Below are positions 1 to 64,000 of a DNA stretch of 64,000 bases, one piece after another. The notes beneath the pieces were generated by a model. That model had not been told where the DNA came from, made no database searches, and saw only the letters and a program-made list of their open reading frames with translations. This stretch comes from an uncultured Candidatus Binatia bacterium (GTDB lineage Bacteria > Desulfobacterota > Binatia > UBA9968 > JAJDTQ01). Made by a program: the position numbers and the translations under genes. Location of the stretch: positions 1,504,001 through 1,568,000 of the forward strand of contig OZ219754.1 in NCBI GenBank assembly GCA_964291295.2, in the 5' to 3' direction. Each line of letters begins with the position of its first letter. Positions within the stretch are counted from its first letter, which is position 1.

Positions 1-1
1 C

Positions 2-526
2 CCGATACGGCCGTGGCTCAGGATCCGCATGCCCACCTTCGGTTTCGGCGGTCCCCACGCGGACGCCTTCGTGAACTACTTCGCGGCCCTTTCCGAGGTG
101 GAAATCCCCTACGTCCACTTCGACGAGGCGCGGGTGCCCGCGGGATTTCTGGATGCCGGCCAAAAGCTCTTTTCCGACGACTACTTCGAGTGCGGCAGCT
201 GCCATGTGCGGGGCGACAGGAAGCCCGACGGACCGATGGAAGACTGGGCCCCGGACCTCAACATGGCCCGCCAGCGGCTGAATCCGGACTGGATCGAGAA
301 ATGGCTGCTCGACCCGCAGACGCTCCAGCCGGGAACCAGGATGCCGTCCTTCTATCCGGGCGGACCCGAGGACATTCTCGGCGGTGACGAGAAGAAGCAG
401 ATCGAGGCGCTGACCGACTACATCATGTCGCTGGGTTCGGGGGCGGGGGCCACGGCCATGGCCGAAGGGGACCCGGCAACGGAGCCGGACGGGGAAAGTG
501 TTGAGGAAATCGACAAACAGGGTTAA
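2..526 (+). CDS. c-type cytochrome, C-terminal part (5' truncated by window)
   Basis: Frame open from base 2 (PIRPWLRIRMPTFGF); CxxCH heme motif CGSCH; PGTRMPSF distal Met-ligand motif. Confidence 0.85.
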   Translation, partial: PIRPWLRIRMPTFGFGGPHADAFVNYFAALSEVEIPYVHFDEARVPAGFLDAGQKLFSDDYFECGSCHVRGDRKPDGPMEDWAPDLNMARQRLNPDWIEKWLLDPQTLQPGTRMPSFYPGGPEDILGGDEKKQIEALTDYIMSLGSGAGATAMAEGDPATEPDGESVEEIDKQG

Positions 527-565
527 CCTGAAAGAGCAAGATCACTCGGAACAGGAGAATACGAA

Positions 566-1297
566 ATGAACCGCAGATTTCCGTCCTTCGCCACGCTGGC
601 GTCCTTCGCGACCACTTTCGCCGCCGTTGTCGCCGCCGTCGCGCTGACCCTCGGCGCCTATCAGCCCGCGGCCGCCGCCACCGGCGGCATCTCCGGAACC
701 GTGGTCTTCAACGGCACCGTTCCCGAGCCCAGGAAACTCAAGGTCACCAAGGACAAGCGGCGTTGTGACATGTCGCCCAAGTTCGACGAGTCGCTGAAGG
801 TCAAGGATGGCAAGCTGGCGAACGTCGTGGTGTACATCGCCGAGGTCGAGGGTGGCAAGAAGCTGGAGACAAAAGGGGTCACACTCGATCAGAACGGCTG
901 CCGGTATGCGCCGCACGTGTTGGCGGTTCCGGCCGGTGCCGACGTCACCATCCTCAATCCGGACAAGGTGCTGCACAACATCCACACCTACAGCAAGATC
1001 AACAAGCCCATCAACCGCGCACAGCCGAAATTCAAGAAGAAACTGACGGTGAAGTTCACGGAGCCGGAGGTCTTCGAAGTCAAATGCGACGTACACGGCT
1101 GGATGGGCGGCTGGATCTTCGTGGCCGGCAATCCCTACTACAGCGTCACCGGTGACGATGGCGCCTTCAGCCTCGCCGACCTGCCCGCGGGCAAGTACAA
1201 TGTCGAGATCTGGCATGAGAAGCTCGGCACCATGACCAGGGAAGTGGAAGTCAAGGCCGGAGAGACCGCCACGCTCGACATCGAATTTGCCGGCTGA
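566..1297 (+). CDS. Secreted cupredoxin-like protein with carboxypeptidase-regulatory-like (beta-sandwich) domain
   Basis: Signal peptide; HNIH and CDVHGWM copper-ligand-like motifs; C-terminal DGAFSLADLPAGKYNVEIWHE; AGGAG RBS. Confidence 0.75.
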   Translation: MNRRFPSFATLASFATTFAAVVAAVALTLGAYQPAAAATGGISGTVVFNGTVPEPRKLKVTKDKRRCDMSPKFDESLKVKDGKLANVVVYIAEVEGGKKLETKGVTLDQNGCRYAPHVLAVPAGADVTILNPDKVLHNIHTYSKINKPINRAQPKFKKKLTVKFTEPEVFEVKCDVHGWMGGWIFVAGNPYYSVTGDDGAFSLADLPAGKYNVEIWHEKLGTMTREVEVKAGETATLDIEFAG

Positions 1298-1358
1298 TTT
1301 GTCGGCTGATCCGCGCCGAGACCCGGCCGCGCGGCTTGGTCAGCCGCGGCCACTGCTC

Positions 1359-1405
1359 AAGGAAACGCCATGCCGGCCTGCCGCCGGCATGGCGTTTCCT
1401 TTTCT
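1359..1405. terminator. Intrinsic terminator hairpin between convergent genes
   Basis: Perfect 19-bp stem AAGGAAACGCCATGCCGGC / GCCGGCATGGCGTTTCCTT, 5-nt loop, T-rich tail. Confidence 0.8.
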
Positions 1406-1421
1406 TGCCGCGGGGGGCTGG

Positions 1422-2105
1422 CTACATGCCCACCCGGCTCTTGAAGAAGTTCCAGGCGCGCTCCATGTCGGGCGGCGGCAGAGCCTCCCGCTGGCGCGCC
1501 CCGGCCGCTTCCTCGGGAAGGAAGCGCGGTGTGCCTATCTGCAGGGCGCCGTAGAGCACCTGCGCCGCTTCTTCGAGGTAGATGGCCATCATCACCGCTT
1601 CCGGAATGGTACGGCCCACCGTCACCTGCCCGTTGCCTTGCAGCAGCAAGGCGCCGCCGCCGCCCAAGGCCCGGGCCGCCCCCTCTCCCAATTCCGGGGT
1701 GGAGATGAGGTCGATGGTCCGGAAGACCGGCACGCCTCCACTGAAAAAGCTGCCGTGGTTGTGCACCGCCTCCAGGGGCGTGTCCGTGACCGAGAAGATG
1801 TTGGCGGTCCTGGCGTGGATTCGCGTGATGGCGTTGATGTCCGGCCGGGCGTTGAAGATGGCCGTGTGCAGCGGGGTCTCGAAGGAGGGGGAAGCCGGTG
1901 CTTCCAGCACCTGGCCCTGAAGGTTCACCACCACCAGTTGTCCCGGTTCCACAAGTTCGAGACTCACCCGCGGGGTGATCACGAACAGATCCGAGTCCGG
2001 GATCCGCGCACTCACGTGTCCGAACCCCTGCACCAGCCCCTCGCGGCTCAGGATCCTGGCAGCCGCGATGATATCCTCGTCAAGCTTTTCGACTCGATCC
2101 GGCAT
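1422..2105 (-). CDS. Class II aldolase/adducin family protein
   Basis: GHVSAR, ETPLHTAIFNARPD, LLQGNG motifs; start at MPDRVEKL preferred over ORF-track start 2183. Confidence 0.85.
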   Translation of the reverse strand: MPDRVEKLDEDIIAAARILSREGLVQGFGHVSARIPDSDLFVITPRVSLELVEPGQLVVVNLQGQVLEAPASPSFETPLHTAIFNARPDINAITRIHARTANIFSVTDTPLEAVHNHGSFFSGGVPVFRTIDLISTPELGEGAARALGGGGALLLQGNGQVTVGRTIPEAVMMAIYLEEAAQVLYGALQIGTPRFLPEEAAGARQREALPPPDMERAWNFFKSRVGM

Positions 2106-2282
2106 CTTGATGGATGATGGCGATGGTGTGCCGCGCCTGCTGTGTGATTCTGCTCCGGGATCAGTGGACCACTCGCAGCTCAAGGCCCTGTAACACGATC
2201 CAGTGCCTCAGGGAAACGGCCCCATGTCCAACCTGGCACAGGCGCCGAAGCGAACGCGACCGCACCTTCGGGACCGGTTCAT

Positions 2283-3350
2283 TCACCGGGGTGGCCGCGA
2301 AGCACTCTTCCATTCGAGGTCCTGAACCGTATACGCATTGAACAGTCCCTCGATAATGCGGTCGTGCGCGGTCTTCCATCTCTTCTTGGCATGGCCGGGT
2401 GTCTTGTCCCAGACCATGACGCTGAACACACACTCGTAGGTGCGAACCTGCCGATTCCTCCCTTGGGCGACCAGATGGCGTACCGCCTCGGTGAACTCGT
2501 TGTCGCTCAGTTTTCTCCCGTAGGGCAGATCGTCAACGAGCAATCGTTCCCATTCGTCCGTGTATGGTCCGCCGCCGTCGTCGAAAGCCCCTCCCGATGG
2601 TGCGGTTCTCGGAGCCAGTTCAATACTGTCCTCGTATATCGCCACATTGAATACATAGTAGGGTTTCTCACGCGTCTTCCCATGGCCGGCGCTGAGGATT
2701 TGATACCAGCACGGCGGGTTCTTGCCCTTGCGGCGCAGGAGGGTCAGGTTGCGTTGGGCCTGGTCGCGTTCACGTTCGGCGGCGCGGCGTGCCTGTTCCG
2801 CTTCTTGCTGCGCCTTGCGGGCATCCTCGGCGGCATTCACGAGGGTTTCGATCCGGTCCGGATGCACCTGTGCGGACAGGTTTTCGTACTCGCGGCGCAG
2901 GAGGGTCAGGTTGCGTTGGGCCTGGTCGCGTTCGCGTTCGGCGGCGCGGCGTGCCTGTTCCGCTTCTTGCTGCGCCTTGCGGGCATCCTCGGCGGCATTC
3001 ACGAGGGTTTCGATCCGGTCCGGATGCACCTGTGCGGACAGGTTTTCGTACTCGCGGCGCAGGAGGGTCAGGTTGCGTTGGGCCTGGTCGCGTTCGCGTT
3101 CGGCGGCGCGGCGTGCCTGTTCCGCTTCTTGCTGCGCCTTGCGGGCATCCTCGGCGGCATTCACGAGGGTTTCGATCCGGTCCGGATGCACCCATACCCG
3201 CGGTGTCGGCGTACTTTCCGGATTGGACTCCGGCCGTGGCTCGTTCCGTTGGACAAGGCCCAGAAGAGCAATGAGCAACAGGAAGGTAAGGAGAAGGAAC
3301 GTTTCGGCGACGGTAAGGCCGAGAATGGTACCTCGCCGGTACGTGCTCAT
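2283..3350 (-). CDS. Single-pass membrane protein with MotB/ZorB-like TM helix, repeat coiled coil and unknown C-terminal domain
   Basis: TVAETFLLLTFLLL resembles the MotB TYADxxTLLLxFF helix (Glu at the Asp position); start overlaps the stop of the MotA-like gene (ATGA); no OmpA motif seen. Confidence 0.6.
   Translation of the reverse strand: MSTYRRGTILGLTVAETFLLLTFLLLIALLGLVQRNEPRPESNPESTPTPRVWVHPDRIETLVNAAEDARKAQQEAEQARRAAERERDQAQRNLTLLRREYENLSAQVHPDRIETLVNAAEDARKAQQEAEQARRAAERERDQAQRNLTLLRREYENLSAQVHPDRIETLVNAAEDARKAQQEAEQARRAAERERDQAQRNLTLLRRKGKNPPCWYQILSAGHGKTREKPYYVFNVAIYEDSIELAPRTAPSGGAFDDGGGPYTDEWERLLVDDLPYGRKLSDNEFTEAVRHLVAQGRNRQVRTYECVFSVMVWDKTPGHAKKRWKTAHDRIIEGLFNAYTVQDLEWKSASRPPR
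2730..3192. repeat. Intragenic 162-bp (54-aa) near-perfect tandem repeat, about 2.9 copies
   Basis: gcggcgcagg unit starts at 2730, 2892 and 3054. Confidence 0.95.
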
Positions 3351-4801
3351 CGATGCCAGCTCCAGAATCTCCAGAATCCGAAACGCCGGCGTTGGCGAAG
3401 AGTCCTGGTCCGTGCTTTGGCCTCATCGGCAAGGACGTGGAGCGCATCCGCCGTGCGCCGCGTCTGCTCCTCGGTCGTGCGCAGGCCTTGCGTGAGAGCG
3501 TCGATCAGCTCCACTGCCTTGGCGGCCCGTTCCACAGCGGCCGCTCCCTGGTCGGTGATGGCATGAAGGGTCTCCCCGATCTCTCTTGTCGCCGCCACGG
3601 TTTGCTCCGTGTCGCGACTGGTGCGAATGTGCGCGTCGAACTCGCTGATTGCATCGAACACGCCCTTCATCGTCTCGGTGCCGGCGTGAACCGGCTCAAG
3701 GGCGGTGCCCACCTTGTTGACCGTCAGCTCCAGAGAAGCAATGGCCTTCGCCGTCTCCTGGGCGCGGTCGCCGAAGGCCGCACTTGCATCGCCCGCATGC
3801 CCGAGACCGGATCCGAGGCGGTCGAACGCCTCGACAACCCGCTCGTGTGTGGTAGACACGCTTTGCGTCAACGAGAGGGACTGCTTCGCAGCAGCATCGA
3901 AGTTACCCCGAAGGGCATCAAGGCTTTGGGCACTCGCGGATCGGATCTCATCATGAAATGAGCGCGTGGTCTCGCGGACTTCGGCGAGATAGCTGGCGTG
4001 GGCGGATTGGAGTTGTTCCACCAGGCTTTCAGCCTGCCTCGCCGCGGTGCCGAGGGAGCCGCCGATGGCGTCGAGGGTACTCTCGGCCTGGCTCTTGAGT
4101 TCCTGGGAGAACGTCTCGGTGTTGCGCTGGAGCGTATCCTTGAACGCGGTGCTCTGTGACTTCAGCGTTTCACTGTGGTTGTGAAGACGTTCCTCGGTGT
4201 CGTTCATATGGCTTCTGACAAGCCGGTTGAACCGTGCGAGAGCGTTCACGGCCTGGTTGAGTTCGCGGGCGATTCTCCTGAGTTCGTGAGCGATTCTATT
4301 GGGTCCGTGCGGGATGGTCGCGACCAGGAGTCGATGGGTCCCTTCAGGGTCCTGGGCGCCTGCGCCCGCGGGGGGCGCATCGGTATCATCGTATCCCCGG
4401 GCGAATTCGGATGGCCCCGTCAATCCGGCCCGGGGCCAGTTGAGCACCAGGATGCGGCAGGCAATCCCCGCGATGGTGGAGGTGAGGGCGATGCCGAAAT
4501 TTTTCAGCAGGTCATGGATTTTCTCGTCACTGCGCACCTCCTCGGTATCGGCCCCGAAGAGTTCCACGAGGGAAAACATGAGGGAGATGAGCGTGAACAG
4601 GAGCCCCAGATAGTAGACGTTGTCGGCTTTCTCCTCGCGGGCATCCTCATCGTTGAGCACGTAGTAGATTGTCAGTCCGGCAACCGTCACCGCCGCGACC
4701 ACCGCCGCAAACCAGGCGTTGGCGAATGCGCTTTTGGTCAAGTAGATGCCAATACCGCCGCCGAGCAAGGCGGCCAGGAACGACAAGGCGTTGTTGGTCA
4801 T
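3347..4801 (-). CDS. MotA/TolQ/ExbB/ZorA-like membrane protein with long helical C-terminal tail
   Basis: Several N-terminal TM helices with YYLGLLFTLISL and FGIALTSTIAG (MotA-family GxxGT / ALxTTxxG-like), then about 300 aa of helical tail. Confidence 0.65.
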   Translation of the reverse strand: MTNNALSFLAALLGGGIGIYLTKSAFANAWFAAVVAAVTVAGLTIYYVLNDEDAREEKADNVYYLGLLFTLISLMFSLVELFGADTEEVRSDEKIHDLLKNFGIALTSTIAGIACRILVLNWPRAGLTGPSEFARGYDDTDAPPAGAGAQDPEGTHRLLVATIPHGPNRIAHELRRIARELNQAVNALARFNRLVRSHMNDTEERLHNHSETLKSQSTAFKDTLQRNTETFSQELKSQAESTLDAIGGSLGTAARQAESLVEQLQSAHASYLAEVRETTRSFHDEIRSASAQSLDALRGNFDAAAKQSLSLTQSVSTTHERVVEAFDRLGSGLGHAGDASAAFGDRAQETAKAIASLELTVNKVGTALEPVHAGTETMKGVFDAISEFDAHIRTSRDTEQTVAATREIGETLHAITDQGAAAVERAAKAVELIDALTQGLRTTEEQTRRTADALHVLADEAKARTRTLRQRRRFGFWRFWSWHR

Positions 4802-4925
4802 TCTGGGTATATCCGTGATGGCCTCGGTGCCCGGTCACCATCTGTGGCTGGCCAGAGACCGGTGTGCCCTCGCTTCCCGGATGCCGGTCACCACTTCCGG
4901 GTCTCGATCCGGGCAGGAACCTGGA

Positions 4926-5756
4926 TCAGATGGAATCCTGCCATCCGATCTCTCCTCCCTGCTGCACGATCAAGTCGGTCCACCAGTAGTAATGACGTTC
5001 GCTCTGCCACTTCGCGTAGTTGGGCCGTTCGAGCCGGAAAAGGCTGACCCGCGTGCCGGTCAGATCGGTGAGGAGGTCGCGGGCTTGGCGGCGTATCTCC
5101 TTGACGTCTGGATAGGGTCCGTAGTGAGACAGCCGCGGGCTGTGTTGGAGCAGGTCGGAGAAGACGATGAGATGGACCTTGAAACGTTCGTCCCCGCGCT
5201 TGCCGGACACGTGACGGGCAGCAAGGACCGCAATCGTTTCGAGCAGCGGCGAGCTCTGCCGCGGTTCGTTTGCTTCTGCCGGGAATCCGGCTTTCAGCGC
5301 ATGCTCGAATTGCCTCCAGTCCCGTTCGGCGAAACTCCGGCCCTGGTGGATGTCGTCGCGCCACGTACGATCCTTCGGGTTCTTGAGCGGGCGGCATACT
5401 TCAAGCAGCTTCTTCGGCTTGCCCGGGTCCTGCGTCAGTTCGTAGATCGCAAGGAGTTCCCCCGGGGCAATGCCCATGGGTCCCGTTTGCTCCGACGCGA
5501 TCTGTTTGGCGAGACGTTCGAGTTCGGCTCGATGCTTTGGGGTCAGCGGATCGCTTGTATCAAGGAGCAGCACGGTAGCGCCGCCGGGACCGGTGGCCTT
5601 GGGGCAGAGGCGGTCGTCGGTTTCCGGGACCCGGGTGCCGACCTGGTAGAACACGGCCACACCGATGATAAGACACGCGCCCACCCCGATTGGGAGCATG
5701 ATCGACTGCCAGTGCGCCTTGGCTGCGGCTCGGCGGCGTGCGTCCCGCCTCATCAT
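4926..5756 (-). CDS. Membrane-anchored vWA-like domain protein
   Basis: One N-terminal TM; LLLDTSD (MIDAS-like DxS), SPLLET, LIVFSDLL. Confidence 0.6.
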   Translation of the reverse strand: MMRRDARRRAAAKAHWQSIMLPIGVGACLIIGVAVFYQVGTRVPETDDRLCPKATGPGGATVLLLDTSDPLTPKHRAELERLAKQIASEQTGPMGIAPGELLAIYELTQDPGKPKKLLEVCRPLKNPKDRTWRDDIHQGRSFAERDWRQFEHALKAGFPAEANEPRQSSPLLETIAVLAARHVSGKRGDERFKVHLIVFSDLLQHSPRLSHYGPYPDVKEIRRQARDLLTDLTGTRVSLFRLERPNYAKWQSERHYYWWTDLIVQQGGEIGWQDSI

Positions 5757-7237
5757 GCGTCCTCCGCGTAGTCAGCGACGACGTGATCGAGCATCTGGTA
5801 GCGCGCTCGGAGTTGAGCGTAGGTCTCCTCCACCCGTGCAAACCCCGCCTTCGTCACATTCGGGATGTCGCCCCACTCGGGAGGAGGCGGGATATGGAAT
5901 TGCGGAGGCTGGATCACATCTTCGTCGATGGTCGGCTCGCTGCCAAAGAAGGGCGGCGCCGCGGCGGTCCGCTCGGCGAGGTTCGCGTCGCGATAGGCCG
6001 CGAGAAGATAGCTCAGATCCTTGTTGTACTGCCGGAGGTTCGCCGGATAGTTGTCGACAACCATCCGCAATCGGTGGATCGTGTCCTCCCAGCCGGCCCG
6101 GTCTATCTCATAGCGGCTCTTGATCTCGTCGATGGCCTTGTTTGCCTCGTTGCGCGCGGATTCCAGTTCTTCAAGTGCGTCGTTGAGATTGTCCTGGTAG
6201 CGTCCGAGCAGTTCTTCGACCTTTCGGTGCCTCGCGCCGTACCCGGGAAAGGGGTCGTCGGCGGTGAACATCTTGTATGTGGTCAGGACGAATACCGCGA
6301 CGCCGATGAAAGCCAGCCCGGCGGAAGGAAGGCTCTCCCATGGCAGGGGATTTTCGATCATTGTGCGGCAAGCGTCGGCGAACGCCTCGTCGATGGCCTC
6401 GAACTTTCCCTCCCTTTCCGCGCGCACATAGACGTCGCGCACATGGCCGGCCACGTTGTTCCAGGCCAATGCGGCCCCGGTGCAGAGCAGGCCCGAGGCG
6501 AAGGCCAACAGCTTCATGACCCCCCAGTCGTAGAGGATGAAGCGCGAGACCCGTCCGGCGCAGATCCCCAGGAAGACATTGACGAGGGTCAGTACCGCTG
6601 CAATCATCCACCCTTCGAACACCCCGCCGCGTGAGACGCTTCCCAGGAGGTTGGCGTTGGCGAAGCTCTCGATGATTCCAGCCACCGGAATCCACAGCCA
6701 GTGCGAGATCCGGTTGTTCGGATAGTGCGCGACTCGCGAGAGCCGATGGCGCTGGCGGAAGTCCTTCAGGTCGCGGGAGGCCTCCTGGTACTCCGCGCAC
6801 TGCTTGTCGAGATCGCTCAGGTTTTGTTCGGTCCGGGTACGGAGATCCTGACAACGTTGCGTGACGACGGCATCAAGGCCGATCACCGGATTCTGCTCCC
6901 CCCAGTCCTGGACCCATCCGTTGAGATTGGCGAGTTCGTCATCAATGTACCTGGTAACGTCTTCCTTGCAGTCGAGCGCCCGCTTCCGGACCCAGCTTTC
7001 GATTTTCTGGTACGTCTCATCGGGCAGGGCCTGATCAGGGCCAGGCTGGTTCATCTTGCCCCGCTTCTTGCCTTCCGCCTGGATTCCGTGGGCGGCGAGC
7101 CAGGCGTCACCGTCGAGGCGGACGTACTGACGCTTGATCCGGTCGAAGCCTCGAATGTCTTCCCATCCAGAGCGAGTGGGGATCCTTTTCAGCATTGGGG
7201 CCTCTCGTCTCTCCCGCGCTTCGCTGTCCTGCGGCAC
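5753..7237 (-). CDS. Multi-pass membrane protein with flanking coiled coils
   Basis: About 4 central hydrophobic helices between helical regions; stop overlaps next start (ATGA). Confidence 0.7.
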   Translation of the reverse strand: MPQDSEARERREAPMLKRIPTRSGWEDIRGFDRIKRQYVRLDGDAWLAAHGIQAEGKKRGKMNQPGPDQALPDETYQKIESWVRKRALDCKEDVTRYIDDELANLNGWVQDWGEQNPVIGLDAVVTQRCQDLRTRTEQNLSDLDKQCAEYQEASRDLKDFRQRHRLSRVAHYPNNRISHWLWIPVAGIIESFANANLLGSVSRGGVFEGWMIAAVLTLVNVFLGICAGRVSRFILYDWGVMKLLAFASGLLCTGAALAWNNVAGHVRDVYVRAEREGKFEAIDEAFADACRTMIENPLPWESLPSAGLAFIGVAVFVLTTYKMFTADDPFPGYGARHRKVEELLGRYQDNLNDALEELESARNEANKAIDEIKSRYEIDRAGWEDTIHRLRMVVDNYPANLRQYNKDLSYLLAAYRDANLAERTAAAPPFFGSEPTIDEDVIQPPQFHIPPPPEWGDIPNVTKAGFARVEETYAQLRARYQMLDHVVADYAEDA

Positions 7238-7754
7238 GTGTCTCCTGTGTCTCTTGAGGCGCAGCGTTCGTTCCGGGCGGAAATCGAGTTTACTCGTGAA
7301 TCCGCGTCAACGGATCGCAGCCGGAGCACGCCCGCATGCGTATGAACATCACCGCGCGCAGGCCATGGCGGACATCCGCAGCTTCAGCGGCAACTGAATC
7401 GACGATATGCCCGGCGGGGCAGAATCAATGTCCGCCGGAGTCGAGCGGAAGCAGGGTTGCCTGTTGCGCCCTGGCCGACTCAACACGGCGGCGGCACGAT
7501 TTGGCGTCGTGCGCGAGACGACCGGCCCGCAGCCTACCCGCGCCCTCCGCATTGTCGTCCCGCCGGAAGAGGTAACAAAACGCTCCGCGCGGTTCAAGTT
7601 GTTGACGGCGCTCCTCACACGGTTCGCACCGCCGTAGACTGCCGACACCGCACTGGGCACCGCGCGGACTCTGGCAGATCAAACGGAAATATCTTATCGT
7701 CCATGGAAGTGGCTTGAGGTTCATCCCGTATCACTGGATCGGAAGTTGGCACTC

Positions 7755-10700
7755 ATGAATGAAGCAGAGTCGCTGTTTCAGGACACCATACTGAGGGTTC
7801 TCGAAACTGCGCCGCAGGGTCTTACGGTGGAGCGAATTCGGTCTCAACTGGCGAAAGCCGGAGCGGTCGCCGCCAAGCATGAGATCGTACGTACGCTCGC
7901 GCAAATGAACGATCGTCAGCTGATTCAGATTGATGCAACGCGCCGCTGGCTGGTCCGCCATAATTCTCTGAAGACAGGGAAGGACGGACATGCTGTTTCA
8001 GGCACGTCCGAGAAGTACCTGGTTTCCATTCCCTGTCAGGCAGTGGCAGGCAAGAGGCCTGAAATGGCTCAGGAGATGCCTGCGGGAAAAGGAGTCGAGC
8101 GCAGTCTCGATCTGCTCCAACAGCTTCTGCCATACTACCAGGAGTCCTTGCGAGCCGGCGATGGTGGCTCGCCACAGGCATTTGCCAACCAGTACGGAGA
8201 CAGCTTCGGGTTTCTGGAACCGGACAGGCCTTGGTGGCCCACAGCCGCACGCGGCCACACACTCATTGTTTCGTTGTCGAGTGTGCCGCCGGGTTTGCGA
8301 TCCCTCGTGGCGAAGCAGCACAGTTCGCATATGCTCCTGGGCTACCCGCTGCACATGGTGGCGCCGCGCGACGCGGATGGCGACGTCTTTATCCGGCCCG
8401 TTTCGGTCATCCGATGCCGTTACGAGCAGACGGAGACCCACCTGCGAATAGATGTTCCGGTGGTCCAGCCAACGATCGTGCGTGACTGGCTGCGGGGCCA
8501 GGTCAAGTATGGTGGTTGGACGGCGTCACGGCTATTGAGTTGGCTCTTGATTGAGGATGAAACGGCCGGTCTTCAGGCCGAGGATGAGGCCGAGGCTCCG
8601 GAGTTTCTGGAGATACCCACTTTAGCCGCACGATTGGAGTCGGCTGCCGGGAAATCAGTGCAACAGCGGCTCGTGCCAAGCGCCGTAGCCGGTCGTGTGC
8701 CGCGCAAGTGCGCAACGGGTTATTACAATGGTTTGGCCCTGTTCCCGGAAGCGGCCGGGAAGTACGCGCGTTCTGCCATCAAGGACTACGAGAGGCTGTG
8801 CAGGGAATCACGGGAGAGCCTGGGCAACAGCTCGCTGGGCGCATGTTTCGGCATACCCCGGCCCGTCTCACCCATCCCTGCCATCCTGCACCCGTTTCCT
8901 CTCGGTGAGACCCAGTTGCTGGCAACCAGCGCGGCCTTGTCCGAACCGCTGACCGTCATCACCGGCCCGCCGGGTACGGGCAAATCGCAGGTCATTGCCG
9001 CAATCATGCTTAGTGCCGCCGCAGCCGGGCGGTCCGTTCTACTTGCAGCGCGCCAGCATCGTGCGATCGACGCAGTCAAGGAACGCCTGGAGGCCCTGAC
9101 TGACGACCGGAGTCTGCTTGTTCGGGCAAATGAATCCGAGGGGTTCGGGAAGTTCACCTTCGCTGACGGCCTGCGGGCCTTGCAGACTCGAGCGGGTGAC
9201 CCGGATGCGGTTCGCCGTTTCGATCAGCGCTTGGCCGATATTGCTGAGGTTGATCTGGCACGTTGGCGTCTGCTGGAGGCTTGGCGGCGCTTGAAGTCCA
9301 CGAGCGAAGAGGCAGGTGTCCTTCTGGCGGAACTCGACAAGCTGGCGACCGAACGGACCAGGTTGTCGGCCAAGGTACCGTTCTCCCCGGAGACCCGCAC
9401 CGGCTCGTCACTTCTCTTGCGGGCTTTGCGTTTCCTGGCTCGTCTTCTGCATTGTACGGTGGCCGGTGATACGCTTCTGGGCGGGATATCTCGCGATGCG
9501 TATTTCGAGCGCGAAGAAACTCGGCTGAGGGCGGCTTTGCACGAAGTCGAGGAACGCATTCGAAAGCTGAGGGCCGAGCTGGATGGGCAGAAGGAAACGC
9601 CGGTCACCTTGGGGGCGAAGGTGCAGGCGATGAGTACCGAAGCCATGGAGCCCCTCCTGGACTGTCTGAACGCCGTCACGTCGGAAGACCGGCAGGCACT
9701 CGTGAGCATCGCTGGTGACGCCGGGATCATGGGATGGCAAGGCGTCGACTCGGATGCGTGCCAACGGATCCTGAAGTACATGCCCTTGTGGGCAGTGACC
9801 ACGTTGGCCGCCGGCAGCCGTATTCCGCTGAAGTCAGGACTGTTCGACTATGTCGTGTTCGACGAGGCCGGTGTGACCGATATCGCTTCCTCTCTGCCGC
9901 TTCTTTTCAGGGCCAAGTCCGCAGTGATCGTTGGCGATCCGATGCAGCTTGGCATGATCTGCAATCTCGATCCACGCGAAGAACGGATGATGCTGAGCCG
10001 CCATGGCCTGTTGCGGCCTGGCATAGGGCTCTTTGCTCAAAGTCAAACGGATCTGTTCCAGTTCGCGGCTTCGGTCGGGGAGAGTGCTCCGTTCCTGTTG
10101 AGCGAACATTACCGGTGTCATCCAGACATCGCAGCCTACTTTAACGAGGCCTTCTATGGTCGCCGCCTGACGACTCTCACGGACGAGAGAGCGTTACGGG
10201 TTCCCCGGGGCCTCAAGGCCGGTCTTCACTGGACGGATGTGCAGGGCTTGGTGTCGACGGGCCGAGACATCGGGATGGGCGGTTCGGTGTATTCCGACTC
10301 GGAAGCAGAAGCTGTCGTGGAAAAACTGGAGGAGGTGGCAGCGCTGGATTTCGAAGGAACGGTGGGGATTGTCACCTTCTTTGCACCCCAGGCAAGGCGC
10401 ATCAATGAAATGGCAGTTCGGAGGATCGGTTCCGACAAACTGAACCGTCTGAACGTCAAGGTGTTCACCGCCAACAAGTTTCAAGGTGACGAGCGCGACG
10501 TGATGCTGGTGTCATTGTGTCTGGCACCGGACATGCCGCCGGGCGCGCGAAAGTTCCTGGCAGAGGAGAAACGCCTCTTGAATGTCGCCATCAGTCGAGC
10601 TCGCGCGGTTTGCAATGTTTTCGGCAACAAGACATTTGCGGCTGGCTGCGGTATCCCGCACATCGAAACCCTGGTCCGCCGTGTGGACACCGCCATGTGG

Positions 10701-11048
10701 TCGCGTGACGTCCCCTTCGATGATCGCTTCGACAGTCCTTGGGAGAAGCGCCTTTACGATGCCTTGGTCGCACACGGCCTGGACCCGATTCCGCAGCATC
10801 CGGTGGCCGGTCGCTTCCTGGATCTGGCCATCGTCGATGAATCCCGGCATCCGCCTTTACGCTTGGACATCGAGGTCGATGGGGTCGCCTTCCACACCGA
10901 CGTCGAAGGAAACCGGCTCGCGTCCGACCTGTGGCGGGATCATCAGTTGCGGGGCTTGGGTTGGAAGGTTCTGCGCTTCTGGGTCTACGAATTGAGGGAC
11001 GACATGGAGGAGTGTCTTGAACAAGTCGACAAAGTCATCGGATGTTGA
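7755..11048 (+). CDS. wHTH + UPF1/DNA2-like SF1 helicase + C-terminal DUF559/Vsr-like nuclease
   Basis: GPPGTGKS, DEAG, VGDPMQL, EHYRCHP, FQGDERD, LNVAISRAR; C-terminal DSPWE...LDLA...IEVDG...RD..L...GWKVLRFW. Confidence 0.9.
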   Translation: MNEAESLFQDTILRVLETAPQGLTVERIRSQLAKAGAVAAKHEIVRTLAQMNDRQLIQIDATRRWLVRHNSLKTGKDGHAVSGTSEKYLVSIPCQAVAGKRPEMAQEMPAGKGVERSLDLLQQLLPYYQESLRAGDGGSPQAFANQYGDSFGFLEPDRPWWPTAARGHTLIVSLSSVPPGLRSLVAKQHSSHMLLGYPLHMVAPRDADGDVFIRPVSVIRCRYEQTETHLRIDVPVVQPTIVRDWLRGQVKYGGWTASRLLSWLLIEDETAGLQAEDEAEAPEFLEIPTLAARLESAAGKSVQQRLVPSAVAGRVPRKCATGYYNGLALFPEAAGKYARSAIKDYERLCRESRESLGNSSLGACFGIPRPVSPIPAILHPFPLGETQLLATSAALSEPLTVITGPPGTGKSQVIAAIMLSAAAAGRSVLLAARQHRAIDAVKERLEALTDDRSLLVRANESEGFGKFTFADGLRALQTRAGDPDAVRRFDQRLADIAEVDLARWRLLEAWRRLKSTSEEAGVLLAELDKLATERTRLSAKVPFSPETRTGSSLLLRALRFLARLLHCTVAGDTLLGGISRDAYFEREETRLRAALHEVEERIRKLRAELDGQKETPVTLGAKVQAMSTEAMEPLLDCLNAVTSEDRQALVSIAGDAGIMGWQGVDSDACQRILKYMPLWAVTTLAAGSRIPLKSGLFDYVVFDEAGVTDIASSLPLLFRAKSAVIVGDPMQLGMICNLDPREERMMLSRHGLLRPGIGLFAQSQTDLFQFAASVGESAPFLLSEHYRCHPDIAAYFNEAFYGRRLTTLTDERALRVPRGLKAGLHWTDVQGLVSTGRDIGMGGSVYSDSEAEAVVEKLEEVAALDFEGTVGIVTFFAPQARRINEMAVRRIGSDKLNRLNVKVFTANKFQGDERDVMLVSLCLAPDMPPGARKFLAEEKRLLNVAISRARAVCNVFGNKTFAAGCGIPHIETLVRRVDTAMWSRDVPFDDRFDSPWEKRLYDALVAHGLDPIPQHPVAGRFLDLAIVDESRHPPLRLDIEVDGVAFHTDVEGNRLASDLWRDHQLRGLGWKVLRFWVYELRDDMEECLEQVDKVIGC

Positions 11049-13263
11049 TCCTTCTGTTCCGCCACGGCCCGCCGACCTGTCGGCCAAACCCCGTCCGGCC
11101 CTTTGGCTGCTTGGTGCACTTGCGCTGATCGGAATAGGCTCCGCTGCATTCCTGGCCCTGGTGGTGATGGAGAGCGTCATCAGCCGGAAAATGAAACAGG
11201 CTGAAGTCGTCGCGCTTTCGGCGAGACTCGAGAGTTCGCAGGTCGTCGTGGCAGAGGTCGAGGCAGAAATCGGTGTCAAGCAGGAAACCCTCAACGCCTT
11301 GCAGCAAACTGTAAACAGGCTGATGACACAGAAAGATCGGCTGGCCGCACAGAAGGATGCCTTGGATGGAAACATTGAGGAAGCCCGTGTTCTTATCGAG
11401 GGCGCCAAGACTGCAAGACGCATACAGGCGGAACTGAAACAGGCAGAGATCCAGTCCCGCCGTCGCTTGCGCGAGTTCGAAAATGAGCGCGCGAGCCTGT
11501 CGAACCAGATCGACTCCGAACGACAGCGTGCAGTGGACCTCAAAGCGCAGAGAGAGCGCGAAGAGAATTTTCTGCTTGCCATTCGCGGCGACCTCAAGGA
11601 GTTGCGTGCAGAACGCCACCGTGCGGAAGAGGAAAGGGACACGGCCCAACGTGACCTGGCTGGACTACAGGCACGAATTGAGGAGGCACGACAGCGCCTG
11701 ACCGTGGTCTCCGGGCGGCTTGACAACGGTCTGAACGAATTGGGGGCGCTCGAAGGTCGACTGGAAGGCCTGCGTATGCAGGCCAAGAAGGCCAGTCAAG
11801 AGACGGGTCGCGAAACTGTAGCTCTGAAAAGCGCCCGGAATCAGCGGGAGACGCTGGCGGCCGAGGTCGCGCAACTGGATTCACGCAAGTCCGCGTTGGA
11901 ACAGGAAATCGCGGGGCTAAAGAGTGATCGGGAGCGTCTCGGTCAGGCGGAGCAGGACCTCGCGACCGCTATTCAGGAGCTGCGGGTGATACAAGGTGAA
12001 ATCAAGGAGTCACGCCAAAGGGCGGAATCAGCTCAAGCACTGATAAATCGGTTGCCGCAGATTGCGGACGAATTGGAGGCGTTGGAGGCGAGGCGAGATG
12101 CTGCGGCGAAGGTGGTTGCCGACCTGGAGGGGCAACGTGCGGAGCGGGATCGTCTGTTGGCGGCGGTCGGTGCACTGGAAGGGGGCTTGCGGGGATTGCA
12201 GGGGGAGGAGGCGGAGATCAAGGCCCGGCTTCCCGCTCTGGAGGCGCGGCGGGATGCCGCGGTCAGGGAGATTGCCGATCTGGAGGGGAAGCGGGATGCT
12301 GCGGCGAACGCGGTTGCCGACCTGGAGGGGCAACGTGCGGAGCGGGACGGCTTGTTGGCGGAGATTGGTGCACTGGAAGGGGGCTTGAGGGGACTGCAGG
12401 GGGAGGAGGCGGAGATCAAGGCCCGGCTTCCTGTTTTGGAGGCGCGGCGGGATGCCGCGGTCAGGGAGATTGCCGATCTGGAGGCGAGGCGAGATGCTGC
12501 GGCGAAGGTGGTTGCCGACCTGGAGGGGCAACGTGCGGAGCGGGATCGTCTGTTGGCGGCGGTCGGTGCACTGGAAGGGGGCTTGCGGGGATTGCAGGGG
12601 GAGGAGGCGGAGATCAAGGCCCGGCTTCCCGCTCTGGAGGCGCGGCGGGATGCCGCGGTCAGGGAGATTGCCGATCTGGAGGGGCAACGTGCGGAGCGGG
12701 ACGGCTTGTTGGCGGAGATTGGTGCACTGGAAGGGGGCTTGAGGGGACTGCAGGGGGAGGAGGCGGAGATCAAGGCCCGGCTTCCTGTTTTGGAGGCGCG
12801 GCGGGATGCCGCGGTCAGGGAGATTGCCGATCTGGAGGGGCAACGTGCGGAGCGGGACGGCTTGTTGGCGGAGATTGGTGCACTGGAAGGGGGCTTGCGG
12901 GGATTGCAGGGGGAGGAGGCGGAGATCAAGGCCCGGCTCCCCGCTCTGGAGGCGCGGCGGGATGCCGCGGTCAGGGAGATTGCCGATCTGGAGGGGCAAC
13001 GTGCGGAGCGGGACCGCTTGTTGGCGGAGATTGGTGCACTGGAAGGGGGCTTGAGGGGACTGCAGGGGGAGGAGGCGGAGATCAAGGCCCGGCTCCCCGC
13101 TCTGGAGGCGCGGCGGGATGCCGCGGTCAGGGAGATTGCCGATCTGGAGGCGCAAATCAAACTCCGAAAGGACACGCAGAAGGTCGAAGCCGACAGACTC
13201 GAAGAACGACCGATCGAATCGCAAAGACTCGAAGAGCCTGCAGTGCCCGTCGAAACACCATAG
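11017..13263 (+). CDS. N-terminally membrane-anchored long coiled-coil repeat protein
   Basis: TM LWLLGALALIGIGSAAFLALVV followed by about 650 aa of heptad-rich sequence; exact start uncertain. Confidence 0.8.
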   Translation: MNKSTKSSDVDPSVPPRPADLSAKPRPALWLLGALALIGIGSAAFLALVVMESVISRKMKQAEVVALSARLESSQVVVAEVEAEIGVKQETLNALQQTVNRLMTQKDRLAAQKDALDGNIEEARVLIEGAKTARRIQAELKQAEIQSRRRLREFENERASLSNQIDSERQRAVDLKAQREREENFLLAIRGDLKELRAERHRAEEERDTAQRDLAGLQARIEEARQRLTVVSGRLDNGLNELGALEGRLEGLRMQAKKASQETGRETVALKSARNQRETLAAEVAQLDSRKSALEQEIAGLKSDRERLGQAEQDLATAIQELRVIQGEIKESRQRAESAQALINRLPQIADELEALEARRDAAAKVVADLEGQRAERDRLLAAVGALEGGLRGLQGEEAEIKARLPALEARRDAAVREIADLEGKRDAAANAVADLEGQRAERDGLLAEIGALEGGLRGLQGEEAEIKARLPVLEARRDAAVREIADLEARRDAAAKVVADLEGQRAERDRLLAAVGALEGGLRGLQGEEAEIKARLPALEARRDAAVREIADLEGQRAERDGLLAEIGALEGGLRGLQGEEAEIKARLPVLEARRDAAVREIADLEGQRAERDGLLAEIGALEGGLRGLQGEEAEIKARLPALEARRDAAVREIADLEGQRAERDRLLAEIGALEGGLRGLQGEEAEIKARLPALEARRDAAVREIADLEAQIKLRKDTQKVEADRLEERPIESQRLEEPAVPVETP
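12082..13143 (+). repeat. Intragenic array of six 156-bp (52-aa) units plus three 42-bp (14-aa) units
   Basis: Order 14-52-14-52-14-52-52-52-52 aa; unit LEGQRAERD...RRDAAVREIAD. Confidence 0.95.
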
Positions 13264-13299
13264 GATCGGCGACAAGTTGATATTCGGAAGGACAACACG

Positions 13300-15393
13300 A
13301 TGAATTGGGTGCTGAACCCCGACATGCTTTTGATCTTGAGCGCAGTCACCATGGTTTTCGTCCTGCTTGTCGCCTTTTTCCTGGGCGTGCGCCACCAGCT
13401 TGCGTGGGAGCGTTTGCCCGCGGCGGCGCGGAGCGCGGAGTTGGCAACGCTTGTTGCGCAGCGAGAAGCCGAACTTCTACACGGGGAACAACGGCTGACG
13501 AGGCTTCATGAGCAGATCCGTGATTCCGAGACCAGGCTTCTGGAGCGTGACCGGTTCGAATCCGAGGCAGAATACTGGAAATCACAAAGCGAAGCCCTCA
13601 AGGCGGAATATGCAGGTCTTGATCAAATACGCGCTGAAATCGAGGTGGTTCGCGAACACTACCGGCAGGAGATCGAGAATCTGGGGGATGTTGAAAGACA
13701 ACTACGCGAGGTCAACGGTGACCTGGAGGACAAGCGCTTGCGTGTGGCCCAAGCGGACAGTCAACTGCACCAGATCGCCGTTGAGGACGGCCGCCTGCGT
13801 GAGGCACGGCAGGAATTGTCACAGGCAGTGGAGGAGATGGAAACCAAGCTCAGCACACAAAAGGCTGAGAGCGCATTCGCACAGGAAAATCTTGAGCGGA
13901 TACAGGATCGGGTGGTCAGAATTGAGCGCGAAGTTGCAATGCTCGAATCCCGGCAAAAGGAGTTGCTTGGCGAAATCCGGGTGGCCGAGAGCCAGTTGCA
14001 AGCCGCCAAGTCCGAGTTGAGCGGCCTTGACCCCAGGCACCAAGAGCTTGCCAGTGTCCTGGAGTCCCTGGAATCCGCCCAGCGAGAGCTCAAAGACAGG
14101 CAAGAATCGTTACTTCTGCTGAAGTCCGAAGAGGCCAGGTTGCATGCTCAGATTGCACGCATGAGGGCGGAATTCGATGCGACCCAGGACAATTCTGCCG
14201 CGCTTGCCGATCTTCTGGAACCGCCAGCCTACCTGAAGGGGGAGGACAGGCTGGCCAGGCCGCAGCCCGACGAACAGGAGTGGGATGCGCTGCAACGAGT
14301 TCGACAACACCTGAAAAAGAACGGTCTCTTCTTTAGCGGCCGCGTGATCGATGCGTTCCACACCAGTCTGAAGATGGCTGTCATCTCTCCGCTCACGGTA
14401 CTCGCCGGTGTCAGCGGAACGGGGAAGAGCCAGTTGCCTCGCTTCTACGCGGATGCGATGGGCATGCATTTTCTCAAGATTCCGGTTCAGCCACGATGGG
14501 ACGGCCCGCAGGACCTTTTTGGCTTCTACAACTATATCGAGCGGCGTTACAAGGCGACCGATCTTTCACGCGGGCTGGTCCATATGGACCCCTACAACTG
14601 GGGTGAGCAATCAAGAAAATTCAGCGACCGTGTGTTACTTGTCCTGTTGGATGAGATGAACCTGGCTCGCGTGGAGTACTATTTCTCGGAGTTCTTAAGC
14701 CGTCTGGAAGGCCGCCCATTCGATGAAAACGCGGGCAAGGAATACATTCGGCGGCCCTCCGAATTCGAGATAGACGTTGGTCCACAGGGTGAGACCCGGC
14801 GCGTCCATGTCGGCCAGAATATCCTTTTTGTCGGAACGATGAACGAGGACGAGTCGACGCTGGCGCTATCGGACAAGGTGCTGGACCGAGCGAATGTGTT
14901 GCGTTTTCCAAAGCCGGTCGAACTCAAGTCGGAACTTCCGACCAGGGACGAGGCGTATCTGGCCGACGGTTACCTGCCAAGATCCCGTTGGACAGAGAAG
15001 TGGGTTCGCAGAGAAAAGGACATGGAGAAGGCCGTCTCTGACGAATCGTCCCGTATCATTCAAGATGTCAACGATATCATGGAAGAGTTGGGGCGTCCGT
15101 TTGGCCATCGCATGGGCCAGGCCATGCTCTGTTACGTCGCGAACTATCCCGTTCGGCGCGGTCAGTCGTCGTTGGAAGTGGGTAAACAGGCGATATGCGA
15201 TCAAATTGAGTTGAGAGTCCTTCCAAGGTTGCGGGGTATTCTGGTGGAGGAGAACCGCGGCGGTCTTGGCAAACTCTCCGATGTTGCGAAGTCTTTGAAC
15301 GATGATGGGCTCGCAAACGAGATCCAACACGCAATACAACGCTCGCAGGCGACAAGCGGTCTGTTTGTCTGGCGCGGATTTACCAGAGAATAG
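13300..15393 (+). CDS. McrB-like AAA+ GTPase (NxD clade) with N-terminal TM and coiled coil
   Basis: GVSGTGKS Walker A, LLDEMNLARVEYYFSEFLS Walker B, GTMNEDEST, DKVLDRA. Confidence 0.9.
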   Translation: MNWVLNPDMLLILSAVTMVFVLLVAFFLGVRHQLAWERLPAAARSAELATLVAQREAELLHGEQRLTRLHEQIRDSETRLLERDRFESEAEYWKSQSEALKAEYAGLDQIRAEIEVVREHYRQEIENLGDVERQLREVNGDLEDKRLRVAQADSQLHQIAVEDGRLREARQELSQAVEEMETKLSTQKAESAFAQENLERIQDRVVRIEREVAMLESRQKELLGEIRVAESQLQAAKSELSGLDPRHQELASVLESLESAQRELKDRQESLLLLKSEEARLHAQIARMRAEFDATQDNSAALADLLEPPAYLKGEDRLARPQPDEQEWDALQRVRQHLKKNGLFFSGRVIDAFHTSLKMAVISPLTVLAGVSGTGKSQLPRFYADAMGMHFLKIPVQPRWDGPQDLFGFYNYIERRYKATDLSRGLVHMDPYNWGEQSRKFSDRVLLVLLDEMNLARVEYYFSEFLSRLEGRPFDENAGKEYIRRPSEFEIDVGPQGETRRVHVGQNILFVGTMNEDESTLALSDKVLDRANVLRFPKPVELKSELPTRDEAYLADGYLPRSRWTEKWVRREKDMEKAVSDESSRIIQDVNDIMEELGRPFGHRMGQAMLCYVANYPVRRGQSSLEVGKQAICDQIELRVLPRLRGILVEENRGGLGKLSDVAKSLNDDGLANEIQHAIQRSQATSGLFVWRGFTRE

Positions 15394-15404
15394 AAGACCG
15401 AATC

Positions 15405-17009
15405 ATGGCGACTGCGGACCTGGCCCTGTTACACCTGCCTTGGGACTTGATCCGGAATGGGCAGACTCAATGCAGAATCTCGGCTCACGAAACGGTGCGA
15501 TATAGCGGATGTATCGTTCCTCTCGTGTTCAGTCGTGACGCCCAACCCCTGTTTGTGAACGGCGATGATCGGACGAGCGACGTGTTTGTCGAGTTCCAGA
15601 CGCGTCATGGCGAGAAGCAGAAGGTCTGGGACATCCCGATTCCATTGCACCACAAGGAGGTCTGCACGCTGCGCTTCCACACTTGGGACGGGGATGCGTT
15701 GATCGAGTTGGAACATCGCGTCAGCCGTCCGACCCGAAGCTTTGACGATGAGAAGGGGACTCTGCAAGAATCGACGGGAGACCGGATCGTCCGTTTCTTG
15801 CGGACCATCGCCGCACGGACGCGGGACTTCGAGACTGCGCTGGAAGCCGGTCTTGATCCGTGGGAGCATGTTCTCTTGTTGTGGCTCAAGCCCGATGAGC
15901 CTCGAGGTCCCACGATGGATATCCTGGTTCGGCACGCACGCGAGCATCAGTCCACTTGGGCAGACATCGCTGATCGTCCGAGACGGCTGCTGAATCACAG
16001 CCGCGAACTCGTCGCCCTGTCGCGTGTGCAAGAGGTGGATATCCATTGTATGCGCTGGCTGTCGCGCCAACCCGGCGACACGCTGGCGGAGCGGGCCGGG
16101 GGCCGGCAACGCATTCTGGCATTGGCCCGCCACGAAGACCGCAATACTCTGGAGAACCGGGTTTTCCTGGACCTGATGGTCCGCAGCGTGGATGCCGCAA
16201 GAGACTGGCTCGCCATGAATGAAGGCCGGTTGATTACATCAAGGACACAATCCATCAGGCGGTACAAGCAGGAATGCTGCAATCTCGGCATTGAATTGGC
16301 GACTCGTGGCGTGTCGCGCCAAGTTGAACCGGTTCAGCCCAACTACGTATTGCTCCACGACGAACGTTATCGTCGTGTCTGGACGGCGCGGCACGAAATT
16401 CTCCGACGCGAGAGGGCGACAGATGATCTGTGGCGTTGGCAGCATCGATCCTGGGCGGAGTTTTGCAAATCCGTCGTCGCCGTAAGCCTGCTCTGGATTT
16501 CCGGTGCCGACCGCTTCTTCGCAACGCCGTTGTCTGTTGCCCATGAACACCGGTGCGGACACTGGTTGATTCACGATGATCCCATGATCGTCGTCGCACA
16601 TTGGCAAAACGAATGGGTCGTGGAGTTGCTGTCGGGCGATTCGGAAGACATTCCCCATGGAATGCGCCAGCTATGCGCATCCTTGTGGCTTCACTGCGCT
16701 GAGTTCGGTGGTGGGGACGACATGTACATCCCGGTATGGACGGTTCATGCCCTTGACGGATCGTCGAATCTGCGTGAGCTCGTTGACTCCGCCAACGAAG
16801 CCCTGGAAATGCTGCCGAACCGCCGTCAGTTTGCCGGTGGGATCGTGTTGGCTTCGCTTGTCGACCCAAACCTTGGGACAACAAGCGAAGAAGCGGAGTT
16901 TGTATCGGGCTGCATGTTCGGCCCCTGCGACCACCAACTCACCGATGCGCTTGAGCGTCTGGGTGAGCGCATCCGGCATCGGATCGAGGTGTCGTTGTGC
17001 GAGCATTGA
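15405..17009 (+). CDS. DUF2357 McrC-like protein
   Basis: NTLENRVF and QPNYVLLHDERYRRVW motifs; directly downstream of the McrB-like gene. Confidence 0.75.
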   Translation: MATADLALLHLPWDLIRNGQTQCRISAHETVRYSGCIVPLVFSRDAQPLFVNGDDRTSDVFVEFQTRHGEKQKVWDIPIPLHHKEVCTLRFHTWDGDALIELEHRVSRPTRSFDDEKGTLQESTGDRIVRFLRTIAARTRDFETALEAGLDPWEHVLLLWLKPDEPRGPTMDILVRHAREHQSTWADIADRPRRLLNHSRELVALSRVQEVDIHCMRWLSRQPGDTLAERAGGRQRILALARHEDRNTLENRVFLDLMVRSVDAARDWLAMNEGRLITSRTQSIRRYKQECCNLGIELATRGVSRQVEPVQPNYVLLHDERYRRVWTARHEILRRERATDDLWRWQHRSWAEFCKSVVAVSLLWISGADRFFATPLSVAHEHRCGHWLIHDDPMIVVAHWQNEWVVELLSGDSEDIPHGMRQLCASLWLHCAEFGGGDDMYIPVWTVHALDGSSNLRELVDSANEALEMLPNRRQFAGGIVLASLVDPNLGTTSEEAEFVSGCMFGPCDHQLTDALERLGERIRHRIEVSLCEH

Positions 17010-19528
17010 TCGGCGTCGACCTGAACGGGGTCACGGACCAACTTGCCAGACTTGACGACGACGGGGAGAGGTGCATCGATCTCGGTATTCGCGGCTGCAT
17101 GGTGCGCCTGAACGTGCGGCCAGACCGATGGCTGGCCGGTGTACAGAATGAACTTGCACCGCGTGGACCTGGTTGGGGGCGCGTCGGCTCAAGCGATAAT
17201 CGGGTCGAGATGTTGAGGATGTTGGAACGGATACGTGACGCCGAACCCGACGAGCGGGTCAGGACCGCCGTGATCTCCTCCCTGCCAAGCGTCACGGGTG
17301 ACAGCGAACTCGCCGTCTTTGCCGTTCCGGATATTCCAGCTTATGGAGAGGAGTTCCGCGACCGCTATCTCCGGTTGCTGAACCTCGTCACCGGGCTGCG
17401 GCCCTTGCTGCTCTGGCGCCCGGTGGCGGCCCTTCTGGGCCGCGTTGCCGACGCGCCGCAACAGTTTCACCACGGACAGGAGGTCGCCGTCCTGTCGCTT
17501 ATGGCGGACGGAATACACCTGTCCATGCTGTCGCTGGAATCTCACGATGACGGCTCGTTGCTGGTTCCACAGCGAGACAGGTCTGGCCAGAGGACCGGTG
17601 CATCTTTTCGTGGCGAAGTCCTGGTGGAGGATGCGCGAAGCCGTCTTGTACGGCAAACGAACTTGTCCGCGGAGGACATTGAGGCTTCGGCAATGTCTCC
17701 CTGGCTTTTCGCCGTAGGCAAAGAGCGGCGACCGGAGCTTGTCCGGCTGGCCGGCAACCGTGGCTGGTTGAAACTTCCGGGCCTCGATCACCGTCCACCT
17801 TTGCCGGACAGTCTGGATTTGCAGAATGAGTTGCTGGATACACTGCGTGCCGCGCGAGCTCTGCTCATCGAAGGACCGTTCGCCGGCAACAGACAATGGT
17901 GCGATGGCGTGAAGGCCGCCTTGACGGCACGAGTGGATCTGCCGGACTTCATCGAGACCGCGGACAGTTCCACCGTCGCGCGTGGCTGTCTGGAAGCGGC
18001 AAGGCGGTACCGGTGCGACCAGCCGATCTATTTCGACTTTTTGCCCCAACTCGAGATCAACGCCCTGGTTGATGACGAACCACAATTCGTAGACTTGATC
18101 AGGAGCGGCGAGCGGTGCCCGGGAGGTGAAACCTTTGTGGCACATGCCCCAGGAGATTACCGTATCAATCAGGGGGCAACGCACCTCACCTTCTGGTTGT
18201 TCAAGGAAGATTCCGATTGCGCCCGCAAGGCCGAAGCCTCACTTCCGGGCAGGGCGGATCAGTCATACGACCTTGACGTGATAGTGAGGCAGACGCCAGG
18301 TCAAGGCTTCGCACAAGTGCAAATCTCCTCGTCCGATTTCGACGAACTCCGTCGGCACCCCATCACCCTCGATTGGGAGGGTATGGAGAACGATGATCGA
18401 TGCCGTGACGACATCCTGAAGGAATTGGGCGAGCAAACTCAATCCGGGCGCGGCTGGCGGAAGACCGACGTCAAACCGGGTCACCCTTTCCTATGGCTGG
18501 ACGTGCATCCCAAGGGAAACCTGATGGAGCAATTGGCGGCGTATCGAGCGGCGCCGTTGATTCAGAAGGGCAGGGTTGACCGCGATGTGACGGCGTCGCT
18601 GGAGACTCTACGTGGCCGCTTCTCCCGGCTCGAAAGGCCTTCCTTTATTGCTCCAAGGATGGGATTGGCCGTGGAGGAAGACGAAAGCTTCAGGCCTCTG
18701 GACAGTAACGGAGCACTACCTGAACCGGCGAGCGGAATCCAGATTCCGAGGGGTGCGGAAGAGGAACTGGATGAGACCCTATCCAAGTGCGATAACGACT
18801 TGGTTGTTTTGCAACAGCGTTTCGGTGAACAGATAGACACGCCGATCCTGGGTCATATCGTGGGTTTTGCCAGTTGGTGTTTCGTCCGGTGTCCACCCGG
18901 CATTGCGGAGGTGCTGCTGGGTACCTACGAAGGAAAATACAAATACAAGATCCATCACATTCTGCTAAGCGAAGGCGTTGCGCGTGTCATCTCGAAACCA
19001 TGCCAGATGGAGCGCTATTTCGGCGCCGTGGAAATTCGGCTTGCCAGAAAGGGCAATTTGACCACGTCCGATTATGCGGGCGTCGCTCGTGTCCTCAGTA
19101 CCCACGAGAACGCAGCGGTCATTCTCCCCTCTGTGCTCGCAGACCGGCTCCGAGTTGAGGCTGTGCGGGACATCGACTGCGAGAACTCCAAGGGCATGGA
19201 CGCGGCCTACAAGAGACGTTTCAAGTCGGCTCTGTTGATGCTGGCTGTGCTCCTGCGGCACCGTCAAAAACGCCAAGGGTTCCTTGATCCTGGGAGTGAA
19301 CAGGGGAAGAAACTGCTGTCCCTACTCCACACGGCGAAGCAACGCAACCTCAAATTTGGGAAAAAAGGCCTGCAGCGAGCGTCCCGTGTCAGCGGAGCGA
19401 CCAGAAAGGACCGTCGTTTCGACGACAACGCCAAGTTAATTCACGAGATCGCGGAATACATCCTCTTGAGGGGTAGGGACCCGAACTTCATTGTGCGCAT
19501 ACGTCGTTGGATTGACGACGACGAATGA
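16997..19528 (+). CDS. Divergent Hsp70/actin-fold protein with helical C-terminal extension
   Basis: IGVDLNG phosphate-1-like motif, AVFAVPD, LLWRPVAALL (cf. INEPTAAA), VARGCLEAA. Confidence 0.6.
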   Translation: MRALIGVDLNGVTDQLARLDDDGERCIDLGIRGCMVRLNVRPDRWLAGVQNELAPRGPGWGRVGSSDNRVEMLRMLERIRDAEPDERVRTAVISSLPSVTGDSELAVFAVPDIPAYGEEFRDRYLRLLNLVTGLRPLLLWRPVAALLGRVADAPQQFHHGQEVAVLSLMADGIHLSMLSLESHDDGSLLVPQRDRSGQRTGASFRGEVLVEDARSRLVRQTNLSAEDIEASAMSPWLFAVGKERRPELVRLAGNRGWLKLPGLDHRPPLPDSLDLQNELLDTLRAARALLIEGPFAGNRQWCDGVKAALTARVDLPDFIETADSSTVARGCLEAARRYRCDQPIYFDFLPQLEINALVDDEPQFVDLIRSGERCPGGETFVAHAPGDYRINQGATHLTFWLFKEDSDCARKAEASLPGRADQSYDLDVIVRQTPGQGFAQVQISSSDFDELRRHPITLDWEGMENDDRCRDDILKELGEQTQSGRGWRKTDVKPGHPFLWLDVHPKGNLMEQLAAYRAAPLIQKGRVDRDVTASLETLRGRFSRLERPSFIAPRMGLAVEEDESFRPLDSNGALPEPASGIQIPRGAEEELDETLSKCDNDLVVLQQRFGEQIDTPILGHIVGFASWCFVRCPPGIAEVLLGTYEGKYKYKIHHILLSEGVARVISKPCQMERYFGAVEIRLARKGNLTTSDYAGVARVLSTHENAAVILPSVLADRLRVEAVRDIDCENSKGMDAAYKRRFKSALLMLAVLLRHRQKRQGFLDPGSEQGKKLLSLLHTAKQRNLKFGKKGLQRASRVSGATRKDRRFDDNAKLIHEIAEYILLRGRDPNFIVRIRRWIDDDE

Positions 19529-19846
19529 GTACGTTTTCTCGAGTTTCCCATGCCGGCTGATTGCAGGCGTCCGTAGCTTGTTGTGCCTGATCAGCCTCCC
19601 GATCCGTCCGGGGGTCAAGAAATTCCGAATGGTATCGACAAGCAACTGCCACCGTCCACCGAATCAATTGCTTCCTTGCTCCTCGACGCGAGTGCAGCAA
19701 GGGACGCCAGGTGTCGGCGCACAGCAACGAGGACCGCCAGGGTATGCCCCACATCCGGGGTGGGCGGTCGAACGGGAACCCGCAATATCGCAGGGTGTCG
19801 GGAGGCCACGAACGGCCGCTTGGCCCGGGCGGACCGCAGCCTGCCG

Positions 19847-20530
19847 TCACTCGCGGTTCAGTTCGGCGATGTAGTCCGGCAGATCCGCTTCGAGACTGTA
19901 CTCCGGTGCGTACCCCAGTTCGGCTCGGCACGGGTGAACTCCATGCGCGGGCACGCGGGGTGCAAGATTGCCTCGGCGCAGGCGCATGTCGGGTAAGACT
20001 TTGTGTAAAGCGCCGCCTCGACGTTCTCGACGGTGGGTAGGGCACCGCTGCCGAGGTTGTCGGTGTCGTGGGGCAGCGTCGCGGTGTGCACCGCCGCGCA
20101 ATGCCCTCGGCGAGGTCCTCGACGTACACGAGATACGCGGTTTCGTGGGCGTTGAGCACCGCCTCTTTCCGGCCATGGCGGCCCACACGGCCTCCTGAAC
20201 CGCCACTCCCGGACCGCGGCCACGGCTCGGTATCCGTGGGCTCCAGTGAAGCGCAGCATCACGAGCCCGAAGGCTTGTCTGGCGGCGGAGCTCTTCAGCA
20301 CGTGCGCGCACGCCAGCTTCGATGCGTTGTGCACGCACCCGCGGCCGTCCACGGGCGAATCTTCCCGGAGCTACGTCCCGGCATCGGCGCCTTGGTACGC
20401 GGCCTGTGTGCTGGCATGTAACAGCCGCCGCAGGCCGGCCAGCCGGACGGCTTCGGCGACGTTGAGCGTCGCCACCAAGTTGACCCGGAACGCTGTGTAT
20501 GGGTTCGGGATCCTGGCCTCGCCGCCGGAC
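19847..20530 (-). pseudogene. Degraded NAD-dependent epimerase/dehydratase
   Basis: Fragments in different frames: VNLVATLNVAEAVRLAGLRRLLHAST, LVYVEDLAEGI, AELGYAPEYSLE. Confidence 0.7.
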
Positions 20531-20745
20531 GCCGCCGGAGGGACGACGCATCTTCGAGCCCGGGAATTCACACCATCCCTGAACCGTCTCTGCTCCCCTC
20601 GTCCCCGCACCCCGCTACACCACCCGAGCCCGTTTGTCGCGCTCCCCGCGGCGGCCCGGGCGGCTTTGCATCGCCCGCGGTCCCTGCTACCCGTGACGGG
20701 TGGCCGCACCGCGTCCGCCGCGCCAGCGCGCCAGGAGTCGTTCTC

Positions 20746-21762
20746 ATGGTCATCGACGTTCATACCCACATCGTCCCCGAACGCTTTCCGCCGGTGGGGA
20801 GCCGCGCCGCGGGTCATCGCTGGCCGTCCATGGACCACACCGGTCCGGACAGCGCCAACGTCATGATCGCGGGCCGGAACTTCCGCACGGTGCGGGACCG
20901 TTGCTGGTCGGTGCCGCGGCGCTTGCGGGACATGGCGGCTCCCGACTACGCGGTGGACCGTCAGGTGCTGTCGCCCATGCCGGAGCTCCCGGCCTGGCGG
21001 CTGGAGCCGCGCGACGGGCTCGATCTGGCGCGCTGGCTGAACGAGGTTCTGATGCGCATGGTGGATCAGGCACCGGACCGCTTCTATGCGCTGGGTTCGG
21101 TGCCGCTCCAGGACGTCGAACTGGCCGCCGGGGAGCTTCGACGGGTCAAGTCGCTGGGCCTTCACGGCGTCGAGTTGCTGAGCAATGTCAACGGCAGGAG
21201 CCTGGGCGAAGACGCGTTCCTGCCCTTTTTCAAAGCCGCCGAGGAGCTGGCCGTGCCCATCTTCGTGCATGCCCAGCACGCCACTTTCATGGACCGGGTG
21301 GTGGGGCCGCCTTTCCTCGAGAACATCGTGGCGTTCCCCCTGGAAGGCGCGCTGGGCATCGCCAGCATGATTACCGGGGGGCTCATGGAGGCGTGCCCGC
21401 GGCTCAATCTCTGTTTCAGCCATGGCGGCGGCACCTTCATCCAGCTCCTGCCACGCCTGGAGAACGCCTGGCACAAGAACCCCCGCTTCCAGGCACTCAT
21501 GCCTCGGAAACCTTCCGAATACGCCCGCATGTTCTTCTATGACGACGTGTTCTTCGACGACCGCACGGTGCGCTATCTAATGGATACGGTGGGCGCGAGC
21601 CAGGTGCTCATCGGCTCGGACTATCCGTTCATGTTCCGGGACCAGTCGCCGGAGGAGGAGTTCGACGCTCTGGGGCTCGGTGCCGAGGAGCGGGAATGGG
21701 TATCTTCCGGCAACTGCCTGCGGTTCCTCGGCCTGGCGGCGGACCCGGGAAGCGATGCGTGA
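20746..21762 (+). CDS. Amidohydrolase_2 family (ACMSD-like) decarboxylase/hydratase
   Basis: IDVHTH, IFVHA, FSHGGG, GSDYPF. Confidence 0.9.
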   Translation: MVIDVHTHIVPERFPPVGSRAAGHRWPSMDHTGPDSANVMIAGRNFRTVRDRCWSVPRRLRDMAAPDYAVDRQVLSPMPELPAWRLEPRDGLDLARWLNEVLMRMVDQAPDRFYALGSVPLQDVELAAGELRRVKSLGLHGVELLSNVNGRSLGEDAFLPFFKAAEELAVPIFVHAQHATFMDRVVGPPFLENIVAFPLEGALGIASMITGGLMEACPRLNLCFSHGGGTFIQLLPRLENAWHKNPRFQALMPRKPSEYARMFFYDDVFFDDRTVRYLMDTVGASQVLIGSDYPFMFRDQSPEEEFDALGLGAEEREWVSSGNCLRFLGLAADPGSDA

Positions 21763-22313
21763 CGATGCATGACGATGCGTGAAATGGGGCACCTCGCGCC
21801 ACTCTGTTGAAAAGTTGCGTCGCACGAGGCTCGCCCGCGTTCCTCCACCACGCCACGGCAACAAACGAACTCCCGGGCTTCCGGGACGAACTTCCGGAGC
21901 GAACTCCCGAAACACAGTCCCGATGCGAGCTCCCGACCCCCGCCGGTGTCAGATTGTGGTGAGCCCGTACAGTTCTGTGGTAGCCCCGCACCGTTGCCGT
22001 AGATCTGTCACGAGCGCGTACATCTGCTTGAGTCACAAGCCCGTACAGATATCCGTACATCTGTCCGGACAGCTGTACGTACATCTGCTTGATCTTGCCC
22101 CGACCGCGGGTGTAGCGTTGTCCAATGCCCTGTGCCCACCGTCAGACCGCCAGCATGAAACTCGACGCATAAGGTACAGACAGGGAAGTACGGTCGCAGG
22201 AAAATGCAGACAGTGGAAATATCAACAGGAAACAAGCAGGGCCTGTCCACGGCCTTCCCCCTGTCGCCGTTGCAAGTCCCGTTGCAAGTCCATGGGGTCC
22301 GAACGCGACGGAA

Positions 22314-22397
22314 GCGTTGAAACCGGAGCGTTGCGGCCGGGGCGTTGAATCCGGAGTATTGAGTCCGGCGTGTTGAATCCGGCGCGTTGAATCCGAA
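22314..22397 (+). repeat. Six degenerate 14-bp tandem repeats (consensus GCGTTGAATCCGGN)
   Basis: gcgttgaaaccgga/gcgttgcggccggg/gcgttgaatccgga/gtattgagtccggc/gtgttgaatccggc/gcgttgaatccgaa. Confidence 0.8.
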
Positions 22398-22408
22398 AGT
22401 CTCAAGCC

Positions 22409-23299
22409 GTGATCAAGGGTATCGTCATCCCGGTCATTACCCCGTTCGAACACGACGGAACGGTGGACGAGCCGATGCTCCGGCAACTGGTGGACTTCCA
22501 TGTCGGCGCCGGCGTCCAGGGTCTGTTCATGCTGGGCTCCTCGGGGCAGGGGCCGGCCATGTCCATGGCGGAGCGCAAGCGCACGGCCGAGATCGCCGCT
22601 CACCAGAACGCCGGGCGCGCACCGCTCATCGTGCACGTGGGAACGGCCGACGCCGAGAGCACCGTGGAGTTGGCGCGCCACGCCGCGGATCAGGGCGTTG
22701 ACGGCATCGGCGTGATCCCGCCGTACTACTATGCCGACCACTCGGAGTACGAGATCATGGCCCATTTCCGGGCGGTGGCGGACGCGGTGCCGCTGCCCAT
22801 CTTCATCTACGAGAACCCGAAGTACTCGGGGATCTCCATCGCACCGCCCTTCGCGCAGCGCATGAAGCAGGAGCTCCCCGCCATCCGCGGCATCAAGGTG
22901 GCCTACGGCGCCGGTGCGATGCTGGACTACGTGCGGCTGTTCCCGCCGGACGTGGCGGTGTTCACCGGCAACGCCGACATTTTCGGGCTGGTGCCCTTCG
23001 GGGTGGCGGGCATGATCAATCCGCCCACGAGCTGCATTCCCGAACTGTGCGTCGAGCTGTGGCGCGCCCTGGAGCGCCAGGACTACCACCAGGCCGTGCG
23101 GTTGCAGCGGCGGGTCAACGATGTCACCGCCGTGGTCATCGGGCAGATCAGGCGTCACGGCCGGGCGGTGGTGGCCGAGATGTACCGCCTGCGCGGGTTT
23201 GCCGTCAAGCGGTTCCCGAAATGGGAGACCCGGCCGTTGTCGCCGGAGGCGCGGGAATCGGTGCACCGCGAGCTGAGCCGCGGCGGTTTCCTGGGCTGA
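22409..23299 (+). CDS. Dihydrodipicolinate synthase/N-acetylneuraminate lyase family protein
   Basis: ITPF, GSSGQ, PPYY, IYENP, GIKV Schiff-base Lys. Confidence 0.9.
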   Translation: MIKGIVIPVITPFEHDGTVDEPMLRQLVDFHVGAGVQGLFMLGSSGQGPAMSMAERKRTAEIAAHQNAGRAPLIVHVGTADAESTVELARHAADQGVDGIGVIPPYYYADHSEYEIMAHFRAVADAVPLPIFIYENPKYSGISIAPPFAQRMKQELPAIRGIKVAYGAGAMLDYVRLFPPDVAVFTGNADIFGLVPFGVAGMINPPTSCIPELCVELWRALERQDYHQAVRLQRRVNDVTAVVIGQIRRHGRAVVAEMYRLRGFAVKRFPKWETRPLSPEARESVHRELSRGGFLG

Positions 23300-23329
23300 C
23301 ACGGCCGGGTGCTGAGCCGGGGTGACGGA

Positions 23330-24544
23330 ATGGACACGTTCAGGAGCACCAACAGGGACATCCCGAGGGTGGGGCGCGGCACTCCCGCCGGCGAGTGGCT
23401 GCGGCGTTACTGGCTGGCGGTGGGCACGGAGGCGGAGCTTCATGACGTGCCCTTGGCCGTGCGGGTCCTGGGCGAGGATCTGGTGCTGTTCCGTGATCGG
23501 CGGGGCCGGCTGGGGCTTGTCGGCCAGAGCTGCTCCCACCGCGGATCGTCCCTGGAATATGGCGACATCGAAGCGCGCGGCATCCGCTGCCCCTATCACG
23601 GTTGGCTCTACGACGTTTCGGGAAACTGTCTGGAGCAGCCGTCCGAGCCGCCGGAGAGCGCCTTCTGCGCCAAGGTGAAGCACCCGGCCTTTCCGGTGCG
23701 GACGTTGGGCGGTTTGATCTTCGCCTACCTGGGGCCGGACCCGGCCAGTCCGCCGCCCCTGCCCAACTATTCCCCGCTGGTGGATCACGGCGGTCAGCGG
23801 TTGGTGGAAAGCACCCGCTACTTCGACTACAACTGGTTCAACTTCTACGAGAACAGCGCCGACCCCTGCCACGTCTGGCTACTGCACAGCCGCAGCGCCT
23901 ACGGCGAGCAGACCTGGGGCGGGGCGTTCTTCAGCGCCGGCAACCCGCCCGCCTACGAGCCGGTGGAGACCCCGTACGGCATGAAGATCGTCATGTCCAA
24001 GCCGGGTCCGGCGGAGGGCACCGCGTTCGTGGACGAGATGAGCCTCGGGCTGCCGAGCATCCTGCAGGTGGGGGATACCGAGTTCGTGCACGCGCGGGTT
24101 GCGCCCGAGGTGCTGGAGACGGTGGGTTCCAACTACGAACACTTCATGCTCCTCACGCCCAACGACGACCACCACTTCATGCTGTTCACCGTGGACTACT
24201 ACACCGGTCCGGACCCCGACATCTTCGAGCGGCTGGGGCGCATGAGGAAGCGGGAAGTGCCCAGGGACGAAGTCAAGCCCTACGACAGGCGGCCGCTCAT
24301 GCCCTTCCGTGGCAACATCCGTCAGGAAGACATGGTCACCCAGGGCACTCAGCGGCTTCTGGGCGAACGGGAGGAACGGCTGGGAACCTCGGACCGCGGC
24401 ATCATCATGCTGCGGCGGATGGTCCGGAACGCCATCGATGCCGTGGCCGCGGGCCGGGAACCCAAGGGGTTGCGACTTGAGGAAAACGCGGAGGGCCTGG
24501 TGAAGCTGGATTCGTTCGTGGGGGTGAGGCCCGCGGGTCCGTGA
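23330..24544 (+). CDS. Rieske non-heme iron oxygenase (phthalate 4,5-dioxygenase-like) alpha subunit
   Basis: CSHR...CPYHGW Rieske motif; ENSADPCHVWLLH mononuclear Fe motif; ERLGTSDRGI. Confidence 0.9.
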   Translation: MDTFRSTNRDIPRVGRGTPAGEWLRRYWLAVGTEAELHDVPLAVRVLGEDLVLFRDRRGRLGLVGQSCSHRGSSLEYGDIEARGIRCPYHGWLYDVSGNCLEQPSEPPESAFCAKVKHPAFPVRTLGGLIFAYLGPDPASPPPLPNYSPLVDHGGQRLVESTRYFDYNWFNFYENSADPCHVWLLHSRSAYGEQTWGGAFFSAGNPPAYEPVETPYGMKIVMSKPGPAEGTAFVDEMSLGLPSILQVGDTEFVHARVAPEVLETVGSNYEHFMLLTPNDDHHFMLFTVDYYTGPDPDIFERLGRMRKREVPRDEVKPYDRRPLMPFRGNIRQEDMVTQGTQRLLGEREERLGTSDRGIIMLRRMVRNAIDAVAAGREPKGLRLEENAEGLVKLDSFVGVRPAGP

Positions 24545-25440
24545 ACGCCGTGTCCAGGGTTGTCGTCACCGGCGGCAGCGGCCGCCTCGGACAGCAGACC
24601 ATCGGCCACCTGCTGGAACATGGCTATCAGGCGTTGAGCCTCGACATCGCGCCGCCGCCGAAGCCGCTGTGCCAATCCTGGATCTGCGACCTGCGCCGCC
24701 CGGGAGACCTCTACGAGGCCTTCAGGGGCGCCGGTGCGGTGATCCATCTCGGCGCGTATCAGGCCCCCGGCCTGGCGCCGGACTGCGAGACCTTCAGCAA
24801 CAATGTCACCGCTACCTACAACGTGCTCAAGGCCGCCGTGGACCTGGGTGTGCCGCGCGTGGTGTGCGCCTCGAGCGTGGCCGCCTACGGATTCCTTTAC
24901 GCCCCGGCATTCCGGGCGCCGGAGTACCTGCCGCTGGACGAGGCCCATCCGTGCCGGCCGCAGGATCCCTATGCCCTCTCCAAGGTATTCGGCGAGCAAC
25001 TGGCGGATTCCTGCACGCGCTACAGCGATGTGACGGTGGTCAGCCTGCGTTTCAGCGGCGTCCAGTTCGATTCGACCTACGCGACGCTCCCGGAGCGCTG
25101 GGCCGACCCCGGGGCGAAGATGGGAACGTTCTGGAGCTACATCGACGCGCGGGACGCGGTGGTGGCTTGCCGCCTGGCCGTTGAAACCCCCCTGTCCGGA
25201 CACGAGGTCTTCAACATCGCCGCCGCGGCCAGCCGATACCCCGAGCCCACCGGCGAACTCGTCCGGCGGTACATCCCGGGTACCAGGATCAAGGAGGGCT
25301 ATTCCGGCCACTGGGGCGGCCTCGACGTCACCCGGGCGGCACGGAGGCTCGGCTTCAAGGCCGTGCATGGCTGGCGGGACCATCTCGGTCCCGACGGCAC
25401 TCCGAAAGCCCCTTCTCCTTCCGGGAGGGAATCGGGATGA
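24541..25440 (+). CDS. NAD-dependent epimerase/dehydratase
   Basis: TGGSGRLG, YALSK. Confidence 0.9.
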   Translation: MNAVSRVVVTGGSGRLGQQTIGHLLEHGYQALSLDIAPPPKPLCQSWICDLRRPGDLYEAFRGAGAVIHLGAYQAPGLAPDCETFSNNVTATYNVLKAAVDLGVPRVVCASSVAAYGFLYAPAFRAPEYLPLDEAHPCRPQDPYALSKVFGEQLADSCTRYSDVTVVSLRFSGVQFDSTYATLPERWADPGAKMGTFWSYIDARDAVVACRLAVETPLSGHEVFNIAAAASRYPEPTGELVRRYIPGTRIKEGYSGHWGGLDVTRAARRLGFKAVHGWRDHLGPDGTPKAPSPSGRESG

Positions 25441-25499
25441 GCGGGTCCGGGTGTCCGCGCCGCCGCCACGGACCCTGTCGCCACCGACTCTGTCCCCGG

Positions 25500-25880
25500 T
25501 CAGGCGAGCGCCACCACCTCCACTTCCACCAGCGCCCCCTTGGGCAACCCGGCCACCGCCACGGTGGTGCGGGCGGGCCTGGCGGATCCCAGACACTCCT
25601 CGTAGATGGCATTGACGTCGGCGAAATCAGCCATGTCGACAAGATAGATGGTCGTCCTGACGACCTGGCTCCAGGAGGTGCCCGCCGCCTCCAGAACCGC
25701 GGTGACGTTGGCGAGCACCCGGCGCGCCTGTTCTTTCACGCCCCCCGGGACGAGTTCGCCGGTTCCCGGCTCCAGACCGATCTGCCCGGCCGTGTAGACG
25801 AAGCCGTTGGCCTTGATGGCCTGCTGGTACGGCCCGATGGCTTCGGGTGCCTTGTGGGTATGAATCGCTTCCATGGACAT
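25500..25880 (-). CDS. ridA: RidA/YjgF enamine deaminase
   Basis: APEAIGPYQQA, PARTTVAVAGLPKGALVEVE. Confidence 0.9.
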   Translation of the reverse strand: MSMEAIHTHKAPEAIGPYQQAIKANGFVYTAGQIGLEPGTGELVPGGVKEQARRVLANVTAVLEAAGTSWSQVVRTTIYLVDMADFADVNAIYEECLGSARPARTTVAVAGLPKGALVEVEVVALA

Positions 25881-25978
25881 GGTCTCTCCCTGGCATTGGT
25901 TGCATGTGAATCGACGGGCATGATGCCGGACTTCCGGCGAAACAGCGGACAGCGGACCTTCAGCGGAACATCCGAGCC

Positions 25979-26170
25979 ATGAGACTGATGACCGCCCACA
26001 AGATTCTCATCGGGACGTCCATCGTCTTCTTTGTCTTCTTCAGCGGCTGGGAACTGGCGAACTTTCTGGACGCCAAGGAGGCTTGGGCCCTGGTGCGGAG
26101 CGTGCTGTACCTCGGCGTTGCCGCGGGGTTCGCCGTCTATTTCAGGACCCTGAAGAACAGGGTGCTGTGA
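25979..26170 (+). CDS. Small 2-TM membrane protein
   Basis: Two hydrophobic helices; abuts the HNH gene. Confidence 0.6.
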   Translation: MRLMTAHKILIGTSIVFFVFFSGWELANFLDAKEAWALVRSVLYLGVAAGFAVYFRTLKNRVL

Positions 26171-26171
26171 G

Positions 26172-26444
26172 ATGGTCCCGGATCCGGACCCCTTCATCGT
26201 TCCCGTTACCGACGACGAGATCCGCCGCGAGCGCCGCAAGGCCCGCGAACTGCGCCACAGCCAGTGGTGGAAGAACCGGATCCACAAGGGCGTGTGCGCC
26301 CATTGCGGCGACCGGTTTCCCCCGCGGGAACTGACCATGGACCACTTGGTGCCCATCATCCGCGGCGGCAGGAGCACCCGGGGCAACCTCGTCCCCAGTT
26401 GCAAGCCCTGCAACAGCGCCAGGAAGCACAGTCTGCCTTTCTGA
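26172..26444 (+). CDS. Small HNH endonuclease
   Basis: CAHC...MDHLVP...GNLVPSCKPCN. Confidence 0.9.
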   Translation: MVPDPDPFIVPVTDDEIRRERRKARELRHSQWWKNRIHKGVCAHCGDRFPPRELTMDHLVPIIRGGRSTRGNLVPSCKPCNSARKHSLPF

Positions 26445-26495
26445 TCTCCGTGGCCGTAGCTTTCGTGGCCGTTTCGGTCCGCTCATATCGGCCTG

Positions 26496-26948
26496 CTATC
26501 TGGGCGTGTAGTCGCCGCGCAGCAGCAGTACGCGCACGTTCGCCTTGAGGCCGTAGCGCGGCACGTCGTCGAAGACCGCGCGGACCTTCTCGTGGGCAAA
26601 GTACCTGCCCGCGTCCTCGATGCTGTCGAACTCGAACTCGACGACGCGGTGCGGCGACGCGCCGAAGTAGTCATCGTAGGAAGTGATACGCTTGACTTCG
26701 TCAGGGGCCATGAGATCCTTGGCCACGCGGTTCACCCAGGCGATATACTTGTCCTTGCCGCCCAGGGGATAGTCCACCGAGTAGACGTACTTCACGGCCG
26801 CCCGGCCGTTCGTTCCCGTGGTCATTCCCTTGGCCAGTTCCTGGGCGTGGGCTTGCGAAGCCCCCGCAAGCAACTGGAATCCAAGCAGGCCGAGTGCGAA
26901 AAGCCCCGCGGCCGCCAACGCGGACCCGGGAGTTCGTCCTGATGTCAT
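26496..26948 (-). CDS. Secreted hypothetical protein (possible dimeric alpha/beta-barrel fold)
   Basis: Signal peptide (AQA-type cleavage site); VVEFEFDSIEDA. Confidence 0.6.
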   Translation of the reverse strand: MTSGRTPGSALAAAGLFALGLLGFQLLAGASQAHAQELAKGMTTGTNGRAAVKYVYSVDYPLGGKDKYIAWVNRVAKDLMAPDEVKRITSYDDYFGASPHRVVEFEFDSIEDAGRYFAHEKVRAVFDDVPRYGLKANVRVLLLRGDYTPR

Positions 26949-27050
26949 GGTTCACCCCTTTCGTTTGCGCCTGGCCATGCCCGTTCCCGCAGAGAACGAC
27001 GCATCGACACGGCATCGCCCGCGGCGCGTGGCACGTCCCCGCGGCCGCGG

Positions 27051-27755
27051 TCACTCCCCGAACGTTCTCCGGTAGTCCTCCGACGCCTGCGGGCCGGCAC
27101 GGTCGAAGACCTTCTCGCGCAAGCCGCCGGCATACTGTGCGGGAATGAAGTGGACTTTCTCGGTGAGGGACGGCTTCAGGCGCACGCCCCGGGCACGCAG
27201 CCCGTCGGCCGCGACGAGGTTGTCGAGGACAGTGCGGATCTCGTCATGGTGCGTCCACATGGCCTTGTAGACGATCCGGCCCTCCTTGCTCACGATGTGG
27301 ACCATGTTGGGCAGCGCGCCGTACAGCCGATGCACGGTGCCCGCCAGGTCGTCCACCAGCACGGGGTTCTCGATGCCGTCTTCCTCCCTGCACTTGCGCG
27401 CGTATGCCAGCTTCTGTTCGAAGTCCCGGTGCGGGCCGTAGTTCTCTCCGGGATGGGGCTCGCGCACGTAGACGGTGAAAAATTCGAAGCCCTGGTCCCG
27501 GTAGTGCCGGTACATGGCGTTGAGGGGCGAGACCTCGCCCACGAAGGGCGGTCAGGTAATGCTGCCGAATTCCAGCAGCACGTGCCTGCGGTCCCTGAAG
27601 GCGGACAGCCGGACCGTTTCGCCGTCAAGGGTCGGAAGGCTGAAATCGGGCGCCTCCTCGCCGGCGCGCAGGCGCGCGGCAAAGTCGCCGGCCTTGGCCG
27701 AACTCTCCGAGCGGTTGAACGTTTCGTAGTTGTAGACGCTGATCGACGGGTCCAT
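27051..27755 (-). CDS. Deiodinase-like / AhpC-TSA thioredoxin-fold selenoprotein (UGA read-through)
   Basis: The two ORF-track pieces are in one frame and joined by TGA at 27554-27552, giving LEFGSIT-U-PPF and VYVREPHP; SECIS-like hairpin follows. Confidence 0.9.
27525..27540 (-). promoter_or_regulatory. Bacterial SECIS-like hairpin
   Basis: GGGCGA-GGUC-UCGCCC begins 11 nt after the UGA; AGGUCU apex resembles the E. coli fdhF SECIS. Confidence 0.75.
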
Positions 27756-27912
27756 GCTCGTACTCCTTCTTGCGCCGCCCGGTCTCGCCGCACCTGTTCT
27801 CGCGGCGTCTGGAAACGCTCGCGGTGCCTGGAAACGGACACGAAACTACCACGAACGAGGCCGGCGGGTCTACGGTCCACATGGGCCGGATTCCATATGG
27901 CCCCGGTCCGCA

Positions 27913-28914
27913 TCACCCCGGCGCCGCCGCCGCAGGGCCGCGGTGGAAGCCGGCGTCTTCCTCCAGGACAGCCAGCAGCCTGCGCATGTCGTCGGGCAGG
28001 GGCGCGCTCCATTCGTGCGCCGTTCCGGTCCGCGGGTGAGCCAGCGCCAGCCGTTCCGCGTGCAGCGCCTGCCGCCGGAAACTTCGCAAGGACTCCGTGA
28101 ACCGTGCGTCCCGACCCCTGTGGCCCGCGGCGCTCCGGCCGCCGTACACCGGATCGCCGGCCACCGGGTGTCCGATGTGAGCCATGTGCACACGGATCTG
28201 GTGGGTGCGTCCGGACTCCAGCCGGACCCGCAGCAGGGTATGGTTCCGGTACACCGCCCGCACGTCGTAGTGGCTGGTGGCCTGCTTGCCGCGCCGTTGC
28301 ACCGCCATGCGGGTCCGGTGGACGGGATGCCGCCCGATGGCGGCCGTGACGGTGCCGCCGGCCCGGACCGTCCCCCGGACCAGCGCCAGATACTCCCGCT
28401 TGATGCACCGCGCCTGCAGCTGGCGGACCAGGCGCAGCCGGACGGGGTCGGTCTTGGCCACCACCAGGAGCCCGGACGTATCCTTGTCCAGCCGGTGAAC
28501 GATGCCGGCCCTGGGAACCGCCTCAAGTGCGGGTGCGTGATGCAGCACCGCGTTCAGCAGGGTGTCCTCGGGGTTGCCGGCGCCGGGATGGACCACCATG
28601 CCCGCGGGCTTGTTGATCACCATCAGCGCCGCGTCCTCGTGGACGATGTCCAGCGGTATGGGCTGGGCCTTCCATGAGACTTCGGCGGGCTCCGGCAACG
28701 CCAGGGCAATGGAGGCGCCGGCCGCGACCTTGTCCGAGCACTGGGGAACGCGGCCGTCCAGGGTGACATGTCCTTCCCGGACCCCTCGCTGGAGCCGCGA
28801 CCGCGAGTGGTCCGGCAACAGTATCGCCAGTGCCGCGTCCAGCCGCTTGCCGTGCAGCGCCGCCGGAACGGTCAGCCGTATCCCGGGCTTCGGGTCGTGG
28901 GTGGTGGTGCTCAT
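27913..28914 (-). CDS. rluD: 23S rRNA pseudouridine synthase RluD
   Basis: S4 domain, INKPAGMVVHPG, HRLDKDTSG, GRTHQIRVH. Confidence 0.9.
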   Translation of the reverse strand: MSTTTHDPKPGIRLTVPAALHGKRLDAALAILLPDHSRSRLQRGVREGHVTLDGRVPQCSDKVAAGASIALALPEPAEVSWKAQPIPLDIVHEDAALMVINKPAGMVVHPGAGNPEDTLLNAVLHHAPALEAVPRAGIVHRLDKDTSGLLVVAKTDPVRLRLVRQLQARCIKREYLALVRGTVRAGGTVTAAIGRHPVHRTRMAVQRRGKQATSHYDVRAVYRNHTLLRVRLESGRTHQIRVHMAHIGHPVAGDPVYGGRSAAGHRGRDARFTESLRSFRRQALHAERLALAHPRTGTAHEWSAPLPDDMRRLLAVLEEDAGFHRGPAAAAPG

Positions 28915-29050
28915 GGCGGAGGTCGAGACCGCTCCGTTCGGATGGAACCGGCCCGGACTCAGGACTGTTCCGGGACTGTCTCAGGTCAAGACTGTTCCTT
29001 TCGCGGCGCGATTGCAACAAGGCCGAAGCATCGGCCCTGCCGGACCCGCA

Positions 29051-29079
29051 TTGACCGGCACACTGGCGGGCAGTAGACT
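29051..29079 (+). promoter_or_regulatory. sigma70-like promoter, probably leaderless, for the UbiD gene
   Basis: TTGACC-N17-TAGACT then 6 nt to ATG; no Shine-Dalgarno. Confidence 0.55.
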
Positions 29080-29085
29080 CCGGCC

Positions 29086-30480
29086 ATGGACCTGAGAAGC
29101 TACGTCGAGTCCGTCAGGCGGCTTGCCCCCGAGCGTCTGCTGGAGGTCACGGACAAGCATGATATCAACCTGGAAGTGTGCGCCCTGATTGCCGACCTGG
29201 AGAAGCGCAAGCAGGAGCCGCTGGTGCTGTTCTCCAACATCGACAACCTGAGCGGCGAGCCTTCCGAGTTTCCTCTGCTCATGAACGTGTTCGCGTCCCG
29301 CGCAGCCTGCGCGGTGGCCTTGGGCCTGCCGCCCGAAAAGGCCGGCCGGGAGTTGATGATCGAGTTCCAGGCCCGTGAAGCGCGCCGGGAGAAGCCCGTC
29401 GTCGTGGACGCCGCCGGCGCGCCGGTGAAGCAGGTCCGGCTCGATCCCAACCTCCACTTCCTGCCGGTGCCGACCCATCACGTCGCCGACCTCGGCCCCT
29501 ATCTCACCACGACCTGGTGCGCCCGGGACCCGGACACCGGGGTCTACAACTCGTCGTTCCACCGCTGTTACGTGCGCGACCCGAAGCATCTGGTGATGTT
29601 CTTCGAGCGCCGGCATCTGTGGGACTACTTCGTCCGGGCGGAGGAGCGCGGCGAGGCGTTGCCGGTGGCCTGTGTCGTCGGCCACCATCCCGCCTACTAT
29701 CTCGGCAACTGCATCCTCAACGGCATCGCCGAGGACGAATACGAGAGCATCGGCGGGCTCATGGGCGAGCCCCTGCGGCTGGTGCCGTCCGAGACCTTCG
29801 GTGACGGACTGCTGGTGCCCGCAGACGCCGAGATGGTGATCGAGGGCCGGGTGCTGCCGCACCAGCGGGAGATGGAAGGACCCTTCGGGGACTTCACGGG
29901 CCTGTACGGCGCCGCCGGAGAGTCGCCGGTGGTGGAGGTGACCGCCATCACGCACCGTCGGGGCGCCTGGTGCATGGACATCCTTGCGGGGCACCGGGAC
30001 CATCGCCTCCTGGGCGCTGTGCCCAAGGAAGGCAGTATCTACCGCAAGGTGCAGGCGGTGGTGCCCACGGTGCGGTCGGTCTGCCTGCCGTTGAGCGGCA
30101 CCGGCCGGTTCCATTGCTACATCAGCATCGACAAGCGCTGCGAGGGCGAGGCCAAACTGGCGGCCATGGCGGCATTCACCGGGTCGGAACTGTTGAAGCA
30201 TGTCATCGTCGTCGACGCCGACATCGACGTGTACGACGAGGAGGAGGTGCTGTGGGCCGTCGCCACCCGGGTGGACGCCGCCACCGACATCGCCGTCATC
30301 GACCGGGTCAAGGGGAGCCGGCTGGATCCGGTGCATCCGGGCAAGGACTGGGGCTCGAAGCTGATCATCGACGCCTGCCGCAACCGGGATATCGACTTTC
30401 CGGAGCGCATCGCGGCCGCGGCGTACCGGCCAGGCAAAGGCGCGGGGAGCGGCGGGCGCCGGCAGGCGGATGATGCGTGA
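29086..30480 (+). CDS. UbiD family (prFMN-dependent) decarboxylase
   Basis: EGPFGDFTGLY, VIVVDADID, VLWAVATRV. Confidence 0.9.
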   Translation: MDLRSYVESVRRLAPERLLEVTDKHDINLEVCALIADLEKRKQEPLVLFSNIDNLSGEPSEFPLLMNVFASRAACAVALGLPPEKAGRELMIEFQAREARREKPVVVDAAGAPVKQVRLDPNLHFLPVPTHHVADLGPYLTTTWCARDPDTGVYNSSFHRCYVRDPKHLVMFFERRHLWDYFVRAEERGEALPVACVVGHHPAYYLGNCILNGIAEDEYESIGGLMGEPLRLVPSETFGDGLLVPADAEMVIEGRVLPHQREMEGPFGDFTGLYGAAGESPVVEVTAITHRRGAWCMDILAGHRDHRLLGAVPKEGSIYRKVQAVVPTVRSVCLPLSGTGRFHCYISIDKRCEGEAKLAAMAAFTGSELLKHVIVVDADIDVYDEEEVLWAVATRVDAATDIAVIDRVKGSRLDPVHPGKDWGSKLIIDACRNRDIDFPERIAAAAYRPGKGAGSGGRRQADDA

Positions 30481-30904
30481 GGCGGACGAACCGCGGATCG
30501 AGGTGGTACAGGTCTCCTGTACCAGGGGCGAAGGCGATTGGCGCATGGTCTGGCGCGTCGCCAACTGGACCGGCTCCGAGATGCGTCTGCGGGACGCGAG
30601 GTTCCCCCACGGGCGGTTCCGCAGCCGCCTGATGGAGTTGACGGACGTTCGCATCGCGCCGGGCGGGGCCGCGGAGCTGGAAGCGCGGGTGGTCTGCAAT
30701 GGCGGGGGCGGCGATGTGGAGAACGCCTTCCTGATCACCACGGTCGAATGGCGGAACGTCCGTTGGCGGCTCCTGGCGCGCATGACCGTGCGCTTCGCGG
30801 CCGACGGGTCACCCGCCGCGGCGACCGAACGGGTGACGGTTCAGCGGGTGGGGTTTGCCGGCCCCGGGTATCGAGAGAATGCGGCAAGTGTCCAGCGGGC
30901 ATGA
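30470..30904 (+). CDS. Hypothetical protein
   Basis: Overlaps the UbiD stop; plausible composition; no family recognised. Confidence 0.5.
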   Translation: MMREADEPRIEVVQVSCTRGEGDWRMVWRVANWTGSEMRLRDARFPHGRFRSRLMELTDVRIAPGGAAELEARVVCNGGGGDVENAFLITTVEWRNVRWRLLARMTVRFAADGSPAAATERVTVQRVGFAGPGYRENAASVQRA

Positions 30905-31003
30905 CCCTCGGGCGGGCGCAAACCGAGGTACCAACACCGAGGCACAAACCGGATGCGGCTCGGGACCGCGTCGTGACGGCGTCGTGAATGTTGCGAGGAA
31001 AGC

Positions 31004-31219
31004 ATGACCGAACGGGAAAAGTATATCTGGAAGCGCATGGGCGGCTGATACGAGAATTGAGGCCTCGGCTTCGAAGAGACCGCGGGTATGGTCTCCAACA
31101 CTCTCGACATGGAACTCGACGACCTCGTCGCGACGTTGAAATGCGTGCGCGAAACCTGCGGCGAGGATCCCGAGTACCTGAAGCTGCGCGCACGGCTGCC
31201 GGACGACTGGCCGATCTAG
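31004..31219 (+). CDS. Candidate 71-aa selenoprotein with two in-frame UGA (GG-U-YEN-U-G); absent from ORF track
   Basis: GAGGAAAGC-ATG; frame continues with GC3-rich codons after TGA at 31046 and 31058 to TAG at 31217; hairpin GAGACCG-CGGGUA-UGGUCUC downstream. Confidence 0.6.
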
Positions 31220-31385
31220 TGGTGTGTCTCATGAATGGCCTTGCAGTCTGCGATCTTGCGCAGGATGGAGTGGACGGATGTGTTCCAGGCGAAAGGTTGG
31301 GAATTGGCATTGTGGCAAGCCAGGGAGTGCTTGATGGCGGCAATCCGTTCCGGGACGCTGCGAAGGACGCCGGGGAACCTGCCCG

Positions 31386-32459
31386 GTGAGCCTTCCGACT
31401 ACGCCCCACGATGCGCTGTTCCGGGTACTGGTCTCCGAGCCGGCCCGCGCCGCCGCGCTGCTGGCGCAATACCTGCCGCAAGAAGTCGCCGTTCTCCTCG
31501 ACCCCGAGGCCCCGCCCGAGGCGGTGGAGGGCCACTTCGTGGACGAGGACGCCGCGCGGACCCAATGCGATGCGCTGTTCCGGGTGAGACTGAGGAGCGG
31601 CCACGATGCGCGGCTCTATGTACTGCTCGAACACAAGAGCCGCGTCGACGCGGACACGCCGCTCCAACTCCTGAAATACATGGTCAACATCTGGCGCCGC
31701 GAGGTCGAGAATGGCGCTGGCGGGGACCGGCTGCCGGCGATCATTCCGCTGGTTTTCTACCACGGTCGGGGCCGCTGGACTGCGGCGCCCTCGGTGCCGG
31801 GGATGATCGACGCGCCCGGGGAGTTGGAGCCTTTCGTCAGGGAGTTCGCCTATGTGCTGCATGACCTTGGCGAGATTGCGCCAGGGCGGTTGTCGGTCTC
31901 GCCCGAAGTGCGGGCCGGGCTTCTGGCACTCAAGGTGGTATATGCCGAGGACATACCGACGGATCTTCTGGACCAGATGACGGGCGGGCCGGTTGCAGGG
32001 AGTGCGTTCGAGCGTCATATTGTGCGTTACATGGCCGAGTGCATGAACCTGACGCCGCCCTTGCTGGAGGCGTCGCTGCGCCGGACAAAGCCGGACCGTT
32101 GGGAGGCACTGATGGGCACAGTCGCGCAAGCCTGGATCGAACAGGGAATCGAGAAGGGAATCGAGAAGGGAATCGAAAAGGGAATCGAAAAGGGAATCGA
32201 ACAGGGAATCGAAAAGGGAATCGAAAAGGGAAGAGCTGAAGGAAGAGCCGAGGGAATCGAACAGGGAATCGAACGAGGCCGGATACAGGCCTTGGCGGAG
32301 CTTCTTCTTCGTCAACTGGCGTTGCGCTTCGGTGATGTGCCGGATGCGGTCGGCGAGCGGGTTCGCCGTGCGTCGGCCTCCGAACTGGAGGCTTGGGCGG
32401 AGGCCGTGCTGGTGGCAACGAGCCTCGACGAGGTGCTGGCCGCCACGCCCGGGTGCTGA
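31386..32459 (+). CDS. Rpn/YhgA-like recombination-promoting nuclease (PD-(D/E)XK) with GIEK repeats
   Basis: TPHDALFR, CDALF, LLEHKS, IPLVFYHG; C-terminal RQLALRFG...W...SLDEV (DUF4351-like). Confidence 0.9.
   Translation: MSLPTTPHDALFRVLVSEPARAAALLAQYLPQEVAVLLDPEAPPEAVEGHFVDEDAARTQCDALFRVRLRSGHDARLYVLLEHKSRVDADTPLQLLKYMVNIWRREVENGAGGDRLPAIIPLVFYHGRGRWTAAPSVPGMIDAPGELEPFVREFAYVLHDLGEIAPGRLSVSPEVRAGLLALKVVYAEDIPTDLLDQMTGGPVAGSAFERHIVRYMAECMNLTPPLLEASLRRTKPDRWEALMGTVAQAWIEQGIEKGIEKGIEKGIEKGIEQGIEKGIEKGRAEGRAEGIEQGIERGRIQALAELLLRQLALRFGDVPDAVGERVRRASASELEAWAEAVLVATSLDEVLAATPGC
32136..32274 (+). repeat. 12-bp (GIEK/GIEQ) tandem repeats within rpn
   Basis: atcga(a/g)(a/c)aggga units. Confidence 0.9.
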
Positions 32460-32499
32460 GACCGTAGCCGCCAGCGGGCCGGCTGCTGCACGGTCGGGG

Positions 32500-32943
32500 T
32501 CGGTCGTACCTGGACGATGCACCTTCATCGGTCCGTATCGGCATCAGGAGTTCCTGAAGTTCCTGCGGCGCCTCGACCGTGCCTTCCCCCGCGACCGGAC
32601 CCTGCACATCATCCTGGACAACTACGGAACTCACCAGCATCAAGCGCTGCGCCAGTGGCTGGCTGCTCAGCCGCGATTCCGACTCCATTTCACCCCCACC
32701 CGCACCTGCTGGCTCAATCTCGTGCACCTGCTGGCTCAATCTCGTCGAAAATTGGCTTGCCAAGCTGACTCACCAACGTCTGCGCCGCAGTGTGTTTCGC
32801 AGCGTCCCGAAACTGATTGCGGCCATCAAGCACTCCTTGGCTTGCCACAATGCCAACCCCCAGCCTTTCGTCTGAACACCTCCGTCAATGCCATTCTCCT
32901 CAAGATCTCAAAATGCAAGGCCATTCATGAGACACACCCCTAG
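32500..32943 (+). pseudogene. IS630 transposase C-terminal remnant
   Basis: LHIILDNYGTH...LHFTPT..WLNLVE; frameshifted by a 22-bp tandem duplication (32702-32745). Confidence 0.85.
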
Positions 32944-32945
32944 CC

Positions 32946-35391
32946 CTACCCATGCCCCACAAGTGATGCTGGACATTTGATTCGGGTGGTGCTACGGTGT
33001 CGGCATGGATGTTCAGCACCAGATCCGGCACCAGCTTGCCCAGCCTGGGTCGGTGCATCATATCACCGAGCTTCTGGATGCGGGGGGCCTTCCGCATCGC
33101 ACGGCGCTTGCCGAACGTCTGTGTGCTGATTTCGGTTTCCGCGACGGCCGGGGGCAGCCTCAGGTCGCCACCTGCCTGTGCGCCCTGCGGGCTCTGGAGC
33201 GGGCCGGGCAGATCCGGCTTCCGGCCCGGCGAACGCCCGGTGGGAGTTGTGTCCGGCGGCGCCGGTCGTCGCCGGTGGCGCCGGCACGGGGGGTTCCGGC
33301 GGAGGTTGGTGAGGTTCGGGGTCTGGCGCTGGTTGCGGTTGTGGATCCGGCACAGCGGGAGATCTGGCAGGGACTGATGGAGCACGAGCATCCGCAGGGG
33401 GCCGGGCCGCTGGTGGGGCGGCAGATGCGGTATTTGCTGGGGTCGGAACACGGCTGGCTGGGGGCCATGGGGGTGGCGGCATCGGCCCTGCAGCTTGCGG
33501 TGCGGGACCGCTGGATCGGCTGGGACGCGGCGACGCGCCGGCAGCACCTGCACCGGGTGGTGGGTTTGTCCCGGTTCCTGATCCGGTCGGAGGTGCGCTG
33601 CCGCAACTTGGCGTCGCATGTGCTGGGACAGCTTCTGCGCCGCTTCGGGGCGGATTTTGCCGCGCGCTATGGTTTCGCGCCATGGCTCATGGAGACCTTC
33701 GTGTCGCCGCCCCATGGTGGGGCCAGCCTGCGGGCCGGCAACTGGCGGTGGCTGGGCGAGACTGCGGGCCGGGGTCGGCAGGACGGTGGCCACGCTGTGG
33801 CGGTGGGGGGCAAGGCGGTCTATATCCATGAACTGGTGGGTGACTGGCGCACCCGCCTGGGTGTCTCACCGCCCCCGGCGGACACCCTCAGGCTGGACCC
33901 GGCGGAGGGTCTTGACGGGCCGTCCTGGGCCGGGGCGGAGTTGGGCGGCGCGGCGTTCGGCGATGCCCGTCTGAGCGCCCGTCTGGTGGCGATTGCGCAG
34001 TTGAAGGGAGCACGATCGATGGGGTCCTTTCCGCAGGCCGCGAGCGGCAACCGGGCCGAGATCAAGGGGTACTACCGGTTCATCGACCAGCCCCACAGGA
34101 CCGCGGTGACGCCGGCGGCCATCCTGGAGCCGCACCGTGCCCGCACGCGGGAGCGCATGCGGGCCGAGCCGGTGGTGCTGTGCATCCAGGACGGCACGGA
34201 CCTGAACTTTGCATCGCGTCCGGGCTGCGAGGGGCTCGGGGTCATCGGCACCAACCAGACCGGCGCCGTTTCACGGGGCCTGCATCTGCATTCGACACTG
34301 GCGGTGACCCCGAGCGGCCTGCCGCTGGGGGTTGTCGGGGCCCGTTTTGATGCACCGCCGGCCAAGGACGAGCCGAGGACACCCGAACCGAGCAAGACCG
34401 GACGCTGGCTCGAAGGGTACCGGAACTGTGCCGCGCTGGGCCGGGACCTCCCGGAGGGCCGGGTGGTCTGCGTGATGGATCGGGAGGCGGACGCCTTCGA
34501 GGTCTTCGAGACGCAACAGGCGCACCCGGACGCCGACATCCTGGTGCGAGGCAAGCAGACCCGCCGGGTGGCCGCTGTCCATGCGTCCGGCGCCACCGGC
34601 CCGGCCACATCGGTGCGGAAGGCCCTGCAGGCGGCCCCGGTCCTCGGCACCCTGATCGTCGCCTTGGACCGGCTGACCCCACGGCCCAAGCGAAGCAAGC
34701 GCCCGGCCAAGGCCGCCCGCACGGCGCGCTGCGCCACCCTGACGGTGCGCGCCCAGACCGTGGAACTCGCACCCACGAGCCCCAAGAATCAGGGCAAACC
34801 GCCGATCCGCCTGCAGGCGGTGATGGTGGAGGAGGAGCGTACGCCCGCCGATGCTCTCCCCATCCGCTGGCTGCTGTTCACCACCCTTCCCACCGACACC
34901 CTGGAGGACTGCAGGACCCTGGTCGGGTACTACGCCCGGCGCTGGCGGATCGAGGACTGGCACCGGATCCTGAAGTCCGGTTGCAAGGTCGAGGAACTCG
35001 AAAACCGCTCAGCCGACCGCCTCGCCCGGGCCGTCGCCATCAACCTTGTCATCGCATGGCGCATTCACCTGATGACACTGCTCGGACGCGATCATCCGGA
35101 CGTGTCACCCGACATCCTGTTCTCCGAACTCGAAATCAAGGCGCTGAAGGCCTTCGCCGCGCGACAGCGCTACGCCCCTCCCGATACCCTGGCCACCGCC
35201 GTCCTCACCCTGGCGCGGATCGGCGGTCATATCCATCGCACCCGTGGACCACCCCCGGGAACAATGGTGATATGGCGGGGTCACGCCACCCTCGTTGAAT
35301 GGTGCATCGGATACCAACTCATGATGGAGCAGATAACGTGAAAACAACGGCCACCCTCTTTACTCTCGCATCACTTGTGGGGCATGGGTAG
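32946..35391 (+). mobile_element. IS4-family (IS50/Tn5-like) element, apparently intact
   Basis: Perfect inverted repeats 32939-32969 / 35368-35398 (CTACCCATGCCCCACAAGTGATGC core). Confidence 0.9.
33005..35341 (+). CDS. DUF4338 (DruA-like) domain fused to IS4 DDE transposase
   Basis: N-terminal RDRWIGW...RFLI...NLASHVL...ETFV...NW...GETAGRGR; FGDARL, QDGTDL, DREAD, YARRWRIEDWHRILKSG. Confidence 0.9.
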   Translation: MDVQHQIRHQLAQPGSVHHITELLDAGGLPHRTALAERLCADFGFRDGRGQPQVATCLCALRALERAGQIRLPARRTPGGSCVRRRRSSPVAPARGVPAEVGEVRGLALVAVVDPAQREIWQGLMEHEHPQGAGPLVGRQMRYLLGSEHGWLGAMGVAASALQLAVRDRWIGWDAATRRQHLHRVVGLSRFLIRSEVRCRNLASHVLGQLLRRFGADFAARYGFAPWLMETFVSPPHGGASLRAGNWRWLGETAGRGRQDGGHAVAVGGKAVYIHELVGDWRTRLGVSPPPADTLRLDPAEGLDGPSWAGAELGGAAFGDARLSARLVAIAQLKGARSMGSFPQAASGNRAEIKGYYRFIDQPHRTAVTPAAILEPHRARTRERMRAEPVVLCIQDGTDLNFASRPGCEGLGVIGTNQTGAVSRGLHLHSTLAVTPSGLPLGVVGARFDAPPAKDEPRTPEPSKTGRWLEGYRNCAALGRDLPEGRVVCVMDREADAFEVFETQQAHPDADILVRGKQTRRVAAVHASGATGPATSVRKALQAAPVLGTLIVALDRLTPRPKRSKRPAKAARTARCATLTVRAQTVELAPTSPKNQGKPPIRLQAVMVEEERTPADALPIRWLLFTTLPTDTLEDCRTLVGYYARRWRIEDWHRILKSGCKVEELENRSADRLARAVAINLVIAWRIHLMTLLGRDHPDVSPDILFSELEIKALKAFAARQRYAPPDTLATAVLTLARIGGHIHRTRGPPPGTMVIWRGHATLVEWCIGYQLMMEQIT

Positions 35392-35414
35392 GGCTAGGCT
35401 GGGTATCCTGGGAG

Positions 35415-36547
35415 TTGCGGGTGGGGGTTTCGGGCAAGTCGTCGATCTCGCGTGCGCGCAGCCGTCTGGGATCAAGGCCGTTTCTGGAGTTGCGCGATGC
35501 TTGCGTGAAGCCCTTGGCGGTCCATTCGACGATGGGGTCATGGTACCGGGGCCTTCGTCTGATGGCGATGGACGGCACGACGCTGGCGGTTCCGGATGAG
35601 GCGGAGAACCGCAAGCAGTTCGGACTTCCCGGCTCGTCGCGCGGTCGTGCGGCCTTTCTCCAGCTCAGGCTGTGGGCTCTCACGGAACTCGGCACCCGGG
35701 CACCGTTGGCTTGGTGCGCTGGCCCGTTGTCCGAATCGGAGATGGAACAAGCCGAACGGCTCGTGTCGCACCTCAAGCCGGGCATGCTGGTGCTGGCGGA
35801 CCGCTACCATAGCGGGTTTCCCCTGTGGTCGGCGGCCCATGCGAAGGGTGTGCACCTCCTCTGGAGAGTCCGGTCGAACCGGACATTTCCCGTGCACAAA
35901 AGTCTCCCGGACAGCTCCTGGTTGAGCGTCTTCAAAGGTTCCGGCAGGGACCGCAAGCGCAGTCAGGGTAGTGGCCCGGTGCGGGTGGTGAGCTACCGCC
36001 TGCCTGGAACCGATGACACCTATACCTTGATTACCACGCTGCTCGATCCCCAACGAGCACCGGCCTCCGAACTCGCCGCGCTCTACCATGAACGCCGGGA
36101 AATCGAGACCCCCTGCGACGAGGTGAAAACACACATGCTCGGACCCGGCGCCATGCTCCGCAGCAAAACCCCTGATCTGGTCCATCAGGAACTCCACGGC
36201 CTGATGCTCGCCCTTTACGCCGTGCGCCACCTCATCCACCAAGCTGCACAACCCTCTGGCGAAGACCCGGATCGACTATCCTTCCTTCACGCCGTCAATG
36301 TCCTCCGTCGTCGCATCGTCAATCCCCGTGATTTTCCCCCCAGGAACCCAACCCATGAACCCTGAACTCGATATTCTCAGCGAAATCCTCGAAGAACGCG
36401 CCGTCTCCAGCCGGGGGCAACTCAAACCCCGAGGCGTCAAGCGCAAAATGAGCAACTTTCCGATTCGGGCTCGAACCCCTCTGTCCCGCAAGCTCCACCC
36501 CTGGACCCCCGTATTCTCCCCTGTTCCTGCTTAATGCAACACTATTG
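35415..36547 (+). pseudogene. Truncated, frameshifted IS4-family transposase with right end
   Basis: AMDGT, LADR, LYHERREIE..DEVK; C-terminal PRGVKRKMS in another frame; 5' end replaced by the adjacent IS. Confidence 0.8.
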
Positions 36548-36779
36548 GGGCTAGGAGTCTGTGCCGCAGGAACCCGGGACGACCCAAGGGCAGGTCGATG
36601 AAGGCCGCACCGGTATTATGGTACACGTGGGGTGACAGGCGTTCGCGGAGGTCTGGATTGCAGACTTTCAGGACCGGGGCGTCAGCCCGTTGCTCCGATG
36701 GCGAGGGAATCGCCGACACGCGAATCTGCCCGCTGCGCCTGGAGGGGCGGCGCAGCGGGGTCGGAGCGATAATCGAGAT

Positions 36780-37050
36780 GAAGGCGATGATCGGGCAGTA
36801 CGGCAGTGAGGGGCTGGCGACCGTCCGTGAGGTGGCGCTCGGACCGACCGACGCCGGCCTGACGCCGAAGCGGACCATGCGGACGTTCGACGAGCTTTGC
36901 CTGACGCCGGTTGAGGAAATGGCACCGGAGGACATCCGCGCGCTTCGGCTTCGCGAGAATGCAAGTCAGGCGGTGTTCGCCCGCCATCTCAATGTGACGA
37001 CCGGGCGGGTGAGCCAGTGGGAGCGCGGCGAGAAGCGGTCTCGGGGCGGT
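36780..37050 (+). pseudogene. Degenerate XRE/HigA-like antitoxin remnant
   Basis: TMRTFDELCL...IRALRLRENASQAVFARHLNVTTGRVSQWERGEKR, lacking normal termini. Confidence 0.6.
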
Positions 37051-37133
37051 CGCGTGAGGACACGCACCATTGGCGGCTCCGCCCTGAAGTGCCGAGCCGC
37101 GCCCGGTTTTGAGCCGACCCCGGCGGTTGCATC

Positions 37134-37896
37134 ATGAGTGCTGGATCTGCAATCGAGTGGACGGACGCAACCTGGAATCCGGTCACCGGCTGCACGAAGA
37201 TCACCCGCGGCTGTGACCACTGTTACGCCGAGCGTTTTGCAGAGCGCTGGCGCGGGGTTCCCGGGCATTCCTGCGAACAGGGATTCGACCTGCAACAGTG
37301 GCCGTCACGGCTCGATCAGCCCGCACGATGGCGCAAGCCGCGAATGATTTTCGTCAATTCCATGAGCGACCTGTTCCACAAAAATGTGGAGCGCAGCTTT
37401 ATCGACAAGGTGTTCGAAACGATGGAAACGGTGGACAGGCACATCTATCAGATTCTGACAAAGCGCAGTTCCCTCATTGAGGGACTACCTGCGGCGCAGG
37501 TACACGGAGGGTTCCGTTCCCGACCCTATCTGGTGCGGAGTGTCCGTTGAAGACAGCTCGGCAAGCGTGAGAATCGAGCATTTGCGAACGGCACCGGCTG
37601 CAGTACGGTTCCTTTCGATCGAGCCGCTTCTGGGTTCCATCGGAAACATCAACCTGGAAGGGATATCCTGGGTCATCGCTGGAGGAGAAAGCGGTCCACA
37701 GGCCCGACCCATGCAACCGGATTGGGTCCGGGAGGTCCGCGATCGCTGCGTCCAAGCCGGTGTGCCATTCTTCTTCAAGCAGTGGGGCGGGCAAACCCCC
37801 AAGGCCGGAGGCCGCAAGCTGGAAGGAATGGAGTATAATGAAATGCCCGCGCAGCTGACCGATAAAGACGACCATGGTCTTCAAGTGGCACCCTGA
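37134..37896 (+). pseudogene. DUF5131 (phage Gp37/Gp68-like) protein, +1 frameshift near 37477
   Basis: IEWTDATWNPVTGCTKITRGCDHCYA, FVNSMSDLF, SIEPLLG, GGESG, FFKQWGG; KRSSL|MRDY broken by an extra T. Confidence 0.85.
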
Positions 37897-39141
37897 CGAC
37901 CCGCCGCCTTTCATCGAACCGCATAGCAGGGCAAAACTGGAAGTTTTGCGGCGGAAGTTTTGCGGCGCTATCTTCGGGCCTACTTCGACAGGCTGAACGT
38001 CAATCCGGTTCGTGAGGAATTCAGGCTCGACCTTATAGACGGGTTCGCCGGGGGAGGCGTATTTCTGGATGAAAACGACAAGATTTCAGGCTCACCGTTG
38101 GTCATGCTCGAAGAGGCCAACCAAGCGAACGTCAGGCTGAACAAGAAACGTGTAAAGCAACTTCGCATCGACTGCAAGTTCTATTTTGTCGACAAGGAGC
38201 AAGCGCATACGGATTATCTGCGAGGGGTCCTCGCAGAGCGTGGCCACCGCGTTGAAGAGGATAGAATCATTGTCAGGAATGGGCTTTTTGAAGACGAGAT
38301 CACGGGCATTCTCACATCCATTCGAAAGAGACACCCTCGTTCCGGACGTGCGATCTTCCTTCTCGATCAGACGGGGTTCTCCCAAGTGAAACTCTCCCTC
38401 ATATCCCGAATTCTTGAGGAGCTCCCAGCCGCTGAAGTGATACTGACGTTTGCGGCCGATGCCCTTGTCAACCACTTGGCAGAAACCCCGCAGATCGTCA
38501 AAATGACGGCGCCACTTCAGTTGACCGAACCGCAGATACAGAACCTGATCCAACAAAGAGACGGACCCGGTGGCAGAGCGCTCGTGCAGAGAACGCTCCG
38601 TGATCACATCCGGACATCAATCGGCGCAGAGTACGATACCCCTTTCTTCATTCGACCCGGACAGTCCATGCGTGCCCTGTGGTTTCTCCATCTGTCAAGG
38701 CGCCCAACGGCGCGCGATGTGATGATTCAACGGCACTGGGACATTCAAAATACCTTCGAACACTACGGTCGAGGGGATTTCGGCATGCTGGGCCGGGATG
38801 CGTTGAGGGACTCGGAGACGCTCCCGTTGTTCCACTTTGGTGAGCTCGACGAGCGGCAAATGCAGAAGGGACTCATGGAGTCTCTTCCCAGGGAGCTGTT
38901 TGGTCTGGCGTCCGAACAGCCTGTAACCATAGATGCCTTGAGGCACATGTTTGCAAATCGGACGGCGGCACGCTTCTCCGATCTGGACAAGGTCATTGTC
39001 ATGCTCGCTCAGGAAAGGGAATTCGATATTCTCAGTCCGGAGGGCAAGGTGCGTTCCCGTTCATATTCGCGATTGACCCCCACGGATCGAGTGGCGCTTC
39101 CCTCCACACGGTTGCTTCCGGGGTTGTCTCGCCGATCCTGA
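37874..39141 (+). pseudogene. Three-Cys-motif partner TcmP-like protein, frameshifted by a 14-bp duplication
   Basis: ATG 37874 gives IEPHSRAKLEVLRR; ggaagttttgcggc occurs twice (37939-37966); then YLRAY, IDGFAGGG, FLLDQTG. Confidence 0.75.
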
Positions 39142-39407
39142 AGATACCTGCTGACTTCAAAGGACATCCGTCGCTCGTCAGGCGGCTGGTTTCTCTGTTG
39201 CGTGCATGGCCCGGCATGTTGGGAACGATGGGCGAGGGTGTCCGTCAGCAACCCGGTTGCAGGGTTGTCGGCCGTGGAAGGGGCTTTCCGGCAAGCGGGG
39301 AGCATACGATTCGCAGTCTCTACGATGATATGAAAGAGAAATTATATACCCGTTTACCCAACCGGCCCGCCTGGGAAGACCGGTTCTGATAGCCGGTGTT
39401 CCGGCCG

Positions 39408-40208
39408 TCATTCCCGGGGCAGCGGGGAGGCGGGCGCATGGGTCGCCGCCTGTCGTACCTGCGGCCGGCTCACCCGAGCCTGGTGCGGGTCGAAGGGCCG
39501 GACTCCGGGCCAGAAGTCCCGCTGTCCGGTCATGGCCTGGACGTGGCCGTCCCACTCGAGCGTGAACGCGGTGATGCCCAGCTTGACGGCGCGCCGGATC
39601 TTCTCGCGGGTCTCCGGGTCGGTGGCGGCCCGCCGGAGCGTATCGATCTGTCGGGAGCCGTGGCCCGCGTCCTGTTCCGCATGGATGCGGTAGGTCTCCA
39701 CCTGCCGTTCCGAGAAGCCGTAGTGTCCCACCAGTTCCCGGCAAGCCCGGGCGGCGGCGCCGTCCGGGCCTCCGTGCTGGCTCTCGACGAAGGCGAGCAT
39801 GGCCACCCCCTCCAGCGCGGACCTTCGCTGGCAGCAGCCGATGATCATTTCGATGGCCGCCAGCGTACCGGGCGTGGGCTCGGCGTTGTCCGCTTCCTCG
39901 CGCGGGATTCCGGCCTCTTCCAGGAACTGGTACATGATGTCCACGTGGCTGCGGTCGCCCGACAGCTCTTCCATGAAGTTTTCCAGCACCACGTCCGCCA
40001 AGCCCTGTTCCCGGTTCGCCACCGCGTTGACCGCCATGTAGCCAAAGTAGATGGGGTTGACGCGCACCCGGAGGTAGTGCTGCACCTCTCCCAGGACGAT
40101 CTGCTCGCGGGTCCAGCGGTGTTCGACGATGCCCTTGAACCAGGGATGCTCCACCATCGGCACCTGGTTTGCATATTCCCACAATTCGTCGATGAATCGA
40201 TCGGACAT
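39408..40208 (-). CDS. PqqC/CADD/TenA-like heme-oxygenase-fold redox enzyme
   Basis: HPWF, ENFMEEL...SH, IHAEQDAGH metal-ligand pattern. Confidence 0.8.
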   Translation of the reverse strand: MSDRFIDELWEYANQVPMVEHPWFKGIVEHRWTREQIVLGEVQHYLRVRVNPIYFGYMAVNAVANREQGLADVVLENFMEELSGDRSHVDIMYQFLEEAGIPREEADNAEPTPGTLAAIEMIIGCCQRRSALEGVAMLAFVESQHGGPDGAAARACRELVGHYGFSERQVETYRIHAEQDAGHGSRQIDTLRRAATDPETREKIRRAVKLGITAFTLEWDGHVQAMTGQRDFWPGVRPFDPHQARVSRPQVRQAATHAPASPLPRE

Positions 40209-40369
40209 GGCAGCACCTCCCGGGCGGGATTGATCCAGCCCCGCTGAGGGAGCATACTCGCATCAGGAGGGGCAAGCCAACAGCGGGCCACGACTCCCCG
40301 CGAACCTCTCCACGAACCCCGCGACCTTCATCACGGCTCGGGCGGCGAGGGAGCGGGTCGAGCGGAACC

Positions 40370-40834
40370 ATGATGCCTTGGTGGATCTGGGTGAGCATCG
40401 GAATCGTCCTGATGGGTCTGGAATTGGCGGCCGTCGACGCTGCCTTCTACCTTGTCTTCGTCGGCGCCGCCGCGGTCGTGGTGGGCATCGTCGGGTTGGC
40501 GGGGGTGGAACTGCCGCTCTGGGGCCAGTTGTCAGCTTTCGCTGTCCTCGCGGTGGTGTCCATGGTGTGGTTCCGGCGGAAGCTGTACGATCGGGTTCGC
40601 GGCGGCCTGCCCGGTTTCGAATACGACATGATGGGCCGGATCGTATCGGTGGGCGAAGACGTGCCCCTCGGCGGACGGACCCGGGTCGAACTGCAAGGAA
40701 CGCAATGGACCGCGGTGAATGTCGGCATGGCGCCCATCGCCGCCGGCGCCCGCGCGCGGGTTGTCGGCAAGGAGAGCGTGAGCCTGTCCATCATGGAGTT
40801 GGTGGACGACAGCGAATCACGGGAGAGCGAATAG
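40370..40834 (+). CDS. NfeD/YbbJ family protein
   Basis: Three TM helices plus OB-fold RVELQGTQWTA; precedes the SPFH gene. Confidence 0.85.
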   Translation: MMPWWIWVSIGIVLMGLELAAVDAAFYLVFVGAAAVVVGIVGLAGVELPLWGQLSAFAVLAVVSMVWFRRKLYDRVRGGLPGFEYDMMGRIVSVGEDVPLGGRTRVELQGTQWTAVNVGMAPIAAGARARVVGKESVSLSIMELVDDSESRESE

Positions 40835-41800
40835 ATGGAGATGGATGCAAGTCTCGGTCTGTTGATCACGACGGGGGTTCTCGCCCTTGTCGTGTTGTTG
40901 TTGTTGGTCAAGACTGCGGTGGTGGTGCCCCAGCAGAACGCCTATGTCGTGGAGAATCTGGGCAAGTACTCGCGTACGCTCAAGCCGGGATTCAACATCC
41001 TGGTGCCGTTTCTGGAGCGCGTCGCGTACCGGCACAGCCTCAAGGAGCATGCGCTGGATATCGAGGAGCAGGTCTGCATCACTTCGGACAACGTGCAGGT
41101 GGGTGTGGACGGCGTGCTCTACCTCCAGGTCATGGACGCGGAGCGGGCCTCCTATGGCATCGGCAACTACGTGTTCGCCATCTCCCAGTTGGCCCAGACC
41201 ACGCTCCGCAGTGAGATCGGCAAGATCGAACTGGACAAGACCTTCGAGGAGCGGGGGCACATCAACCAGAGAGTGGTCGAGGAGCTCGACCGGGCCTCCG
41301 AACCCTGGGGCGTCAAGGTGCTCCGGTACGAGATCAAGAATATCAATCCGCCGTCGGACGTGCTCTCGGCCATGGAGAAGCAGATGCGCGCCGAGCGGGA
41401 GAAGCGCGCCACCGTGTTGTCGTCGGAGGGTGAGCGAGACGCCAAGATCAACGAGGCCGAGGGCGACAAGCAGCAGGTGATCAAGGCTTCCGAAGCGGCC
41501 CGACAACGGCAGATCAACGAGGCCGAAGGCGAGGCCGCCGCCATACTGGCGGTTGCCGACGCGACCGCCGAAGGGCTCAGGAAGGTCGCGCAGGCCCTCG
41601 ACTCCGACGGTGGGGACAAGGCCATGCAGCTCCGGGTGGCGGAGAACTATCTGGAACGGTTCGGCAGCCTCGCCAAGGCAGGCAACACCCTCATCGTCCC
41701 GGCGAACCTGAGCGACCTGACCTCCATGATCAGCGCCGCCACCACGGTTCTGGGGCACACCGCCGGGCGGGGCGGTCCGGAGCCCGGGCAGGACGCCTGA
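40835..41800 (+). CDS. SPFH/stomatin-like (QmcA/paraslipin) protein
   Basis: LAQTTLRSEIG, WGVKVLRYEIKNI, QMRAEREKRA. Confidence 0.92.
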   Translation: MEMDASLGLLITTGVLALVVLLLLVKTAVVVPQQNAYVVENLGKYSRTLKPGFNILVPFLERVAYRHSLKEHALDIEEQVCITSDNVQVGVDGVLYLQVMDAERASYGIGNYVFAISQLAQTTLRSEIGKIELDKTFEERGHINQRVVEELDRASEPWGVKVLRYEIKNINPPSDVLSAMEKQMRAEREKRATVLSSEGERDAKINEAEGDKQQVIKASEAARQRQINEAEGEAAAILAVADATAEGLRKVAQALDSDGGDKAMQLRVAENYLERFGSLAKAGNTLIVPANLSDLTSMISAATTVLGHTAGRGGPEPGQDA

Positions 41801-41806
41801 TCCCCG

Positions 41807-42100
41807 ATGGAAGACCCCGGAGCCATCGCGTTGCTGGCCGGTCTGGTGCGCGCCTTCAGGGCGGGGGACATCGAGATGCGGTTCGAGGAAGCCGACCGCG
41901 CGGTGCTGGCGAAACTGTCCCGGGAGGGACTCGTGAATCTCTCGAACGACGGCTTCACCCTGACCGAGGCCGGCGGTTCCTACGCGGCCCGATCCCCGGT
42001 CCCGCCGGTTACGGCCAAGGGAATCCTGTATCTGGAGCGTCTTCCCATCGACACCTTCGCCCACCGGCCCGGGCTGTTTCGCTTCCTCGGCTGGCTGTGA
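41807..42100 (+). CDS. Small hypothetical protein (wHTH-like)
   Basis: L.REGLV...FTLTEAG pattern; co-directional in the operon. Confidence 0.5.
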   Translation: MEDPGAIALLAGLVRAFRAGDIEMRFEEADRAVLAKLSREGLVNLSNDGFTLTEAGGSYAARSPVPPVTAKGILYLERLPIDTFAHRPGLFRFLGWL

Positions 42101-42113
42101 CGCGCCCGGCACC

Positions 42114-43520
42114 ATGGATCGGCTTGCGGAAAAGATTGCGGAGTTCGTCGCCGGCAGCGGCTTCGACAAGTTGCCGCCGGAGGTGGTGGAGGCCGCCAAG
42201 ACGGCGTTTCTGGACTGCCTCGGGGTGGCGCTGGCGGGCTCGGACGAGGCCAGCGCGCGGATCTGCGCCGCGCTGGCGCAAAAGGAATCCGGGGCCGGCG
42301 TGGCCACGGTCATCGGTCATCGGTTCGGGACAACCGCCACGCTGGCCGCGCTCTGCAACGGCACCTCGGCCCACGCCCTGGACTTCGATCACAGTTTTCT
42401 CGTGGGTCAACCCACGGCTGGCCTGATTCCGGCGGTGCTGACCATGGGCGAAATGCTCGACGCCGGCGGCCGGGATGTCCTCGCCGCTTACGTGGCGGGT
42501 TTCGAGGTGGTGGCGCGGTTGGCGCGTTCCATGCCCCGGTTGTCGACCACCGCCCATTGGCACTCGACCTCCAGCCTGGGCGCGGTGGGGGCGGCGGCCG
42601 GTTGCGCCCGACTCGCGAGGCTGGACGCCGGGGCGGCGCGCAACGCCCTCGGCATCGCCGCTTCCATGGCGTCCGGCATGGTGTGGAACTTCGCCACCAT
42701 GACCAAACCGCTGCACGCGGGCCTGGCTGCCCAAAACGGTGTGCTGGCGGCGCGGCTGGCCGGGCAGGGCTTTACCTCCAGTCCCGCTGCGCTGGCGGAG
42801 GACAAGGGGCTGTTCGACTGTTTCGCGCGCGGGCTCGACTGCGACATCACTCCATTCAAGAGCCTTGGCCGGACTTTCGACCTCACCGGCATCGGCATCA
42901 GTGTCAAGCCGTACCCCTGCGGTGGACTGACACACACGGCCGTGGACGCCGTTCTGGAGTTGCGCCGCGAGGGTCTGCGCCCGGACCAGCTGGATTCCAT
43001 GCGAGTGGAAGTGACGCCCCACGTCTTCGACCGGATCATGAATGCGCTGCCGGCCAATGGCATCGAGGCCAGATTCAGCATGCCCTATATCCTGGCCAGG
43101 GCGCTGGCGGACGGAGCGCTGGTGCTGGACACCTTCACGGACGAGGCGGCCGCCGAGCCCGGCATCCGGCAACTCGGCGGGAAGATCGTGATGGAACCGG
43201 GGGACGGGCTCGTTGAAACCCCGGGCGGTCGCCGTCCGGCCCTCGTGACGGTGGAACTCGGGGATGGCAGACGACTGCACCGTCAGGTGGATCATGCGCG
43301 GGGCACGCCCTGGAAGCCGATGACGCCGGTGGAGTTGCGGGAGAAGTTCGATTCCTGCGCCGCCCGGGTGCTGGACCCGGCTCGGAGCCGGCAGGTTGCC
43401 GACCTCGTCAACGGCCTGGAGGGCCTGGACGCCATCCGGGACCTGTGCAGGCTTTTGGGGAAACCCCGGCCGGCCGCCCCGGGTCTGCTTGAAACGTCGA
43501 ACCGTCATCCGGGCCGGTGA
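42114..43520 (+). CDS. MmgE/PrpD family protein
   Basis: NGTSAHALDFD, KPLHAG, KPYPCG, FSMPY. Confidence 0.9.
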   Translation: MDRLAEKIAEFVAGSGFDKLPPEVVEAAKTAFLDCLGVALAGSDEASARICAALAQKESGAGVATVIGHRFGTTATLAALCNGTSAHALDFDHSFLVGQPTAGLIPAVLTMGEMLDAGGRDVLAAYVAGFEVVARLARSMPRLSTTAHWHSTSSLGAVGAAAGCARLARLDAGAARNALGIAASMASGMVWNFATMTKPLHAGLAAQNGVLAARLAGQGFTSSPAALAEDKGLFDCFARGLDCDITPFKSLGRTFDLTGIGISVKPYPCGGLTHTAVDAVLELRREGLRPDQLDSMRVEVTPHVFDRIMNALPANGIEARFSMPYILARALADGALVLDTFTDEAAAEPGIRQLGGKIVMEPGDGLVETPGGRRPALVTVELGDGRRLHRQVDHARGTPWKPMTPVELREKFDSCAARVLDPARSRQVADLVNGLEGLDAIRDLCRLLGKPRPAAPGLLETSNRHPGR

Positions 43521-43568
43521 AGCCGCAGCCACGCCTTTCACGGCGTGGCTGCGGGTCGGTCCACGCCC

Positions 43569-44576
43569 TCACAGGTCGTCGCCGGCGCCGTTCTCCCCGG
43601 ATTCCGGACCCCAGCCCTCGCCGAACGCCTCGGTCTCCCTGAAGCCTTCCGCGCGCCATTCGTCGATGAGTTGTCGGACCGGTATCTTGCGCCGCATGAG
43701 ACCCTTCATGAGGTTCTTGTACATGGGTGCGACGTCGGTCCGGGCATTGATCGGACAGACGGTGAGGCAGACCTTGCAGCCCTCGTACTGCTCGAAGAAG
43801 GGACGGCATGTGGGGGTGTCCACGTGCCAGCGCACGGTGCCGAACACCTCCTGCTTCCGGGGTGTGATGGATTCACCGGGACAGAAGTTCGTGCACGCGT
43901 TGCATCGCAGGCAGAAGTCGTCAAAGCCGAAGTTCGCGGGTTGCGCCTCCGGAATCAGCGGCATTTCCGTGGTGACCGCGCCGAGCCGCACGCTTGGGCC
44001 GTACTTGCGGGTGATCAGCGAGCCGTGGCGCCCCAGTTCGCCCAAGCCCGCCTTCCAGGCCACCGGAATGAAGAGCAGGTCGCCCTCGTTGGCATATCCC
44101 CGGGCGTGGTAGCCGTAGGCGCGGATGTACTGGGCCAGACGTACGGAGACATCCGACAGCAGGTAATAGACCTTGTGAACTTCGGCCTGGGCCAGCGGCC
44201 CCAGCCGCTTCATCTCCGCGAAGTTCATGCGAATTGCGAAGGAGATGGCCACCTTGTGTCCTTCCGGAGGCTTGGTGCCGCGTACATAGTCGAACTCGTC
44301 GACGGGTGCGACTCCGACAAGGTCGGCGCCCATCTCCAGTGCGATCTTCTTCACCGTGCGGGTGACCCCGGCCCAGTCCCCGGTCTCCAGGCGGTGGGGA
44401 TTCACCGGGCCGTCCTGCAGGTTGCGCCGGTCGTGATCCTCCCGCATGAACATGTACCGGCGCGTCAGCGGGTGACGGCGGGCCTTGGTCGCCTGTCCCA
44501 CCTTCTTGTCGGGGAAGGGCCACTGTTTGCGCGGTTGTTCCCGGCGCTCCGTGAATATGATTCCGCTGGGCTCCAT
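43569..44576 (-). CDS. Reductive dehalogenase/QueG-family cobalamin and 2x[4Fe-4S] protein
   Basis: AGLGELGRHGSLIT..YGP.VRL..VTT; CLRCNACTNFCP and CKVCLTVCP; start MEPSG at 44576 after an AAGGAG RBS. Confidence 0.8.
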   Translation of the reverse strand: MEPSGIIFTERREQPRKQWPFPDKKVGQATKARRHPLTRRYMFMREDHDRRNLQDGPVNPHRLETGDWAGVTRTVKKIALEMGADLVGVAPVDEFDYVRGTKPPEGHKVAISFAIRMNFAEMKRLGPLAQAEVHKVYYLLSDVSVRLAQYIRAYGYHARGYANEGDLLFIPVAWKAGLGELGRHGSLITRKYGPSVRLGAVTTEMPLIPEAQPANFGFDDFCLRCNACTNFCPGESITPRKQEVFGTVRWHVDTPTCRPFFEQYEGCKVCLTVCPINARTDVAPMYKNLMKGLMRRKIPVRQLIDEWRAEGFRETEAFGEGWGPESGENGAGDDL

Positions 44577-44973
44577 GAGTGGCTCCTTTCCGCAAGGGGG
44601 CTTCCGCGAAGCTGCCCCGGGTGTCCGCCCCGGCGCAAGGTTCGCATCCGGCCCGTGGTTCGCGTCTGCACGGATACTATCAGAGGCACCCCGGGGATGC
44701 CACGGTGGAAGCTCGTCAAGGTCTTCAGAGGGTTGACAGACGCCATGCCCATGGAGCAGCCGGCTCATGGAGCAAACGGAGGGAGCAAACGGAGCTCCTG
44801 CGGCGCTTGGAAGCCGCCGGTAACCGACGGCGAGTTTCGCAAGCTGAACTTCCAGGACAGCTTCGGCGCCTGCGTGGAAGGGTTCCGTTCGGTGACGCCC
44901 CGCTTGGCGATCCTGGAGAATCAGTCCAGGCGCGGAAAGGCGTTGCCGTGCCGGGACGTGCACCGAGGGATAC

Positions 44974-45033
44974 CTGTCTGACACCGGCTTCCGGCGGCGT
45001 TCGCTGTCTGACACCGGCTTCCGGCGGCGTTCG
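44974..45033. repeat. Perfect 30-bp tandem duplication
   Basis: ctgtctgacaccggcttccggcggcgttcg x2. Confidence 0.9.
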
Positions 45034-45225
45034 GCGACGCCGTCTCCGGTATCCACCTCTGCCGGGGCAACCAGTGCAGCGTGTGGCACCGGGAGGGCGT
45101 CGGCGGCGCGGCTGTTCGGCGGGCTGAAACATCGCCGGTTGCGGCTGCGGTACGACCCCGACCGCGCCGGCGGGTTCGAACCGTTGTGGTTCGTTCCCGG
45201 GGGCACAATGGTGTTGCTCGTGAGT

Positions 45226-45281
45226 ACGAAGGTACGAGGGTGAATGGCCGGGCACGAAGGTACGAGGGTGAATGGCCGGGC
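45226..45281. repeat. Perfect 28-bp tandem duplication
   Basis: acgaaggtacgagggtgaatggccgggc x2. Confidence 0.9.
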
Positions 45282-45480
45282 GGGCGAAAATGGTTTCGGG
45301 GATGTGGATTCGGGGATTCTTGCACGGTCAGCCTCTCTGTGGTACAGACTGCCCGAGGTGAAATGGGACGAAGGCTTGACGCTTGCTGAATGCCTGCTGA
45401 TGTTGCCGGAGGGAAGTTCCGTGGTATCGTACCAAGCATTGTACGGAGGCCGCTTTTGAAGGCGGGAGGGGAGATCGGTA

Positions 45481-47289
45481 ATGAAAAGGACGAGGATACT
45501 GATGTACAGGATGATGTACAGGAATCTGGCGACGATCTTCTGCGCGGTGGTGCTGGTCATGGGGCTTGCGGCATGCGGCGGAAGCAGCAACACGGCGACG
45601 ACCCCGGATCCGCCGACGGAAGTCGAGACGGCCCTGACGGAGGCTCAGACGGCGGCGATGACGGCGTCCGGCAAGGCCAAGACGGCGTCCGACAACGCGG
45701 GGACGGCGGCGGATGAGGCGGAAGCGGCGCTTGCGGACCTCATGTCCGTCCATGTTGCCAAGGGGGAGAAGACGGCGAGGGCCTATGCGGAGGAGGCCCG
45801 GACGGCGGCGAACATGGCGAAGGCGGAGTACGACAAGGCCAAGATGGAATCGGACAAGGCTGCGGCGACGAACGACGTGAATGTGGCGGCCAAGGCCAAA
45901 TTGCTGGCCGAGGCGGCGCAGGCGAAGGCCGAGGCTCAGGCGGCGACGGCGGCGGAGAAGGCGAAGATGGCGAAGGATGCTGCGACCAAGGAGGTCCGGC
46001 ATGTGGAGGGGATGACCTACGGGTACGGCGACACGACCATCACGGCGGGTGCGCCCACGGTCGAAACCACCACCGGGGGCAAGACCGTCACGACCGGCAA
46101 GAGAGGCAACTTGGGCTACAATTCACGGAGCAGCTTCCGAAAGGAACCCGTCCCCTACAAGGCGGCGACCGACAGCACGCCGGAGGTCGCTGGCCAGACG
46201 GGGTTCCGTGCACGGACCATCCCGGTCGGTTCCTACAACGACTCGGAGAAGTCCCGTTTCTGGTTGATCGACAAATATATCACCAAAAGCAAGGCGGTGA
46301 AGTCTTACCGCAGGGCGAAGGACGACAGCAATCAGCCGATCACGGTGACCGCCACGATCACGGCAGAAAACCCGTTCGGCGGGGTCACGGTTGACAGCCA
46401 GACCTACAAGGTGATGCGGGCGGAGGGCGAGTTCTATGTTGTCGACACCCAGGAGGGTACGAAATTCGACAAGACGAATTCCTGGGACTGGATCAATGCG
46501 GACGCCCCGGACGCGAATGCGGGCGTGGGGGTCTACTACTACACGGATAGCGACGGGAAAAAGACCTGGCTTCTGCGCACCGGAAACGAGGGAGTCACGG
46601 GATTCACTTATCGGCAGATTTTCGTCTACGATGTGCCGGATTTCCCGGAGGCGAAGCCCTACGAGCACATGAACTACGGCGCGTGGCACACGGAGAAGGG
46701 AACCAGCAAGAGGGCCGACCTTGGCATCGCATTCGTCCGGGCGCTGCCCGGCAAGGGCCCGACTCCGGTCGGGGCCATGCCGGACTCCGGCAGCGCCACC
46801 TACAGGGGTAATGCATTCTTTCAGAAGCGCATCCAGGACGCTCAAGGCAAAGGAGCTATCGCTGGTAGTGGCGCCGACTCCGTAACCGCAACCTCAACCA
46901 CAGAGGTGGATTTCGGGGAAAGCACCATCAAGACCGATATTCTTTTTAGTCACCTCGGATATCCAGGAGACGGCGGACTTGACGGGATTGTCGCCACATT
47001 CCACGGGACCATCGACGGGAACGGGTTCTCGGGCAGCAAAGTGACCAATGTCAACGCGGAAGGCGACGGCTACGATACGCCGGGTTTTCCATCTGGCTCT
47101 ACTGCCACCCACCGTAACAGCGTGAATTTGGCCACGAGCGTGGACGGCAGCAAGTACGAGGTGAGGGAGTACCGCGGCCAATTCTTCGGACCGAACGCCG
47201 AAGAGGTAGGCGGCGTGTTCGACATCACGTCCAAGGACAAGAAGAGCGGCGAGTTGCGCGGCTCTTTCGGGGGTCGCAAGACAGAGTAA
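45481..47289 (+). CDS. Surface lipoprotein with Ala-rich stalk and TbpB-like C-terminal beta-barrel, copy 1
   Basis: Lipobox LAAC; SGSATYRG, GQFFGPNAEEVGGVF, GSFGG. Confidence 0.85.
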   Translation: MKRTRILMYRMMYRNLATIFCAVVLVMGLAACGGSSNTATTPDPPTEVETALTEAQTAAMTASGKAKTASDNAGTAADEAEAALADLMSVHVAKGEKTARAYAEEARTAANMAKAEYDKAKMESDKAAATNDVNVAAKAKLLAEAAQAKAEAQAATAAEKAKMAKDAATKEVRHVEGMTYGYGDTTITAGAPTVETTTGGKTVTTGKRGNLGYNSRSSFRKEPVPYKAATDSTPEVAGQTGFRARTIPVGSYNDSEKSRFWLIDKYITKSKAVKSYRRAKDDSNQPITVTATITAENPFGGVTVDSQTYKVMRAEGEFYVVDTQEGTKFDKTNSWDWINADAPDANAGVGVYYYTDSDGKKTWLLRTGNEGVTGFTYRQIFVYDVPDFPEAKPYEHMNYGAWHTEKGTSKRADLGIAFVRALPGKGPTPVGAMPDSGSATYRGNAFFQKRIQDAQGKGAIAGSGADSVTATSTTEVDFGESTIKTDILFSHLGYPGDGGLDGIVATFHGTIDGNGFSGSKVTNVNAEGDGYDTPGFPSGSTATHRNSVNLATSVDGSKYEVREYRGQFFGPNAEEVGGVFDITSKDKKSGELRGSFGGRKTE

Positions 47290-47407
47290 CAGGCCGCCGT
47301 CACCGGCGGCGGTTCACGGAGCGGGGCGCCCGATCCATCTCCGGGTCGAGGGAAGTTCCATGGCATCGTACCGAGGCCGCTTTTGAAGGCGGGAGGGGAG
47401 ATCGGTA

Positions 47408-49207
47408 ATGAAAAGGACGAGGATACTGATGTACAGGATGATGTACGGGAATCTGGCGACGATTTTCTGCGCGGTGGTGCTGGTCATGGGGCTTGCGGCA
47501 TGCGGCGGAAGCAGCAACACGGCGACCACCCCGGATCCGCTGACGGAAGTCGAGACGGCCTTGAAGGATGCCCAGACGGCGGCGATGACGGCGTCCGGCA
47601 AGGCCAAGACGGCGTCCGACAACGCGGGGACGGCGGCGGATGAGGCGGAAGCGGCGCTTGCGGACCTCATGTCCGTCCATGTTGCCAAGGGGGAGAAGAC
47701 GGCGAGGGCCTATGCGGAGGAGGCCCGGACGGCGGCGAACATGGCGAAGGCGGAGTACGACAAGGCCAAGATGGAATCGGACAAGGCTGCGGCGACGAAC
47801 GACGTGAATGTGGCGGCCAAGGCCAAATTGCTGGCCGAGGCGGCGCAGGCGAAGGCCGAGGCTCAGGCGGCGACGGCGGCGGAGAAGGCGAAGATGGCGA
47901 AGGATGCTGCGACCAAGGAGGTCCGGCATGTGGAGGGGATGACCTACGGGTACGGCGACACGACCATCACGGCGGGTGCGCCCACGGTCGAAACCACCAC
48001 CGGGGGCAAGACCGTCACGACCGGCAAGAGAGGCGGCCTGACCGAAAAGTCACGGACCACCCAACGAAAGGAACCGGTCCCTTACAAGGCGGCGACCGAC
48101 AGCACGCCGGAGGTGGCTGGCCAGACGGGGTTCCACCCACGGACCCTCGAGTTCGGTTCCTACAGCGACTCGGAGAAGTCCCGTCTCTGGTTGGTGACCA
48201 AGTATATCACCAAAAGCAAGGCGGTGAAGTCTTACCGCAGGGCGAAGGACGCCAGCGATCAGCCGATCACGGTGACCGCCACGATCACGGCAGAAAACCC
48301 GTTCGGCGGGGTCACGGTTGACAGCCAGACCTACAAGGTGATGCGGGCGGAGGGCGAGTTCTATGTTGTCGGCACCCAGGAGGATACGAAATTCGACAAG
48401 ACGAATTCCTGGGACTGGATCAATGAGGACACCCCGGACGCGAATGCGGGCGTGGGGGTCTACTACTACACGGATAGCAACGGGAAAAAGACCTGGCTTC
48501 TGCGCACCGGAAACGAGGGAGTCACGGGATTCACTTATCGGCAGATTTTCGTCTACGATGTGCCGGATTTCCCGGAGGCGAAGCCCTACGAGCACATGAA
48601 CTACGGCATGTGGCACACGGAGAAGGTACAGGCCAAGAGGGCCGACCTTGGCATCTCATTCGTCCGGGCACTGCCCGGCCAGGGCCCTACCCCGACTGCC
48701 AACATGCCAAGCTCCGGCAGCGCCTCCTACAGGGGTCATGCAGTTTGGCAGAAGCGCGTACAGCACGCTGAGGGCAAAGGAGGTATAAAAGGTTGGGACG
48801 GACTCTCAACCACAACGGTGGATTTCGGGAAAAGCACCATCAAGACCGATATTTTTCAGAATATCCTCCAATATAGAGGACAGGGCCACATTGACGGGAT
48901 TGTCGCCACATTCCACGGGACCATCGACGGGAACGGGTTCTCGGGCAGCAAAGTGACCAATGTCAACGCCGAAGGCGCCGGCTATATTACAACACCGCCG
49001 GGTCTTCCATCTGCCAATGCTACCCAACATCGTAATGCTATCGACTTGGCCACGAGCGCGGATGGCAGCAAGTACGAGGTGAGGGAGTACAGCGGCCAAT
49101 TCTTCGGACCGAACGCGGAAGAGGTGGGCGGCGTGTTCGACATCACGTCCAAGGACAAGAAGAGCGGCGAGTTGCGCGGCTCTTTCGGGGGTCGCAAGGC
49201 AGAGTAA
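47408..49207 (+). CDS. TbpB-like surface lipoprotein, copy 2
   Basis: Same motifs; N-terminal region near-identical to copy 1. Confidence 0.85.
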   Translation: MKRTRILMYRMMYGNLATIFCAVVLVMGLAACGGSSNTATTPDPLTEVETALKDAQTAAMTASGKAKTASDNAGTAADEAEAALADLMSVHVAKGEKTARAYAEEARTAANMAKAEYDKAKMESDKAAATNDVNVAAKAKLLAEAAQAKAEAQAATAAEKAKMAKDAATKEVRHVEGMTYGYGDTTITAGAPTVETTTGGKTVTTGKRGGLTEKSRTTQRKEPVPYKAATDSTPEVAGQTGFHPRTLEFGSYSDSEKSRLWLVTKYITKSKAVKSYRRAKDASDQPITVTATITAENPFGGVTVDSQTYKVMRAEGEFYVVGTQEDTKFDKTNSWDWINEDTPDANAGVGVYYYTDSNGKKTWLLRTGNEGVTGFTYRQIFVYDVPDFPEAKPYEHMNYGMWHTEKVQAKRADLGISFVRALPGQGPTPTANMPSSGSASYRGHAVWQKRVQHAEGKGGIKGWDGLSTTTVDFGKSTIKTDIFQNILQYRGQGHIDGIVATFHGTIDGNGFSGSKVTNVNAEGAGYITTPPGLPSANATQHRNAIDLATSADGSKYEVREYSGQFFGPNAEEVGGVFDITSKDKKSGELRGSFGGRKAE

Positions 49208-49325
49208 CAGGCCGCCGTCACCGGCGGCGGTTCACGGAGCGGGGCGCCCGATCCATCTCCGGGTCGAGGGAAGTTCCATGGCATCGTGCCAAGGCCGCTT
49301 TTGAAGGGGACAGGGTAGATCGGTA

Positions 49326-51119
49326 ATGAAAAGGACGAGGATACTGATGCACAGGATGATGTACGGGAATCTGGCGACGGTCTTGTGCGCGGTGGTGCTG
49401 GTCATGGGGCTTGCGGCATGCGGCGGCAGCAGCAACACGGCGACGACCCCGGATCCGCCGACGGAAGTCGAGACGGCCCTGACGGAGGCTCAGACGGCGG
49501 CGATGACGGCGTCCGGCAAGGCCAAGACGGCGTCCGACAACGCGGGGACGGCGGCGGATGAGGCGGAAGCGGCGCTTGCGGACCTCATGTCCGTCCATGT
49601 TGCCAAGGGGGAGAAGACGGCGAGGGCCTATGCGGAGGAGGCCCGGACGGCGGCGAACATGGCGAAGGCGGAGTACGACAAGGCCAAGATGGAATCGGAC
49701 AAGGCTGCGGCGACGAACGACGTGAATGTGGCGGCCAAGGCCAAATTGCTGGCCGAGGCGGCGCAGGCGAAGGCCGAGGCTCAGGCGGCGACGGCGGCGG
49801 AGAAGGCGAAGATGGCGAAGGATGCTGCGACCAAGGAGGTCCGGCATGTGGAGGGGATGACCTACGGGTACGGCGACACGACCATCACGGCGGGTGCGCC
49901 CAAGGTCGAAACCACCACCGGGGGCAAGACCGTCACGACCGGCAAGGGAGGCGGCCTGACCGACAATTCACGGACCACCCAACGAAAGGAACCCGTCCCT
50001 TACAAGGCGGCGACCGACAGCACGCCGGAGGTGGCTGGCCAGACGGGGTTCCACCCACGGACCCTCGAGTTCGGTTCCTACAGCGACTCGGAGAAGTCCC
50101 GTCTCTGGTTGGTGACCAAGTATGTCACCAAAAGCAAGGCGGTGAAGTCTTACCGCAGGGCGAAGGACGCCAGCGATCAGCCGATCACGGTGACCGCCAC
50201 GATCACGGCAGAAAACCCGTTCGGCGGGGTCACGGTTGACAGCCAGACCTACAAGGTGATGCGGGCGGAGGGCGAGTTCTATGTTGTCGACACCCAGGAG
50301 GATACGAAATTCGACAAGACGAATTCCTGGGACTGGATCAATGCGGACGCCCCGGACGCGAATGCGGGCGTGGGTGTCTACTACTACACGGATAGCAACG
50401 GGAAGAAGACCTGGCTTCTGCGCACCGGAAACGAGGGAGTCACGGGATTCACCTATCGGCAGATTTTCGTCTATGATGTGCCGGATTTCCCGGAGGCGAA
50501 GCCCTACGAGCACATGAACTACGGCATGTGGCACACGGAGAAGGTCCTCAGCAAGAGGGACCACCTTGGCATTGCATTCGTCCGGGCACTGCCCGGCAAG
50601 GGCCCTACCCCGACTGCCAACATGCCAAGCTCCGGCAGCGCCACCTACAGGGGTCAGGCAGTTTGGCAGAAGCGCGTACAGCACGCTGAGGGCAAAGGAA
50701 GTATCGCCGCTCAGAACGGAAACTCAACCACAACGGTGGATTTCGGGAAAAGCACCATCAAGACCGATATTTTTTGGGATATCCTCGAATATCCAACACA
50801 GGGCGGGGTTGACGGGATTCTCGCCACATTCCACGGGACCATCGACGGGAACGGGTTCTCGGGCAGCAAAGTGACCAATGTCAACGCCGAAGGCGACGGC
50901 TATAATACACCGGGTCTTCCAGCTGCCTCTGCTCCCGACCATCGTAATGCTGTGAAGTTGGCCACGAGCGCGGATGGCAGCAAGTACGAGGTGAGGGAGT
51001 ACAGCGGCCAATTCTTCGGGCCGAACGCCGAAGAGGTGGGCGGCGTGTTCGACATCACGTCCAAGGACAAGAAGAGCGGCGAGTTGCGCGGCACCTTCGG
51101 CGGTCGCAAGACAGAGTAA
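49326..51119 (+). CDS. TbpB-like surface lipoprotein, copy 3
   Basis: Same motifs. Confidence 0.85.
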   Translation: MKRTRILMHRMMYGNLATVLCAVVLVMGLAACGGSSNTATTPDPPTEVETALTEAQTAAMTASGKAKTASDNAGTAADEAEAALADLMSVHVAKGEKTARAYAEEARTAANMAKAEYDKAKMESDKAAATNDVNVAAKAKLLAEAAQAKAEAQAATAAEKAKMAKDAATKEVRHVEGMTYGYGDTTITAGAPKVETTTGGKTVTTGKGGGLTDNSRTTQRKEPVPYKAATDSTPEVAGQTGFHPRTLEFGSYSDSEKSRLWLVTKYVTKSKAVKSYRRAKDASDQPITVTATITAENPFGGVTVDSQTYKVMRAEGEFYVVDTQEDTKFDKTNSWDWINADAPDANAGVGVYYYTDSNGKKTWLLRTGNEGVTGFTYRQIFVYDVPDFPEAKPYEHMNYGMWHTEKVLSKRDHLGIAFVRALPGKGPTPTANMPSSGSATYRGQAVWQKRVQHAEGKGSIAAQNGNSTTTVDFGKSTIKTDIFWDILEYPTQGGVDGILATFHGTIDGNGFSGSKVTNVNAEGDGYNTPGLPAASAPDHRNAVKLATSADGSKYEVREYSGQFFGPNAEEVGGVFDITSKDKKSGELRGTFGGRKTE

Positions 51120-51237
51120 CAGGCCGCCGTCATCGGCGGCGGTTCACGGAGCGGGGCGCCCGATCCATCTCCGGGTCGAGGGAAGTTTCATGGCATCGTG
51201 TCAAGGCCGCTTTTGAAGGGGACAGGGGAGATCGGTA

Positions 51238-53064
51238 ATGAAAAGGACGAGGATACTGATGTACAGGAATCCGGCGACGAGCTTGTGCGCGGTGGTGCTG
51301 GCCGTCGGGCTTGCGGCATGCGGCGGCAGCAGCAACAACAACCGGACCCCGGAGACTACCCCCCCCCCCCCCCCCCCCCCGCTGACGGAAGTTGAGACGA
51401 TTCTGAAGGAGGCTCGGACGGCGGCCATGACGGCATCCGGCAAGGCCATGACGGCGTCCGACAACGCCGGGACGTCGGCCGATGAGGCGGAAACGGCGAC
51501 CATGGGTCTCATGTTCCTCCATACTCCCAAGGGCGCCATGACGGCGAAGAGCTACGCAGATGCGGCCCGGACGGCGGCGAACATGGCGAAGGCGGAGTAC
51601 GACAAGGCCAAGATGGAGTCGGACAAGGCCGCGGCGACGGATGACGTGCGTGCGGCGACCAAGGCCAAAGTCGCAGCCGAGGCCGCGCAGGCGCAGGCCG
51701 AGGCTCAGGCGGCGACGGCAGCGGAAAAGGCGAAGATGGCCACGGAAGCCGCAGCCAGGGAGGTCCGGCACGTTGAGGGGATGACCTACGAGTACGGCGG
51801 CACGCGCATCACCGCAGGTGCCCCCAAGGTCACGGTCAAGACCGGCGGCAAGACGGTGGAGAGCGGCAAGGCCGGCGACCTCACGGACGACTCAACTCGT
51901 CACTCAAAGGACCCCGTCGCCTATGTGGCGGCAACCGAGAACAAGCCGGAGGTGGCTGCCCGGACGGGATTCTATGGACGCCTAATCACGATCGGTTCCT
52001 ACACCGACTCGGAGCAGATCGGTTCCGGCATCGACTCGGAGGAGCTGGGTTCCATCACCGAATCGGAGCAGTTCCGTCTCTGGCTGGTCCACAAGTATGT
52101 CACCAACACCAAGGCGGTGAAGGCCTACCGCAAGGACAGCGGCACGAACGGTGCCGAGTTCACGGCCCCGGTCACGGCAGAAAACCCGTTCGGCTCGCGC
52201 ACCGTTGACAGCAAGACCTACAAGATCATGCGGGCGGAGGGCGAGTTCTATCGTGTCGACACCGATGAGCACACGAAATTCGACAAGACGAATGCCAATG
52301 ACTGGATCAATGTGACGCACACGGACGCGAATGCGGGCGTGGGAGTCTACTATTACACGGATAGCAGCGGGAAAAAGGTCTATCTTCTGAGCACCGGAGC
52401 CGATGGTGCCACGGGACTCAAGTACCGCCCGTTGCTCGTCTACGATGTGCCGGATTTCCCGGAGGCGAAACCCTACGAGCACGTCAACTTCGGCATGTGG
52501 AACAAGAGGTCAAACCGGACCCACCTTGGCATCACATTCGTCCGGGCGCTGCCGGGCAAGGGGCCGACCCCGACTGCCAACATGCCAAGCTTCGGCACCG
52601 CCACCTACGAGGGCCATGCAGTTTTGCAACGCCGCGGTCCGAACAACGCTCCAACCGTCGGCGGTCGGGATGGACCCGCAACCACAACGGTGGATTTCGG
52701 GGAAAGCACCATCAAGACGGAAATTCGCATAGTGGCTTTCTTTCCGAATCCTGCCAAAGATAGCCACGGACATCTCTTGCATTTTGCCACACTCCACGGA
52801 ACCATCGACGGCAACCGGTTCTCGGGCAGTAAAGTGACCAATGTCAACACCACAACAACCGGTGCCGGCGGATTCACCCCCGCCCAACTTCGTGACATTG
52901 TGAACTTGGCCATGAGCGAAGACGGCAGCCTGTACGAGTTGAGGGAGTACAGCGGGCATTTCTTCGGACCGAACGGTGAAGAGGTGGGCGGCGTGTTCGA
53001 GGTGACGTCCAAGGACAAGAAGAGCGGCGAGTTTCGCGGCTCCTTCGGCGGCCGCAGGGAGTAA
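51238..53064 (+). CDS. TbpB-like surface lipoprotein, copy 4 (most divergent; contains poly-C)
   Basis: Same motifs; C22 tract encoding poly-Pro. Confidence 0.85.
   Translation: MKRTRILMYRNPATSLCAVVLAVGLAACGGSSNNNRTPETTPPPPPPPLTEVETILKEARTAAMTASGKAMTASDNAGTSADEAETATMGLMFLHTPKGAMTAKSYADAARTAANMAKAEYDKAKMESDKAAATDDVRAATKAKVAAEAAQAQAEAQAATAAEKAKMATEAAAREVRHVEGMTYEYGGTRITAGAPKVTVKTGGKTVESGKAGDLTDDSTRHSKDPVAYVAATENKPEVAARTGFYGRLITIGSYTDSEQIGSGIDSEELGSITESEQFRLWLVHKYVTNTKAVKAYRKDSGTNGAEFTAPVTAENPFGSRTVDSKTYKIMRAEGEFYRVDTDEHTKFDKTNANDWINVTHTDANAGVGVYYYTDSSGKKVYLLSTGADGATGLKYRPLLVYDVPDFPEAKPYEHVNFGMWNKRSNRTHLGITFVRALPGKGPTPTANMPSFGTATYEGHAVLQRRGPNNAPTVGGRDGPATTTVDFGESTIKTEIRIVAFFPNPAKDSHGHLLHFATLHGTIDGNRFSGSKVTNVNTTTTGAGGFTPAQLRDIVNLAMSEDGSLYELREYSGHFFGPNGEEVGGVFEVTSKDKKSGEFRGSFGGRRE
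51359..51380 (+). repeat. Homopolymeric C22 tract
   Basis: 22 consecutive C. Confidence 0.9.
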
Positions 53065-53098
53065 CGGGCCGCCGTCACCGGCGGTGATTCACGCAGCA

Positions 53099-53140
53099 GG
53101 GCGCCCGATCCATCTACGGATCGGGCGCCCCTTCTTTTTT
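53099..53140 (+). terminator. Intrinsic terminator after the lipoprotein array
   Basis: 13-bp stem GGGCGCCCGATCC/GGATCGGGCGCCC followed by CTTCTTTTTT. Confidence 0.85.
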
Positions 53141-53176
53141 CGACGAATGTCAAGCGGAATGACCGCCGGATCAGGC

Positions 53177-53205
53177 TTGACCGGTCTCCGGGGATGTTCT
53201 AAAAG
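53177..53205 (+). promoter_or_regulatory. Putative sigma70 promoter for gltA
   Basis: TTGACC-N17-TAAAAG. Confidence 0.4.
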
Positions 53206-53271
53206 TGCTACTTTCCCAAGTCGCGGACCGAGAGGAACGACCCAAGAGGAAAGAGCCGAGAGGAACGAGGT

Positions 53272-54600
53272 ATGACGGCAGACACCTTGACCGTGACCGA
53301 CAATCGGACGGGGACATCCTACGAGATCCCCATCGAGAACGGCGCCATCAATGCTTCCCATCTTCGCCAGATCAAGTCTTCGGAGGGTGATTTCGGCCTG
53401 ATGAGCTACGACCCGGGCTTTCTGAACACGGCCTCATGCCACAGCCGCATCACGTTCATCGACGGTGATCTGGGTATCCTGCGCTATCGCGGATACCCCA
53501 TCGAGCAGTTGGCGGAGGAAAGCTCCTATCTGGAGACCACCTATCTGATCTTCCACGGCGAGTTGCCCACCGCCGCCGGCCTGGAAGACTGGAGCTGGAA
53601 CATCAACCATCACACGCTGCTCCACGAGAACGTCAAGAAGTTCATCGACGGTTTCAAGTACGACGCCCACCCCATGGGCACGCTGATAAGCGCCATCGCG
53701 GCGCTGTCGACCTTCTATCCCGACGCCAAGGATATCTCCGACCCCGAGTCACGGCACCGGCAGGTCCATCGGCTGATGGGCAAGATCCCCACCCTGGCGG
53801 CCTTCGTGTATCGCCACCGCATGGGGCTCCCCTATGCCTATCCGGACAACGACCTCAGCTACACCGGCAATTTCCTCAACATGCTTTACAAGATGACGGA
53901 GCTCAAGTACGCGCCGGACCCGGTGCTGGAGAAGGCTCTGGATGTGCTCTTCATCCTGCACGCGGACCACGAGCAGAACTGCAGCACCAACGCCATGCGC
54001 AGCGTCGGCAGCTCCCAGACCGACCCCTACTCGGCCTTGGCCGGCGCCGCCGCGGCGCTTTACGGACCGCTCCACGGCGGCGCCAACGAGATGGTGCTGC
54101 GCATGCTGGAGGAGATCGGCTCGAAGGACAAGGTGCCGGCGTTCATCAAGGGAGTGAAGGCCGGCGAAGGGCGCCTCATGGGCTTCGGGCATCGTGTCTA
54201 CAAGAACTATGACCCCCGCGCCAAGGTCATCAAGCGGGTGGCGGACCAGGTGTTCGAGGTGACCGGGCGCAATCCGTTGCTGGACATCGCCCTGGAACTG
54301 GAGCGCATCGCCCTGGAAGATGACTACTTCGTTCAGCGCAAGCTCTATCCCAACGTCGACTTCTACTCCGGACTCATCTACCAGTCCATGGGACTGCCCG
54401 TGAGCATGTTCCCGGTGCTGTTCGCCATCGCCCGGACTTCGGGCTGGCTTGCCCAGTGGATCGAGATGCTGGAGGACCCCGAGCAGAAGCTGGCACGCCC
54501 GCGGCAGCTTTATCTCGGCCCGGAGGTCCGCGATTACGTGCCCATGAACCGCCGGCAGGCGGCCCAGGCGCCCCCGACACCGGCCATCCCGCGCGCGTGA
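53272..54600 (+). CDS. gltA: Citrate synthase
   Basis: HADHEQNCST, GPLHGGAN, GFGHRVYKNYDPR, YPNVDFYSG. Confidence 0.97.
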   Translation: MTADTLTVTDNRTGTSYEIPIENGAINASHLRQIKSSEGDFGLMSYDPGFLNTASCHSRITFIDGDLGILRYRGYPIEQLAEESSYLETTYLIFHGELPTAAGLEDWSWNINHHTLLHENVKKFIDGFKYDAHPMGTLISAIAALSTFYPDAKDISDPESRHRQVHRLMGKIPTLAAFVYRHRMGLPYAYPDNDLSYTGNFLNMLYKMTELKYAPDPVLEKALDVLFILHADHEQNCSTNAMRSVGSSQTDPYSALAGAAAALYGPLHGGANEMVLRMLEEIGSKDKVPAFIKGVKAGEGRLMGFGHRVYKNYDPRAKVIKRVADQVFEVTGRNPLLDIALELERIALEDDYFVQRKLYPNVDFYSGLIYQSMGLPVSMFPVLFAIARTSGWLAQWIEMLEDPEQKLARPRQLYLGPEVRDYVPMNRRQAAQAPPTPAIPRA

Positions 54601-54607
54601 ACTCCCC

Positions 54608-55489
54608 ATGACCACCCGCTGCGTGACCCTGGGTCTGATCCAGTCCAGGGCGGGGCCGGATCCGCACCGCAATCTCGCCGCCGCCGCACGGCGCATCCGG
54701 CTTGCCGCAGGGGAGGGCGCCAGGATCGTGTGCGTCCAGGAATTGTTTCGCTCGCGCTATTTCCCGCAGGCTGAGGAGACGGCGGCCTTTTCCCTGGCGG
54801 AGTCCATTCCCGGCCCTACCACCGACTGTTTCCGTCCTCTGGCCCGGGAGCTGGAAGTGGTGGTCGTGGCCTCGGTGTTCGAGGCCCGGGCGCCCGGCGT
54901 CTACCACAACACCGCGGTGGTCATCGATGCGGACGGAGCAATCCTGGGCAAGTATCGCAAGATGCATATCCCGGACGATCCGGGCTTCTACGAGAAGTTC
55001 TATTTCACCCCTGGCGATCTGGGGTTCCGCACGTTCAAGACCCGTTACGCGCAGGTGGGCGTCCTGATCTGCTGGGATCAGTGGTTTCCGGAGGCGGCGC
55101 GGCTGGCGGCGCTGGCCGGGGCGGAGATACTGTTCTGCCCCACCGCGGTGGGCTGGGGTGCCGGAGAGACCCGGGCCGCGCGCCAGGCCCAGCTCGAAGC
55201 CTGGGAACTCGTGCAGCGATCCCACGCCGTGACCAACGGTGTCTACGTGGCCGCCGTCAACCGGGTGGGGCGTGAGGAGAAGATCACCTTCTGGGGCGCT
55301 TCCTTTGCCGCGGACCCTGCCGGCCGCGTGCTGGCGCGTGCCGCAAGGAACCGGCCGGAGACCCTGCGGGTAGACTGCGACCTCGGGGCGATCGCGGAGG
55401 CCCGCCACAACTGGCCCTTCCTGCGGGACCGGCGCATCGATGCCTACGGCGGCCTTACCGGCCACGGCACCGATGGTCCGGCGGGCTGA
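54608..55489 (+). CDS. aguB: N-carbamoylputrescine amidase (nitrilase family)
   Basis: QELF, YRKMHIPDDPGFYEKFYF, ICWDQWFPE; adjacent to agmatine deiminase. Confidence 0.85.
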   Translation: MTTRCVTLGLIQSRAGPDPHRNLAAAARRIRLAAGEGARIVCVQELFRSRYFPQAEETAAFSLAESIPGPTTDCFRPLARELEVVVVASVFEARAPGVYHNTAVVIDADGAILGKYRKMHIPDDPGFYEKFYFTPGDLGFRTFKTRYAQVGVLICWDQWFPEAARLAALAGAEILFCPTAVGWGAGETRAARQAQLEAWELVQRSHAVTNGVYVAAVNRVGREEKITFWGASFAADPAGRVLARAARNRPETLRVDCDLGAIAEARHNWPFLRDRRIDAYGGLTGHGTDGPAG

Positions 55490-55492
55490 AAC

Positions 55493-56605
55493 ATGCCGCG
55501 GTCCGGGGGCGGTGAAGCGGGCCGGGCCGCCGGCACGGGCGGGGCCGGGGACGCCGCCGGACCGGCGGCCGCCCGGCGCGCGGGCTGCCGGATGCCCGCG
55601 GAATGGGAGCCCCACGCCTCCACCTGGCTCGCATGGCCGCACAATCCGGACACTTGGCCGGAGGACTTGGCGCGGGTGCGCCGGACCTGGGTGGAGATGA
55701 TCCGGGCGCTGGCGGGCGGCGAAAGGGTGGACCTGCTGGTCAACGACGCCGGCGCCGAGGTCGAGGCCGCGGCGGAACTGCGCCGGGGCGGCGTGGATAC
55801 CGACCGCGTGGCGTTTCACCGCATCCCGACCGTGGACGTGTGGATCCGCGACTACGGGCCGACCTTCATCACCCGCGCCGGGTCGCTGGCCCTGGTCAAC
55901 TGGCACTTCAATGCATGGGGGATGAAGTACCCGGAGTACGCGGCCGACGACGTCGTGCCGCTGCGCATCAATGAATCCCTGGGCCTGCCCGGATTAACCC
56001 CCGGAATCGTGTTGGAGGGGGGCTCCATCGAGGTCAACGGCGCCGGTCTCTGTCTGGCAACCGAGTCGTGCCTGCTCAATCCCAACCGCAACCGGGGTTG
56101 TGGCCGGGAGGAGATCGAGGCGCGGCTGCGGGCTGCGCTGGGGGTACGGCGCATCCTGTGGCTGCCCGCCGGCATGGCGGGTGACGACACCGACGGCCAC
56201 ATCGACAATCTTGCCCGTTTCGTGGATGCCGCCACGGTGGTGTGCGTGGTGGAGCAGGATCCGCGGGACGTGAACTACCGCGCGCTCCAGGAGAACCGCC
56301 GCTGTCTCGGGTTGGCCACGGACGCCCGCGGCCGCCGGCTGCGGGTCGTGCCGTTGCCGCAACCCGGCCCGGTGACCGCCGGCGGGTTGCGGCTGCCGGC
56401 CAGCTATGCGAACTTCTTCATCGCCAACGGCGTCGTGCTGGTGCCCCTCTTCGGCGGTCCGGAGGACGGCGCGGCCCTGGAGACGCTGGCCGGGCTGTTC
56501 CCGGGCCGGCGGGTGGCCGGCATCGACGCGCGGGCGCTGATCCTTGGCCGGGGCGGCATCCACTGCGTCACCCAGCAGCAGCCCGTGACCGGCTGCGGGC
56601 CGTGA
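55493..56605 (+). CDS. aguA: Agmatine deiminase
   Basis: MPAEWEPH, WIRDYGP, LEGGSI, DTDGHID, GGIHCVTQQ. Confidence 0.92.
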   Translation: MPRSGGGEAGRAAGTGGAGDAAGPAAARRAGCRMPAEWEPHASTWLAWPHNPDTWPEDLARVRRTWVEMIRALAGGERVDLLVNDAGAEVEAAAELRRGGVDTDRVAFHRIPTVDVWIRDYGPTFITRAGSLALVNWHFNAWGMKYPEYAADDVVPLRINESLGLPGLTPGIVLEGGSIEVNGAGLCLATESCLLNPNRNRGCGREEIEARLRAALGVRRILWLPAGMAGDDTDGHIDNLARFVDAATVVCVVEQDPRDVNYRALQENRRCLGLATDARGRRLRVVPLPQPGPVTAGGLRLPASYANFFIANGVVLVPLFGGPEDGAALETLAGLFPGRRVAGIDARALILGRGGIHCVTQQQPVTGCGP

Positions 56606-56648
56606 CCCGCGGCAGCCCCCTTGACTTGACGGTCGGCCCGGTGTGATC

Positions 56649-56897
56649 TCACCAGATCATGCGCTGGACCCGGTAGTGGGCCTGAACGTATTCCTTGGCC
56701 GCGGTTTCGGCCGCCTCGGCCGTTTCGCCCTGGAAACGGAGCGGCATGCCCGAATGGGCCAGTACGAGGCAGGCATCGGCCAGCACGCCGCCGCCGATGA
56801 GGATCGGGTAGGCGGACCAGGAGCCGCCGTTTTCCACCGACCGGATCTCGACCCGGACAACGCCGTCGATGGAAGGGACGTGGATGTCGAATCTCAT
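56649..56897 (-). CDS. Hypothetical protein
   Basis: Compact ORF with plausible codon usage; no family recognised. Confidence 0.45.
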   Translation of the reverse strand: MRFDIHVPSIDGVVRVEIRSVENGGSWSAYPILIGGGVLADACLVLAHSGMPLRFQGETAEAAETAAKEYVQAHYRVQRMIW

Positions 56898-56980
56898 GCG
56901 GCACGAGTCTGACGTCTGGACGAAGTCAAGTCAAGGCGGCCGAGGACCGTGTGACGCAACGTGAATGAAAGGCGGGCACC

Positions 56981-57361
56981 GTGCCGACGCAACCCGGCAG
57001 ACAGATAGAGACCATTCCCAATCCGCGCCAGGACCGGGACTACGAGGTGGCCATGGAGTGTCCGGAGTTCACCTGCGTGTGCCCCAGAACCGGACAACCG
57101 GACTTCGCCACCATCCGCATCCGTTACGTGCCTGGTCCGCGCTGCATCGAACTGCTGTCGCTCAAGCTCTATCTCTGGTCGTTTCGTGAGGAGGGCGTCT
57201 TTCACGAGGATGTGGTCAACCGGATCCTGGACGATCTGGTGGCGGCCTGTGCGCCCAGATACATGAGCGTCACCGGCGACTTCAATGTCCGGGGCGGTAT
57301 CCATACGGTGGTGACCGCGGACCACGGAAGGGCGCCGGGGACTCCAACCGGGAGTCCGTGA
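56981..57361 (+). CDS. queF: preQ1 synthase QueF (type I)
   Basis: [32 protein letters not shown]. Confidence 0.93.
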
Positions 57362-58734
57362 CCATGGCGGACGTGACCGAAGGTCTTCACAGGCTCCCGC
57401 CGCAGAATCTGGAGGCGGAGGCATCGATTCTCGGCGGCGTACTGCTGGACAACGAGGCCATCAACACGGTCGTCGAGCTGGTCGGTTCCGACGACCTCTA
57501 CCGGGAGTCGCACCGCAAGATCTATCGCGCCATGGTGGAGCTCTGGGACCGCAACGAGCCGGTGGACCTGATCACCCTGAGCGACCACCTGAAGGCCCGG
57601 GGCGAGCTGGAAGGGGTGGGCGGGTCCGCCTATCTCGCGGAGTTGGCGGGCCAGGTGCCCACCGCCGCCAACATCGCCTGGTACGCGCGGATCGTGAGGG
57701 AGAAGGCCATTCTCCGGCACCTGATCCGCACCTCCACCGATATCGCCACCCGCGGCCTGGAAGATCGAGGCGATGTCGACAGCTTCCTCGACGACGCCGA
57801 GCGGGCCATCTTCGACATCTCGGAAAAGCGCATCCGCTCGTCCTTCGTTCGGGTCGGCGACGTCATGAAGGGCACCATCGAGAAGGTCAACGAACTCTTC
57901 CAGCGCAAGGAGATGATCACCGGTGTGGCCACCGGTTATCGCGACCTCGACCGGCTGACCGCGGGGTTCCAGCCGTCGGACCTGCTCATCGTGGCCGGCC
58001 GCCCGGGTATGGGAAAGACCGCGTTCGCACTCAACATCGCGGTGAATGCGGCGCTGCACGGCATCGGCGTGGCGATCTTCTCCCTGGAGATGGCGATGGA
58101 ACAGCTGGTCCTTCGGATGCTCTGCGCGGAGGCGCGCGTGGACAACGCCAGGCTGCGGACCGGTTATCTCAGGGATGCCGAGTTTCCCGCGCTGGTGAGG
58201 GCCGCCGGGCGGCTGGCGGACGCGCCGGTCTACATCGACGACACGCCCGCGGCGACGGTGCTGGAGGTGCGCGCCAAGACCCGGCGGCTGCTGCGCGACC
58301 GCAGCCGCCGCATCGGCCTGGTGGTCATCGACTACCTTCAGCTCATGCGCGCCCACCGCGACTCGCCCAACCGGGAGCAGGAAATCTCGGAGATCTCCCG
58401 CTCCCTCAAGGCCTTGGCCAAGGAGTTGAACGTCCCCGTCGTGGCCCTTTCGCAGCTCAACCGGCGGGTGGAGGAACGGGGCGACAAGCGGCCGGTGATG
58501 GCCGACCTGCGGGAGTCCGGCGCCATCGAGCAGGACGCCGACGTGATCATGTTCGTCTTCCGGGAAGAAGCCTACGACGCCGCCAAGAATCCGGGTGTCG
58601 CCGAGATCATCATCGCCAAGCAGCGCAACGGTCCGGTGGATACCCTCAAGCTCGCTTTCCTGAAGGAGTACACCAAGTTCGAGGACTACTCCGGACGTGA
58701 CGACGAAGGCTACTCGGACGCCGGGCAATTCTAG
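57358..58734 (+). CDS. dnaB: Replicative DNA helicase DnaB
   Basis: [35 protein letters not shown]. Confidence 0.97.
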
Positions 58735-59482
58735 CCCAAGTTTACCACCCTCTACAATATCTTGTTATATATCAGACGGTTACGATAGGCAGAAGCGGCG
58801 AGTGGCACTGCAAGCGGGTGTTTGAAGGTCTGCGACACGAGGTTTTTGCGGGTTCGTCCGGGAGCGGGATCAATGCCACGGGCTTTGTAGATGGCCTGCT
58901 GGGTTGGTCCGGCGCGGGTCGCCTTGCGCACGTGGAGCATGACGGTGGGTTCAATTTCGAACAGGTCCATGGCCCGGTCGAACAGATGCGGCTTGATGAC
59001 GTCGCGGTGGGCCATCAGGGCATCGGAGGCGCGATACAGCCGCATGGGTCCCATGGTGGCGAACTCCCACCCCGAGCAGTTCGCCCAAGGCGATGCGTTC
59101 GCCAAGCCAGCGCCGGGTGGCGCGCTCTGTGCCATGCGCGCGATGATTGTGCCGATGGCGACAGCGCGAATCGACGCGCCGAGGCCGAGTTGGTCGAGCA
59201 GGGTGCGCAGGCCGAGTTGGTCCATGGCCCACGTGCTCGATGCCCACCGAGCGTGGCCGAACCAACTCCAGGGAGTCGACATCCACGCTCTGGAGGTCGC
59301 CCCCTGGATTGCGGCTCAGCCGCGGTGTCGACGCGCTCCCGGGCGAGGAGTTGGGAGGTGATGCGTTGGGCGTGGGTTTCGAGTGCTGGGGGACAGCCAG
59401 AGGACAGAGGGAGTTGGCCGGCAAGCACGGCAAAATTCGCGCTGATTCCTGCCCTCCCCCGACTCCGGGTGGTAAAGTTGGG
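58735..59482 (-). mobile_element. Internally deleted IS1634-like element
   Basis: IRs CCCAAGTTTACCACCC / GGGTGGTAAAGTTGGG (15/16 match); transposase fragments RLYRASDAL..H....HLF and HVRKATRA...AIY. Confidence 0.75.
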
Positions 59483-59638
59483 GTGACGGTGAGAATCCAG
59501 GAACACATGCTCAAGCAGATCGACGCGTCTCTCGATCAGGAGGACGTGCCGGTCTCACGCAACCACTGGATCATTGAGGCGTTTGTGGAGAACCTCAGAC
59601 GAACCGACGCCGGAGGTGGATCAAATGGCGCGCGGTGA
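59483..59638 (+). pseudogene. 5'-truncated ribbon-helix-helix (CopG-like) regulator
   Basis: VTVRIQEHMLKQID...VSRNHWIIEA; overlaps the ATPase start. Confidence 0.5.
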
Positions 59639-60632
59639 TCTTCTGATAAATCTTGTGAGAGCAAGCGTAGCCGGTGAAAAGAACGCTGTGCGTTCTGCGG
59701 TCGAGACAATAATCGCTGAAGAAAAGAACAAACAACACACGGTTCTGGCGGACCGACTCACCCGAGCGATGCAGGCCAGCGGGAACGGCATGAACAAGCA
59801 CCCTTCGGTTTCGGAGAATGCGCACAAGGGACGGGAGTTCATTGCCGAGATCAGGCCCAGGCGAGAACTGGACGATATGGTTCTGTCCGAATCATGCCGC
59901 GCGGCTGTAGGCCAACTGATAGAGGAACAACAGCGGTCCAGCCTGCTACGCGCACACGGTCTTGACCCGCGGCACCGCCTTCTTCTTGTCGGGCCGCCAG
60001 GCAACGGCAAGACCTCGCTGGCCGAAGCAATCGCCGAATCACTGGCAGTGCCGTTCTTCGTGGTCCGCTACGAGGTCATGATTGGCAGTTATCTTGGTGA
60101 AACAGCCAGCCGCCTGAAACGTGTTTTCGACTATGTGCGGACAACGCCGTGTGTACTGTTTTTCGATGAATTCGACGCCGTCGGCAAAGAACGTGGTGAT
60201 ATCCATGAAACCGGGGAAATCAAACGTGTCGTCACATCGCTGTTGATGCACGTCGATGAACTGCCGGGCTATGCGGTCGTCATCGCCGCCACGAACCATT
60301 CCGAACTTCTGGACCGTGCGGTTTGGCGTCGGTTCCAGATTCGTCTGGGGTTGCCCGCGCCGGGTGAAAAGGAATTGACGGAGTATCTCGAAAGGTTTTT
60401 GGCATCGTTCGACCCGCGTCCCGGCATTACGGCTCCCTCCATCGCGAAACGTCTTGGCGCAATCAGCTATGCCGAGGCGGAGGAATTCACACTCGACGTG
60501 CGCCGCCGCGACGTGATGACGAGGAAGGAACGACCCCTGAAGAAAACCATCGAGGAACAACTGAAGCTCTGGCAAGAGCGTGTCCAGCCAATCCGTTCGG
60601 ACGACGCGGAGCAAGGGTTGTCCGATGGCTGA
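59625..60632 (+). CDS. AAA+ ATPase, IetA-like
   Basis: GPPGNGKT, FFDEFDAVGKERGD.HETGEIKRVV, AATNH..LLDRAVWRRF. Confidence 0.88.
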   Translation: MARGDLLINLVRASVAGEKNAVRSAVETIIAEEKNKQHTVLADRLTRAMQASGNGMNKHPSVSENAHKGREFIAEIRPRRELDDMVLSESCRAAVGQLIEEQQRSSLLRAHGLDPRHRLLLVGPPGNGKTSLAEAIAESLAVPFFVVRYEVMIGSYLGETASRLKRVFDYVRTTPCVLFFDEFDAVGKERGDIHETGEIKRVVTSLLMHVDELPGYAVVIAATNHSELLDRAVWRRFQIRLGLPAPGEKELTEYLERFLASFDPRPGITAPSIAKRLGAISYAEAEEFTLDVRRRDVMTRKERPLKKTIEEQLKLWQERVQPIRSDDAEQGLSDG

Positions 60633-63240
60633 ACGTCCCCTTCTGGCGATGCCGCGCCCGGAGCGGCGAGCGCCCCCGGCGGGACGGCCGCCAATGGAAA
60701 AAATCTCCTCAGCCGATGCGAGTCGCCAGGCCGGAAGGCTCGGCCCCAAATTCGAACGGTTGGAGCGGGCGCTCGGGGATCCGGACGCGCTCAGCGAACT
60801 TCGCGACGATCCGTCCGAGATCGTTCCCGAACGCGCGCTCGTTTTCGAGGTCGCCAGTGAATTGGCCGACTTCTACCGGGCGGTGCGAGGCGTTCGGGGC
60901 CTGGAATTCCTCGGCGAGGCCGAAGGTGACGCCGCCCCAGACGAAGACTTTTACGTTCCGAACAAGGACGGCGACCCCCGAGGCGACAAACGGGTTCCTC
61001 GCAGATTCTATTTCACAATCCCGGACCAGACCGCTCTCAGGGAACTGGTGAGCCTATGGCGACGCTTCCAACGCGGCGAAGCACTTGGACGCGGTCGCAC
61101 TGCGTGGCGCGACGTGTTCGGTCATCTGGCGGATGTGCGGCCGTGGGGACCGCAAGACCGCCTGGCCACTGAAGCGGTCGAGGACTGGCGGGAACGGCTG
61201 CAATTCGCGCCTGATGCGCCGATCCGGTTAGAGGTTGAGTTCTGGTATCGCGGCAACGCCGCGCGCCGCGATACAGCCGAAACCACGTTCACGGAGAAGC
61301 TGCGCGAACTGGGTGGCCGGGTGCTTGACCGCGCAGTGATAGGCGACATCCGTTACCATGCCGCTCTGGTCGAGGTGTCGCCCAATGTCATTCGGGATGT
61401 GCTCGACCATCCCGATGTAGGCCTCGTAGCCTTCGAAGACGTGATGATGTTGAGGCCGCAATCCATGGTGTCCGGGCCGGTCGAGGGCGATCTTGAGGAA
61501 GCTGTGGAGGCGGGCGGAGGCGAAGGCGGCGCGGAAGCAGACGTACCGATAGCAGCCTTGCTCGACGGCGTGCCGATGGCACAGCACGACCGCCTCGCGA
61601 ACCGGCTGGTCATAGACGATCCGGACAGTTTCGGGGACGCATATGGCGCGGCGAGGGAACAACAACACGGCACCGCGATGGCGTCGCTGATCCTGCACGG
61701 CGACCTGAACACGCCGGATCCCGAACCGCCGGTCAGGCATCGTCTGTATGTCCGGCCGGTCATGTACCCGCAGCCGGGCGGGTTTGACGGTGTCAGGGAA
61801 GTCATGCCGCCGGACCGTCTCGTCATCGACCTGGTCTGGCGCGTCTTCATTCGCATGTTCGATGGCGAAGGCGGAGAAGATCCGACAGCGCCGACGGTGC
61901 GCATCGTCAATCTGTCCCTCGGCGATGCAAAACGGCGCTTTGCCGGTGTGATAAGTCCGTGGGCGCGCCTGATCGACCACCTCGCTTGGCGGCACAACGT
62001 CCTGATCCTTGTCAGCGCCGGGAACATCACGGAGCGCATGCCGCTTGAGAATGTCGATCAATGGGCAGATTTCGAAAATGCTGACGCCGATGAACGGCAG
62101 GCGACGCTGCTCCGCGCGATACTGCGTCAGCGTGCGAACCGGCGATTGCTCGCGCCTTCAGAAGCCGTCAATGCACTGACGGTCGGTGCCGCTCATAACG
62201 ACCACCTCGCGCCGAACGGACAAGGCGCGATGGCGGTCGATCCGTATGCAAGCCCAGTCCTGCCGAACATGAGTTCGGCGCTGGGGCTGGGCTTCAAACG
62301 CACGATCAAACCGGAGGTCCTTTTTCCTGGCGGCGCGGAACAGGTTCGCGCGAGTTCAACCCATGCGCCGATCGAGGTCGGCCCCGTAACGCCGCCGGCG
62401 AATTTTTTCGGCATCGGCGTGGCCAGTCCTGGACTTGCCGGGCAGACAAACCGCAAGCGCAACATGAGCGGCACAAGCGTCGCGACGGCGCTGGCGACAC
62501 ACAACGCCTTGCGCATCCTCGAAGCGCTGGAAGACCTGCCGGACGATCCTGCGTATCCGGAAGTCGACCGGGCATATCACGCCGTCATCCTCAAGGCGTT
62601 GCTCGTTCACAGCGCCTGCTGGAACAGGGACGCTGCGGACGTCCTCAAGACCATCATCATTGAGAACGGGACACTGCACTGGGAGCATGAGCGGGACGAA
62701 ATCAGCCGCTTTCTCGGCTTCGGCTGCCCGGACATCGAGCGCGTCGTCGATTGCGCCGAGAACCGCGCAACCCTGATCGGCTGGAACACGATCACTTCAA
62801 AGGGAACGGATCGGTTCGCGGTGCCGCTTCCCGCCGAGTTGGAAGGAACGGCCGGATTCCGGGCGCTGTCAGTCACAGTTGCGTGGCTGACGCCTACCAC
62901 GCTTTCGCACCGCATGTACCGCCTTGCGAAGTTCAAGGCCGGTCCCGGCGGCGACAGTAAGTTCTCTATCGGTGCTGGCAACGCGAAGCAACAACCGTCG
63001 CACAACGCCCTCGGCAAGGGCACCGTCTATCATCAGCGCTGGGAAGGCGAAGACGCGGCGGAATTCGTTGATGACGGCAATCTCGTGCTCGATGTTACAT
63101 GCTCACCGGCAGCCGGTGATCTGGACGATCAGATCACCTATGCCGTGGCCGCAACCCTGGAAGTTGGTCAGGATGTCGCCGTATCGGTCTATGAGCGCGT
63201 TCGCGAGCGGCTGCGGGAGATCGTTCGGGTTCGGGCCTGA
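60625..63240 (+). CDS. S8 subtilisin-like serine protease, IetS-like
   Basis: LLDG, HGTAMASL, NLSLG, VSAGN, SGTSVA catalytic motifs; overlaps the ATPase stop. Confidence 0.88.
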   Translation: MAERPLLAMPRPERRAPPAGRPPMEKISSADASRQAGRLGPKFERLERALGDPDALSELRDDPSEIVPERALVFEVASELADFYRAVRGVRGLEFLGEAEGDAAPDEDFYVPNKDGDPRGDKRVPRRFYFTIPDQTALRELVSLWRRFQRGEALGRGRTAWRDVFGHLADVRPWGPQDRLATEAVEDWRERLQFAPDAPIRLEVEFWYRGNAARRDTAETTFTEKLRELGGRVLDRAVIGDIRYHAALVEVSPNVIRDVLDHPDVGLVAFEDVMMLRPQSMVSGPVEGDLEEAVEAGGGEGGAEADVPIAALLDGVPMAQHDRLANRLVIDDPDSFGDAYGAAREQQHGTAMASLILHGDLNTPDPEPPVRHRLYVRPVMYPQPGGFDGVREVMPPDRLVIDLVWRVFIRMFDGEGGEDPTAPTVRIVNLSLGDAKRRFAGVISPWARLIDHLAWRHNVLILVSAGNITERMPLENVDQWADFENADADERQATLLRAILRQRANRRLLAPSEAVNALTVGAAHNDHLAPNGQGAMAVDPYASPVLPNMSSALGLGFKRTIKPEVLFPGGAEQVRASSTHAPIEVGPVTPPANFFGIGVASPGLAGQTNRKRNMSGTSVATALATHNALRILEALEDLPDDPAYPEVDRAYHAVILKALLVHSACWNRDAADVLKTIIIENGTLHWEHERDEISRFLGFGCPDIERVVDCAENRATLIGWNTITSKGTDRFAVPLPAELEGTAGFRALSVTVAWLTPTTLSHRMYRLAKFKAGPGGDSKFSIGAGNAKQQPSHNALGKGTVYHQRWEGEDAAEFVDDGNLVLDVTCSPAAGDLDDQITYAVAATLEVGQDVAVSVYERVRERLREIVRVRA

Positions 63241-63270
63241 TGGGCTCGGCTTCCGCGGCACGGATCGTGG

Positions 63271-63378
63271 CTGAGACTTGGGTCGTGTGGATGGATTTGA
63301 TCAAGGTGAACGCAGCGGCGAGTGCGATGAAGGAGATGAAGTTTGTGCGGTTTTTTCGCAGCGCAGTGGGATGCGCGT
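63271..63378 (-). pseudogene. IS5-family transposase 3' remnant
   Basis: R...RCEKTA / NFISFIALAAAFTLIKSIHTT in shifted frames. Confidence 0.55.
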
Positions 63379-63386
63379 GACCCAGC

Positions 63387-63640
63387 TCAAGGCGCTGAAG
63401 GCCTTCGCCGCACGACAGCGCGACGCCCCTCCCGATACCCTGGCCGCCGCCGTGATGACGATGGCGCGGATCGACGGTCCTATCCATCGCACCCGAGGAC
63501 CACCCCCGGGAACAAAGGTGATCTGGCGTGGACACGCCACCCTCGTTGAATGGTGCATCGGACCCCAACTCATGATGGAGCAGAAAACGTGAAAAAACGG
63601 CCACCCTCATTACACTCGAAACACTTGTGGAGCATGGCAG
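63387..63640 (+). mobile_element. Right-end remnant of the same IS4 family as 32946-35391
   Basis: High similarity to 35136-35391 (LKAFAARQ...TLVEWCIG..LMMEQ; ACTTGTGG.GCATGG end). Confidence 0.85.
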
Positions 63641-63642
63641 CT

Positions 63643-64000
63643 CTAGCCCGCCAGGATCCGGCGGACCCGCCTGGTGATGTCGCCGTCCCGGGTCAGGTCG
63701 CTGATCATGGCGGCGGCGTCCGCTCCGCGGCGCCATGTCTGCGCGGCGTTTTCGGCGGTGATGCCGCCGATGGCAACGATGGGAATACGCACCCGGCGGC
63801 GCACGGACGCCAGCATGGAGAGTCCCCGGGAGGCATGGCCGGTCTCCTTGGTGGCGGTGGGGAAGACGGGGCCGAAACCGATGTAGTCGGCCCCGCCCCG
63901 CTCCGCCGCCTCCGCCTGTTCCAGGCTGTGGGTGGAGACGCCGATCCGCAGGGTGCCCACCAGCGGCCGGGCGGCCTCCAGCGGCAGGTCGTCCTGTCCC
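63643..64000 (-). CDS. thiE: Thiamine-phosphate synthase ThiE, C-terminal part (truncated by window)
   Basis: GQDDLP, IGVSTHS, ADYIGFGPVFPTATK, VAIGGI. Confidence 0.93.
   Translation of the reverse strand, partial: GQDDLPLEAARPLVGTLRIGVSTHSLEQAEAAERGGADYIGFGPVFPTATKETGHASRGLSMLASVRRRVRIPIVAIGGITAENAAQTWRRGADAAAMISDLTRDGDITRRVRRILAG

Follow-up and report, generated by a model that had tools for sequence, protein, structure and literature searches.

A probable complete Type III-B CoCoNuT cassette with predicted membrane anchors shared across its clade

Five closely packed genes in a 64,000-nucleotide stretch of DNA (the window) are best explained, with a probability of roughly 0.78, as a complete Type III-B CoCoNuT, that is, a McrBC-derived and predicted anti-phage cassette in the order cnuH-cnuA-cnuB-cnuC-cnuD. 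This subtype is already known, having been catalogued computationally by Bell, Sahakyan, Makarova, Wolf and Koonin (eLife 2024; PMC11090510, section 9; hereafter Bell et al. 2024). What our analysis adds to the main text and figure legends of that paper is a pair of clade-wide membrane anchors, on CnuA and CnuB, with opposite predicted topologies.

Results and Discussion

Gene layout and assignment to Type III-B

An earlier note on this DNA had claimed a tight five-gene operon. The ORF list bears this out, with five plus-strand ORFs spanning 7746/7755-19528. From cnuH to cnuD, the first two ORFs overlap by 32 nt, the next two junctions are gaps of 36 nt and 11 nt, and the last two ORFs overlap by 13 nt. 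The genes and the features discussed below are as follows.

7746..11048, + strand: cnuH, an ORF of 1100 aa that probably starts at the ATG at 7755, as the earlier note had it
8907..10631, + strand: CnuH helicase core, residues 388-962 (AAA_11 at 388-735, AAA_12 at 768-962)
10743..11036, + strand: CnuH Vsr-like nuclease domain (DUF559 / REase_MTES_1575), residues 1000-1097, C-terminal
11017..13263, + strand: cnuA, 748 aa; short basic N-terminal tail, single predicted transmembrane (TM) segment, coiled coil of ~700 aa
11095..11169, + strand: predicted CnuA TM segment, residues 27-51, a hydrophobic span of 25 residues
12083..13155, + strand: in-frame tandem repeats in cnuA, 198 bp x 3.0 (92% matches) and 156 bp x 4.4 (94% matches), from Tandem Repeats Finder
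13300..15393, + strand: cnuB, 697 aa; N-terminal tail of 8 residues, predicted TM segment, coiled coil of ~300 aa, McrB-like AAA+ GTPase
13324..13389, + strand: predicted CnuB TM segment, residues 9-30
14839..14856, + strand: NxD signature MNEDES, CnuB residues 514-519
15405..17009, + strand: cnuC, 534 aa; N-terminal beta-sandwich, DUF2357 helical domain, C-terminal alpha/beta domain without (D/E)xK
16997..19528, + strand: cnuD, 843 aa; Hsp70-like nucleotide-binding (NBD) and substrate-binding (SBD) domains at about residues 1-585, all-helical C-terminal domain at 587-843

Judged purely by architecture, the locus can be assigned with high confidence to Type III-B as a complete copy, because every gene of the published description has a counterpart here. 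In that description, CnuH joins a Sul7s-like wHTH, an OB fold and a UPF1-like helicase, with a large helical insertion following Walker A, to a directly fused Vsr-like nuclease; CnuA is a separate protein consisting of coiled coil only; CnuB is a McrB-like GTPase that has the NxD signature and, on its N-terminal side, a long coiled coil; CnuC combines an Ig-like beta-sandwich and DUF2357 with a PD-(D/E)xK domain that persists in inactivated form; and CnuD is Hsp70-like, separately encoded, and carries HEAT-like repeats (Bell et al. 2024). The gene content is identical, with CnuH, CnuA, CnuB, CnuC and CnuD all matched. Absent from the main text and legends of the paper are the TM segments at the N-termini of CnuA and CnuB and the opposite topologies predicted for the two proteins. 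CnuA of this copy bears recent tandem repeats, and Pfam and Atlas searches of the CnuH N-terminus did not confirm the wHTH and OB fold of the published CnuH. The earlier note had pointed to a sister TM/Hsp70-associated branch given no more than a name in the literature. For this locus that is wrong, as section 9 of the paper describes a subtype with exactly this gene content, and with a described subtype of identical architecture in existence, the reading of the locus as a new variant is not supported.

The other subtypes fit less closely. Type III-C shares with the locus the NxD CnuB, the CnuH helicase and a separate CnuD, but its CnuE, a separate protein bearing a pair of PLD nuclease domains, is absent here, and it has no CnuA (Bell et al. 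2024). Type III-A shares the NxD CnuB, the CnuH helicase and an Hsp70-like unit (there fused to CnuC), whereas its HEPN CnuE, the SmpB-like and RelE-like domains on its CnuH, its CnuC-CnuD fusion and its TerY-P are all lacking here (Bell et al. 2024). Pfam found none of the TerY-P triad families (VWA, PP2C phosphatase and Ser/Thr kinase) in the 20 ORFs scanned beyond the cassette, of which 14 lie no farther away than ~7.5 kb upstream or 6 kb downstream; for the cassette proteins, NCBIfam gave nothing above its cut-offs. Canonical McrBC (E. coli and Thermococcus; PDB 6hz4, 6ut6 and 6ut7) likewise pairs an AAA+ GTPase bearing the McrB signature region with a partner of the DUF2357/McrC fold. It has, however, NxxD instead of NxD, an N-terminal DNA-reading domain where the locus has a TM segment and coiled coil, and a catalytic D...(D/E)xK in McrC where CnuC has no (D/E)xK, and the locus has three extra genes.

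We also weighed whether the cassette is an undescribed sister subtype or a member of CoCoPALM. As far as the text of Bell et al. (2024) goes, CoCoPALM is named but not described, with an FtsB-like TM/coiled-coil fusion, a signal peptidase (pilus assembly) and a coiled coil on McrC too; a deep Hsp70-McrB fusion clade is the other branch merely named there. The likeness is that an NxD McrB is preceded by a TM helix and coiled coil, as it is in our CnuB, and the text of the paper leaves a TM segment unmentioned for Type III-B. Yet the gene content fits Type III-B item by item, and the locus differs from CoCoPALM, as characterised in that text, in having a helicase-nuclease, an Hsp70-like protein and CnuA and in lacking a signal peptidase: no signal-peptidase family had a Pfam match among the five proteins or the 14 scanned ORFs within ~7.5 kb upstream and 6 kb downstream. 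In addition, CnuB had no Pfam match to DivIC/FtsB (PF04977) at E <= 0.1, the CnuC model contains no long coiled coil, and the taxonomic spread given below agrees with the primarily alphaproteobacterial distribution that the text of the paper reports for Type III-B. We therefore consider this alternative very improbable, and both CoCoPALM and a new sister subtype were rejected on gene content.

CnuH is a predicted helicase-nuclease

Its sequence marks CnuH as a UPF1-like SF1 helicase with intact motifs, fused to a nuclease of the Vsr/DUF559 type. Pfam matches above the cut-offs were AAA_11 (9.8e-16), AAA_12 (2.4e-24), REase_MTES_1575 (2.5e-13) and DUF559 (6e-6), and we take DUF559 to be grouped with Vsr. 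A profile of 31 CnuH homologues matched a 5'-3' RNA helicase-like protein, SEN1, UPF1/NAM7, SMUBP-2 and DNA2 in the PDB, with E from 1e-43 to 1e-31, and the nuclease domain matched the endonuclease-like protein chain 3hrl_A at 3e-7 in a profile search. The helicase motifs (Walker A at 407-414, the DE pair at 706-707, Q734 and R951) and the nuclease residues D1026, E1043, D1045 and H1050 are invariant in 31/31 aligned homologues. Walker A and Walker B are spaced by ~290 residues, and the AAA_11 match takes up 348 residues for 247 model positions. PADLOC returned partial, defence-helicase matches.

The N-terminal domain of ~385 aa is the one place where the domain calls of the earlier note did not carry over. 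Nearly all of them stood; the N-terminal wHTH of this first gene was not confirmed, Pfam having no match in the first 382 residues of the window protein. Among the CnuH N-termini of ten loci, one (L034) had weak winged-helix-type Pfam matches, to DUF4423 and DprA_WH, and a search against the protein Atlas gave sub-threshold leads only (best score 0.77).

CnuB and CnuC form a predicted McrB-McrC pair

CnuB appears from its sequence to be an NxD McrB-type AAA+ GTPase in which the DNA-reading N-terminal domain has been replaced by a single-pass anchor and a coiled-coil stalk of ~300 residues. It matches AAA_5 in Pfam at 23.3 bits against a cut-off of 22, and the pattern MNxDxS occurs in 118/120 CnuB homologues. 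The MNEDES of the window protein aligns with the MNTADRS stretch of E. coli McrB, which was also the sole, marginal PDB match of the GTPase part (E 0.017). Residues ~45-310 match SMC and Rad50 models, and the family profile matches myosin rods (best 8e-14). In PADLOC, CnuB matched the candidate model PDC-M26A at 2.3e-41, PDC presumably standing for phage-defence candidate.

Sequence profiles of CnuC and CnuD gave chance-level matches only against PDB sequences, so their folds had to be compared by structure. In the AlphaFold2 model of CnuC (pLDDT 91.3), beta strands occupy residues 6-102, helices residues 124-364 and an alpha/beta domain residues 368-531. A structure search ranked McrC chains first (8.9e-6 and 1.4e-5), with Ig domains appearing weakly from rank 8 on. 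DUF2357 was matched at E <= 0.01 by 33/34 aligned CnuC family members (best 5e-12), the lone exception being the protein of the window, whose own match (E 0.014) lies under the Pfam cut-off. In the alignment there is no conserved Lys two residues past E381 or E407, position 409 being L, Q, I or V. By its model, CnuC is a McrC homologue that keeps the fold and has no (D/E)xK motif. PADLOC had no match for CnuC or CnuD. The family call made from the letters alone, a CoCoNuT with an NxD McrB, a DUF2357 McrC and a UPF1-like helicase, was right.

CnuD has a modelled Hsp70 fold

CnuD had no Pfam match. Its AF2 model (pLDDT 91.1) matched full-length DnaK/Hsp70, BiP and Sse1 in Foldseek with E from 1e-14 to 1e-10, in agreement with the divergent Hsp70 that the first reading had placed at 16997-19528, and the alignments to DnaK, BiP and Sse1 span ~560-730 columns. 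Residues 587-843 are wholly helical. On the strength of the model, CnuD has an Hsp70 NBD/SBD fold followed by a helical C-terminal domain. The phosphate-1-like stretch G-x-D-L-N-G is kept in 30-34 of 34 sequences. The phosphate-2-like site, where D171 is present in 13/34, is degenerate.

One ORF upstream, 2283-3350, was considered as a J-domain partner of CnuD and rejected. Its DnaJ match (E 7.5e-5) is below the cut-off and consists of a short H-P-D-containing motif that recurs in a tandem coiled-coil unit, and the ORF is absent from all of the best 80 of at least 553 related loci.

The cassette is conserved as a unit and resembles mobile defence genes

An alignment query of contigs from one genome per species confirmed at least 553 CnuB relatives among the 600 pattern matches listed, and the best 80 loci were kept. 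By tblastn, H, B, C and D occur together in 61 of these best 80 of at least 553 loci, and the gene order of the cassette is the same in relatives. Where the flanks within this best-80 set (of at least 553) were long enough, CnuH is adjacent in 63/66 loci, upstream on the same strand in 62 and downstream in one (L079), and was not found in the fetched DNA of the other three (L043, L065 and L067); CnuC is present in 64/64, and CnuD in 64/64, of which tblastn detected 57 and a profile search the remaining 7 (E 5e-33 to 6e-101). The helicase is therefore conserved with the other four genes, as the earlier note had supposed. Read off the record titles, 48 of the best 80 of at least 553 loci belong to Alphaproteobacteria.

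The cassette is self-contained and looks mobile, with no shared flanks and a lower G+C than its surroundings. None of the 15 flanking ORFs of the window is present in any of the best 80 of at least 553 loci, and G+C is 0.57-0.63 over the cassette against 0.65-0.69 downstream. The ORFs scanned nearby include no recognised defence genes or integrase, and no tRNA lies in 1-30000. Scans for promoters (3 promoter-like sites against 2.8 expected) and terminators (14 terminator-like sites against 11.2 expected) were at chance.

These surroundings bear on whether the cassette is chiefly anti-phage at all. It might instead be a membrane-proximal module for nucleic-acid surveillance or stress, with RNA at membrane-bound ribosomes as one conceivable substrate, or it might bar the entry of conjugative or transforming DNA. 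UPF1-like helicases act in RNA surveillance and Hsp70 homologues bind ribosomes, as argued by Bell et al. (2024), and the missing neighbourhood of defence genes, integrase and tRNA is compatible with such a role, as is the fact that the literature searched holds no phage phenotype. Against this stand the McrBC ancestry, the PADLOC candidate-defence match of CnuB and the defence-helicase matches of CnuH, the patchy, cassette-like distribution without shared flanks and the lowered G+C, all of which are typical of mobile defence genes. We regard a role other than anti-phage defence as improbable.

CnuA and CnuB carry clade-wide predicted membrane anchors

TM segments and topologies were derived from hydropathy and the charge rule. 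Each of CnuA and CnuB has one N-terminal segment, with a top 19-residue Kyte-Doolittle mean of 2.43 from residue 32 in CnuA and 2.97 from residue 10 in CnuB. The CnuB segment is found in 109/120 homologues and in 128 of 136 full-length representatives at 50% identity. An ORF lies between cnuH and cnuB in 67/68 related loci, and the ORFs at the position of CnuA have a TM segment in 66/68; the start of CnuA itself is backed by a conserved N-terminus in a 45-sequence alignment. It is very probable that both proteins are truly membrane-anchored. The earlier note had proposed a membrane-anchored variant. The predicted anchors hold up, but as a property of the whole clade and not as the mark of a variant. 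The main text and figure legends of PMC11090510 mention no TM anchor for Type III-B, and a search of the literature turned up none either.

By sequence, CnuA looks to cross the membrane once, like CnuB, and to carry a long coiled coil that varies in length. In CnuA, as in the N-terminal part of CnuB, what lies beyond the TM segment gave matches of the coiled-coil type only, to SMC, Rad50 and myosin. Repeated peptide units are visible in the translation of CnuA. Shield ShdA, as quoted in the text of Bell et al. [quoted passage not shown] Unlike CnuA, in which the coiled coil is the sole domain, ShdA has an RmuC-like nuclease of its own.

The flanking charges predict opposite orientations for the two proteins. 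In CnuB, K+R is higher after the TM segment than before it in 109/109 homologues and the net-charge difference gives C-in in 108/109, which predicts an N-out/C-in topology with stalk and GTPase in the cytoplasm. In CnuA, the net-charge difference gives N-in in 56/67, zero in 6/67 and the reverse in 5/67, a result that is stable across flanks of 8-25 residues; the first charged residue ahead of the segment is K/R in 65/67 and the first past it is D/E in 46/67. The predicted topology of CnuA is thus N-in, with the coiled coil outside the cytoplasm.

The competing interpretation, which we rate at somewhat less than an even chance, is that CnuA is N-out like CnuB, so that both coiled coils are cytoplasmic, the stalks form a tethered scaffold for CnuC, CnuD and CnuH, and only a few residues are periplasmic. 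Export of a long charged coiled coil, of 350-1030 residues in CnuA, is demanding, which speaks for this arrangement. The plain K+R count of CnuA is also indecisive (N>C in 31, equal in 18 and N<C in 17, n=66), the window's own CnuA has a charge difference of just -1, and a scan of 10 of the 66 CnuA homologues revealed no domain of periplasmic type, Pfam giving coiled-coil families only. Finally, the coiled coils of CnuA, CnuB, CnuC, CnuD and CnuH are proposed to interact (Bell et al. 2024), for which they would need to share one compartment. The net-charge and first-residue biases of CnuA point the other way, however, and CnuB, also a coiled-coil protein, shows the reverse charge pattern, so coiled-coil composition alone fails to explain the bias of CnuA. 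The stalk length of CnuA does not correlate with that of CnuB (Spearman 0.10, p 0.44, n=60), a weakly informative result that gives no sign of a length-matched paired stalk. A complex prediction for residues 1-150 of CnuB with 1-150 of CnuA returned "no answer" (score 0.01, mark 0.32) and is evidence neither way.

Proposed mechanism

The earlier note knew of no experimental characterisation, and the literature searched indeed contained no experimental work on CoCoNuT Types I-III, so the defence role and the whole mechanism are proposed here from sequence and structure. A hexamer of CnuB, together with CnuC, would be no nuclease but a switch or motor driven by GTP and held at the inner membrane. 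Target recognition, of RNA or of an exposed peptide, might come from CnuD, in Type III-A a fusion partner of CnuC (Bell et al. 2024). The effector would be the CnuH helicase-nuclease, loaded on or unleashed at invading nucleic acid near the membrane, and CnuA may trigger or modulate the switch across the membrane. We put forward this order of sensor, switch and effector tentatively, at a little under even odds.

The system may also sense envelope or injection events, as the earlier note proposed. In the most specific form of this idea, the cassette would be a trans-membrane device in which an N-in CnuA exposes its long coiled coil, variable in length, outside the cytoplasmic membrane as a tripwire, set off by damage to the envelope or by injection of a phage genome; the CnuA TM helix would pair antiparallel with that of N-out CnuB and switch on the cytoplasmic GTPase, which with CnuC and CnuD would license CnuH at the entry site. 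We think this version unlikely as a whole, though worth stating. Zorya type I reportedly works along similar lines, with a membrane-embedded sensor that has a long helical tail and soluble nuclease/helicase effectors at the phage entry site. The likeness is one of possible working mode and not of membership: the locus has no MotA/ExbB-type or ZorB-type protein, its motor would be a GTPase and not an ion-driven stator, and the PADLOC Zor models had no match among the five cassette proteins. Separately, an unrelated upstream ORF on the minus strand (3347-4801) has weak ZorA matches over a helical stretch (2.2e-6).

Implications for the CoCoNuT family

Should the anchors prove irrelevant, the locus would be one further example of a catalogued system. 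Type III-B is the compact version of the CoCoNuT: it makes do with five genes, lacks TerY-P and has its nuclease fused to its helicase, which makes an intact copy a convenient place to begin experiments. The clade-wide anchors and their opposite predicted topologies provide a concrete and cheap hypothesis on CoCoNuTs. If the trans-membrane reading is true, a descendant of McrBC would be detecting infection from beyond the cytoplasm and not via modified DNA. The anchors bear on a matter that concerns all CoCoNuTs, namely what McrBC derivatives sense after losing the DNA-reading domain and the McrC nuclease.

The cnu operon as a probable Type III-B CoCoNuT

Five co-directional ORFs form an operon-type arrangement, in which the successive junctions from cnuH to cnuD are a 32-nt overlap, a 36-nt gap, an 11-nt gap, and a 13-nt overlap. 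Scans for consensus promoters and terminators were uninformative.

7746-11048, + strand, cnuH, 1100 aa, likely start at the ATG at 7755
11017-13263, + strand, cnuA, 748 aa
13300-15393, + strand, cnuB, 697 aa
15405-17009, + strand, cnuC, 534 aa
16997-19528, + strand, cnuD, 843 aa

With a probability of about 0.9, we assign this operon to Type III-B of the CoCoNuTs, the McrBC-derived coiled-coil systems of Bell et al. 2024, a kind already described computationally. According to that paper (PMC11090510), the CnuH of Type III-B carries a Sul7s-like wHTH at its N-terminus, an OB fold, and a UPF1-like helicase with a helical insertion, and is fused directly to a Vsr-like nuclease. CnuA is a separate protein made of coiled coil only, CnuC joins an Ig-like domain to DUF2357 and a nuclease that is inactivated, and an Hsp70-like CnuD with HEAT-like repeats has a gene of its own; CnuB completes the set, and TerY-P genes are absent. 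Nine of the 12 listed features were found here, the remaining three being the wHTH/OB pair, the helical insertion, and placement in the reference tree. Because this gene content is that of a described subtype with identical architecture, the earlier note's proposal of a membrane-anchored variant is not supported.

That note had also mentioned a sister TM/Hsp70-associated branch as only named in the paper. The branches given there by name alone are CoCoPALM, with its FtsB-like fusion and signal-peptidase neighbors, and a deep Hsp70-McrB fusion clade, and both differ from the cnu locus (PMC11090510). We consider it very improbable that the locus represents a distinct subtype or belongs to CoCoPALM. 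Our literature search found no experimental study of any Type I-III CoCoNuT, and passages of a 2025 preprint place Druantia I and II in a fourth CoCoNuT group. A main role other than defense is conceivable for the cassette, if improbable; CnuB matches the PADLOC candidate model PDC-M26A at 2.3e-41.

Domain composition of the Cnu proteins

CnuH passes the cut-off of every Pfam model that it matches (AAA_11, AAA_12, REase_MTES_1575, and DUF559). A profile of 31 homologues matched the solved structures of SEN1, UPF1/NAM7, SMUBP-2, and DNA2 (E 1e-43 to 1e-31), and through the C-terminal 100 residues it matched 3hrl_A, a DUF559-type endonuclease-like protein (3e-7). Walker A (407-414), the DE pair (706-707), Q734, and R951 of the helicase are invariant in the 31 sequences, as are D1026, E1043, D1045, and H1050 of the nuclease domain, and both enzymatic parts therefore look intact. 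Neither Pfam nor the protein Atlas assigned a domain to the first 385 residues.

CnuA starts with a basic N-tail and one hydrophobic segment (residues 27-51), followed by about 700 residues that match coiled-coil-type models only. Within cnuA, the DNA at 12083-13155 is tandemly repeated in frame, with units of 198 bp (x 3.0) and 156 bp (x 4.4) at 92-94% identity; these are recent duplications. The post-segment length varies roughly three-fold across relatives (354-1031 residues), and together with the near-identical repeats this indicates that the stalk seems to lengthen and shorten by repeat gain and loss. Long antisense ORFs lie over the repeats, such as 12028-13395 on the minus strand, and probably arise as a side effect of these G+C-rich units.

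CnuB begins with an 8-residue acidic N-tail, a hydrophobic segment (residues 9-30), and roughly 300 residues of coiled coil, for which the family profile matched myosin rods (up to 8e-14). An AAA+ domain (AAA_5 in Pfam) with the motif MNEDES makes up its C-terminal part. Searched alone against the PDB, this GTPase part had E. coli McrB as its sole match, at a marginal E of 0.017, and its MNEDEST aligns on MNTADRS of that protein. Two CnuB homologues are named "McrB family protein" in their source annotation.

CnuC of the window matched DUF2357 only at E 0.014, although E <= 0.01 was reached by 33 of 34 aligned members of its family (best 5e-12). Its AlphaFold2 model (pLDDT 91.3, pTM 0.88) runs from an N-terminal beta-sandwich through a helical middle to a C-terminal alpha/beta domain. 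In Foldseek, the top ranks went to McrC chains of Thermococcus (8.9e-6) and E. coli (1.4e-5), with weak matches to Ig-like domains from rank 8 onward. The C-terminal domain keeps an acidic residue at E381 in 33/34 members and at E407 in 29/34. The (D/E)xK motif is missing, since no conserved Lys follows two residues past either position in the 34 aligned sequences.

CnuD had no Pfam match, and its family profile found none among PDB sequences. The structural model (pLDDT 91.1) matched full-length DnaK, BiP, and Sse1 (E 1e-14 to 1e-10), and residues 587-843 are modeled as wholly helical. The family keeps a phosphate-1-like G-x-D-L-N-G and has a degenerate phosphate-2-like site. This pattern fits the remark of Bell et al. 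that these Hsp70 homologues probably bind nucleotide and hydrolyze it poorly (PMC11090510).

Conservation and mobility of the cassette

An alignment-based CnuB scan, in which each species was represented by one genome, confirmed at least 553 relatives out of 600 pattern matches, of which we retained the best 80 loci. In 61 of these, tblastn detected all of CnuH, CnuB, CnuC, and CnuD, the remainder being mostly short contigs. CnuH lies ahead of CnuB in 62 of the 66 loci with at least 6.5 kb upstream, and an ORF of at least 100 aa separates cnuH from cnuB in 67/68. Where at least 4.5 kb was available downstream, CnuC was present in all 64 loci and CnuD in 57 by tblastn; the other seven have an 824-998-aa ORF at the CnuD position that matches the CnuD profile (5e-33 to 6e-101). 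In a Pontiella sp. locus (L079), cnuH (14804-18193) follows cnuD rather than preceding cnuA. Three loci, from Opitutales (L043), Deltaproteobacteria (L065), and Pseudomonadota (L067), had no CnuH in the fetched DNA and retain CnuA-like, CnuB, CnuC, and CnuD genes. These four could be helicase-less variants or rearrangements.

By the taxa named in the records, 48 of the best 80 loci are alphaproteobacterial, and the available text of PMC11090510 describes Type III-B as mainly alphaproteobacterial. The others belong to Gamma- and Betaproteobacteria, Desulfobacterota, Planctomycetota, Verrucomicrobiota-related taxa, and a few more. Across the 80 loci, no counterpart was found for any of 15 ORFs that flank the cassette in the window. 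The cassette is lower in G+C than the downstream DNA, within a low-G+C stretch at about 2.3-20 kb, just beyond which the scanned genes resemble housekeeping genes (class II aldolase, amidohydrolase, Rieske protein). Taken together, its unshared flanks, composition, and surroundings indicate that the cassette travels as a unit.

Several neighboring features are recorded as separate observations. Four minus-strand ORFs diverge from cnuH at 2283-7237 (5753-7237, 4926-5756, 3347-4801, and 2283-3350), at least two of which have hydrophobic segments and coiled coil. ORF 2283-3350 contains three nearly identical copies of a coiled-coil unit, and a helical region of ORF 3347-4801 weakly matches ZorA (2.2e-6). 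None of the four received a family assignment or was found in the best 80 related loci, and they may be a second membrane-associated system in the same low-G+C stretch. The 778-aa ORF at 33005-35341 (+ strand) carries a DruA-family domain (1.6e-21) alongside the DNA-binding, DDE, and dimerization domains of a Tn5-type transposase. Four tandem + strand ORFs of 597-608 aa, with 119 nt between them, occupy 45481-53064, where AT skew is unusually high (0.23-0.26); the first two were scanned and have a TbpB-type beta-barrel domain (~1e-17).

Membrane anchors with opposite predicted topologies

By hydropathy, 109 of 120 CnuB homologues have an N-terminal hydrophobic segment, a putative transmembrane (TM) helix, and those without it are mostly short proteins. 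With 934 representatives at E <= 1e-30, the CnuB family is large. Of its 150 best representatives at 50% identity, 136 are at least 600 aa long, and 128 of these have the segment; four of the eight exceptions are borderline. ORFs at the CnuA position have one in 66/68 loci.

The flanking charges predict clear, opposite topologies for the two proteins. In all 109 CnuB sequences, K/R is nearly absent before the segment and numbers about three after it, and the net-charge difference gives N-out/C-in in 108/109, the orientation required for a GTPase. In CnuA, the segment is preceded by K/R as the nearest charged residue in 65/67 and followed by D/E in 46/67; the charge difference gives N-in/C-out in 56/67, zero in six, and the opposite in five, and this result was stable for flanks of 8 to 25 residues. 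CnuB, which is also a coiled-coil protein and has the reverse pattern, served as an internal control, so coiled-coil composition alone is not the source of the CnuA bias. CnuA start codons were inferred and are supported by a conserved N-terminus.

It is important to note that both orientations derive from a charge rule of thumb rather than a trained predictor. For CnuA, a plain K+R count is ambiguous, and the window's own protein has a charge difference of just -1. That both coiled coils are cytoplasmic is accordingly a serious possibility, which we place somewhat short of even odds beside the family-wide CnuA figures. This reading, a distinct subtype or CoCoPALM identity, and a role other than defense are all compatible with the Type III-B call.

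In the main text and legends of PMC11090510, which exclude figures and supplements, no TM segment is given for III-B: "transmembrane" is used six times, in no case about III-B, and "membrane" standing by itself is absent. Clade-wide anchoring with opposite CnuA and CnuB topologies is apparently the one feature not reported before. The phyla named among the best 80 loci are all diderm, with the monoderm Bacillota and Actinomycetota unnamed. Because the 80 loci are biased to near relatives of the query, this gives no more than a hint that the system may require an envelope of two membranes.

A putative mechanism

Computation supplied the domain inventory, the anchors, and the structure of the cassette; it also showed that both NTPases and the Vsr-like nuclease have intact motifs and that the McrC motif is missing. 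From these results we infer a mechanism. In canonical McrBC, hexameric McrB reads DNA through its N-domain (structures 6hz4 and 6ut6), and McrC stimulates GTP hydrolysis and cuts DNA. CnuB has an anchor and stalk where McrB has its reader domain, and CnuC, unlike McrC, is predicted to be unable to cut. Most plausibly, CnuB and CnuC would act as a GTP-driven switch or motor at the cytoplasmic membrane face. The gate or trigger of this switch would be CnuA. Type III-A has CnuC and CnuD as a single fusion protein (PMC11090510); CnuD thus very likely binds CnuC here, where it would supply recognition of RNA or an exposed peptide. CnuH would be the effector, as the only cassette protein with a credible nuclease.

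Bell et al. favor RNA as the III-B target by analogy with other types (PMC11090510). A Vsr-type nuclease joined to a UPF1/DNA2-like helicase would suit single-stranded DNA equally well.

Zorya combines a long-tailed membrane sensor with soluble nuclease and helicase effectors. It offers the nearest likeness in possible mode of action (compare PMC11946911), and PADLOC indicated no homology between Zorya and cnu proteins. In the proposed mechanism, the membrane location would put the effector at the site of phage nucleic acid entry.

Follow-up and report, generated by a model that had tools for sequence, protein, structure and literature searches.

A probable selenocysteine-pair protein and its predicted oxidase partner in a Candidatus Binatia genome

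The window analysed here, a 64,000-nucleotide stretch of an uncultured Candidatus Binatia genome, holds on its forward strand a short reading frame (31004-31219) that contains two TGA codons, and the question raised by this locus is whether the frame is a gene in which UGA is read as selenocysteine (Sec) or the remnant of a gene that has decayed. The frame is very probably a real, unannotated gene of 71 residues in which the two in-frame UGA codons encode selenocysteine. The explanation that best accounts for the locus as a whole, namely a real gene with both UGAs decoded as Sec through a downstream hairpin (hairpin B) in a family that partners an oxidase, is one that we consider likely to hold, with good confidence.

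The reading frame and its conservation

The frame opens with ATG 31004, runs for 71 codons and closes with a TAG stop at 31217-31219, and an RBS-like GAGGAA (30995-31000) lies 3 nt before the ATG. The first in-frame TGA (31046-31048) falls at residue 15 and the second (31058-31060) at residue 19, both being read here as Sec. The frame, the RBS, both TGA positions and the TAG had been placed identically in the initial annotation, and the translation reproduced its peptide letter for letter. Sixty-one genomes of the same order, from three families, were searched, and full-length matches to the small gene were present in 49 of them (E values of 8e-45 to 9e-15; 41-90% identity to the window gene), each with exactly two internal TGA codons, a result that goes far past what chance would give. 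TGA occupied both columns of the codon alignment in 48 of 48 genes, to which locus L058 adds one more. The family is common in environmental data, a single metagenome collection yielding at least 499 stretches; among the best 80 of these, 79 carried TGA at both sites (U-U) and one, locus L123, had TGC at the first site (C-U), the second site being TGA in all 80. No match at E 1e-6 or better was found in 400 other genomes sampled from the phylum, a set with only one member of the same order and 13 of the class.

These data bear directly on the possibility that both TGAs are nonsense mutations in a decayed gene, a pseudogene left beside mobile DNA. The window copy does adjoin a multi-copy mobile block, is parted from its usual neighbour (HO2, see below) and has a local G+C of 0.59-0.60 against approximately 0.70 in the flanks, all of which would suit a pseudogene. 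However, both TGAs are kept in every genome that has the gene, down to 41% identity, and in all but one of the 80 metagenome loci; the relatives, given their range of identity, are not near-identical copies of a single event; and purifying selection is seen on both sides of the TGAs (dN/dS of 0.30 before the first UGA and of 0.32 in the C-terminal part after the hairpins), with third codon positions being the most variable in the codon alignment of the 71-residue frame. Only TGA or Cys codons, and no Trp, Arg or Gly, were found at either site in the sequences examined. We regard decay as extremely improbable.

More distant counterparts were recovered by a profile search of 1.84 billion representatives, which gave 125 matches; 22 of the 25 that were fetched had Cys at both aligned sites. 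Full-length Cys/Cys versions occur in archaeal and Chloroflexota MAGs, and the Cys-form gene was present in 62 of 64 archaeal genome loci, such that C-C, C-U and U-U forms have all been seen. Both Sec sites are among only 7-8 invariant columns, and in the Cys homologues an invariant Cys stands there. The initial annotation had looked to homologues for TGA or Cys at both positions, as opposed to Trp, Arg or Gly, and this is what the relatives (TGA at both sites in all 49 gene-carrying genomes and at 79 of the best 80 metagenome loci) and the distant homologues (Cys at both sites in 22 of 25 fetched) carry. TGA also serves as the stop codon of the same small gene in 17 of 48 relatives, and therefore has not simply been reassigned.

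Gene callers report only tails of the small gene, of 43 or 51 residues, bearing out the earlier claim that standard gene callers cannot see it, and a word-based protein search returned 26 such truncated forms (43 or 51 residues) with no Cys form among them; the Cys forms surfaced only in the profile search. The many 43-residue calls in databases would be expected if only the frame from Met 31088 were translated, with the upstream part acting as a leader or regulatory RNA or as short frames ending at the UGAs. The hairpins described below, which could in principle be regulatory and which lack covariation, would also fit such an arrangement, but the 14 upstream codons evolve as protein (dN/dS 0.30, third positions most variable) and have their own conserved ATG and RBS, with a purine-rich GGAG/GAGG-type box preceding the ATG in the relatives' loci. 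The Cys homologues are uninterrupted proteins whose alignment begins at residue 1 and puts Cys where the UGAs stand, and the confident four-helix model (see below) needs helix 1, the bearer of both sites. We hold translation of the 43-residue frame only to be very improbable, and prefer the full 71-residue frame; conservation begins at the first ATG, with a dN/dS of 0.30 upstream of the first UGA, and not at Met 31088 or Met 31109, which had been named as possible starting points. With a single new model, annotation pipelines could retrieve hundreds of 'hypothetical proteins' that are now cut down to 43 residues.

Contigs from RNA libraries of a 90-95% identical relative span 30995-31212 with both TGAs unchanged; these contigs are short, of low depth and a small share, and come from two sponge metatranscriptome runs of one study in which DNA carry-over is possible. 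The initial annotation had also pointed to a CxxxxC (C47 and C52), which is present in the window peptide but is not a feature of the family: the column of C47 is Arg in 43 of 48 sequences, and that of C52 is Cys in only 17 of the 48. As it is not conserved among the 48 sequences, this CxxxxC was ruled out as a functional motif.

Hairpins in the coding sequence and decoding of the UGAs

Two hairpins are predicted on the forward strand around and after the second UGA. Hairpin A (31057-31074) has a stem of 6-7 bp that includes the second UGA and a 4-nt loop (-8.2 kcal/mol, z -2.57). Hairpin B (31076-31095), the candidate SECIS, closes a 6-nt loop, CGGG-N-A, with a stem of 7 bp (-8.5 kcal/mol, z -2.58, with equally good folds in 5 of 200 shuffles); it was recovered at the position given for it initially and is conserved among relatives. 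The rules published for bacterial SECIS elements specify a loop of 3-9 nt, a stem of 4-16 bp, a G among the first two letters of the loop, a distance of 16-37 nt from the UGA and an energy of -7.5 kcal/mol or lower (PMC13188914). Hairpin B satisfies these rules for both UGAs, the start of its loop being 22 nt from the second UGA and 34 nt from the first. The spacing of 34 nt is close to the upper bound. Hairpin A was rejected as a SECIS because its loop breaks these rules and its distance from the first UGA is only 15 nt.

Compared with the consensus and the Escherichia coli fdhF-type SECIS as described in PMC13188914, hairpin B is alike in lying within the coding sequence just after a UGA, in its 7 bp stem and 6-nt loop, in its spacing within 16-37 nt, in having a G within the first two positions of the loop and another G after it, and in its energy below -7.5 kcal/mol. 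It differs from the fdhF type in that a single hairpin would act for two UGAs spaced by 12 nt, and in that a second conserved hairpin encloses the second UGA; the gene is a natural test case for one SECIS-like hairpin with two nearby UGAs. Its CGGG-N-A loop is also unlike the GGUC-type loops picked out by visual inspection downstream of the UGA in selD and in a deiodinase-like gene of the same genome. Rfam gave no match in 30900-31300 at E up to 10.

The stem letters of hairpin A are invariant while its loop varies, and the rare stem changes that do occur keep pairing (G-U to A-U; G-U to G-C in L058; G-C to G-U in L161). Among the 48 genome genes, hairpin B changes in two stem pairs, one of which alternates between A-U and G-U and the other of which is broken in a single sequence, and among the best 80 of at least 499 metagenome loci it is identical in all 80 but for one loop letter. 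Codons within the stems show no synonymous change (TTC, GAG and ACC in 48 of 48; GTC and GGC in 47 of 47), whereas the same residues vary in the 62 Cys-form genes (TTC in 49 versus TTT in 11, four Thr codons and four Val codons), and dS is 0.41 in the hairpin region versus approximately 1.0 elsewhere. Set beside the Cys-form control, these patterns indicate, as judged from sequence, that a constraint at the RNA level acts on the hairpin region. No pair in hairpin A or B was found to change on both sides, the shuffles giving the observed values in the test for compensatory covariation, because the stems hardly vary; the evidence for the predicted hairpin structures is their invariance.

The genome carries selA, selB and selD side by side, selD with its own in-frame TGA, and two tRNA-Sec genes are predicted; selA scored above its cut-off in 58 of the 61 relatives. 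Another selenoprotein had been noted near the small gene, and this is a thioredoxin-fold, deiodinase-like frame on the reverse strand (27051-27701) whose in-frame TGA (27552-27554) supplies the U of a T-U-P-P-F motif. Against this background, insertion of a standard amino acid at the two UGAs, such as Cys or Trp delivered by a near-cognate tRNA, is improbable: although two other selenoprotein genes here have GGUC-type loops unlike that of hairpin B, as ordinary read-through would allow, Sec machinery is present in this genome and in 58 of 61 relatives, a frozen hairpin that follows the SECIS rules lies after the UGAs in the UGA forms only, 17 of 48 relatives end this very gene with UGA, and the C-U hybrid and C-C forms follow the usual pattern of Sec/Cys exchange. 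In the selenocysteine reading that we favour, SelB carrying Sec-tRNA would read hairpin B as the SECIS for both UGAs, and both would be decoded as Sec to give a U-x-x-x-U pair. It is most likely hairpin B (31076-31095) that decoding requires; hairpin A, with the second UGA in its stem, would probably be a helper or spacer element.

Fold and family of the small protein

The AlphaFold2 model of the small protein is all-alpha, with four helices (pLDDT 94.7), and places the U-x-x-x-U pair where helix 1 ends, on its C-terminal side, with one turn of the helix between the two residues. A thioredoxin-fold redox selenoprotein (UxxC/CxxU) was ruled out by the all-alpha model and by the motif spacing of three residues. 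Pfam and NCBIfam gave no match to the Sec form at E up to 1, and no match near any cut-off for ten Cys forms, as anticipated in the initial annotation, which had suggested a check of the NCBIfam models. A U-x3-U entry is absent from Table 1 of PMC13188914 (2026), which covers 119 prokaryotic selenoprotein families, and literature searches on selenoproteomes, on selenocysteine with UbiD or with CADD, and on UxxxU-type motifs listed nothing on the family, although unnamed candidates in the supplements of large screens may include it. The small protein belongs to an unnamed family, and the prokaryotic selenoproteome gains with it a well-supported double-selenocysteine family unseen by gene callers.

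Bacterial selenoproteins predicted to contain two Sec residues include the 'metal-binding protein' NF041115 (UxxU), FmdB-type UxxU proteins, TsoB (UxxxxU) and MbdU (PMC13188914). As presented there, these resemble the small protein in being small or modular, with two UGAs a few codons apart, Cys/Sec pairs and SECIS-like hairpins, and they are presumed to be redox-active or metal-binding, as is proposed for the small protein. It differs from them in having no sequence relation to them (NCBIfam release 20.0 without a match at E up to 1), in carrying its U-x3-U on an alpha helix within a four-helix bundle and not in a thioredoxin, rhodanese or zinc-ribbon fold, and in having a conserved gene neighbourhood of its own. 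The eukaryotic SelL has a UxxU diselenide motif, a thioredoxin-like fold and a 3'-UTR SECIS. The small protein is similar in having two Sec residues in one short motif, which may form a diselenide, but has U-x3-U in place of U-x2-U, no thioredoxin-like fold and no known sequence relation to SelL.

For the small protein, no PDB entry reached E 0.001 in Foldseek searches, the best structural neighbours all being helix-turn-helix (HTH) domains (MntR, DtxR/IdeR, LuxR/GerE and sigma-4; TM 0.54-0.59, E of at least 0.4), and VIA-align against approximately 48,000 chains likewise reached generic HTH domains with a best Z of 6.4. A Protein Atlas search with Cys form P0066 gave a best score of 0.76, compared with a lead level of 0.9. 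Such HTH neighbours would be expected of a small HTH DNA-binding regulator, or a redox sensor of neighbouring genes, in place of an enzyme partner. However, VIA-align itself describes scores in this range as a common helical arrangement, none of the Pfam HTH models gave a match, and the proteins are acidic (median net charge of -3 in the Sec forms; -4 to +1 in nine Cys forms), making a regulator quite unlikely. An enzyme partner is the reading preferred here.

Gene neighbourhood and predicted function

The enzyme in question, HO2, is a haem-oxygenase-like two-metal enzyme of 266 residues encoded on the reverse strand at 39408-40208 (Pfam Haem_oxygenas_2 and TENA_THI-4; Pfam score of 63.6 bits versus a cut-off of 28.9). 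It lies convergent to the small gene at a distance of 0-750 nt in 45 of 48 bacterial loci. The small gene and HO2 occur together in 48 of the 61 genomes and are missing from the same 12, while genome G031 has the small gene and a partial HO2 at a contig end. In archaea, one cluster of related genes is represented in 49 of 64 loci; its example, the partner gene in locus L087, starts 25 nt downstream on the same strand and encodes a TENA/PQQC / Haem_oxygenas_2 protein by Pfam. The archaeal partner is recognisable only via Pfam, tblastn of the window HO2 giving one marginal match only in the 64 archaeal loci; tblastn of p144, UbiD, RluD and the Rpn-like protein gave no match in these 64 loci. The small gene is thus linked to the oxidase across two domains of life, bacteria and archaea, and a pairing conserved in both makes the function of both proteins testable.

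The bacterial HO2 and the small gene, being convergent, are not co-transcribed, and their linkage is not that of an operon. The L087 partner aligns over its full length with PDB 4lqx at E 5e-93, a structural-genomics entry named 'TENA/THI-4 domain-containing protein' whose function is not known, and it has an N-terminal zf-C2H2_9 domain, whereas bacterial HO2 is without such a domain. A link to a CxxxC small protein forms no part of the name of the 4lqx entry.

The closest solved or characterised relative of HO2 is CADD/CT610 (E 2e-12 to 1rcw), which in Chlamydia trachomatis is a self-sacrificing Fe:Mn p-aminobenzoate (pABA) synthase (PDB 1rcw; PMC9522330), and in which Y27F abolishes pABA formation (PMC9522330). 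HO2 is like CADD in its haem-oxygenase-like fold family and in its ligand motifs, which are identical in the 1rcw alignment, including H-x3-D-x2-H. These ligand motifs are invariant in 51 HO2 sequences. The carboxylate and histidine motifs aligned in HO2 correspond to the six metal ligands of CADD. The alignment also shows differences, with Tyr27 of CADD replaced by Phe and Lys152 by Ala, and HO2 scored 57.9 bits for TIGR04305 against a cut-off of 200; a CADD-type pABA synthase was ruled out for HO2, as both residues are missing and the TIGR04305 score is below the cut-off. CADD is not known to have a small partner protein.

We infer from sequence that the small-protein family is a dedicated partner of this CADD-related haem-oxygenase-like two-metal oxidase. 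The family may act as an accessory protein to O2-activating enzymes of the haem-oxygenase-like kind, in a branch that awaits characterisation. The two selenols may form a redox-active or metal-holding pair, and this pair would recharge the two-metal site of the oxidase, or its product, after reaction with O2. Our leading, though still tentative, prediction is that the small protein is a redox partner of the oxidase; a role as metal donor or holder is possible but doubtful, and one as a carrier or in-trans substrate seems unlikely. A further reading, which we offer as a speculation with the chances weighing against it, is that this large oxidase clade needs a CxxxC/UxxxU partner that gives in trans the role played by side chains in CADD, the thiols having been replaced stepwise by selenols in bacteria, with one SECIS for two UGAs. 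The clade would on that speculation span soil Thermoplasmata to several bacterial phyla, and the partner would supply reducing equivalents, or a carried or sacrificial group; if true, single-turnover chemistry would have been made catalytic. A complex prediction for Cys-form P0029 with the HO2 orthologue P0192, from the same labelled MAG, scored 0.00 against a mark of 0.32 and counts neither way.

In bacteria, the small-protein family is also linked to p144, a gene of 144 residues on the forward strand (30470-30904) that directly precedes the small gene, in the same orientation, in 47 of 48 genome loci; of the best 80 of at least 499 metagenome loci, 72 share this arrangement. Its product is modelled by AlphaFold2 as a nine-strand beta sandwich (pLDDT 87) of no known family; Pfam and NCBIfam gave no match, and Foldseek against the PDB found only generic beta sandwiches (ASF1, ApaG and similar) at TM below 0.46. 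A UbiD-family decarboxylase-like gene (29086-30480, forward strand; Pfam UbiD_N, UbiD and UbiD_C) overlaps the start of p144 and is found upstream on the same strand in same-genus loci, while some loci of another family have a UbiD homologue, 27-30% identical, on the opposite strand. UbiD was ruled out as a core partner, being present in part of the loci only and on varying strands.

In the window itself, mobile DNA has pushed HO2 approximately 8 kb from the small gene. The intervening block (31220-39150) contains Pfam transposase domains, these being Transposase_31 (31386-32459), DDE_3 (32332-32943), a Tn5-type transposase (33005-35341) and DDE_Tnp_1 (35415-36365), together with a split DUF5131 gene (37134-37896). 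From 31216 onward the contig depth in run X4 goes up 10- to 30-fold, and the block next to the window copy of the small gene is multi-copy mobile DNA.

Reading frame and coding signal of the small gene

The small gene is preceded by an RBS-like GAGGAA (30995-31000, +) and extends for 72 codons from ATG 31004 to TAG 31217-31219 (+) when its two in-frame TGA codons (31046-31048 and 31058-31060, +) are read through. With both TGA codons translated as selenocysteine (Sec, U), the product is identical to the peptide proposed in the initial annotation and carries the motif G-G-U-Y-E-N-U-G. Long spurious frames are plentiful on both strands of the high-G+C genome around the gene, so that an open frame carries no weight by itself and the case is made by comparison with other genomes. 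A search with stops read through, covering 61 genomes (that of the window and 60 relatives, from three families of one order), returned a full-length match in 49 genomes (E 8e-45 to 9e-15, 41-97% identity), each with exactly two internal TGA codons; the other genomes gave only weak matches (E ≥0.1). Both Sec columns were TGA in all genes of a codon alignment of 48 small genes from the fetched loci. The 49th gene (locus L058), missed by the pattern used to build this alignment because Leu replaces an otherwise constant Phe, also has both TGAs. The gene ends in TGA in 17/48 cases, indicating that TGA is still a stop codon in these organisms, even in this same gene.

Pairwise dN/dS was 0.30 for the 14-codon stretch 5′ of the first UGA and 0.32 for the part 3′ of the hairpins described below. 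The third codon position was the most variable in both parts, and codons for Arg, Ile and Leu in the 5′ stretch varied synonymously. Conservation starting only at internal Met codons, which the initial annotation had named as evidence against its proposal, was therefore not observed, and from these substitution patterns the frame is judged to be coding both 5′ and 3′ of the UGAs. Across the loci the start codon is kept, together with a purine-rich box 5′ of it; the exception for the ATG is L011, a locus of relative G025 in which the small gene lies at oriented 1501-1713. It lacks the usual ATG and the upstream gene p144, and has unrelated, A+T-richer sequence upstream; an insertion may have cut off the operon start.

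Hairpins and selenocysteine machinery

In every Sec-form gene (TGA at both sites), the 36 bases 3′ of the second UGA give two hairpins. In hairpin A (31057-31074, +) the second UGA is itself part of the stem, paired with TTC-GA from the Phe-Glu codons; hairpin B (31076-31095, +; -8.5 kcal/mol) combines a stem of 7 bp with the loop CGGG-N-A. Stem codons showed no synonymous change among the 48 genes (GGC 47/47, TTC 48/48, GAG 48/48, ACC 48/48, GTC 47/47), whereas third positions in loops or between stems were variable, and the synonymous rate was 0.41 in the hairpin segment versus ~1.0 elsewhere in the gene. The control was a set of 62 archaeal genes with Cys codons at the two sites (median locus G+C 65%). 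Their products share the Phe, Thr and Val, but the genes use TTC 49 versus TTT 11 times, four different codons for Thr and four for Val. Among the best 80 loci of at least 499 related metagenome stretches, hairpin B was identical but for one loop letter in all 80, and hairpin A had few changes, with pairing kept. Compensatory covariation in the 48-gene alignment was zero for both hairpins, the stems being almost invariant, and Rfam gave no match for the hairpin region. The rules for bacterial SECIS elements quoted from a 2026 review (PMC13188914) specify a loop of 3-9 nt on a stem of 4-16 bp, with G among the first two loop nucleotides and a UGA-to-loop distance of 16-37 nt. Hairpin B conforms to all four, at 22 and 34 nt from the two UGAs, in line with its initial annotation as compatible with SECIS spacing.

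The genes selA, selB and selD were found side by side by genome search (G000:C1:687502-691807, outside the window), and ARAGORN predicted two tRNA-Sec with anticodon TCA (G000:C1:3122135-3122229 and 3567074-3567173, outside the window). A selA match above the cut-off was present in 58/61 genomes; two small-gene carriers without one are fragmented assemblies. An in-frame TGA is also present in selD, close to the N-terminus (G-U-A-A-K), and 3′ of it lies a stem with a GGUC-type loop. The second selenoprotein reported nearby was also recovered, as a deiodinase-like thioredoxin-fold frame (27051-27701, -) with an in-frame TGA at 27552-27554 (motif G-S-I-T-U-P-P-F), 3′ of which a stem with a GGUC loop can form. 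Among NCBIfam models it matches 'deiodinase family protein' best (E 7e-26, under the cut-off), and by sequence it probably belongs to this known selenoprotein family. Standard ORF calling cuts the frame back to Met 27542. The loop of hairpin B differs from the GGUC-type loops of these two genes of the same genome (loops read by eye).

Cysteine homologues and predicted fold

A word-based protein search retrieved only fragments of 43 (starting at Met29) and 51 residues, which are the product of gene callers from the small gene. A profile of 46 Sec forms, run against 1.84 billion representative proteins, gave 125 matches, the majority being the same 43-residue tails. Of 25 matches fetched, 22 have Cys at both aligned sites; the others are two unrelated repeat proteins and one miscalled hybrid. 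According to PMC13188914, a Cys/Sec pair is the classical criterion for a selenoprotein, and these distant homologues supply one at both UGA sites. Their depositors label them as hypothetical proteins from MAGs of Chloroflexi/Chloroflexota, Thermoplasmata, Heimdallarchaeota, Hodarchaeales and Sulfolobaceae. Joint alignments contain 7-8 invariant columns, including both Sec/Cys sites, Phe23, Thr26, Met29, Arg62 and Pro66. Scanning a single genome per species yielded 64 archaeal loci, almost all from Thermoplasmata MAGs; a few carry the labels Nitrososphaerales, Thaumarchaeota or Bathyarchaeota. The gene has Cys at both sites in 62/64. One metagenome collection was scanned with the closest Cys form, and the best 80 of at least 499 related stretches comprised 79 U-U forms and one C-U form (TGC at the first site, TGA at the second). 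This natural hybrid (L123, ~6001-6213), lying in the usual context of p144 and the downstream gene HO2, is an intermediate between C-C and U-U forms; the series shows that each Sec site is exchangeable.

AlphaFold2, supplied with 78 aligned Sec and Cys forms, gave a confident model (pLDDT 94.7) with four helices (residues 3-19, 23-33, 38-52 and 56-63). The two Sec are separated by a single turn where helix 1 ends, and a Gly-rich turn comes next. Structure searches returned only weak matches, to HTH domains, which would point to DNA binding; this is unlikely given that the proteins are acidic. No Pfam or NCBIfam model matches the protein, the table of 119 families in PMC13188914 has no entry with its motif or context, and no relevant paper was found in the literature, supplements being outside the scope. 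The gene was filed as a new family among bacterial selenoproteins.

Gene neighbourhood and proposed role

The gene p144 (window 30470-30904, +) is the immediate 5′ neighbour of the small gene, in the same orientation, in 47/48 genome loci (gaps 9-184 nt) and in 72 of the best 80 metagenome loci (of at least 499); its 144-residue product has no known family and a predicted nine-strand beta sandwich. HO2, encoding a Haem_oxygenas_2 / TENA-PQQC protein (250-266 residues, 68-92% identical across the order), is convergent and just downstream in 45/48 loci. Both HO2 and the small gene occur in 48 of the 61 genomes and neither in the same 12, these genomes being related and thus not independent; the joint absences span five genera. 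In G031, only 380 nt separate the small gene from a contig end, and the HO2 at that edge is partial.

The closest solved relative of HO2 is CADD/CT610 (E 2e-12), although HO2 is far under the CADD family cut-off (57.9 bits versus 200). CADD is a self-sacrificing Fe:Mn p-aminobenzoate synthase in which Y27F abolishes activity (PMC9522330). Its metal-ligand motifs are identical in HO2 and invariant in 51 HO2 orthologues, but the sacrificial Tyr27 is Phe and Lys152 is Ala, which rules out a CADD-type synthase. The sequence therefore identifies HO2 as a putative two-metal, O2-activating enzyme. Database names of its orthologues are 'iron-containing redox enzyme family protein' and 'PQQ biosynthesis protein C'.

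In the archaeal loci, p144 was not found in any of the 64. A protein cluster is present in 49/64, exemplified in L087 by a co-oriented gene starting 25 nt 3′ of the small gene, with zf-C2H2_9 and TENA/PQQC / Haem_oxygenas_2 domains (PDB 4lqx, E 5e-93). The pairing of a small C/U protein with a haem-oxygenase-like enzyme is thus conserved between two domains of life. A Ta0938-family gene (PF11494, ~105 residues; for example L107:7109-7426, among archaeal loci L059-L122) comes after the TENA/HO-like gene in 32/64 loci and may be the third cassette member where bacteria have p144.

Comparative sequence evidence thus shows a conserved, selected, SECIS-bearing gene that has two apparent Sec sites and is linked, again with conservation, to the oxidase HO2; transcript evidence was weak and came from a relative only. 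SelB would read hairpin B for both UGAs, and two selenols one helical turn apart could form a redox pair or a soft-metal site serving HO2, either re-reducing HO2 or its product, or loading or holding its metal. The redox role is favoured since exchange between Sec and Cys is a typical trait of redox sites, as stated for most families in PMC13188914. That the small protein is an accessory protein of the oxidase is a bolder reading and an unproven possibility.

In the window, the conserved pair is split by a mobile-DNA mosaic (31220-39150) between the small gene and HO2 (39408-40208, -), an inserted block comprising transposase genes and a DUF5131 gene that is split, and DNA-run depth rises 10- to 30-fold directly past the small-gene stop. 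Within the mosaic, a Transposase_31 gene at 31386-32459 is YhgA/Rpn-like and includes consecutive G-I-E-K repeats, and a gene of 778 residues (33005-35341) fuses a DruA-like region with Tn5-type transposase domains. A DDE_3 fragment and a DDE_Tnp_1 transposase are also present, together with the DUF5131 gene in two overlapping frames (37134-37550 and 37477-37896) and a 393-residue gene of no known family (37960-39141). Upstream, a link between a UbiD-type decarboxylase and the cassette is possible and inconsistent: a UbiD-family gene (29086-30480, +) overlaps the p144 start by 11 nt in the window's genus, and some loci of another family (among L030-L042) have a divergent UbiD homologue upstream, 27-30% identical.
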